Below, one piece after another: positions 1-64,000 of a stretch of 64,000 nucleotides of DNA. The notes beneath the pieces are model-generated. The model ran no database searches, was not told the origin of the DNA, and saw nothing but the letters and a program-made list of their open reading frames with translations. Each line of letters begins with the position of its first letter. Position 1 is the first letter of the stretch. This DNA comes from Schmidtea nova. Lineage: Eukaryota. The stretch is taken from NCBI GenBank assembly GCA_044892505.1, contig CM097882.1:93558001-93622000 (forward strand), read 5' to 3'. A program made the position numbers and the translations under genes.

Positions 1-667
1 TGATAGGTTACTTACGTTTTATTTTTTAAAAAACCACTTTAGAATTGGGTAAAAAAGCACACAAGTTAAATCTATTAACACTTTATTACAATTTTATCTT
101 TCTTGCTTTAGCTGACGCAAAATTGTTTAATTATATTATCAAAGTCAATTTCTTCAGTCATTTATCGTTCTATGCTAAGTAAAGCAAGATCACATAATCG
201 ACTTTGGCCCATCGAGGCTCTCAAATATGAAAGTATCAATTTTAATTTGCTAAATGATCTTTCGCAACTGGCAATAGAAACCGCGATTGTCAGCAATATT
301 TGCAATGCTATACGCATATCGTACCTACGTTAGAATAGCGATGCACGTGCTACGCGATGGGGATTCCCCGTATTCCGAACGGCTTTAGCACAGAACACAA
401 AACACGCTGCTATTCTGCATTTCTTTTTTTCAAATACAAAATCACATTTTTAGAGAAAGAGAGCTAGAGGCATAGAGAACATGGACAAACAAACGAAAAA
501 CAAATGCGTGATTTTTACTACTCAGTTTTTTAATACACATATTTATATCTATAAAAATATTTTTTTTATTTTCATTTTCGTATTTATACGTTAGGAGCGT
601 TTTCGCGCCCCCTTCAGTTAGCGCCCATGGCACGTGCCATGCCTGCCATACCCTAGTTATGCCTCTG
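1..667 (-). mobile_element. Internally deleted hAT element (5' terminus joined to transposase C-terminal remnant); runs off the window start
   Basis: Minus strand begins CAGAGGCATAACTAGGG at 667, a hAT-type terminus with GC-rich subterminal motifs. Positions ~325-85 translate to IALQILLTIAVSIASCERSFSKLKLILSYLRASMGQSRLCDLALLSIER* (hAT dimerisation domain) with a stop and a frameshift. Confidence 0.75.
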
Positions 668-1839
668 TACATAATCAAATACATATTACGGCACCGCAAA
701 TTTATTTAATTATGAACTATAAATGACTTTATTTATGTAACATTTATACTTTTGGAGGTAAACTTTTATTCCAGCTATTTGACTTTACTTTGTGTTGGCG
801 AGGTATGAAAATGTTTTCACTTTTTTTCAGAGAAGTTTCTACATATACGAAACAAGGAGTGGTAATGCTAAAAACAATAACCAAATTAGAAATTATCCAA
901 AAAAAAGTTTAGTAGCACTGCTTAGACGGCTAGCTTCAGACTTCATGATTCTGGAAGATAATTTAAGGCAAAATTTACTACTTGTTAGGAGTCTCTCATA
1001 AAATATAATTAGAATATAATTAGAATAAAATAAATTAATAAAATATCTAACCTTAACAGTGAATAACCTCCTAAATTACTAAATTCTACAATATAATTCC
1101 ATTGAATCTGGATTGATAATGCTCCATCAATTTTGTCTGGGTTCTACCATATATTAATTATATACCCATACTTGCATTTAATGGACCCATTAAAAAATTA
1201 TGAGACCATATAATTGATAGTGAATAGTAAAATATTATCAAATTACAATTTATTAGTAAGCGTAAAATAATTACGATTTTTTTATTTAATTATTATTGTA
1301 ATTTATTTGTTTATTATCCTCCATTTGTAACCAAGGCTGCCTTCACTTGGTCACTAGTGATCCACACAGTTGGTCATAAAACTTTCAAAAATTGAAAAAG
1401 CATTCTACTAGTATATTTTTTATCATTTAAAATAATACCAGAACATGAAAGATTTGGTGGCGGGTTCACTACTGGTGACTGACTTTTTCAGCTGGCAACC
1501 TAAAAATACGAAAATATTTCTATTTAGATTTGTATTCGTTGAAAGTTCAAACATTGGTTCTTTTCTTCGAAAAAAATGTTAAATTTTAGTTAAATTTTAT
1601 TGCTTTTCCAATGCATTTACCGAACCAATAACAAATTAGCGGATATTCTCCGTAATTATTGTAAGGAAAAAAAAATAATTAATTAAATTAAGCTATTGCA
1701 TAACAATAATTCAAAATCGTAGTTTCAAGATTAAAGGTCATTTATGATGCTTGATCGTTGTGATTGAATTTTGGTTTGTGTGTGTTTGCAGGTGTTCTGT
1801 ATCAATAATGAGTAAACCATTTTTAGATAATATGAAGAG

Positions 1840-2220
1840 TTATTTAAGTGTGTGTTATAAATTTGTCGTCAGAATATATTTTGGTGTATCTGTGTCTCTT
1901 TTTAACAGTTATAAAAACTATAAACGCTGTTCCGAATTTATAAAATATATCTCAAAAATGGCGAAGGATAATTTCATTTACAAAAATTAAAAGACAATTT
2001 TGCAATATTTTAGAGGATAATTCTATGGAATATGTCGACAAGTGAACACTTATATTTTGTGCTAAATTGAATAAAATTATAAAAAAATAATAAATAAAAT
2101 ATATTTTATAAAATATAAAATTCAATATTTTTCATATGAATGTTTGTAATTTTGTATACACTTGATAAAGGTTGTGTAGAAATATCGTGTACCCTAATAA
2201 AACATTTTGTCTGTAGTCTT
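1840..2220 (+). mobile_element. Decayed Penelope-like 3' end with minimal hammerhead motif
   Basis: TACAC-TTGATAA-A-GGTTGTGTA-GAAA-TATC-GTGTA at 2157-2191 has a 5-bp stem I, a U3/A8 core and a degenerate stem II. It matches the motif at 20293-20325. Upstream GIY-YIG similarity is weak. Confidence 0.45.
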
Positions 2221-2790
2221 ATAAATAAAAATCAAAGGTGAAACCAAAAGATAATGATGATAAAATATGATATAAAATATTAAATTAAATTAAACATAAA
2301 CAGATAAAAATAATATAAAGATGTACTATTGGTATACTATAAAAATATTCAAATAAAAAATATTGTTAATTTGTGCCTACTGTTGGAAAGTATAGGTGTT
2401 ATTACAAAAATTATTATTGACTCTAGGGATTAATACAAACCATAGCCCATCAAAAATATTAAACTACCTTACTCATGTACCCATAGCTACTCCCTGGATA
2501 ATTCTGTTGGTATTCTACACGGTGGCGAGAATATAGTGAGCAGGTGAGCTTCATTACCAAAACTAGTCCTCACTATATTCTCCTTTTGGGCTCTTGCTAC
2601 CGATAGAAGGACTTACAAATACGTATGCTTTAGGTCCTGTCGAATGATTAATTCCTGAATTTCTGTCACTTTATCGTACTTGAAATCTACACATAATCGT
2701 TCCCAAAACTATTTAAATAACATCCCCTAATTTACTTTTCCCTCTCCATTATATATAATTTAATAAAACGATGGTTCAAAGACTCTAACC

Positions 2791-3046
2791 CAGCGGTCGG
2801 GGAACTTTTTTAACCATTATCCCAAAATATTTTTGCGTAAGTCGATATTGTCCCCCCCATTCTGAAAAGAAAACAATCAATGTAAATTTTAAATAAACAT
2901 TAATTATTAAATTAATTTACATTTACACATTTATAAAAAAAGTTACATAAAATAGCAATTTAAATATTAGAAAAATTTCCCTATTACCCAAAAACTTTTC
3001 ATTTTTACCCCATTTGGGGTAATTTACCCCGGTTCACCGACCACTG
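2791..3046. mobile_element. hAT MITE (256 bp)
   Basis: TIRs CAGCGGTCGGGGAAC / CAGTGGTCGGTGAAC. Perfect 8-bp TSD CTCTAACC at 2783-2790 and 3047-3054. Confidence 0.92.
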
Positions 3047-3239
3047 CTCTAACCGATCAATCGATCCAAGCACTTTTAACTGATCGGGAACTCGTGGCCT
3101 CTGCACCAACAGAGCTCCTCCTAAAATCAGTTTAATAGGGAATCATTTAAACGAGGATAATAATATTTAATGAACACAAAAATCATAATTCAAAATAATT
3201 ATTAGACACTGTTGAGGTTGTATTTTTATTATTTTTATT

Positions 3240-3450
3240 ATCATTGTAGTGTGCTTGATATGAATTATTTTACTTGTATTACTACTGTAGTGTGTTTGCT
3301 TAATTCGACTAATTTTATTTTTATTATTAATTGAAGGAGTATTGTGGGTTTGCACCCTCCTCAACCCCTTACAAACTGCTTTTAGATGTGTGTGTCATGT
3401 GGCTATGGTTGGGGAGATTGAAGACAGTGATTGCAGAGTTGTATGAATTT
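3240..3450 (+). repeat. Dispersed LTR-like repeat family, copy A (homologous to 42255-42478)
   Basis: Colinear blocks such as TTTTATTATTAATTGAAGGAGT and GTGTGTCATGTGGCTATG are shared with 42255-42478. The adjacent 2770-3135 (minus the MITE) matches 41235-41340, and 2535-2580 matches 48402-48447. Confidence 0.75.
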
Positions 3451-3532
3451 ATTAGTTTTGAATTTTATAATTATTTTTATCTTGTTAATTATTTTAGATC
3501 GTAATCGATCAATTCCTATAGTTAAGAAATAA

Positions 3533-5363
3533 TTATGGGAATTGCCAAGAAAAAAACAATTTAAAATTAGGTAGTATTGAGTAAGACGAGTCTGTGACCA
3601 TCGTGACAATACGTGTTGGTGAGAGTGATGACGGAGATGCGGTTTGTGGAGGCTGTGGTAGAATGTGTGTGTAGTCTGTGCGGGTTTCGTCGTCGGAAAA
3701 GGTTGGCGGTGCTTCTGGTATTGTTAGTGGTGTTTCTGATGGTGTTGTGAATGTTACTGCTTGTAGTGATGCGGGTGGTGTTCTGTGTGGTGTACCGAGT
3801 AATGTCATTGTTGATGTTGTTGCTAGTGTTGTGCAAGGTGTGCTGGTTGGTTCTTGTTCTGGTGTTGATGCTTGTATTGGTATTGGTGATGGTGTTGTGT
3901 GAGAAAATAGTACTATGGAGATGGGAGCCGTTGTTTCTGAGATGGTGTTTGTTGGCGCAGTTGATCGTATGCGCGTTGGACGTGGTTGGCTGTAAGAAAG
4001 AGAATTCACTGGCGATAAGTCATCGGGGCGTCCATGAATGTCCGATGACTGGGTTAGTTTTTGAAGGATGGGCGTCACGTGTGCGCTAAGTGCATCCTTT
4101 GAGGCACAATCTGGCTTCATTCTTGTAGAGGTGATGGTGAATACACACTGGTATTATTGGATTGTGATGTGTACGGAATTCGGACGTGCAACCGATGCAG
4201 CATTTCTGTGCATGTTGTCTAAATCTGTTATGATAAAAGCAGATTAGTTTGGACGCTGTTATTGGGTTGCCTGTTTTTCGCGCGTGTTGTTGGAAGGTGA
4301 TTGGTATGATGTGCATCATGTGATGGAGAGGTGTTGTTGGGATATCTTTCAACTGTAAGGGGGAAAGGGTGGTGAGGTGTATGCGCTGCGTTAACAGGAG
4401 GGGTAGTGGAGGTTCTGCGTAAATATCTGCGCGGGGTTTATGTTGTTGCAGTGCGTGAATGCAGTCAGCGATCTTCGCGAAGTGATACGGATCTTCAGAG
4501 TCAACCAATGCCAGTGAAGTTTGTAGATGGTAAGGGAGTGCAGAAAGGAATTTGTGGGTCAATAGAGGCGCATTTTTAGAAAGACCAGGATACTGCCGCA
4601 TCGTTTGAACGAACTATCTCTCCCAAAAAAGACTAGGTTGTTGGCCTGAGTAAATCTGTGGCGCCAAGAGTTTTTTAGAACTTGGGTCTGTGAAGAGGTA
4701 TACTTGGATACTATCAGAAATTTCAAATCATCGTACGGGTTATCTGAATAAAGAACATCGGCTATTTTCGGGGCAAACTCGGTTATCAACTGAGAGAGTA
4801 GGCTGTCGAGTAGGTAATCTGCACCTGATTTCGGGAAGGACGACGTACGCGATTCAAAAATGTGGAACCACGACGAGGGTGTACCGTAGGGATCCAAAAA
4901 AACAAAATTGGACGGAAAGCGGATGAAGAAATAGATTCTGTTTGAAGTCGCACGCCTCCAAGAATACGTAAATGGACGTCTACGATCGAGTTTGGTTTGA
5001 TTTCAGAGGTTGTAGCGATGCGAAATCCGTTGGTCGATAAATAAAAGGATGTGTTGTAAATGTGGTGGAACGCAGCTATATATTTGTGTAGATCTGTGGT
5101 GATATTTACTTGAGTTATTTTGTTATTGAAGCGCGTTAAGACATATGTTGGGGAAGAAATGTCGGTGGTGGTGGAAGAATTTCTGCTGTACAAGAAATTT
5201 TGTGTAGGGTTGTGGGCGTGGCTTGTATTGAATGTTGCTTTCGCGCTTTTCCGATTCAGATCTTCGGTATTCAGTTTCTGATGTTTGTTGAAATGTCGTG
5301 CCAGGAGTCTTGGAACTGAACTGACTACGAGAGGAATCGGTATGATCAGGTCTTCTGACACCG
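3533..5363 (-). pseudogene. Gypsy-type gag-like remnant with N-terminal ubiquitin-like domain, tandem C-x2-H-x9-C-x3-C knuckles and a Pro/Thr/Ser-rich tail; no pol
   Basis: Overlapping ORFs 5361-4786, 4897-4559, 4601-4086 and 4120-3533 join to give ...IVDVHLRILGG-...SSWFHIFE...PYDDLKFLIVSKY...KFLSALPYHLQTSL...AKIAD...CFYHNRFRQHAQKCCIGC. tRNA-Leu-like PBS CGGTGTCAGAAG at 5363-5352. Two frameshifts and stops. Confidence 0.7.
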
Positions 5364-7543
5364 ATTATCGTTACTAGAAAATAGACGGTAACAAAAAACA
5401 AAATTTTATTAAACATGAAATAGTTTTCTGGTGCTGGGTGCTGCGTTGAAATAGTTTGTTTGCTGAGCTCCATCTTTTCTTTATTCAATTGAACATGCAT
5501 TTTTCTTTTTTGAGATTATTAAAACAACTCTTTATAAATATGTCGATATTTTTAATTTAATAATATATAAGTTATATATCTTAAAATTATTTAAAATATA
5601 TATAGATATATACTAATACCTACAAACACAAGCACACTAATAACCAACACGCACCCCAGCTGTCCTAAGACAAATTTTACCGTTGACTCGGCAGGGCTCT
5701 ACAACTTCTTTTCTCACACATACTATAAAAAAATCCACAATATAAAAACAGGACTTAACAGACACCATTAAAATTTATTGAAACTTCCAGTTGTACATTG
5801 CGCCAAATTATAAAAAATAATTTGAATAAACTCACAGTAAATCCTTCTTCCTGAATAATCAAATAACTAGTGATAGGTAATGGAATCACTCTCAAAACTA
5901 AACTGATTGTCCGCAAGTTTATGATTTCAAAAAGTGTTAAAGTTATGATTTTTCATTGCCTATATATACTATTCTTTGAGTGGATGTGTGTCCATTACCG
6001 ATACGGGGTTGTTACACAAATGTTAGCAAAACTGTAGGTGTACGCGGCGGCTTTCCTTTCATTTTTCTATTACTTTACCGATGCAATACCAGTCACTTGG
6101 AGACTACGTGAACGCTTGCACGAAAACTCTTCCAAGACTGCATGCACATATTTTCCAAAATATTTTTATATTACTATTTTAGTAATATTTCTAACATTAT
6201 TCACGAATCATCAACAGCTCATTAAATTATTCAATTGTCAACTGAAATTAAAGCGCGTCGACCGAAAATCGTGTGGTAATTCATCTGGTCACTCGCTCGT
6301 ATAAATCTGGTGAATGAATAATAAAATCTAAATTGTCGATGCATTGCGAATTGTGACAACGCAAATTCATAGCCACATATATTTAATTCAATTTCATTTC
6401 TTTATAAAAATTATTTTTATAATTATTTTATTTATTTATCGTTGTAAATATTGTTTTTATCTTTTAAAGATTTATTATTAAATTATTCAGGTTGATCATA
6501 CAATTTATATTTTCTGTTTTGAATCATTTCACAAAATTTATTTTGTCGATTCCACCAGCCCAACACTATGCTTCATATACGATAAATGTAGCTTGTTTCA
6601 CCAGAGGAATAAAAAATTCCTGAAAGATTGTTTGAGAACAATCTCTTGGAATGAGCATTTTAAAACGCTAATAGTTACCGCCTGCCCCTTGCCCTAACTC
6701 TCGATTGAGACAACAATATAAATTTTCATTAAAATCATACAGTTTAATTTTAAACCAATATAAACTTATTATTAACTTCAAAACGAATGCCCGTCGTTAA
6801 TTACAACCAATTTATCAACAAAAGAAAAAGAATTAGAAATAATAAATAAACATTCAGATTGTAAAACAAACCATTCAAGATAGTAAATTGAGTTAGAGAC
6901 AAAACTGCGTTACGTAAAGTTTAATTTGATTAAAAAATGAAATAGCCAATTATCGTATGTATTTTCTCGTTGCGTTTGATTTCAAAGCCCCCCTCCCGGG
7001 GTTGCTGCATAATATTAATTAACGAGCATTAAGTTGAAAGACTAAATAATGGATTTCGGTTTCTAGTTGATGCTAATTTGTTGAATATGTCACAAACGAA
7101 TAAAGTTAAAACGGGAAAATCACAGAGAAAATTATTAGTTGACGCTTAACAAGGAAAATTTTAATAAAAAAAATTATTTTGTGAATAAAAAGTCGACCCT
7201 AAAAAAACATATTTGTTGAATCGTTTTTCGCAATTTTGATGGCGACAGAAATAACGGCATAGTTTGTAAATTTTGGGATTTCGTTACTTTGTTACCATGT
7301 TCAATTGGGACTTTTTATACTCATTCTCGGCATTTATCGGCTTTTTATTGTTTTGTCAAAAATATGCCGTGAAACATTACAAATTTCAATNNNNNNNNNN
7401 NNNNNNNNNNNNNNNNNNNNNNNNNNNNNNNNNNNNNNNNNNNNNNNNNNNNNNNNNNNNNNNNNNNNNNNNNNNNNNNNNNNNNNNNNNNNNNNNNNNN
7501 NNNNNNNNNNNNNNNNNNNNNNNNNNNNNNNNNNNNNNNNNNN

Positions 7544-8346
7544 TGGCCTATTATTAATAAAAACAAGAAATCGCCAAACAATAGAAATATATTTCAAAGA
7601 CATAGTCCTCATCATCAGTCTGCCATCATAATCTAAATCAAATGCTATATACGGAAACAGTAATGACGTAATGGCTATGATTTAATGATTTAATTAAATA
7701 ATCTCAATAAATTCGTTGCTGATTGAATATTAATTGTAGGGGATTGTGATTTAATCACCAACGCCTCACATAAAATTCTTTCCCATTTATTATTAAAGTT
7801 TTTTAATATAATTTTAAAATCTTTTAAATCAGTTTCTCCTATACATATTTTTCAATGCTCAATAATATTACTCACACCTTTCAATCGGATATGTTCCTGA
7901 ACCCGTGTGCGGAGATGACGGGAAATCTCTCCAATGTATGTGGCATTGCACCCATTACAAGAAAACTTATACACTAGATCAGAAACTAAACCTATTGGGG
8001 TTTGAGATTTATTACTAAGCATATTTACTGATTTTAAAGACTTTGACACTATGTTAGATATGTTAGAATTTCCTAAGGATTTCATTATAGAACACTTAAA
8101 GTTTTTAAAACCTTCCGAATATGGAATTACTAAAACGTGCGTTTTTAAATGTTCACTATCATTAGATGGACTACCATTTACAATGCTTTCATCAGGCTCA
8201 ATCAATAGCCGATCAATGGTTTCCTTAGTCAGTCTTTCTTCAAAAGCCTTTGAATATCCATTTTTATTCAGAAGAGAAACAAGTTTATGTATACTTTTGT
8301 TAGATTTTTCAAAAGTAGAAGATAATGACCACGATCTAAAAATCAA
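7544..8346 (-). mobile_element. Inverted partial Penelope copy (GIY-YIG endonuclease plus 3' pseudo-LTR)
   Basis: Reverse complement is ~98% identical by eye to 13160-13935. Encodes VYKFSCNGCNATYIGEISRHLRTRVQEH, then a nonsense codon (AGA>TGA) at 7852. Confidence 0.95.
7577..7627 (-). ncRNA. Minimal type I hammerhead ribozyme in Penelope pLTR
   Basis: GATGGCAGA-CTGATGA-T-GAGGAC-TAT-GTCTTT-GAAA-TATAT-T-TCTATTGTT: conserved CUGAnGA and GAAA cores, a hairpin stem II, a palindromic stem III and a wobble-rich stem I. Confidence 0.6.
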
Positions 8347-8773
8347 TTAAAAAAAAATTAATTAAATTAGGAAAGATGTTTGGTGTATTTAAATTTAATG
8401 TTGAGAATACAGTAGTTAATCTTAGTGATATAGAACTTAAGTCTGAAGAAATGAATATTTTGAAATTTGGACCTAAACATGGTATTAGACATCGTATCAA
8501 TGACCAACGGTTTATGGCTAAGATTGAATCATATTTTGGTTTTTTGACAAATTCGTCATATAGAAAATATTTTAACGTAGATAAATTGAAATATAGTTTA
8601 CAATCAAGTGCTGTTGAGTATCTTAGGAAAAATAAGTTACAAAATAATAGCGATTTTTCAGTGTTAAAGACACTATCCAAAAAACCGGTGAAGGTTTGTA
8701 AGTTTGATAAAGGAAATGGACTTGTAGTTATGAATGAGGTGGATTATTTCAAAAAATTGTATAAAGTAATGGA

Positions 8774-11700
8774 CAGGGCCGGCCCTAGACCATGCGGGGC
8801 CCAAGGCAGCAAACGATGCGGGCCCTATTTCCAAGGCAAAAATTTGTAATTCTACATATATTAAAATAATGAGAAATAAAAAATTAAATTACTTAAATTT
8901 TTACTCTATAACAGCGTTGATACATCAATAATTACAGTTTTATTCATTTAACTGACGATCATAAAACTAAAAAAAAAATGTACAAATTTAAAATTAAAAT
9001 GTTTTGTGTTGGCATGCTAATTGACAGTTCACTGTTCCTAACATTATAAACTATATATATACACTTTATAGCGTTGGTTTGGTTATATCTTCTATACTTC
9101 CACCTTGTTTTTACAATTAGGCCTACAAGCAAATCTTGCGAGCTTTGGCTGCTGCAAAATCTGAAATAAGTTCATTATAGTCAAGATCCTTAGCAACTTC
9201 ATTCTCAATTGACAAAATAGCTAAGTTACTGAGCCGATTTTGAATCATTGTTGATCGCATATAGGTTTTAATAAGTTTTAGTTTCGAAAAGCTTCTTTCT
9301 CCTGAACTTACAGTGACAGGAATAGTTAGAAGTATTCGAAGTGCAATGGGTGTGTTAGGAAAGTCACTATAACGGTTGTTCACTAACAGAAACTGCAAAA
9401 TCTTAACAGGATCGTTGTAGGTGGCTGCAGGAATTATGGAACTCAATGATTGCAATTCTTCAGCAAGCATTAAACCATCAATATCCTTACTTTCGCCGGC
9501 TGTGAGCTTTTTCTCTAGATTTATACTGTTATTGAGTAAATCAATTTTTTGTAATTGATGAAATTTATAAAGAAATCCAAACGAGTTATGATGCATTCGT
9601 AGTTGTTCAAATCGACTGTCCATCGACACGATTGTAACATCAACAATCTGGTTAAAAAAATCTGCGCGAAATTTTTCTTGTGGATCTACAAATCCTTCAT
9701 CTTCTCCTTCATATGTAAATTGTTTTTTTCTTTTTCGCACTCTCGTCTCTTTGAAAATAGGTTCAACTTCTAAGTCCGTAGCAATTTCTTTTGCAATTGC
9801 TATTGCTGTTTCAAAACCGCCATCTCTGTAAGATTTCAACCATTTGCAAGTACGTTCCATGCTGTCAATTGCAGTTGCTAGATCAACAGAAATATTTTGT
9901 AATTCTTTGCTGATGTAATTAAACTGGAACAATATGTCATACCAAAAAGCAATTGAAACAATGAAATTGAAGTTCTTAAGTTGTTTGCACAATGACTCTG
10001 CTTCACTTCGAGCTTTTGGATCACTACTTTGATCTGCAACTTCGAAAAGTGCATCATAGATTTTGCCTGCTTGATATCGCACAGCCTTTACACTTTCCAC
10101 ACGGCTTTCCCATCTTGTTTCACAAACTGGTTTTACTGAAATATTTCGAACATACTTGGAAAAGATAGCCCATCGCTTTGTTGAAGCAGAAAATAAAACA
10201 TAGATTTGTTGAATTATACCAAAAAACGTCATTGCATCAGGACAAGTTTTTGCCATATCACATAGCAGCAAGTTGTAGCTGTGACAGGTACAAGGGGTAA
10301 AAAATGCCCTAGGATTTAATTGTAAAAGACGAGCCTGTACTCCTGACTTATGCCCCTTCATGTTCGCACCGTTGTCGTATCCTTGACCGCGGATATCAGA
10401 AACATCTAAGCCCAATCTTGTCAGTTCCAATAGTAAGACATCAAGTAGGTGTTGTCCAGTACTTTCTTCTACTTCTAGAAAACGAATGAAGTGCTCGTGA
10501 ATTACTTCAGAACATTCTCCTTCTGGGCTTACATAGCGAATTGTCAGTGAGATCTGTTCTTGGTGACTTTGGTCGGGTGTGCAATCAAGTACTACTGAAA
10601 AGTATTTAGCAGATTTTACTCTTTCTATAATAATTTCCCTTACCTTATTTCCCATCAACGAAATGAGCTCGTTTTGAATTCGCTTTCCCAAGTAGTGATC
10701 ATGAGTTTGTATTCTTCGTATGTGTTCTTGCAAAATCGGATCAAATTTTGCCAGCAATTCAACGAGACCCAAAAAGTTTCCATTGTGTGCCATATGTAGT
10801 TTATCGACTGAACTACGAAAAGCCATGTTGTGCTCAGAAAGAAATTGGACGATAGCCATTAGACGTTGAAATACACTATGCCAACGAGCCTTTTCACTGT
10901 TTATTAATTTTTGGCTCTGTTTGTCAATTGTGCATCCTTTTGTCAGCCTATTTTCCAGTTCAAACCATTGCAAAGTAGATATCATATGTCCCTTTGATTT
11001 CTCATGATCAGAGAGTCTAAGACTTGCATTTTTCCAGTCACAAATCCCGTCGGATCCCAGAGCAGACAAAGTGTTGCCAAAAAGTTTGCAACAGAAACAA
11101 AATATTTTGTTGTTAGCTGCTGAAAATATAAGCCATTTTCGGTTGACAACTTCTCCATTTTCCATATGTCGTTTGCAGTAGGTTGTTGAAAATTTCCTTC
11201 TATTGCTATCTGCTGGAAAATCTTTTTCTTCAATTTTTTTTGGCCCCTTGCAAACAATTATAGAACGAGTGTCTGCATTCAAATGTTCTGGCCAAGTTGC
11301 TGGATCACTAAAATCATCACTTACATTTGTCAAATTAAACAACTCTTCTGTTTCTTCGCTTGCCGATGTCCGTGTCCCTGTAATCTTTGAAGAATCAACA
11401 ATCCCAACATCAGAAGTATCGATACTAGACTCTGTCTCTATGTTATTTTCATAAGTTGCTGCATCTTTGTATTCTTCAGAAGTCGACGATGTTGACGAAT
11501 TTTGATGTTGTTGTACAAGAAATTTATTGAGAGATTTGGGTTTCTTGCGTTGCTTTTTGTTTTTTCTTTTCATTGCCACTTTTATATTTTCTGCCAAAAT
11601 CGCGATCTCGTTTTGGTGGCATATCCCCTCAGGCCCTCAACTAATTGTCGTACTGACTCGTACAGTTATATTATAATTAAATGTTTTCTGTATAACATTT

Positions 11701-12223
11701 TTTTTCAACATGTATATAATAAAAAATCAAGTTAATAACGAAGTTATTATAATTAATTATTATATATTACATTTTAATGATGATCAATGGCAACAATTTA
11801 AATTGCATCGGTATTAAATTTAGATGACGCAATAAAAAACGTTCCAAAGCGTTTAGACGACCAAAGAGTTGCAAACTTAATTTGAGTGGCGACCTATTTT
11901 TTTCATTTATTTTTTTACTTTTCTTAATATTAATGGTAATATTTCTAAATAAATGTCATAATTGTCAGTGTCAGATTGCAGATAGTTAATTTTATTATAT
12001 TAGTAAGCTATTTTTCTAATTATTTTATCCTGAAAAAATTAAATATAAAGTTGTCTTCATACTTTGTTATAATGTTATATAAAAGACAAGTATTACGCAG
12101 TATTACGCAATAGTATTAAAATTGAAAAATGTAGTAAAAAAATGTTTAGTCAAAGCGCGGGGCCCTGAAAAGCGCGGGGCCCAAGGCAGTCGCCTTTTTC
12201 GCCTTGCCCTAAGGCCGGGCCTG
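8774..12223 (-). mobile_element. Full-length hAT DNA transposon (3450 bp)
   Basis: 15-bp TIRs CAGGGCCGGCCCTAG / CAGGCCCGGCCTTAG. Perfect 8-bp TSD GTAATGGA at 8766-8773 and 12224-12231. Two GCGGGGCCC subterminal motifs at each end. Confidence 0.98.
9123..11597 (-). CDS. hAT transposase, 824 aa (ZMYM1-like group), uninterrupted
   Basis: TTF-type Zn finger (RKWLIFS...FCFCCKLF), LDCTPD (D1), GQGYDNGANM (D2), CTCH (CxxH), TRWESR, SGERSFSKLKLIK (E, dimerisation domain). Confidence 0.96.
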   Translation of the reverse strand: MAENIKVAMKRKNKKQRKKPKSLNKFLVQQHQNSSTSSTSEEYKDAATYENNIETESSIDTSDVGIVDSSKITGTRTSASEETEELFNLTNVSDDFSDPATWPEHLNADTRSIIVCKGPKKIEEKDFPADSNRRKFSTTYCKRHMENGEVVNRKWLIFSAANNKIFCFCCKLFGNTLSALGSDGICDWKNASLRLSDHEKSKGHMISTLQWFELENRLTKGCTIDKQSQKLINSEKARWHSVFQRLMAIVQFLSEHNMAFRSSVDKLHMAHNGNFLGLVELLAKFDPILQEHIRRIQTHDHYLGKRIQNELISLMGNKVREIIIERVKSAKYFSVVLDCTPDQSHQEQISLTIRYVSPEGECSEVIHEHFIRFLEVEESTGQHLLDVLLLELTRLGLDVSDIRGQGYDNGANMKGHKSGVQARLLQLNPRAFFTPCTCHSYNLLLCDMAKTCPDAMTFFGIIQQIYVLFSASTKRWAIFSKYVRNISVKPVCETRWESRVESVKAVRYQAGKIYDALFEVADQSSDPKARSEAESLCKQLKNFNFIVSIAFWYDILFQFNYISKELQNISVDLATAIDSMERTCKWLKSYRDGGFETAIAIAKEIATDLEVEPIFKETRVRKRKKQFTYEGEDEGFVDPQEKFRADFFNQIVDVTIVSMDSRFEQLRMHHNSFGFLYKFHQLQKIDLLNNSINLEKKLTAGESKDIDGLMLAEELQSLSSIIPAATYNDPVKILQFLLVNNRYSDFPNTPIALRILLTIPVTVSSGERSFSKLKLIKTYMRSTMIQNRLSNLAILSIENEVAKDLDYNELISDFAAAKARKICL

Positions 12224-15064
12224 GTAATGGAAGTTTCACAATTTGTTAAAATGGATAATTTACGTAAAAATGTTAAATTTCCTCCCCAAAAAGATGAAGA
12301 AATTCTTAATAAACTTGTTTGTCGTCTGATAAAAGATAAACATTTAGATTGTGATTTTGGTAAACAACTATATGCGGTTTGGTCCCAACCTGCAAAATTA
12401 TATGGTCTGCCGAAAATTCATAAAAAAGATGTTCCAATGCGCCCGGTTCTTTCTATGGTAGGTTCAGTACAGTATAAGGTTGCAAAGGTTCTTGACTCAT
12501 TGTTAAAACCTTTGATCATTAAAGAGTATGAGTGTCGGGATTCTTTTGAATTTGTTGAGTTTATAACAAAACAGGTTATTGATCCTGCTGATTATATGGT
12601 GTCTTTCGATGTAACTAGTTTATTTACAAATGTTCCATTAAGTGAGATGATTGATCTGTGTTGTGAGTTGTGGAAAGAGAACATGGTTGATGATCAGACA
12701 TTAGATGTAGTTGCTTTTCGTGAATTGTTGATATTTGCAACCTCAAATGTTGCTTTACTTTTTGATGATAATTGGTATCAGCAAGTTGATGGATTGGCAA
12801 TGGGATCACCTTTAGCTCCAACTCTTGCGTCGATTTTTCTTTCAAAATTAGAGAAAAAGATTTCTGATTTTCCTTTTTCTAAGCCTAAGATATATAAACG
12901 TTACGTTGATGATATTTTTTTAGTATTTTCGAATGATGATGATATTGTTCCTTTTTTAAATTATATGAATGGGCTACATTCCAATATTAAGTTCACGGTG
13001 GAAGAAGAAGTTAATGCTTTTCTTCCATTTTTAGATTTGTTAGTGGAACGAACATCTAAGGGTTTTGAAACAGAAGTATATAGAAAGCCAACTGATACAT
13101 GTCTATATACTACTGCTAATAGCTTTTGTGATTTTAAATATAATAAAAATATGATAAAGGGTTTGATTTTTAGATCGTGGTCATTATCTTCTACTTTTGA
13201 AAAATCTAACAAAAGTATACATAAACTTGTTTCTCTTCTGAATAAAAATGGATATTCAAAGGCTTTTGTAGAAAGACTGACTAAGGAAACCATTGATCGG
13301 CTATTGATTGAGCCTGATGAAAGCATTGGAAATGGTAGTCCATCTAATGATAGTGAACATTTAAAAACGCACGTTTTAGTAATTCCATATTCGGAAGGTT
13401 TTAAAAACTTTAAGTGTTCTATAATGAAATCCTTAGGAAATTCTAACATATTTAACATAGTGTCAAAGTCTTTAAAATCAGTAAATATGTTTAGTAATAA
13501 ATCTCAAACCCCAATAGGTTTAGTTTCTGATGAGTGTATAAGTTATCTTGTAATGGGTGCAATGCCACATACATTGGAGAGACTTCCCGTCATCTCAGCA
13601 CACGGGTTCAGGAACATATCCGATTGAAAGGTGTGAGTAATATTATTGAGCATAGAAAAATATGTATAGGAGAAACTGATTTAAAAGATTTTAAAATTAT
13701 ATTAAAAAACTTTAATAATAAATGGGAAAGAATTTTATGTGAGGCGTTGGTGATTAAATCACAATCCCCTACAATTAATATTCAATCAGCAACGAATTTA
13801 TTGAGATTATTTAATTAACTCATTAAATCATAGCCATTACGTCATTACTGTTTCCGTATATAGCATTTGATTTAGATTATGATGGCAGACTGATGATGAG
13901 GACTATGTATTTGAAATATATTTCTATTGTTTGGCNNNNNNNNNNNNNNNNNNNNNNNNNNNNNNNNNNNNNNNNNNNNNNNNNNNNNNNNNNNNNNNNN
14001 NNNNNNNNNNNNNNNNNNNNNNNNNNNNNNNNNNNNNNNNNNNNNNNNNNNNNNNNNNNNNNNNNNNNNNNNNNNNNNNNNNNNNNNNNNNNNNNNNNNN
14101 NNNNNNNNNNNNNNNNNNNNNNNNNNNNNNNNNNNNNNNNNNNNNNNNNNNNNNNNNNTTGTAAAAGTTATGTCTAGTCGTGAATGAAAATCTAATCTTA
14201 CAAAATAGAAGACCCTGGAGGTATACTTACATAATTAATTTTGAAAATAAAATAATGCATTTAATACTTAATAAATTATATTGTAGAGTTTTTTCCACTT
14301 TGACCAATTGCTAACTTATTATTATAGAATTTCTTTATGTGACCACCGGCGCAATAATGAATTCCATCATTCTGACTTAATGTTTATATTTCCCTATTAT
14401 TATAATTTCGTATACCGACATTTACAAGGGCCTTCCCCTTCCATGATCCATGCAAAATTTGGCATAGTTTACAATTTGCCAAACTCTATTAACAAATTGT
14501 ATGAATTATTTTTAAAAATTTGCTTTAATCATAAAGTTCAACTTCCAGTACGAAGGTAATAACTCATATAGGTGCATACAAGTTTAGGTTAAGTTAGGTC
14601 TCTAACTAAAAAAGACTTAATTTTTTCTTTAAACGTTCATATTCTTTTCAACTATAACTATAAGATCCAGAAGACGATCTTGTGTCGCATTTGAACGGAT
14701 TAGATCCTATTGGTTGAAATGTGGAACAAAATAAAAATATATACAAACCAATTTCTAATTTGTACGACACAATAAAATATAATATAATCCCAGGCAATTA
14801 AAAACGTCTTAGTCACATTTGTAAGCAATGCAATTTAAGTTTTAAATTTAAAAAGAGAGAACATTAAAATACAGCTAAAAGTGCCTAAAAGTGTACCTCG
14901 GCTATTAGAGAAGACGTTATTTAACATCCACCGGACGTGAAACGCATAATAATGCTGATCTTACGAGACGCAAGATTTACAAGACAATTACGAATTTTAT
15001 CAGAAAACTATAAACTCGATTCAAATTAAAAAAAAATTTTAAAAAATTTAAATTTTATAATTAA

Positions 15065-16610
15065 CACTTTGTTGACCGGCAATTTTACACAGAAACAATG
15101 CCATGTCACCGGCTACTGTTTTGTAATTGGGAAATATAGTAAATCATTCTAAAATAAATTATATTTATAATGAATGAAATGAAATTAAGCTTTGGACATG
15201 TTTTATTATAACTTTTAAAATTTGTGTGTTAGTATGATAAACTGTATGGTAACCCCTGCATGTAATGGTACGGAACATGTTTTGCAGACATATCTCGCTT
15301 CGCTGATCTTCCTTTTAAAGAGCATACTCCAGACCTTTTAGTTGGATTTATTTTTACGCCAGTGACTATTTTTCTAAAACATGATCCTTTAACTTTCCTG
15401 AAAGCCTGAATGGCGAATCTTTGTAAGGAGTTCTTTTAGAAATATGAGAAGCACTGCCAGGTGGTGTGCTGCATTCATTTGAATCTACAGAAAACAATTC
15501 CCTAGCAACTTCTAGTAGAAATATTTTGTATCTTTGTTTATTTTGGGACATGCTGGAGTAAAGTTTGAATGCGTTAAACAAAGTACAATTGATTGAAAAA
15601 CGCAGTTTTTTTAGACTATTTTATACTTTTTCGAAAGATACTGCTATTCGGCAAGTACTGGTCTGACTATCAACTCCAATCATGTATTTATTGCTTTATT
15701 GTATTATGCCACCCGTAGGATTTCTCTTCCGCTTTGCAGTTGGTATCATAGGTGCATCATGAATAGTTGATATCATGCACACCAACCTTTTATCTTTCCA
15801 TGTGGCAAGAAGAATTGATGATGACCTTGCAAAGGTTATTTGTCCTCTCCTAACACTCTTTGATTTTTCTATTAGTGCCTTTGGCAAGCCACGGTTCTCC
15901 CGTATGTTACCATATACAAGTGTTTTCTTTTCTAATAATATACCAGCTGTAGAAACGCTATTGTAGTAATGGTCTTGATATATATGATGCAAATAACCAA
16001 AATATGGTTCCAAGACTGATATTATAGTTTGTTGTAACTTTTTTCCTTCACATGGATAAATCTCAAAGTTACAAATGTACCCAGATTCACTTTCACAAAG
16101 CATTCTCAGTAAAATCCCATATTTCGTTATCTGTGTCGGATTATATGTTCTGAAACTAATACGGCCTCTCCATGGTATCATTGCTTCTTCAAGTGATAAC
16201 TGCAGTTTCGGTACGTAGAGAGATTGAAATTTTGGAATAAGTTTATTCAATACAGGTCTAATTTCAAAGCCTGTCTCCACTATGGAAAAATGTAAGAATT
16301 TGCTCTAACCTCATCTTGCTCATTGTTTTAGAGAATATTGGTACTTCCGTTGACCTGTAATCTTTCCAATGTGCTTTTTTTATTTGTCCCATCAATATCA
16401 ATAGCCCAAGAAACTTTTTCATATCGCTAGTTGTAACTTCCGTCCATTGTAAAGGTTTAGTAGAGTTTTATGAACTTGTTTCATTTGAAAGTGGCATAAA
16501 TTGGTTTGAGAAACAACTAAATGAAGAAAGTCGTTATCAAAAAATAAATCCGCTACTTCACTGATGTTCGGTGCATCACTAAAATCTGCAGTTACACCCG
16601 GAGTGTTCTA
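15065..16610 (-). mobile_element. 5'-truncated decayed piggyBac (PGBD4-like)
   Basis: TTAA at 15061-15064 is followed by a CAC-starting end. Fragments FLGLLILMG, LSLEEAMIPWRGRISFRTYNP..KYG, YQDHYYNS, WKDKRLV and a C-terminal YVCKTCSVPLH. Many stops and frameshifts. Confidence 0.9.
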
Positions 16611-17289
16611 TGCTCTAATTACCAATTGAAACTTAACAAGCTTCGATAGGCATTCAGTCATTCCCACGCTATTGGCTAACTTTGTCAAACAGCAGCAAAC
16701 ATACGAAGTTGTCACTGTGTGCAAAGAGCAATTATTTAAACAAAAATTGGAGAAAATGTAAAAACACTATTGAAAACGTTGGGGAAGCTGATCAAGAATA
16801 TCCTAAAGCATGAAATGGATAAGGAAACTCTCGAGAATTGAGCGAAAGAAAGAAAAGCAAGAAGTGAAAAGTCAATTGGAATGAATTTCGTATTGGAATG
16901 ACCGGATCTTTATATAAATAAAAATATTTCAATTAATAAACATTGAGGAAAAGGCTTACGAGCTCAAATTATATTATTAAAATTCTACTACGACAATCAA
17001 ATAAATTTATATTGGATAATTTTTAAAAATAATGCGTCAAATTTGGAATACTCAAAGTTTGGTAAAGGAAAGTAAGTATTTTGTTACAGGGGAGAAATAA
17101 CTAATAATTAATGGAAATCTCCATGCGCTAAATAAAGTGGATACTGTTATAAGATACAATACAATGGACATGTTTTAGAAGTGTTTGAAAGTGGGTAAAA
17201 ACGTTGGACTTCAGAATCTTATGAATTAACAATCAATGTTAAAATATCATCAAAATGCATTTTAGCACTGCTACTTTAAGTGTAAAGTA

Positions 17290-17750
17290 CCCCGGTCTAC
17301 CAAAAGTCTCCAGTCAGACAGTTATTTACATATTGAATGTTGCTTGTTGACATGTGTCTGCTCCTGGCGGTACTCCCTCAGGAAGTAGTTAATAATTCCT
17401 TTCGGATGGTCAGTCAATGCAGCAATTTCACCCTGACTTTTTCCACAAAGATAACATCCGTAAATAATGCCTTTATGAAAGTCTGTAAGCCCTCTCCGAG
17501 TACCCATATTCTAAGAAAATGACAATCCTTCATTAACATGACTTACTGTTATCACTGTTGTGTGTCTGGTGTGAGGAGTCATATTCTGTGCGTGTTTGTG
17601 TGTGCGTGCGTGTGTAGATGTGCGCATGCAGCATGTTGAAGATATTGGTGGCCTTTGTTCGCATTACTGCGCATATTTCCACTGCAGACGTTCATTATAA
17701 ACTGCAATTTATAAATAACTAACTGCCTGGAGACTTTTGGTAGGCCGGGG
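17290..17750 (-). mobile_element. Tc1/mariner internal-deletion derivative (461 bp) retaining the N-terminal HTH
   Basis: 24-bp TIRs CCCCGG(T/C)CTACCAAAAGTCTCCAG with TA TSD on both sides. ORF 17507-17322 reads MGTRRGLTDFHKGIIYGCYLCGKSQGEIAALTDHPKGII (paired-like HTH). Confidence 0.88.
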
Positions 17751-17759
17751 TATGTTGTT

Positions 17760-18440
17760 CCAGCTTTCTAATTGTCATTGGTTTTTTCCTCATTGTCTAT
17801 AGTTGTAATCTAATCTGCCATTTTGTTTTCTGTCATGATATGATCCCCTGAATCACCTTCATATTGCTCTAGCCACTGTAAAACATCTTCTTCAGATGCT
17901 TATTCTTCACAAAGATTCTGTTGTAATCAGAAATCTCTAATACCTATAGGCCTATGTCTGGATCTTAATAGAAAACAATTTCTTCTAGTCAACTTTTTAA
18001 ATTTTGTAACGTACATTGTCCTTTGATTTCGACTTCATCATATTCATCCTACAGCAGAACCAAAACTTCATTAAAAAGAATTTTCCGTTATATTCGTTTC
18101 GTTGTCAGATTAATCCACTGGTCCATTGGTTAAATACGCAAAGTGGTTTTTTTTTGCAAAAACATAACTTTAAATTTGTCATCTTTTCACGTCTTTCGAT
18201 TGAATTTCTTTACTTCAGATATAAATATTTAAAAAAAAGTTTTTAAAATTTTTCGCAGTAAACAATGACTTTTTGGAGTCATCATACACAAGAAGCAGAT
18301 TTTAAATTACCCAACAACAATAGGAGTCAATTGATGCGATCCATAGAATTTGACGCAAAGCAGCACCGACATCCTGTGTTTACTGATCTTTCTTTCTAAT
18401 GGTAATTGTAGTGATCAGTTTCACAAAATCGCCAAAAATT
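17760..18440 (-). pseudogene. Tigger/pogo-like transposase remnant
   Basis: Translated fragments RKISKHRMSVLLCVKFYGSHQLTPIVVG and EEDVLQWLEQYEGDSGDHIMTEN resemble the pogo DDD core and acidic C-terminus. Heavily degraded. Confidence 0.45.
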
Positions 18441-20123
18441 AAAACTCTTTCAAAATTAAACTATATTAAAACATAACTATGCACACATGATATTGAAAAA
18501 ATAAATATTAAATTCTATTTTTATCAATTAAGTAATGTATTAAACAAAAACACAATGGATATTGTTCTTTATTATATTCATTCAATGATTTCACAAATTT
18601 GCTGACAATTTAAGATTCCAACACTTTAATATGAATGCTCAGTTTCGATAATGTCCACGCCAATTATCAATATCTACGAATCCTCGATAGGAAAGAGCGT
18701 AAACTACGAGATCACTTATGCAGTTCCACGTATCAATAAAATCTACCGAATATTTCACAAGAATTAATTAGAATATTTTGATTTTCCAATTGACAAATCA
18801 GAAATCAAAGTCTCCAAGGAACTCTAATTGCTGTAGTTGATATTTCTACGACCTGACGATTCCGTGTCGGATTCTATTCAGATAATTTGGTCGCTGAGAA
18901 AGAGAGTCATTTTTGCTTTTGTACGCTTGAGTACTTTCGGATTTCACCAGTGTTCTAAATTTGAGCTTTTAATAACATTTCGATTTTTATTTATTCTGTT
19001 AAATTAAGTCTAAAGTATTATTAACATCTATTATTTATTATCAAAAATTATCAATTATTTATTATTATATTTATTTACCTATTAATTTTTATTAGTTTTA
19101 TTATTAATATAATANNNNNNNNNNNNNNNNNNNNNNNNNNNNNNNNNNNNNNNNNNNNNNNNNNNNNNNNNNNNNNNNNNNNNNNNNNNNNNNNNNNNNN
19201 NNNNNNNNNNNNNNNNNNNNNNNNNNNNNNNNNNNNNNNNNNNNNNNNNNNNNNNNNNTTTACACGATAGATACGTTCCTAAAAAATGCGTGTATAAAAA
19301 TATATTGGCTGAATGGAAAAATAGTATTGAAAATATATTGAAAAAATATTGAAAATCGTGTTAAAACAAAGCAATTCGTGTAAAAAGAGAGAGAAAAATC
19401 TTTTTAATTCGTGTTAAATCAAATTCAAGTAAAAACAATTCATGTAAAAACAGAATTAGGTGTATTTCAAAGTTAGGTGTATTTTCAAAGAGACTGCCCG
19501 TCATCTCTGCACCCGAGTTCTTGAGCATTGTCGAAAAAATGGACTGACTAATATTAGTGATCATTTTAGGACATGTGTCAGTAAAAAATAGGTATCTCTG
19601 ATTTTAAAATTATTTCAAAAGGTTTAAGTAATTATTAGGAACGAATAACTTGTGAGGCATTGTTGATTAGATATTTAAATCCAAAAATAAATGATCAAGT
19701 TGCCCGTTTCACGTATATTTTGAATGTGTTTAAGTAACTAGATGTAGTATGTTGCGAATTGTGTTTGTGGCATAATTATGTTTGTTTTTGTGAACATTTT
19801 AATTTTTTTTTAAATTTGTAAATTGTATGTTGAATTTTAAAAATTTTTGTAATAAAAATAAAATTTTATTTTTAAAAAAATGTATGTTGAATTATGAAGT
19901 ATGTTATATTTGCTTATTAATTAATTTTTAAAATTTTATGTAATAAAAAATTAAATTTAATTTAAATTTTGATATAGTATGGGGATGATAATTATTAATT
20001 AATTTCTTAAGATATTGCATATTTTCTATTTTATTATTGATTGTCTTGATTGCTGCTTTAAGAAGATTGTTATGCAATCGAAATATATCGCGTTTATGTT
20101 GAATTTACTTAGTTGACGTTTTC

Positions 20124-20156
<33 letters not shown>

Positions 20157-20231
20157 CATAATTATCTTTTTTCACCTTTGATCTTTTTTTATTATTATTA
20201 TCAATAATTCTCATAATGACTATAGATCAAA

Positions 20232-20347
20232 AATTTTTTTTTTATAAACAATAACACAATATTTCGGCACAGCCTTTATCAAGTGTGTATACACACTTGA
20301 TAAAGGCTGTGCCGAAATATTGTGTTATTGTTTATAAAAAAAAAATT
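20232..20347. repeat. Perfect 116-bp palindrome made of two divergent Penelope-type hammerhead units; third copy at 20500-20572
   Basis: 58-bp arms, no spacer, centre 20289/20290 (GTGTA|TACAC). Each arm contains ACAC-TTGATAA-A-GGC-TGT-GCC-GAAA-TATT-GTGT. Confidence 0.9.
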
Positions 20348-22412
20348 NNNNNNNNNNNNNNNNNNNNNNNNNNNNNNNNNNNNNNNNNNNNNNNNNNNNN
20401 NNNNNNNNNNNNNNNNNNNNNNNNNNNNNNNNNNNNNNNNNNNNNNNNNNNNNNNNNNNNNNNNNNNNNNNNNNNNNNNNNNNNNNNNNNNNNNNNNNNA
20501 CTATAGATCAAAATTTTTTTTTATAAACAATAACACAATATTTCGGCACAGCCTTTATCAAGTGTGTATACAAAAGATCAAAGGTNNNNNNNNNNNNNNN
20601 NNNNNNNNNNNNNNNNNNNNNNNNNNNNNNNNNNNNNNNNNNNNNNNNNNNNNNNNNNNNNNNNNNNNNNNNNNNNNNNNNNNNNNNNNNNNNNNNNNNN
20701 NNNNNNNNNNNNNNNNNNNNNNNNNNNNNNNNNNNNNNNNNNNNNNNNNNNNNNNNNNNNNNNNNNNNNNNNNNNNNNATAGAGGTCTATAATCTCAATC
20801 TCAACCCTTACACATTCTATTTTTATGTATTTTATTTTGTAGAAAATGGGAATACTTTTTTTATATCTTTTAATGCGTTAGAAATAATTAATTTAAACGA
20901 AATTTCACTTAAACTAGAAAAGCCGGTATATTAAATACCTTTATATTTTAAACGGATTTTCTGACATATTTTCCGAATTTCGTAAAATTAAAAAAATGCT
21001 GGGATTTCTGTCCGGTTTAATGACGAAATCCACTATATCGAGGTTTTACTGGGTAAAATTTGTGGCATAAAATATATTAAGATAATTTTTTGGGTTCATG
21101 AATAAAAATATTCCTCTAATGATTATTATTTCCAAAAAGTCTCGTACACCAAAAATACTGGAAATTCCTACGACGTAATCATTGGAGTTGAAAATGGGAA
21201 TAAATTAGAGAATTAAAAGAAAAAAATTTAATGTTTGATTATACCCCTGAGATTTCCCCTTAAAACGAGAGATTTGCGTTGACAAAAGACTGTGGATTTT
21301 GTATTGAAAAATGAAGATTATTTTAATTATATTGTGATTAATTCAATTCGGGTTTTTTTTCGTAATTAAATTGCAATTATTTTACTTACTTTGTTGTTCA
21401 CATCGAAAACAATAGATTTTCTTCGTTCTGTGTAGCGTTTCAAGAAACCAGGAGAAAAAAAATCATGAAAACAACTAAATTCGAACAAAAAAAAATCTTT
21501 TGATGAAAGAAATTTTTTTTTCTTCTGATTAATCATTTTTTAATTGTCCCATTAGAGGTTGGTATGTCTAATTGTCGCAGTTTAGCATCGGATATTGTCT
21601 ATTTCCATAGGTGATTTGGAGAATTTTTGCGTTGGTTTTTTTTTTGTTAATTGTCGGTTTACAATTTTGCGGCGAAAAATAAAATTAATTGTTGAATTAT
21701 TCTTTAAATAATGAGAAAATATCGAGATGATATTAAAAATTATAAATCGTGGCGGCTGGGATTTAATCCCAGTCTGAATCATGTACTCGGTTTTCTGTTT
21801 GATTGTCGGGTTGAAAAGAAAATAATTGGAATATAAATGAGGATTTAAATAATATTAATGAGATAAAAATGTAATTTTTCTATTGTTTGTTTAACGTTTT
21901 ATCCCAATGTCACCTGATAAAGCAGTGGTTCATAATATCTAGTGCACGCACCCCAAATTGGTGTGATCGGACATGGTAAAGGGTTCAAGAAAGAGAACTT
22001 GACTGTTTTCCTCTAATATAGTATAATATTGTAAATTTAAGTTTTTATATTTAATAATTATCCTCTTCTCTGTCGAACAGCTACATATTACAAAGGTATG
22101 GATAAAAAATCACTTACTCCAGAAGGAAAAATAGGGATGATAATGACCATTTCAATCGAGATTTTTAATTAATATTGTAATAAAATTTATAATTTTGATT
22201 TCTAAGTTTTTTATATAAGGTGTTTAATAAACCTCATTTTATTATCAAAGGGATTAGAGTAACTTTAGTGGTTAGGAATCACTGTAAATAAATGGCGCAT
22301 GAAGGCTGATGTTGCATAACGGATCTTTGATATCAAAAGTCAAAATGATATTTTAAAAATAACATCAATCTTTGCCCTTAGACATTTTTATAAGAATTCG
22401 GATGTAATAGAC

Positions 22413-22723
22413 CAGTGGTTCTCAAAGTTTTACCAGTCAAAACCAACTATTAAAACGGTTAAGTTTTCGAGACTGACCTGCAAAAAAACAAGCAAAAACT
22501 AAAACTTTAATTTAAATATTTATAAAAAACACATAGTTAAGAATAGTTAAGAGGGTTATATAAGATGAATGAGTTTTGCTTTTTATTTATTTTTATTTAT
22601 TTTTATTTATTTTTATTTATTTTTATTTTTTTATCTACTTTTGTATTGTAGCAAATTTATTAAAAACAATTTTATTTGCACACAATTAATACGAAATAAA
22701 TATTAAAATTTTGGGAACCACTG
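22413..22723. mobile_element. hAT MITE (311 bp)
   Basis: TIRs CAGTGGTTCTCAAA / CAGTGGTTCCCAAA. Perfect 8-bp TSD TAATAGAC at 22405-22412 and 22724-22731. Confidence 0.92.
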
Positions 22724-24790
22724 TAATAGACTATGACGTTAATAACAGATTGCTGGACGCAATGTTAACGGTTACCATAGTGATGCTGGGTTGACTCTCT
22801 CTCNNNNNNNNNNNNNNNNNNNNNNNNNNNNNNNNNNNNNNNNNNNNNNNNNNNNNNNNNNNNNNNNNNNNNNNNNNNNNNNNNNNNNNNNNNNNNNNNN
22901 NNNNNNNNNNNNNNNNNNNNNNNNNNNNNNNNNNNNNNNNNNNNNNNNNNNNNNNNNNNNNNNNNNNNNNNNNNNNNNNNNNNNNNNNNNNNNNNNTAGC
23001 TATTTTTGTGTCGAAGGTGAACAAAGTTGAAGAAGTGAACTTGCAAGCATAGTACTATTGCATCTATAGTTTTGGAGGGTCTAAATTCGCTAGTTATATT
23101 TATATGAGTGTATTATTTTATTCATAAAACATTGTATTAAAAAAAAAGATGTTATTCATAAAAATTTGACAATTGTTACAGATTTTAAAGGAGTGGGAGA
23201 AAATCGCAAAGAAAAAATGATTCTATTAATCCGGATAAATTGCGGAGAGCTGAAATTAAAATTATGTGTTAAAAGAAATTAAGCAAAAAAAAATTTTCCC
23301 AAAACAATTTCCCCATTTATTTATTAAACAATTCCCATACAATCAATAAACTGATTCTATAATAAACAAAGAATTTAATTTCCAATTAAACTGTGGATTA
23401 AAACAATAATTAAAATAATAGCCATGCATTAGTAATTTTGTTATTTTTTCCCCATTTTAATAACCCCTAGTAATTGAAAACCATTAAAATTCAATATGAA
23501 AAAAAATAAATTGAAAACAATTCAAGGTAATTATAACAAATTTTAAGAGTCAACTCTTGAATATTTTTTTTTATTTTGTAGTCACTTCAAAAAATTGTCA
23601 ATATCAACAACAATCATAAATAGTTTTGTATATTTAGGTAAAGTGCGTATTTTAACCATTTATTAATTAGTTTGAAAGTCGTCTAATAAAAATTGTAAAT
23701 CATTCATTAAAACAAAACAAGTTAACTTAATTTTTATAATAATGTTTTATTGAAAAAAAGTTATTTCTAAAATAAAAATAGACAACTTATTTAAACAAAA
23801 AATCACTTAAAATATTAAGGTGATCGATGTTAAAGAAATTCTGTCTTGAAATAATTATTAGATTTTTTGTTGTTCATCAACATCAGTAAAAAAAATATTA
23901 AATGACTCCCGTTAAAGGAAATGTAGCTCAAATTTTTTTAATAAATATTATTGGTTGATTAAATTAATTAATTTTATTTATTTATCAATTAATTTTTGGC
24001 GATTAAAACAACGACAACCAAGCGTTGCTGAAGGATAGTGAGTGGGTGGTATTCACGATGGGGAGGTGAGTAATTAATTAATCAAGTAATAAATTAATTT
24101 AACAATCTTATTGATAACAACCATTAATTATCATATTGACAAGTAGGTAAATGATAGAAAGCGAATTTATAATCAAATGTTTGGAATTTTTAATTATTTA
24201 AAGAATTTTTAGTGAAGGATCCGAAATTTGAGATAAGACGATAAATCATCGCCTTGAAGGTTCTGGTCGCTTCGTGTATCTTGTCTAGGTTCTAACTCCA
24301 CTCTTTACTTTGCATTCCACGCACATGACTGTTCAATCCCTCGCGCATGTGTCCACGATCATTCTCGACAATCGCATTCGGTAATGTACATCGCGGCTTT
24401 CGAGTGCTAGTAAGCAGGTGAGCCACCACTGCTTGCTACTATTCTCCTCTATACGGGTTCATTCTTGGGCGATAGAAGCCCTATCCACTTCCTAAACGCT
24501 CTCATCAATCTTCTTTTTCAGCGTTTTCGTCTGTTCTATACCTCTCAGTTTACTCATTTTACTCCACCATTCATCAACCTCACATTCTACTACAAACATT
24601 CTATTACATTACTAACACAAAAATGAAATAAATACGCTGAAGACATTTATTCAACACCAATACATTTATACAAATGACACTATTTGGCATAGTAGGTCCA
24701 ATTCCTCTAGACTATCTAGATAATTGATTTGATCCGACAATTGTGTATGGAAATCCGCCTTTTGACTTTTCTCACGTACATCGACAAGGT

Positions 24791-25012
24791 ATGATGACTT
24801 TGGATATTCGACTATTGGGAAAAGAACCTATGACGAGATCATAACGTTGCTTCAGCAAAGTGAAAACTTTGAGAAAAGATTTAATAGATACTGGACAAAC
24901 TACCAGTATATTTTTTATCATGATTCATGGAGGGCAAGTATATGACGATGAATATTTAGTAGATGTGGGGTGCCTACCATTTGAAATAACAACTGTAGTC
25001 ATTATACTTGTA
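24791..25012 (+). pseudogene. Ubiquitin-like (beta-grasp) domain, one in-frame stop
   Basis: MMTLDIRLLGKEPMTRS*RCFSKVKTLRKDLIDTGQTTSIFFIMIHGGQVYDDEYLVDVGCLPFEITTVVIILV (74 codons) aligns by eye with the ubiquitin pattern. It has no terminal GG. Confidence 0.5.
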
Positions 25013-25593
25013 GAACCACCTGAATCTCAGTGGTCATCATTACGGTTACCAGATGAAATCGTCACCGATTATGTGGAGACACAACCATTTCGCGTATAAA
25101 TCGATGTCAAAGATCACAGAGAAGAAGATATCAGCCTCAATAATAAAGAATCTAACGTGGGAGCTTCAACTTCTCAGGCGGTAAAAACTCATCACGCAAG
25201 TTGGACAGACAAAGAAAGAAAGACGAGAAAAGCCTAGGAAAGACCAAATGAAAACTCCACCAATATAGCAATTAAACCAGGAAACTATTTAACAGGTTCA
25301 GATGAAAACCCTATCAGGAATAGCCAGAGATATCGACATAAGAGACAAAGGTGTACACATCCTAGAAAAATCTCTGACGTGGAAGAGATTAAAGTAGATC
25401 ATCGGAATATTAAAGCAAGAATGGAAGATTAATCAGATTAAAGGAATCCAAGTGGATAAAATGACACAGTTAATGGTGAAGACGATGAAGAGAATACCAA
25501 AAGGAGTACCTTAAAATGAGATACAGAGTATGATAGAAACATTAATACAAGATGAATTATCGAAAGGAAAAATATTGACAGCATTATCTATGT

Positions 25594-25796
25594 CAGCAGT
25601 TCCCAACCAAGGGGTCGCGACCCCAACGGGGGTCGCGTTACAGTTTGCCAGGGGTCGCCAAAACATAATTATCATAATATTTGGCTGCAAAAATGTTGTA
25701 ACTGAAGTGCAACCCTATTGATTTTATTGTTTGGGTCGCCACAAATTGGCAAATGTTATCATGGGGTCACAGCACCAGAAAGGTTGGGAACCGCTG
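25594..25796. mobile_element. hAT MITE (203 bp) inserted in the retroelement
   Basis: TIRs CAGC(A/G)GTTCCCAACC. Perfect 8-bp TSD ATCTATGT at 25586-25593 and 25797-25804. GGGGTCGC subterminal repeats. Confidence 0.93.
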
Positions 25797-25994
25797 ATCT
25801 ATGTTGTTTCAAGATGCATTAGCCCACGCAGGCAATGAAAAGAAACTTATAAATCGAGAAATAGACGAGATAATGGAGATAACGGAGATAACGGAGCATT
25901 ATCTCGGAACGTGGATGAACTAAAATAACTTTTGGGAAGAGGACAAACTTAACTCTCAAAAACCACGATATGAATTTATTGAAGATGAATAACA

Positions 25995-26781
25995 ATGAAT
26001 AACAACAACCCTGAAAACGGAGAAATGGGGAATATGAAAAATATGATGTTAATGTTTTTAGTAATGATCAGGATAATGGAACAGACAAATACAATGACAA
26101 CGTTTGATTGTAGTGATCAAAGGTTGGCTCAAATATATTCGTCCGTGAATGCAATTGAGTGCAAAGAGGCATATCCAGAGAAGGTCCAAACAGGAGAAGA
26201 GGTCGAATATTATGTTTATTAAGAGAGTGAATTCTTCAGAACCAAGATAAGAGAATGTAGAGTTCAAAGAGCGACATTTGAATATTATTACAGTTCACAC
26301 ATCGGCAACTTTGAAACCCATACCAGTCAACATAATGCCAGAAGACTGTTTGGATGCCTTTCGAAAAGGATCTTTAAAAATTGATAACAAGTTAACCATT
26401 GCCGTGGAAGTAGGCAAATCACTGGGTGTAACCATTAAGCGGGGAGGATCAATCTGATCAGATGGGGCATGTTCGGGAAGAAAGAAAACTCGCGGACCAG
26501 ATCTACTAAGTAATTTTTTAGATATCAATAAATATTCAATTGAATTTAGAGAATATTAAAGGACTTTCGTTGTAATATCAGGAAGATTAATAGCACATCC
26601 TCAGTGCCTTGCAAAATTTGGAAGCTGCTTGACAGTGGTCATTACATTATTATACGATCAAATAAGAGATCATTACGAATTGTCGTTACTAAAGGAAATT
26701 AGATTTCATAAGTTGAATGGGACAAAGTATCGAGACGCACCCAAAAGAGAAAGAATTTTGGATAAAAAAAAATACGTTTAA
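25995..26781 (+). pseudogene. Chuvirus-type glycoprotein (env-like), N-terminal part
   Basis: Signal-like hydrophobic stretch, then FDCS...ECKE...ECRVQRATFEYY...EDCLDAFRKG...GGSI*SDGACSG...QCLAKFGSC. Cys spacing is as in chuvirus G. Three stops and one frameshift. Confidence 0.65.
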
Positions 26782-26961
26782 AAGGATCAAAAAACAGTAA
26801 AAAGAGGGTATTAGTGAGGAAAACACAACTCTATTATAAGTATCAGAGGATAAAAAAGATGCTATCAGATTTGTATTTATATATATTTTAAAATCTATAA
26901 TCTTGTTGAGCTACGAGTAGCATTAATTTATAGCATAATTAGATCCCGTAAACTGAGATTT

Positions 26962-27816
26962 ATGCATTTCTTTTTAGCTAATATTGGCATATCAGTATAT
27001 CTGATAAAAACGTTAAGGTTTTTCTTTTTAGATATGAAGCATCCACTATCGCAATACAGGCAACAACACAGCACTATGGAAGTGCAGACCATACAAAAAG
27101 AGAAACTTATTTATTGCAATATCAAGAAAGCGATCTCTACAGAAACATGGAAAGGTCGTCGTTATTGGTACTACTGGCACTGCAGAGGCATCCCAAACAA
27201 TTTCAAGTTTCTTGGATCTCCCAAGAGACAAATGTGCATTGTCGCAATTACCAGCCGTGAGAACATCCTATTGACAGAACACATGCAGGAGTTCAATCGA
27301 TCGACATTTGTTCATCATCTTTGGATACATGTGATTAATAAACCCTTTACAATTTTCGTTGTAGGAGCCACAGGACCCATCCTACTTCAGCCAGAGTCTA
27401 CACTTGAAATTAGTAATGGAGATGGTAGAGAAAAGAACATCTCGATACAATGCAAAGGCTACAACATCATTGTAGTGTTAGAAATTTTTGAACCCAGCAA
27501 GGCTGCGCTAACACTATGGAAAAATGAACCTGTCTGGACATATAACGTGAATGAGAACGGCCTCAAATCGTTTAAGTCCATTGTCCGTATGAATTTACAC
27601 TCAAATCAAGAAGATAGATTATCCATATTCATGGCAGCTCATTACGCTACCTTACGAGATTGTATAAAACCAGCTTTAGTGGCTGTTTCTATCGCCAACT
27701 ACGGTGGTGATTTAATACTAAACACAGTGGTTACCCCTAGAAATCATGTCAAACATTACCAATCTCACGCTCATAGTATGACCGAAAGGAGATTATTGGA
27801 CAGTACGACAGAGTAG
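26962..27816 (+). CDS. Orphan 284-aa ORF, accessory position upstream of the PPT
   Basis: Uninterrupted 855-nt ORF with mixed amino-acid composition. No family recognised. Confidence 0.45.
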   Translation: MHFFLANIGISVYLIKTLRFFFLDMKHPLSQYRQQHSTMEVQTIQKEKLIYCNIKKAISTETWKGRRYWYYWHCRGIPNNFKFLGSPKRQMCIVAITSRENILLTEHMQEFNRSTFVHHLWIHVINKPFTIFVVGATGPILLQPESTLEISNGDGREKNISIQCKGYNIIVVLEIFEPSKAALTLWKNEPVWTYNVNENGLKSFKSIVRMNLHSNQEDRLSIFMAAHYATLRDCIKPALVAVSIANYGGDLILNTVVTPRNHVKHYQSHAHSMTERRLLDSTTE

Positions 27817-30210
27817 ATTGTGCTGACCGCATTAGAAAAATATGTGATGGAAAAATTCTAATCGGCTTGCAGGTAAACGAATTCTTGGAGGCAGTCCAGT
27901 TACCCACTCAGCCAGTTTTGGCCATTCGGAAATTAGGAGCAGCGAAATGCCTGGAATTGTCATGTATTGTCATTTTATTTTTATTGCTGCTAAATCTTCT
28001 TATCTTTTCCTCTTTAATTTTCGGGACGAAAATCTTGTTAGGGGAAGACATGTTAGGGTTTAAGATCGAATTTCTGTAGATTTATAATTAAAAATAGAAT
28101 ATAGAATTAATTAAATACTATAAATAGGATAAGGAGGTAATTAAATATATAAATAGTAATATTAAAATAATAATGTATTTTTCTGATTATTGCGTGGCTG
28201 CGTATTTGAGGTTGATTAACGTTGTTTTGCGAGGCGGTGTTGGCCGTTATTTCCGAGTTCGTACTTCACAAATAAGAACAACTATGTAACTGATTGCAAA
28301 ATCAGTCGAGAGTAACAAAAATTTTAAAAGTTAAAATTGATGAAATAAAATTGTTGAGTGGTAATATTTGCATAGAAAGTTTCGGAAGTAATTCAATTAT
28401 CAAGAAAAATATTGTTGTTGGAATTCAAATCAGTTGAGGATCTTAGTTTTAGATCGAAGTTTTAGAAGGGAAATATTTTAAGATAAGGTATCAGCCAATT
28501 TTTGGGTTGAAACCATCGCGGAAAATTTCGGGAAACCCACCATCTTATTACCAACCTTTTAGTCGGAGCTGTTGAGCCTTTAGGTCCAGCTTTCGCTGCT
28601 TAATTTTTTGAGAATGGTTTGAATAACCGATTTCTAATTTAGGTAAATCTTGTACAGCAACCGTGGTATTTTGAACATAATTTAAATTGTAAATTGTAAT
28701 ATAAATTGTAATATAAATAAATTTATTTCTAGAAACACTTGTTCTTCTTTACACGCAAAACATATATTTTATTTATAAAGGGATTATCGTTTGGAGTCCG
28801 ATAATCGATTAAATTATTATTGTTAAATTATTATTGTGTTCATTCGTAACCACTGATACGAACCGAGCAAATTGATTATTTTCCTTCCTCTATTTTATTA
28901 TTATACTTATTATTTTTTATTTATTTCACAATTTATTTTTCTATATTCATTTCTATTTTTGTTTTGATTTTTTTTCTTATATCTTTTTCTTTGATACTTT
29001 TTACTAATTATTCTATCTTTCTTTTCCTATTTGTTTCTGCTATCAGCCCAACAAAGGAAATAGTTTGACAAAAATTGCTTAAATAAAGAAAGGCAAGTTA
29101 ACAACAAATTGGCAATCGGAAGGCTTCCGAAATATATTCCTTTATGCAGTTTTCGTTTGACTTCAAATTCAACTTTGACCCATCCATAAGAATTCTTCTT
29201 TATCGATAGTGACCCTTGTTGAAAATACACTATTTAAGTGAAAATAATAAAAATGATTCTAGATTAATAGGGGATGTTGAAGGATTTTGTCAAATCAGAA
29301 CACCAATGACTCAGTAAAGCTCAAGCAATAATATTAATTAATTAAGAACATAATAATTAATAATTGTCAAGAAAACACTCCCTCTGTCTATGGTAAATAA
29401 CGAAACCCTTTCATTTGCATCATTCACGCAGAACGTTTTCTCTCTCTCTCTCCGAATGACGTATCGTATATGGGATTTGTTTGATCAAATGCAAATATCT
29501 CTGATATTTACTCTTTGATCATAGCCAGTAATCTACTTATACCTTTTGTTTTAAATCAAACGAAAAACTTTTTCTTTTCCATCACAATGACCTCACCATT
29601 CTTTTCATTATTTTATAATTAAATAAAGCGAAAAAATGAATAATCTTTTTAAATTTTTAAATTTTATCCTTTCATCCAAAATAAAAAATCATGTGATTTT
29701 GAATCTTGATTTGCAAGAATGGGTCTATTTTAAAAAGAAAGTTAAAATAAAAACAAAATTCGTCACAGAGAAAATCTGGTTTAAGATTATTAGTGTTAGC
29801 AACTTGGTCTTATCTTTCACATTTTAACACATTTTCATAGCAATCGCATGGCTGATAATAGCGGTAATGGTGGCAAAGATTGAATATCTAACGATAAGTG
29901 CCATATAAAGACCACGTATACTAAATTCTAGGCTTTCACTTGAGCTTAGTATTAAATCACTTTAATAACTTAGTTGACCAACATTGTCTGCATAATAAAT
30001 ATAGTCGGTCGGATATATGTGACTTACCTAAGCGACTTACCTATGTGACTTACGACTGATCGACTTTACGATAATAAAATCTGCATTATTATTTGAATTT
30101 TTTAAACCTGTGTTTTATTCTTCTGTAGTGCCATATATCACAGCCATGTATATATTGTAAAATCAAATGTCTGACTTAAATCTTTTAAAACAATAAACCC
30201 AAAATTATAT

Positions 30211-30458
30211 CTCCTCTGTTCCAAGAAAGCTGTCCATTTTTGGAAAAAAAATATTAAGCTTAAAAAAGAACCAATTAAACTGCATAAACAAATAAACTTA
30301 AAACCATTGTAAAATAGTTCATCACATCTTCGATCATCGTATAATTTATGTTATGTTATACATTATATGTGATACCTAGTAGAGATAATCTTTTTAGTTC
30401 GGACATTTTTTGAGCTAATTTTTTGCCAAATCAGACAGTTTTTTTGGAACAGAGAGAG
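30211..30458. mobile_element. Degenerate Tc1/mariner (Stowaway-like) MITE
   Basis: Ends CTCCTCTGTTCCAAGAAAGCTGTC and GACAGTTTTTTTGGAACAGAGAGAG are imperfect inverted repeats. No clean TSD. Confidence 0.45.
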
Positions 30459-31759
30459 CCTTTTGATAGATTAAAGAAATTATATTAACCTTCAATTTGT
30501 GCATAGTAAATTTTCCATGGTCTGTGCAAAGGGGTCAATCTTGCTCCGTATATATTTTCATATATTTTGTAAGAATTTATAATATTTTTTCGATATCCGT
30601 TTTAGTAATGCGTGTATAATACCATAGTTGACGCAATTCTACTTGCCTGGCATATTTATTTAGTGTATAACTTATTGAGTCACATATTACAATGACTAGG
30701 GTGCAGGGGACCCCAAATGCACAAACTGAAGGTTTAATACAATACTGTTTAAAAACTAAAAGTCATACAAATTAATTAGCAAGTATTTATGCAAATATTT
30801 ATGCAATGTATTAAAGTAATTGTAAGGTGTTTTCAGCTGAGAATTAAATATTTTGTTAAAATAGTTTAAGATAAATTGAAATTGTAAAAATTATATTGTT
30901 AAAATCCTAAATAAGTTTTTATATTAAGTAATTGTAAAATATTAAAATTTAAGAGTTTTTTAAAATTTAAATATGTAATTTTATAATGGAAAGTAGTAAA
31001 TTTAAAAATATATATTTATAATTTTAAATGGAGAATTAAATGGAAATTAATAATTACTAAATTCTTTTGAAAATTTAATTTGAAAAAATATATGTTTCAC
31101 CGCAAAAGTTAAAAAAATTGTATAAAAATTCAATAATATTGTGATAATAATAAATTTTTGGAATAATAATTTTTTGAATTATGACATCCAATGAATCGAA
31201 TCTAGAAGATCTTATAGTAACATCGATTTAGTAACGGTAATATAAAATAAGGGTTGTTTGTTTGGGATTGCCAAACAAGATACAATATCCCAGTTAATAA
31301 ATATTTCACGCGACCTAGAATGACTGAGGTAACTATCATCTTTGTTTCTGCACGTTTAGTGAATTTTGTACGAATTTGACTGGTTTGTGGCGGTAATTTT
31401 CCATTAGGAACTTGAGTAATCATATTGGCGTTGTTTCTATTCATAATTTTCTTTGCAAATACAATTTCGAAAATGATTAAATCCAATTTAAAAACAATTT
31501 AAAATCAATTTATTTTCTTTCTATAAATTCATTTCTAAATAAACTACAAATTTAGACAAACATTAATTAAAGTTTTTTTTTATAATAAGTATTTTCCTTT
31601 TTATATTTCTTTTTTTGTTGTTTGTTTTTTAATTAAATTGATTTTTTTATTCTAATTTAGATTATTGTTGTTTCTTAGGAAATTAGCTCAAAATTTAAAG
31701 TCATTTCCTAAGTTAATAAAACACATGAAAGTCAGGCGGTGCAAACTGATCAAATCCTC

Positions 31760-34700
31760 AAGATTCCATCCTCCTTGACTCCGTCAACATTCGTACGTTT
31801 TTCTTCGAGTGGAAATATTTTCGAAATTGGTCTGCAATTTTCCTTTCCATTCACTTGAATTTTTACTCCTTGAACTTTACCATCCTGTTCACAGATAATT
31901 TCATTTACTCGAGCTAGTGGTCATTTTCCATAATAATCAGTTTTTTCTAGCAACCTAACCAGATCTTCAACGTTAAGGTCATCTTATTCTTTCCCCCATT
32001 TTTTCTAGCTCTCCGATTCGGAACGAGTTCTTTCTTCCAACTTTCCCAAAAATGTTCAGCTATTTCAAAAAATCTTTTCCACTTTTTTATACCAAAAACG
32101 ATTTATTGGATTCAATGTTTCGTCGCTATTCATTCCTGTACAATTTACTAACAAAATATTATTTGGTGTCAAAATCATATATGAACATTGAATTGTCAAT
32201 GGACGGGCATTCAAAATACTTTCTATTTTTATGAGGACACTATTAAGCTCTTCATCTGAAAGATCAGCATTTCCAACTATAACTAGTAGAGCTTTCTTTG
32301 CCGATTTTATTAAAGACTCAAATATTCCTTCAAAGTGGGTCGCAGATGGCGGATTGAAAATCCACCTTCTTTGATTTTCTACCATGAGCTTATTCATTTT
32401 GTAGGTATGCAATTCAATTTCTTGAAGCTCATTTGCATCACCTACGAATTTAGTACCATTATCTGAAAGTATCATTAATGGTTTTCCTCGCCTTTCCATG
32501 AAACGAATGACGGCTCGGATGAATGCGTCCGTATCTAAACCATAAGCTACTTCTAAGTGTAAACAAGCACAGTTGTCCTTTTGCTTTGACTTTCCTCTTC
32601 CCTGAACCATTTCAAACGGTCCAGCAAAATCAACAGCTATTCTAGCAAATGCTTGCAAAGATTTTTGAAATATGAATGATGGCTACGGAGTCATAATTTG
32701 ATCCATCCCCTTCGCCTTTCGACTTCTAGATTCAAAACATCCCTTAAAGCATTATTTTATTAGTTGACTGGCACAAACAACCCAATATTCTTGATTCAGG
32801 TTACTCAATGTGTGGTTTACACGAGCATAATGATTTCTTTTCTGGTGCAGATACTTTATTATCAACTTTGCAGTCCAACTCTATTTACTTAATAAAATTG
32901 GATACTTTGTCTTCTCATCTAAAGATTCAGCGTTCACAATTCTGCTATTGCTCCCTACAATTCCATCATTATCAATAATCGAACTCAACTCGACAAATTT
33001 ACTTTTTCATCAATTTGTCTTTCTTCATTCAATTTATTTACTTCCTGCGCCATATATTTTGATTGATCAATTCTAATAATCCTTCTTTCCACTTCTTCAA
33101 TTTCTTCTGATATTAATTCTCTTAAATTTCTATTTTCTTTTAATTTCGATTTACAATTCTCTGAAAATCTTAGCACCCATGCATAAACTCTTATTAATCT
33201 CATCCAATCTGAATTGGTTTCAGGTGTTAAACAATCAACGTGTAATCTCAAAGTTTGTGCTTTTAGCACACTTTCGCTCGTCATCATCACAGCATTTCTC
33301 TCTTCTTTACTTTCTACCATAATGCCTTTAAGCTCAGTTTTTGGCCATTCTTCTTCTTTTGAAATTAGGAATCTTGGTCCACATATCCATTCTCTTCTTT
33401 CTTGCAACTCTTACTGTTACTCCCCTCGATATCATAGCTGCAAGATTTTCTTTAGTCGGTACGTATCTCCACTGGATAGCTAAAGTTTCCTCATGAATGA
33501 TACCAACTATATTTGCTACAAATCGTTTGAAAATTCTCGCTCGTTGTTTTATCCAATACAAGACATTTTGAATATCCGTCCAAAATGTAACCTTGATATT
33601 ATAGCCAATAGGTTTCACTGTCTTCTTTGCGAACTTTAAACCTAGACAAGCTCCTAGTAATTCTAATCTTGGTATATTTATGGTTTTTACATGAAATACT
33701 TTTGATTTCGTTGCCATGAACTTGACTTCAACATTTTCTTTATTTTGTTCTCTTAGATATGCTACTGCTCCGTATGCCTTTTCAGAAGTATCGGAGAATA
33801 AACGAATATTCCACTTATTATAGGAGCAACTAATCAGACATCTTGGTATTTTCAATTCATTTAAGTGTTCTGCTTCTTTGAACCAAATTCTAACATTCAG
33901 TTCAATTTTTGGTTGCAATGAATCATCCCAATCTATTCCGCACCTTAAAAATTCTTGCATGCAAATCTTTCCTCTGATTACAAATGCACTTAAAAAACCT
34001 AATGGGTCAAATATTCTTGCTATCCAACTTAATAGTGATATTTTCGTTAAAGTTTCAAATTTAAAGGTCTTTACTGAGAATTCAAAATTATCTAGATTAG
34101 CTATACACTTTAGACCTAAAGTTTTCATAGTTATACTTCCATCTTCTTCGATTTCTAATTTGATTGTTCTACTTTCTTTCGGAACGTTCTCCAATACCCT
34201 AGTTGAGTTCGACATCCATTTGTGTGTTTTCATTCCCGCACTACTCCAAATAATTTATAATTGCTCCTTTAATAAGAAAGCTTCTTCTTCTGTATCAACT
34301 GAATCCAAACTGACGTCCATATAAGTTGATTTTACGACAGTTTCAGCTGCTCTTGGATAATTTTGCTCTAATTTCTTTGCATTTTCTTGCGATACAAATC
34401 GAGCAAGATATGGTGATGTGTTTAGACCAAACACTAATCGATTTAACTCATCTGTTTTTATTTCATTACCTTTTGCCCATAAAAACCTTAAATAATTTTT
34501 GTCTTTTTCAATTATTTCTATTTGTAAAAACATTTCTACAATCTCACAAACTATGGCGACTTTATTTTTTCTAAATCGAACTAAAATATCGAACAATTGA
34601 TTTTGTAATTTAGGGCCAACCTCGATATTGTCGTTCAAACATCTCCCATCAACTCTCGACGCTGCGCCAAAAACTACTCTTATTTTGGTAGTCTCCCTTT

Positions 34701-36110
34701 TCCTCTTTATTACAGGGAAATGAGGTAACAAACATCCCTTTACTTTTTCTTCATCTTTACTAATCTCTCTGATATACCCTTTTCTTTCATGTTCATCAAT
34801 TAATTTTGTATACTCTCTCTTCAATATCATCTTTTTTCGTCTTGAAGAAACGTCATCGGTTCTTCCCCCTACAACCTTGATAGGAATTCTAACTTCATCA
34901 CCTCTAAGATCTTACTCGACCGCCACATGTTCGCTTATAAAACTAGTTGTGCTTGCGTCATCATGTAAAGCATTAACAATTGTATATTATTGTTTTTTAA
35001 AATTACTGGGACGGTACGAAGACTGACCCATCTTCTTCCTGTTGATAATTTTTCTTGGTCGATTCCCATCATGACATTTTCTTCAAACGTATTTTGTTAA
35101 AGAGGGCGGTGTTACCAATAATTGTGCTTGCCTTCACAGTTCTCAAGTCTAAACATTTTTCCCTTGAACATTCATTTACTAAATGAACTATCCCGAAGCA
35201 ATTTAAACAGAGTTTGTATTCCTTGAATTTTCTAAATCTATCTCCTACATTCATCTTTCAGAATACAGGACATTGATTTAGGAAATGCCTCTCTTTGCAC
35301 AACTGACATTTTTGATATTTTAATTCATCTTCACCTACTTTTGGATCTTGGACTTAAAAAAATTACGTTGGTAGGTATATTTTTCAATTTTGTTTGAACT
35401 ATTTTTTTTCAATCCCTTCTTTTTCACTGGTTGGTTCAAAGTGGCGTGAGACATAACAGGTTGATTCCGATATTCTTTATAGTTGGTTAGTTTCTTGTCT
35501 TGATTTGTTTTACCTAATTCCATTGTTCCTTTTATCTCAATTATCTGCTTTGTTCGATGTAACTTCTCTCGTTACAAACTATGTAAGATTTTAATTGGTT
35601 TATTTGAATCACCTTTCTTACCACTGAAAGTTAACAACCATTCATCCAGTACAGATGGGGTCACTTTTTACAACAATTTTTCAAATATAAAACTTGCTCC
35701 TAGTTCGTTTTCTCTTCCCATGTCTTCTAATCGTATAATGAGCTTTCCGATGAGACTAGCGAGATTCACAAGATCTCTTATTTGCGCTTCTCTAATCAGT
35801 CGAAATGTTTCTAATTCATGTAAGAAGTTTCTATATAATCTTTCTTCTCCACCGTAATTTAATTCTAGCCTATTTAATGCCGCATATTCTAAGTTCTCAA
35901 TCAATTTCAGTGGTTCTCCAATAAGATGTTGCAACTTGTCTTCTTTTTGAACCAAGTGCTTTATCTATTCGAAAGTCAAAACAAGCTTTCCAAGAATCCG
36001 TTGAAGGATCAGTTCCTCTTGAACATTTTTAGATTTTTTATAATTTTTAATAGTTTTGGTATTTTTAAATTTGATATCCTGGGTTCCATAGCAGGATATC
36101 AAAATAATTT
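31760..36110 (-). pseudogene. BEL/Pao gag-pol remnant (DUF1759-like gag, Zn knuckles, protease, RT, RNase H, integrase, DUF5641-like tail)
   Basis: CLNCFGIVH, ALHDDASTTSFIS, LPHFPVIK..TTKIRVVFGA, LVFGLNTSPYLA, STYMDV, FSDTSEKAYGAVAY, IPRLELLG, FWTD, AVDFAGPF, ILSDNGTKF, LNARPL and RPISKIFPLE in order. Many lesions. Confidence 0.95.
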
Positions 36111-36119
36111 TACCATTTT

Positions 36120-36950
36120 ATTTATTCATTATGACGGATTTGATCAGTTTGCATCCCCCAGATCCCCACATGATAATAATAAATAACAACAACAAATTTA
36201 ATCTGGTTATTTTTGTCGATCCATCCTGTGATCTCGGTGAACCCATCAGAAGTTTGGATTGGCTAAGAAAAGTTACAGAACTTTGCAATTTCGATATACC
36301 AAAGGCTAACCAACTTCGGTTGTTATCATAGATTGCCAAAACAAGCCGTTGAAGACTACCACCGGTTTGTGACAGCAATTTCTCACAAAAATAGGAATAA
36401 CACGAATCCGTAATGAAAATTGTATCGACATCCGAAATGATATTCTTTCACGATTCCAATGATGACGATTTCTCAACTTGGATAATAAATCAGATTCACT
36501 CACAATTTTGCCATCGACTTTCTGGAGAATTTCATTGAATTTCGTATAGAATTCCAATCCATTGATTGGTTGAGTGGCAATTGACACGAAATGACTGATT
36601 CGATGAGCAGCATTATGAAATCGATCTGACATTATCTCCTTCATCAATCCAACAATTGTCGAGGGGTTTCCATTTATTCTTGACATGAGATTCTGCAACG
36701 CAGTTGCTGGACCGACTTCCAGATTGAGATTGCGAAACAGTTTACAGAGATCGGAAATTGTCTGATCGAGTGATCGATTGACATGAGAGCATTTGAAAAA
36801 GTGTGGATAAATATTCAATTCCTCACGAGTGTTGAAAAATGTAACAAGATAGGAATAGATGCTAGAGCCCCAACTCGATGTGGAACTATTCTGAATCGGT
36901 TCTGATTTTGGGATAATTTTGTAAGAGGCTTTTGATTTGGTTTGTTGATT
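36120..36950 (-). pseudogene. Second, non-BEL gag-like helical ORF directly after the iMet PBS
   Basis: ORF 36818-36306 includes RISHFVSIATQPINGLEFYTKFNEILQKV, which resembles a retrotransposon capsid. It continues into 36378-36118 by frameshift. Confidence 0.4.
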
Positions 36951-39900
36951 TATCCATTTATTACTGTGGGGCCTGAAATTTTCTATCGGTCTCCTCTACT
37001 GGGCTTTAATTTCCAGAGAGTTTGCGTGGACCCCCAAAGGGAACCATGCTCTGCTACCAAATGTTTGGGATTGCCAAACAAGATACAATACCCCAGTTAA
37101 TTAAATCATTCAATCGAACTAGAATGACTGAGGTAACCATCATCTTTGTTTCTGCACATTTAGCAAATTCTATACGAATTTGACTAGTTTGTGGTGGTAA
37201 TTCTCGAGTAGTAACTTGAGTAATCATATTGGCGATGTTTCTATTCATAATTTTCTTTGCAAATACAATTCGAATATGATTAAATCCAATTTAAAATCAA
37301 TTTATTTTCTTTCTACAAATTCATTTCTATATAGACCAGTGTTTCTCAACCTTTTTTGGGTTACGACACACTAAAAATATCCGAGAATTTTCGCGACACA
37401 CCAAAATATTTTTAAGTTATTTTATTTAAATGATTTCATTTTGTACATGTTAATTCAGTGTGATGGCTGTGCCTGCTTAAGGGAACAGATCATATTCTAT
37501 ATTATATTCATATTCATATCTATATTATAAACCACAAATTTAAACAAATATCAAATAAAGTTTTTTTATAGTAAATATTTTTTTTAGTTTCAAAATGGAT
37601 AAATTTTGAACTATGGCATCCAATGAATCAAATCTAGAAGATGTCAGAGTAACAGCGATATAGTAACGGTGATATAAAATAAAGCTTGTCTGATGGTCAG
37701 TCGTTTTAATATTATGTAGATGGAACTAAAATAAGTTAGGTTAAATTAAATATTCAGTTATGAAAGAATTTACAAATTAAAAAAAATATTCAAAATAAAA
37801 TACTAATGTACAAAATTAAAAGCTTTTTATATTGTCCGTGATGCATTAGAAATTTTTTTTGATAAATTATATTTTTCCGTATGATGCAGAACCTAATTAA
37901 TCAATTTTTCCAAAAATTCAATTTCAATGTAAATTTTTTTTCCAACTTTTTCAATTGAATTCTTTGAATTATACACAAGTGATTCTTAATATTAATAATT
38001 TTTTAAATTTAATTAATACACCTCAGTCAGTAAACTAAAAAAATTACATCATTAAAAACGAATATATTAAACCTGTATATCATTTTTAAAATGAATCTGC
38101 TATAATCAGATAATTTGTGGGTCACGCTAATATGAAATTAACGCATAATTTTATAATGACACCGATAATTCATTTTAGCTATAAAATTGCAATTGACAGT
38201 CTAACTTATGGTGACCAGATTTTTTGAGAGTAAATGTGGCATGGGGGAGCGCTCTATGGTTCAAAAAATAAAAACAAAATAATTGTTAACAATTCATTCG
38301 ACTAATTAAGAAAGAACAAAAGAATACTGTATAATTAATAACATATATATATTATTATATTATATATTATTAAAATATCGATTTCAAAACAACCCAGTAT
38401 CGTTGAAAATTTTATAAAAATAGATATTTTAAAAGCATGCTTCTAATATGCGTGTTTGTGTGTATATATGCATTGAGCATTGAACGCATTTCTCTGCTTA
38501 TAGCTGAATGAATTTGGAAATGTTACATACTTATTAAATCAAAATTTATTATCAAATAACATTTTTTTGCAATATCAATGTGTCAATTGTTACAAGAAAA
38601 TAAATCTTTTCGTTTTTTCCCGTAAAATTTGTTCTGTTATCTTTTTGTGAAATGAGACCACAATGTTACATCACTAAGTCTTGTGTGTCCAGTAAAACAA
38701 ATGTCAATTTGAAGATAATTTATTTTGGTTTTAAACGAAGACAACAAATAAGATCATCTTGTAATAAGTTTTAATTGAAAATTTCTATTAAAGCTTCGAA
38801 AACTTCGTCTGCTAGGCTCAATTAGCAAAAAGTCGTTTTGCTAAAATGTTTTGAATGAAAAACAAAGAAAATGAAAACAAACAATTTAAACAATAACATC
38901 TATGATAAATATATGTATAAATATCAGAAGTTTTCTCATCTGATATATTAACAATATCATTCCCAGATAAATGGAAAATGTAATTCATAATGTATTTAGA
39001 GGAAATTTCTTTGAAATTTGCGGCGGGATCATAATAAAAAAACAATGGATTTTTGTATATCATTTGTAGGGGAAATGAAAAGAGAGAGAGAGAGATGCCA
39101 CAATGCAGCAGCGTGTAACTTTTCTAATTATTTGTTTCGTGTTTTTAAATTGTAAAAGATTATAGTTTAATATAAATAATAAATCGATATTTTATTCGCA
39201 AAAACTTGTTTTCATTGCACTTTAAAGGTGCTAAAGGCAATATGTTCCTACAATGTTGTAGACCGATAGACATATACAGTATAACCATTCAAAACTGAAA
39301 CATCCTTTATAAATAAAACTGCAGGTTATTTGTATTTCTAAAGAATTCGACACGGAGACAACTTACCAAAAATCTGGAGGATCTTCCATTGATTTCCATG
39401 TGATTTTGTTATGAATGTATTTGGAGGTATATTTCCCTTTAGGTTACCTCCGTCGAAATTCTCTTCACCTCGCAACTGTCATTATAATCATCTTCGATCA
39501 CTCTCTCATGTTTTATTAAGCATTTCCTTTTCATTTTCCTTAGTTCTCCCTGTTGATGTCTGGATAGTGCAAAATCTCCACCCAACGGGCATAGCCCCAT
39601 TAATAATTTTCCTGTGCGTCCTACTATTTTAAATATGCTGTAAGTTGATAATAGCTGCGAAATCACTATTTTTTATTATCTTTTTATTGCATAAATTCTT
39701 GAATAGTGGGCCCCAACTATGCCAAAATTCGTAAACTTTCCTGAAATTTTCTTTATTAGATTTTGAACCGCTACTTTGTTGTGATCAGGTCTAAATAGCT
39801 GATTGTTATTAGGTGTACCATTACAAGTCTAGCAAATTCTGTTTATTATTTCTATTACTCCTCGGTCTCTTACCTGAGGAAACAGTGCGGCTCAACAGCC

Positions 39901-40406
39901 TTTTTCTATAACTTTGGCCGCATAAATTTTTCCTCCTAACATTTCATTTAAGGATTTTAATTTAATCTTTCTTTCTAGCTTAACTGCTTGCAATGTCTTA
40001 ACTTCTCTTGACGCAGGTTTTCTGACTAAGAGAGAAATTCATTGGTTTGTGTATCTTCCATAACGGTGACATGCCTGGATAACATACTGACTTCTGAGGT
40101 GTTGCATCTTCCTTTAATAATTAATGAGTAACTGGAATCATAAAACGAATTCAGTCTTAATATACCGCCGGAAATTCTAATGTGCAACTGTTGTATTAAG
40201 CTACTTCTACTTCCCTGGTGTGCATTTGTAACTATAAATCGCTTCACTCATAATTCAGCCAAATGTGCAATCGTCCGTTAACTTTGGCATCATTAATTCT
40301 GGATTTGATACCGAAATCGTTAAGTGATTTCGATTTATTTCCCCTTGTTTCACTGTTAATCGACAATCAACCTCTTGATACACATTTTGCATTTGTTTCT
40401 GTAGAT

Positions 40407-40618
40407 CATGAATAGCCAATCCGCGGCCGCGGCACTCTTATATTTATAACCATACAAATATATTTTGTGGTTCGTTCATTGCATGTTTTCTTTTTAAATG
40501 TAGTTTTCCCCTCAGAAAAAATGACAGAAAAAATGACAGAAAAAATGATAGGGAAAAATTTTTCTAATTATCCTTATTTATTTGTGGCCCTTGGTGTAAT
40601 TTGAGTTGGCCAGCTCTG
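40407..40618. mobile_element. hAT MITE (212 bp), degenerate left TIR
   Basis: 8-bp TSD CTGTAGAT at 40399-40406 and 40619-40626. Right TIR CAGAGCTGGCCAA, left CATGAATAGCCAA. Confidence 0.7.
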
Positions 40619-42254
40619 CTGTAGATCATGACATAAGAAATAAACATTATTGTTGATATAATTTGCTATTTTGATATCCAAACTACATAGCCTTTCTGAT
40701 GCTGAAATATATTTCGTTAACAGGAAAATTCCTTTTTAATTTTTTTCATTCTCTGTCATCCCATATTTTGTAATCTGATTTTTTCTAACTAAGCTTGTGG
40801 TATTTGTTGGCTCCTTGGACACCAATACCATCGGAGTACTCTTCTCATGAAGTTTTCCTTGTTCAACTTCCAGGTTTTCTTTCTTCCCCAGACTTCCCTT
40901 CAGTTGATTCCACTAGTAAATTTTGTTTAATTAAGCTTGGTGAAAACCATTTTCTTTAAATATCCCAACTAACAGAAATCTTTCATTGTTAAATAGATTA
41001 TCATTGCTGAGTCTGTTTTCAATAACGATATTTAACCTACTGTTTTTTCATAGGTTTTCCAGCGGTTACGTTAAACGTACCTTCATATCCCCGTAAATCA
41101 ACTGCATAATCCTCAACCTCTACATCTGCTTATTCTGAAAAATATCTGAATAACATACCTCCCATATTTCTTCATTCTATTAACATTTACTCCCTACTTC
41201 AATTTCACCTTTATCGATCTATATATTTTAATAAGCAATGGTCAGAGGACTCAATCCGACTGCTCAATTCAAGAACTTCCGCCGATCGGGAACTCATTGC
41301 CTGTTAGCCTACAAAGTTCTTCCTAAATCAGTTTAATTCGGGAAAAATCAAATTGAGACAGAGCAAAATAATCATATTTCAAATATCTATTGTCAAAACT
41401 TAATAATAACAATATATACAACAAAGCATAAAATACATAAGCATACTTGTTAGTTCCCGTTCGCAATTCACAAAATTGTTCCGCTAGAGTGAATAAATTC
41501 AATTAACTATTGCTGGCTTGTAGAGTTTCTCGCAAAATAAAAGTTAAAAATTGTCTGCCGCAAAGTTAATGGTTAAATTATGATTTTTAGCGTCTATTTT
41601 TACTATTTTTGTGTAACACATACGCATTCTGTTCGTTAAATAGAAATATTTAGAATTATTTTTGTATATTTATTTTAATATTTATTTTGTTTATTTTGAT
41701 TATTTATTTTTTGAAGTAAGTTTAGTTTTATAGTTTTATTTATTTTTTAAATATTTATTGTTAATTCTACTAAATAATGTATGTATTTAATATGGCGTTA
41801 TTTTGCGCGCGATAATTGATTAAATAATCAAATTTTCCTATTTTTAATCCTAGCTCTGTAATTTTAACAATATTTTAATGGGAATTTCTTCTATAAATAT
41901 TAATAAATTATTCTTTTCATTTGTATACTAATTTAATTTTTCGATCATGCTTTTTACTATCAATGATCTTCCCCATTCAATTTTTGTGCGATCTTTCGTG
42001 TGCAAATTTGACCTATACTCAAACTGTGTGCTCTCTTTTGAGATGCCTTATTTTTATAGTTTTATCCCTAAATTGACCTATTTATGAAATATATTCTATA
42101 TATAGAATATATATGAAATATATTCTAAATATTCTATATATTTTTGTGCTATTTTCCTGCTTAATGCCCTTGTATCATTTTGAGTTTTAAATTCGCTTCT
42201 TTTTGTGTGTATTTATTTTTCGATGCATTAAAACAAAAATTAAACTTCACTTTT

Positions 42255-42478
42255 ACCAGTCTGTAGTGTGCTTAATATGAATTATTTTACTTTTATTAAG
42301 ACTGTAGTGTTTTTGTTTAATTGGACTCATTTTATTTTTATTATTAATTGAAGGAGTTTTGTGAGTTTGGAGTCCCTCAAAACCCCTCATATTTTGCTTT
42401 CCGAGATGTGTGTGTGTCATGTGGCTATGTTTGTTGTTAGATCGGAGACAGTGATTACAGAGTTGAATGAATTTTTAA
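42255..42478 (+). repeat. Dispersed LTR-like repeat family, copy B
   Basis: Colinear with 3240-3450. The neighbouring 41940-42050 resembles 51620-51730. Confidence 0.7.
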
Positions 42479-45400
42479 TGGTTAAATGGCATAATTATAA
42501 TTAATATAATAATTAAATAATATAAATTTTTAATTAAAAAAATCAATAGTAATTACTATAGAGAAAATTTTGACAAATAAAAATTGGAATTAAAAAAATT
42601 AAAATTAAAAATTTAACGATTAGGAAAAATGAATTTTACGAATAATTGGAAGAACATTAAGAATCGCAATTGTTAATTATTACATGAGTCCAAGATTTTT
42701 GTCCCATCGAATGAATGAAACTTGTTAAAATTTTGTGCTATTTGTTATTCATTTTTAGTTTAAAGATGTCTGTAAAGAAATATACTCGCGCACGCATACA
42801 CCCAATTACATAACATTCACCCCAATCTTTTATTATACAATAAGTTAATTTAATTACTTGTACAATATTAACTTATTCCTTGCATTAGGTTTCATACTAA
42901 ATTTTCATATTCGTTATGATTTTATAATTTTTAAATTTTCTTTCATAAGATTTCCAAATCATTTTTAAAAAATAATTTTAATTTTTTTAAAATTTTATAT
43001 TAAATTTGTTATTTATTTTAGACTTTTTATATTACCGTAAAAAGACCCCACGTGAAGCAATCTACGGTATTGTGCACCGTCAGGGAGTGCCCAGGAAATG
43101 TGCAGAAAGAAGTCATGAATCTCATATATGAATTCTAATAATAACAGGTTTCTTGTGAGTGAAACTGGTGAAGGAATCTTTCAATGTCAAATGATTCTGC
43201 TCGCTTCTCTTCACAAGCACGATACAACATGTGACATAGATAGCTTTGCAACATTGACATGCGCTGAGAACGATTATTTTCAGATAATGAAGTACAAACA
43301 AACGAAAGAATAATAATTTTTTACCAAAATAATAATAAAATTTCAAAAAGTTCATGTTCATTTTTATATTTATAGAACAGCCACATGAGGTGCTGACTTT
43401 TCGCTTGGAAGGGCTAAGTCTAAGCCCACCTTGGCTACGCCTCTAAAGTCTAATAGCATTAAAAGTGCGATCAAAAATATAAAATTTATAATTCTTAAAG
43501 AAATGGAAAAATGATGATTAATTTTGATTTATATTAAAGACTTTATATGAAACCCAAATTTTGATTATTTCAAAATTTTATAAAAAACAAGTACTTAATT
43601 AATAATCAAAATAATTAGAAATATTTTTTTTTCATTTTGTACTTCCAACAAGAAAAATAAACTTCTATTAATTAAAATAAATTTTTAATTTATTTCAAAA
43701 AAATAAATTTTTAACTGTTGAAATTGATCAGTGCTCGGTGAAGAAACATTAAATCAATAAATTTTCTCTGATAATTTTTATTTAATCCAGATGAAATTTT
43801 TGAAAATAAAAAGAAATAGTATTTCTGTAATTGTAACAATTTTGTTTCGGAAAAATTTTTGTTTTAAATGAAATTTGTTGATGTGCACACGAAGAATAAG
43901 AAAACTAATATGTCGCATAATTAATGAAAGTTCCGACAAAGATAATTGAAAATTATTTTTTTCGAAAAAAAATCTGTTTCATCGTTCTAACAAAATTATA
44001 ATCATAATTACAAATTCCTATAAAATAATTTTTTATTTGAAAAATTTCTTTTGAAAACTAGCGCGACTTATTTAGATCAATAGAATGTATGATTTTATGT
44101 CTGAATGTGTTTTCAGAAAAATTCACAGAATATTGATTGCTGATAATGAAAACAACAAAACAAACCCACTCAGTCCACNNNNNNNNNNNNNNNNNNNNNN
44201 NNNNNNNNNNNNNNNNNNNNNNNNNNNNNNNNNNNNNNNNNNNNNNNNNNNNNNNNNNNNNNNNNNNNNNNNNNNNNNNNNNNNNNNNNNNNNNNNNNNN
44301 NNNNNNNNNNNNNNNNNNNNNNNNNNNNNNNNNNNNNNNNNNNNNNNNNNNNNNNNNNNNNNNNNNNNNNNNNNNNNNNNNNNNNNNNNNNNNNNNNNNN
44401 NNNNNNNNNNNNNNNNNNNNNNNNNNNNNNNNNNNNNNNNNNNNNNNNNNNNNNNNNNNNNNNNNNNNNNNNNNNNNNNNNNNNNNNNNNNNNNNNNNNN
44501 NNNNNNNNNNNNNNNNNNNNNNNNNNNNNNNNNNNNATCTAAAGTGTTAGCCCGAATAGGTTTATGGACATATTTTGACGTGAAATACATACCAGCAGGG
44601 GGATCTATGGATCCAAAAGACTCATGTATTCTATCTTAGATACAGATGTAAAATGCGATATCGCAAGGCCCAAATTTGCGAATACTAAATAAATATTATC
44701 GCAAATGACCCTTGATTGCAAATTTCCTATCACGCATGTAAATCCTGTGGTTAAAGCTCAAACAGAAGTGAAAATGACAAGTGAATGACAAGTCTGCGAT
44801 GATTAAGAAATCTTCGGTTCAATTAAATTTATTTTGTCGTTAAATTAACCACAAATATTTTATTCATTTGAATAATTGAGAATTACGATCAAATAATCCA
44901 AAATAAACAATGGAATGGGAAAAACAAAATAAATTTGTTTTGTTTAAATTTTAAAAGGATTTTTTATCGATTCATAATAACAAGGCAATAAAATCAAATT
45001 GAGAAAGTCTATTATGATTTCGCTAAATAATATTTGGCCGACGGAACCGTTTTCATAGATGAATAGATAGATGGAGAAATTTTTATTTTTTTTAATTAAT
45101 TAATCATATTATATTTTTTTCTAGATAAAATTTTATTGTTTTTCTTGTCAGATATAAATTATTAATCGCTTTTCATTTTCAATGTCGTTATCTTCAAATC
45201 ATCACTTTTTCTTTTTATGTTTAACACAAATTCTCGGTACAAAATTTTAACACGAGTTTTTTATACAGATTTAAATTTATCTGCGTTGACCCAATAATCC
45301 TTTCATATATTTTCATTTAATTTGATTGGACAGTTTTCTATTCATGGACTGGTTTTGGTTATTGAGGATAATGTGGTCAGTGACAAATGTTTTCAAGCGG

Positions 45401-48400
45401 ATCTTTAAGCTTGTTTTGTACAGTTTGATATTTTGTTTCGTTATTAGACGGAGGCACAGTGAATTAATCGGTAACGAGTCAAAATGTTTGCCAGGCAATG
45501 GACTAACCTCATTTGAACACAACAACTTCAAATGTCTAGATAAAACATCATGAAAGAATGACACAATATTTGATCATCTTTCCTGGATTGCGATGCCTTT
45601 TATTAAGATTGTGATTCAGTGTTGGATTAATTCAGTAATATTGTGTAAACTATTCATTAATCATTTTAATAATTAAGTTTTAAGACACATCAAGCGTCAT
45701 CAGTCATTAAGAAATTTCTTAGATCAAATATTCTGAAGCAGTAAGATGTGTCCCCACCAGATACAGCACGGAATATTACATAATAATTGACCCTTCTCTG
45801 TCACCAATGACTCCAATTACGTTATATCTGACCCATATTACGTCATACACAGTGGTACAGTGGGAGTAGGACGTACATGTGAGAATGGGTTAGTAAGTGT
45901 GCAGTGATTATGTAAATGAGTTACCATGTGTGTAAGTGAGTGTAAAGGTCAACCGGGGTCAAAGTTCAAGTACGTTGCAATATGTGCCAAGTATCAAGTA
46001 TGATGTAATTGTATTCAAATATGATGTAATTGGGTCAGATATGATGGAATTGGCGTCAAGTATGACATAAACAAGGTCAAGGATGACGGAAGTGGGTAAA
46101 TTATTATTATTATTATATGTAACTTGTTACATAATATGGTCAAATGTCAATTACTACATAGTCTCGGGGTGTACTGTATCCTACTACTTTTTGACATCGG
46201 ATCCCATGGTCAAAATTTATCATTAAACTTTTCTAAGTGACCCAAAAATGTTAGCAAAAAAATATTTTGTGATCATAAGATGGTGAAAGTTTTTAGGTCA
46301 GGGCGGTTGTTAGCAACCCAAATGCACTGAGTTCCACGCAACAGGTAATTTAAAGTACTGGTCATTCTCTGTGCCACTGAAATAAAACTAAAAATCTAAA
46401 TTAAGACAATTTTATTTGATTATAATACACATTCTACATAAAAACATCATAAAAAATTACAATATAAAAACATTTTTGACTCCCTTGAGATTCAATAATA
46501 AAGATTTACATACATTATTAAGAAAGTTTCATTTAATAACTCTCAATCTATGAATAGTTTTACATGTTTTTCAATGACAGTTTTGTGTAAATTATATCGC
46601 CCAATACCAGTGAAACATATACATAGTTTTCGTAGTTTAAAAGTAACTATGATACAAGTAGACGTGTACACCTACGTGTTACTCATAGTTATTTCTTGAA
46701 TTTTTTATTTATTCTGTTAACCATTTTTTTAAATGGCTATTAGGTAAGTTTATTTATCAAGATATCTTTTAATGCTTCTATTTTTATCTTACAATGACAT
46801 GGGATCACTTTAGAAGCTTTGAAAGTTTATTCATATTCTACAAAATTATTTTGATTTTATGTCTATTTAATTTGTTAAGAATATATGATTTTTATGAAGT
46901 TTTTTAGAAATAATTTATATTAACGTAAGTAAAAATATTTTTAAACAATAGTTTATTAATGAAATAAATCAGTCTTCGAATATTTCCATTATATTGTTAT
47001 ACATTTATTTTTATTTAATTCTTAAATACTTTCTAGGAAATCATGATTTTTTAAATATCATTTTTAATTAAGATTTATTATTATTAGTATTAAATTAAAA
47101 ATTAGAATTAAATAAAACTTTTCTATTTTTGTAATATTTTTTTGAATATTTCAAGAAATAATTTAATTAAGCTTAACTTTTTGATTTCAAGAATTGCTAA
47201 ATTTTATTGTCCTGCTTTATCTGAGACTTCAAAATGATCTAAATTGCAGTGTGAATATTTTTATTTGTCTATAATTTAAAAATGATTAGACGGGATTATT
47301 TTTTTACCTGCTGAAAACGGAAAAATTTTGTAAAATAATTTTTGGAAATATATGAAATTTTAAATTAAAATAAAACTTACGAAATTATTCCTCCATTTTC
47401 TCGGCAACTCCCCTAGAAAATATTCCAAATATTTANNNNNNNNNNNNNNNNNNNNNNNNNNNNNNNNNNNNNNNNNNNNNNNNNNNNNNNNNNNNNNNNN
47501 NNNNNNNNNNNNNNNNNNNNNNNNNNNNNNNNNNNNNNNNNNNNNNNNNNNNNNNNNNNNNNNNNNNNNNNNNAGCACCCTGGAAAGTTTGCATGAAATT
47601 TTCATTATTTGTTGTTTTTGTGTGTATATTTTATTTTTTTTTCCAATTTGTCTGTCACATAATAAAACTTTTGAACTACGAAAAATCAACATTTAATACC
47701 AACTTAAGTTTTCATTTTCTATTGGTTATTTTTAATTTATATTATAGAAACTTTTAATATACGCAAACAGGTGTATTTTTACGTATTTACGTGAGTTTGG
47801 CCGCCGCCAAACTCACTAAGACCGTTTAACGTTATAATATATGTATGTACACACACAGAATAAAATGTATCATCTGCAATTGAATGCCAGTGATTTCAGT
47901 GTTTTACTCACAAACATCAACATAATTTAGTAGAACGGGCAGAGCAGGCCTTTTTAAGGGTAAGGTAAAATTTTTATAAATCGTCATTTTTTAAGTACGG
48001 TACCAAAAAAAACCTTTCATTCACTTGCCAATTTGTGGCTTAGGTGACATAAGTTTTTTACCACTGGGACAAAGTATTCACAGGACTGAGTAACACTTAT
48101 CTGCATTAGGAATAGGACTATTTTTCAAAAAAACAAAAATGAAACAATGAATTTGTGTAAAAAAATTTCTATTGCATTCTGTGTCATAAAGTTCATTAAA
48201 CATTACATGTAATTCATTTTCTTCTACCAAACTTGAAAATAATTTCAAACAAACCTATTCGAAGCAACACATTCCTGGGTAATGAAGCAATTAAGAAAGT
48301 AAATATATATTGTTGATGTATAGGTACTTAAATTTGATTGTTTCTACGGTTATTGTAACTTTGATAACCTCAAGGTAATATACGCAGTGGTACAAAACCC

Positions 48401-49256
48401 AATGAGCAGGTGAGCTTCTTTACCAAAATTAGTCCTCAATGAATTCATCGTTTGAGTTCATGGCTGCTGATAGACGTTCGTACGCACACTTTCTCTTTAA
48501 CTTTCTAGATCATCCTCGATTATTGATTAATCCTCCCTTGAACATAATATATTGTTATCTAGGGCTTACACCCAATTTCCTTGCATTTTCTTTGCATTTA
48601 ATTTTCACATATTGATCTTCCAATTTTTAAACAGCGTCCCACTTTTGTTACTCAATTTGAATTTCAAATTTCAAAAAAAAATATTTGCGCTGGGAACTGT
48701 CCCTATTTTCAAGTTAATTATCAAATCTTTCTAAGTTATTAGAGTCTTTCAGATAATTTGTGTATTTTCTGGCGAAATCTTTCCGGAAATAATTTGAAGG
48801 TTTGATCTTATATCCCGCCCTAATAGATCCTTGAATTTACATTTACAAAAATGTTTAGGATACATGAACTTGATAAAGATAAAAATCCTTCTCGAAGTCT
48901 CTTTTATCCCAATCCGCAAGAGTTGGCGTAAATTAGCAAACTTTACTTCTTTTGAAAGATAAAAGCAATGATATGATTCTGTAAGATATTAGTGACATGT
49001 GGGTGCACGAAGAGCCCATGCCATAACAGATACAAAGTAAGGAATCTCCACTTAACTCTTTTAAGCCACCGAAGATTCTGTCCTTAATGATTTTTAACTG
49101 ATTAGCGCTGGATAAGGGGATGTAACAGAGCTCTTCCGGTATTCCAGCCAGGAAAGAAACCTTCAATGTCCCTATCGAGTCACTATAGTTTCTACCCTTA
49201 GTTGTGCTCAAGTAATTTTTAATCACATTTTCATGTTATGTGTTATCGCGCATTAA

Positions 49257-51493
49257 CACTAGAAGCATGGAAATTACAATGTACCTATAACTACGGATGT
49301 GCCAGTTTTGACACAATTTCTTTTTATTAGACGTGGCTGCGTTTAAGGCAATGTGTATTTTGTCAAAGGTGATGTGAATTAAAATTGATGTAAAGTGAAA
49401 AGTAGAGTTTTCATCCCTTGTAGCCTTCTGGTACTAATGAAAACAATCATATATTGACGGCATAGACAATACCCTGTATTACAAAACAAGTAATAGTTAC
49501 GTGTGGGACAATGAACACGAAGCACATATAGTGTAAACATACTTTTGTCCATTGTTATGGTTTCCACAAACACTCTTATTACATTTCATACATAGCATAA
49601 GAGACAAGTTAGGACATTGTTAAACAAAACAATGACATCGTTTTCGTACATTGGGAACAATAATATGGGTGTGCAGTTGCAATGAAGTTTATGAGCAAAG
49701 ATGTTTTACAAGCGACATTTGAAAATCACGCTATGAAATTCAGCTCTTATTCACCGATTTATAGATGATCCAAGAATTGAGCAAAGATACATCGAGCACA
49801 TTATAAAATATAAACACAGGCAATCTTCGAGTTTGACATCTCGTGGAATATTTGCACACCATTTGGTCAACACAATTCACTTCACATTTTGTGGAATTAG
49901 AGAAATTAATAATGTTGGTTTTCTTCTTGCTTGCGTCGTCTATTGACACTGTCTCATGCGTAGAACTGAGGAGGGACACCACTATATTTTCTTGCATTTA
50001 TAGACTGTTAGAATAGTTTTATTTTCAGAAATGAAGAAGCTGGAATCAAATAACACTTTATCCTTCATGAGCGACTCCACGTGGGGCAACTCACGCCAAT
50101 TATTACGAATCGTTCCGATGATACTCACACCTTTACATTGTAACTCTTTGACCAAATTCAGTGATGTAAAATAATTATCACAACTGACTTTGTAACCATT
50201 TTGTTCATATCCTTGTAATAGAGTGTGAATAACGTATTAAGACAACGCTTGGCTGGCTAGTCTACTATGATTTTGGCCCAAATACGGAAATCCGTTGCAG
50301 ACAAACTTCGTCTGGAGGTCAACTAAAAAAAAGAATTTGATGCCAAACTTTTTGAGTTTTGAATCAATGTACTGAATAAATGAACACCGACATTTAGATG
50401 GATAAAGCTGCTCATAAATGGTGAGATTCTCGTTTGGGACAAAAGCTTTCTTACAATTTTCTATAAATGGAAACGATAATGAAGACGCTAAAGCAAATTG
50501 ATCTTCTTGTAAATTTCATGATAGCTTTAAAGCTCTCTCTAAACATAGAATCACAAAAAAATTGAGCGCACCCTATTCTTTAGAGCACAATTCGCCAATT
50601 TATATATGCTTAGCGAGCACCCCTCTTGCATAGCACAAACCTATGAAAGTCTCCATTTCATGCAACGGAACGAACCAGTCATTTTCAACTTGGCGACGAG
50701 CTTCTGCTTCTGTAGTTTTTTGAATGTGGCGAAGCATTGGCTCGTCAAAAAACAACTTGAATTAACTATATGGGGAATCATTCACTCGGCGAATTGCATA
50801 AGTAGTTGGACCCCCATTGACACATCGCACATTTTGAATTGTCTTTCTTCCGTAAGAACGCAGTTGACTAAATGTTCACCATTCTGCGTCATCTTTCCCA
50901 ATTTCACGATCAGTCATATTTGACTTTATTTGTGTCACAGAAGTAGAGCTGCATGGCTTGATTCCAAGACGTTGAGCAAGTGGTAAGGGAATTGGAAAAT
51001 CGTTGCTTGATTCATTCGACATTTCCTCATCAGAAGCAAACGAAAAGGCATCATCAGACACTGCTTTTTCTTCAGCATCGGAATTTTCTTCACTAGATTA
51101 ATCGCAGTTGATGTTCATTGGAATTTTCAGTACCTGCTTCGCTGCTTGACGTCGTGAAGGTGGAGACATGTGACGAATAAAGGACTAACAGTAATCGTGA
51201 TGATAATAGGAACAATCAGAAGGCCATAAAGTGATAAAGATAGTGAACTAACAAAAAGAATGTGACCATTAGGGTCATGCGAAGCAATGATTCAATCCTT
51301 CACATCCGTAGTTATAGGTAGAATTGTTATATTGCTTATATCAATATGAATAAATGAACTATTTCATATTCAACTGAATGAGCGCATGAAATAAATAATT
51401 GTCATATAAATTCATTGTGAAATGATTTATACTTATGAAGAAAATTAGATATTAAGTTTACCATTTGTCAATTTTGACACAGTGCTTCTAGTG
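49257..51493 (-). mobile_element. Full-length decayed piggyBac (2237 bp)
   Basis: Perfect 11-bp TIR CACTAGAAGCA with TTAA on both sides (49253-49256, 51494-51497). Fragments SCDNYFTSL, IGTIRNN, YNVLDVSLLNSWIIY and C-terminal KCNKSVCGNH. Multiple stops. Confidence 0.95.
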
Positions 51494-63241: not shown

Positions 63242-64000
63242 GAATTATTCATTACTTCCCAAATTTAGATATAAAAATTTTTTGATTGGGTTCATAATTT
63301 ATTTGTGATAACGGATAAGCCTGTATATGAATCAACTTTGAATTAATTCATTTTGGATTAATATTAGATGCGATTATCCCATAATAGCCAAAAAAACTTT
63401 TATAATATTATTACAATTTTCTACATCTTATTTGTGCGAATTCGGATTTTCAGCAATAACCAGAAAAAAAGATCGAGACTTTTAAATGTGGATGACGAAA
63501 TGAGAGTGGCATTATCCTTTTTACGACCGAATATAAACGAAATTATCAATAAACATCAAGCTCAAATTTCGCATTAAATGTATTCTTATAATTAATTTGC
63601 AATTAATCACTCAATAAACATTCTGTTGTCTTTCTAGTACATATTATTTTATTTTACATTGAAAATTATTATCATAAACTATTTTACAGTGTAAGAAAAA
63701 TTCTGTTAAACTTATTGTTGCTGTGCCGCGACGAAGAAAAGTTCGAGAATCACTGGATTAGATTATAAGCTTTGACATTTCCAGAAAAAAACAAAATTCA
63801 CGAAAAAACATTTCTTTTTAATACAGCATGTCAATAAATAAAAATTACTTATTGTCATATTTTTACCACCAATAACAATTGCAAACATGTCAGATAAAAC
63901 CATTCGCAACTCGGCAAAAAACTTTGCTTCTCACCATGTAACCATGATGAAATCCATTTGTCATTTTGATTTGATTTTGAAGCGAATAAAACAAAAAATA

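Follow-up and report, generated by a model that had tools for sequence, protein, structure and literature searches.

The frame at 24,791 and its surroundings

The stretch analysed here (the window) comprises 64,000 nucleotides of the Schmidtea nova genome, and the frame opening at position 24,791 raises the question of whether it begins the Gag of an LTR element with a ubiquitin-like domain (UBL), as a preliminary description proposed, or is the interior of something longer. The frame read as had been written, with a stop at 24842, and more stops and frameshifts were present further downstream; the window peptide, with X at the stops, matched none of the Pfam families. When the own genome (1.25 Gb in three large contigs) was queried with positions 24700-25590, 40 of 154 candidates were scored; the 39 other matches had 84-86% identity and none of them (0/39) reached upstream of 24772, indicating that what lies in the window is a piece of a repeat family. 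Family sequence was also looked for in window positions 20001-24300 and was not found there. The segment around the frame is a decayed piece of an abundant env-carrying LTR retrotransposon, and its features, together with those used for comparison, are the following:

4954..5148, minus strand: probable UBL with a terminal GG, preceding a DUF7041 Gag in a different element (a 538-codon frame joins UBL to Gag in L103)
24260..24774, no strand assigned: unrelated dispersed repeat adjoining the truncated element and containing the "PBS-like" word (69-86% identity among the 40 of 126 candidates scored)
24772..24793, plus strand: 5' truncation point of the element copy, with the last codons of the helical bundle preceding UBL2 (the family match begins at 24772)
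24794..25015, plus strand: UBL2, second predicted ubiquitin-like domain, a pseudogene here (stop at 24842), without terminal GG (maps to polyprotein residues ~777-850)
25016..25367, plus strand: acidic linker, predicted to be disordered (pLDDT <50 over most of its length)
25368..25960, plus strand: predicted Bcl-2-like domain with stops, interrupted by a MITE; the helical region read earlier as "gag-like"
25594..25796, no strand assigned: 203-bp MITE bounded by terminal inverted repeats and flanked by an 8-bp target duplication, a later insertion recognised from the sequence and missing from family copies
26040..26078, plus strand: hydrophobic segment separating the Bcl-2-like domain from Env, a predicted internal signal-anchor (hydropathy; mapping from family A)
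26097..26874, plus strand: 5' part of an env of the chuvirus/HSV-gB type, broken by stops and frameshifts (window match to PF24664, Monjiviricetes_fusion: E 0.029)
26866..27956, plus strand: ORF2 remnant, codons 8-370 of 716, fused to env over a ~6.2 kb deletion (comparison with family copies; ORF2 matches no Pfam family)
28021..28869, plus strand: polypurine tract region and 3' LTR (LTR = 28051-28869; comparison with family copies)

Through the ~6.2 kb deletion (at 26866-26874) the copy lost the last part of env and the whole of pol, and a second deletion shortened ORF2. The MITE is presumably of hAT type, going by the length of its target duplication. The acidic linker holds an AT-hook-like RGRP motif in five of the six proteins checked, which is degenerate and frameshifted in the window copy.

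Further features were observed in the window. Inverted arms of ~770 bp (99%) at 7573-13935 surround an 837-codon hAT transposase frame (9123-11636, minus strand) and a 514-codon RT frame (12083-13627, plus strand). A decayed BEL/Pao element (Peptidase_A17, RT and rve) occupies 31172-37692 on the minus strand between direct repeats 5.8-6.4 kb apart, and a DDE_Tnp_1_7 transposase fragment lies at 15696-16304 (minus strand). A near-perfect inverted repeat of ~1.2 kb spans 58695-59935, and at 52650-53995 (minus strand) there is a host-like frame of low complexity that has a short match to Auts2 (E 1.5e-5).

Architecture and abundance of the complete family

Ten regions around family copies were fetched from the same genome. 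Most of the fetched copies had LTRs of ~1 kb whose pairs were 98.9-100% identical; six of the seven copies checked measured 14,591-15,111 bp, and 4-bp target duplications were present in six of the seven, the seventh being unreadable to its end. With TG...CA LTRs, a PBS, a polypurine tract and the order PR-RT-RH-IN, the family is a Ty3/Gypsy LTR retrotransposon, which bears out the earlier assignment to an LTR element. The least interrupted copy has a single long frame of 3,449 codons (ORF1), followed by ORF2 of 716 codons. The Pfam matches along ORF1 were, in order, Retrotrans_gag (weak, E 0.11), zf-CCHC, the Monjiviricetes fusion glycoprotein (PF24664, E 5.8e-23 and 3.9e-56 in a family copy), aspartic protease, RT, RNase H and integrase. 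PF24664 lies between zf-CCHC and the protease in two families, the gene order of GAG-ENV-POL errantiviruses of the HSV/gB type, and the family Env is, as judged from its sequence, of the gB/chuvirus type.

Beyond the integrase (L040:5085-5999), ORF1 runs on through two hydrophobic segments with ~250 residues between them; this part has no Pfam match and is possibly an extra membrane protein fused to Pol. ORF2 (L040:6003-8150) also had no Pfam match, and family B carries an ORF of ~700 codons at the equivalent place.

A protein search recovered ~80 copies at least 95% identical over the whole query among 147 of 1,705 candidates scored. A second family (family B) with 48% identity to the first (family A), the same domain order and 3,549 codons likewise accounted for ~80 near-identical copies in a set of 150 scored, and more subfamilies, in a decayed state, were found at 48-65% identity. 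A search of the own genome with the distant relative P0010 (150 of 1,371 candidates scored) returned essentially the subfamilies already seen and no frame longer than ~3,550 codons, so that no giant Burro copy turned up among the candidates scored. With two subfamilies of ~80 near-identical scored copies each, the family has been recently active. Both family B copies examined (L071-L073 and L075-L077) had LTRs 100% identical and were inserted in long (AAT)n runs, which suggests a target preference. A second env fragment of the same kind, more decayed and with 35-56% identity to family A, was observed in the window at 39505-41123 (minus strand).

The family PBS is complementary to a tRNA-Trp(CCA) of the own genome and is located ~2.3 kb upstream of UBL2. 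The complementary tRNA 3' end occurs 1,984 times in the genome, always on the plus strand; the first 100 matches listed (G000:C3:128.02-128.07 Mb) formed a tandem array of ~282-bp units, and ARAGORN identified seven tRNA-Trp(CCA) genes in 3 kb of it (L122). A tRNA-Trp array so large is unusual, and it supplies the primer of an expanding element family.

Position of the UBL relative to Gag

In the polyprotein, UBL2 falls after Gag and before Env. The frame ran at least 189 codons upstream of UBL2 in all of the stored loci (19/19), with a CCHC knuckle upstream in frame in 15/19 and Env reached in frame in 15/19. The model of a second LTR element with its UBL at the start of Gag, reflecting a recurrent UBL-gag strategy, drew on what the window alone displays, namely a Met before the UBL and a TGG-containing, PBS-like word ~95 nt upstream of it, and on the other element, at 4954-5148, which does have a UBL-GG before Gag. 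Against it stand the upstream continuation of the frame and a downstream region that is not gag, consisting of the predicted Bcl-2-like domain and then Env, as well as the tRNA-Trp PBS of the family and the placement of the TGG word inside another repeat (24260..24774). None of six other copies of that repeat carried the word, TGG alone being kept in two of the six, and no family ORFs were found beside nine fetched copies. The repeat was also considered as a solo LTR or a coding remnant and rejected, its other copies continuing past the junction and giving no Pfam match of note. We regard the UBL-first model as extremely improbable: the Met before the UBL in the window is an internal residue beside the truncation point, and the annotation error corrected here is that truncation makes an internal UBL appear N-terminal.

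The UBL at 4954-5148 probably represents a true UBL-gag case. Its element (window 4954-5148, minus strand, and 3536-5002; L103:1444-3057) is high-copy, with 90-94% identity among the 40 of 2,401 candidates scored. The GG is retained in the outside relatives P0021 and P0022, and SDE2 (E 0.59) was the sole PDB match. It is unrelated to UBL2, as had been stated. Because only this element has a UBL before Gag, the inference of two independent UBL-gag architectures fails, and the window contains one such case, not two.

Tandem helical bundle and UBL units

The family polyprotein is predicted to carry two ubiquitin-like domains in tandem (UBL1 and UBL2), each behind a helical bundle. The duplication was detected with a profile of unit 2 (bundle plus UBL), which matched an upstream unit in five of the seven family-type proteins long enough to hold one, and UBL1 aligned with UBL2 in hhalign (66%, E 5.6e-5). 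The fold predicted for UBL2 of a natural family copy, beta-beta-alpha-beta-beta-(alpha)-beta, superposes on ubiquitin-family structures as a beta-grasp, at 1.5-2.5 A rmsd and 7-21% identity to type II or tandem UBL structures; the fold matches listed were filled by UBLs. In the predicted structure the bundle and the UBL form a single rigid body (pTM 0.84). The ubiquitin-like character proposed for the domain is thus upheld by the predicted fold, whereas the profile check proposed with it was negative: none of the UBL2 members (0/16) exceeded the curated cut-off of Pfam ubiquitin or Rad60-SLD, P0013 and P0016 scoring 17 bits against a cut-off of 25.4. UBL1 gave only sub-threshold Pfam matches, in 3/10 (best E 0.06). 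Against PDB sequences the first UBL2 profile found only FUN30, and of two word-based searches one found nothing and the other only P0014 and P0016, both already in the alignment. In the ESM Atlas, UBL2 retrieved four named sets, all ubiquitin/Rad60-SLD, with scores of 0.87-0.88 that serve as a lead only, and the helical bundle retrieved unnamed clusters.

UBL2 is under strong purifying selection, with dN of 0.15-0.40 against dS of 1.3-2.1 or saturated in all six pairs of four subfamily representatives, and with the lowest dN of six segments in four of the six pairs. It is improbable, at roughly one chance in ten, that the UBLs are captured and now functionless spacers or folding aids: such a role would agree with their having no catalytic or conjugation motif and with the variable number of units, one in P0013 and P0014 and two elsewhere, but not with this selection, which leaves UBL2 among the best-kept segments, nor with the retention of an acidic DDDEYL-type motif in relatives at ~25% identity.

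A C-terminal GG was absent from all the UBL2 rows (0/16), the UBL1 rows (0/10) and the outside relatives (0/12), in keeping with the integral, type II-like UBL originally suggested. Cleavage of the window UBL by deubiquitinases (DUBs) appears unlikely because there is no GG. A UBL acting as a processing signal, cut by host DUBs to part Gag from Bcl-2/Env, would suit a domain boundary in an unusually long polyprotein and has a real precedent in the ubiquitin insertions of cytopathic pestiviruses, as given in the available text of PMC8310069. We nevertheless consider it very unlikely, since GG follows neither UBL in any of the 38 sequences checked, the element has its own aspartic protease and the UBL is predicted to be packed against the helical bundle.

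The bundle, the UBL and the AT-hook could also form a nuclear module freed from the polyprotein, an adaptor resembling LEDGF or the TFIIS N-terminal domain (TND), which would tether the integration complex or recruit transcription-elongation factors to the element. A match of the unit-2 profile to the LEDGF chain 5oym covered profile positions 8-75 with E 0.68, which is chance level, myoglobin and cyclin C scoring equal or better. The helix pattern of the bundle, by eye, is one that we take to resemble TND domains, and the RGRP motif in 5/6 proteins, the predicted rigid packing and the (AAT)n location of both family B copies examined would accord with such an adaptor; however, a bundle-centred profile matched only NUP160, no TND chain was among the fold matches listed, and the Atlas matches of the bundle were the unnamed clusters. 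On balance the adaptor seems unlikely. Less likely still is its fuller form, in which the repeat unit, a TND-like domain in rigid fusion with a UBL and with an AT-hook behind it, would be a retroelement module not described before. The element would then encode a LEDGF-like chromatin or elongation-factor adaptor, and the same polyprotein would contain a Bcl-2 with a tail anchor that also serves as the Env signal peptide.

Proposed role of the cassette

The domain between UBL2 and Env is predicted to adopt the helical Bcl-2 family fold with BH1/BH2 motifs, and the hydrophobic segment is the only 13-residue window with mean hydropathy of at least 2.0 in residues 1-1449 of the family A protein. 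The reading that we favour, and hold to be reasonably probable, is that UBL2, the second of two predicted UBLs, belongs to an accessory cassette that a Burro-like Gypsy errantivirus carries between the Gag and Env parts of its polyprotein, and that it is likely an uncleaved protein-binding module joined to a predicted Bcl-2-like domain that would protect the host cell from apoptosis. The cassette likely helps to keep host cells alive. Position, domain order, tandem duplication, selection, the lack of GG and the decay of the window copy are observed, the beta-grasp and Bcl-2 folds are predicted, and the steps that follow are inferred. Gag and the cassette would be synthesised in the cytosol; the hydrophobic segment after the Bcl-2 domain would thread Env into the ER and, after signal-peptidase cleavage, would remain as the Bcl-2 tail anchor, while the C-terminal membrane segment of Env would bring Pol back to the cytosol. 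The element's aspartic protease would release the cassette from Gag, and the helical bundle and UBL units may then bind host factors of the ubiquitin system (UBA or proteasome receptors, or p97 adaptors), which would govern the amount of the cassette or its place in the cell. Of these steps, the one concerning the binding partner is the weakest.

Comparison with known systems

Burro or GYPSM1 elements were reportedly described in Grohme 2018 and Jurka 2007, as cited in PMC6431247. In the available text of PMC6431247, the only relevant literature found on UBLs in LTR elements, Burro is a planarian giant Gypsy with the order Gag-CCHC-Ubi/SUMO-like-BCL2-env-PR and a size of >30 kb and 4,873 aa; its Ubi2/SUMO-like domain is flanked by MATH and BCL-2, and its mononegavirus-like env stands in frame after BCL2 and ahead of PR. 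Compared by that description, the family likewise has a single polyprotein that includes Gag and CCHC knuckles, has a UBL ahead of a Bcl-2-like domain, and carries a mononegavirus-like env in one frame with gag and pol, between the two. It differs in its 14.6-15.1 kb and ~3,450 aa, below giant size, in giving no Pfam match to MATH, BIR, ankyrin or SMC (E up to 1-10, ORF1 and ORF2), in its downstream ORF2 of ~700 codons, and in having two UBLs, each behind a helical bundle, where that text names one. A dUTPase Pfam match was not found in the PR-RT gap of the family. The family is a compact variant of the Burro design that would work in the same way and has its UBL-Bcl-2-env order, but it departs from Burro in size and in the MATH, BIR and ankyrin domains, and is filed as a Burro-like GAG-ENV-POL errantivirus, not as Burro.

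GAG-ENV-POL errantiviruses of Platyhelminthes have been catalogued (PMC13524379). According to the parts of that catalogue available, Smed_errantivirus_4, with an HSV/gB-type Env, has the same gene order as the family, and 34 of the first 50 residues of the Env stretch printed in the supplement agree with family A, counted by eye; its table entry gives no tRNA type, whereas the family PBS corresponds to tRNA-Trp. The cassette is undescribed in the main text, because the word "ubiquitin" occurs there 0 times.

Anakin, a BEL/Pao element, also combines an LTR element with a chuvirus-type glycoprotein in the description available from PMC10084718, whereas the family has Gypsy-type PR-RT-RH-IN, env upstream of pol and the UBL/Bcl-2 cassette. 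Troyka was rejected as an identity on the CG termini and 3-bp target duplications given for it in the available text of PMC12440569. With the type II or tandem UBL proteins (ubiquilin/Dsk2, Rad23, ISG15, FAT10, OASL and Atg5) the family UBLs share the predicted beta-grasp fold and the tandem arrangement, but they have 7-21% identity, no GG and interleaved helical bundles, and they lie inside a retroelement polyprotein. Unlike viral Bcl-2 (canarypox CNP058) and animal Bcl-2/Bcl-xL, the family domain lies within a polyprotein, and by prediction its tail serves as the Env signal too.

The architecture of the window copy is already published for Burro, and the twist is modest: the tandem helical bundle and UBL unit of the family. 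This unit was not found in print in the literature searches on UBLs in LTR elements, and Grohme 2018, Jurka 2007, Sacco 2022, their supplements or Repbase may already describe it. Half the size of Burro and recently active, the family retains just UBL and Bcl-2 out of the accessory load, which suggests that these two make up the conserved core. The available text of PMC6431247 suggests that Burro-like elements meddle with host apoptosis and ubiquitination, a suggestion that the small, well-folded domains of the family make testable.
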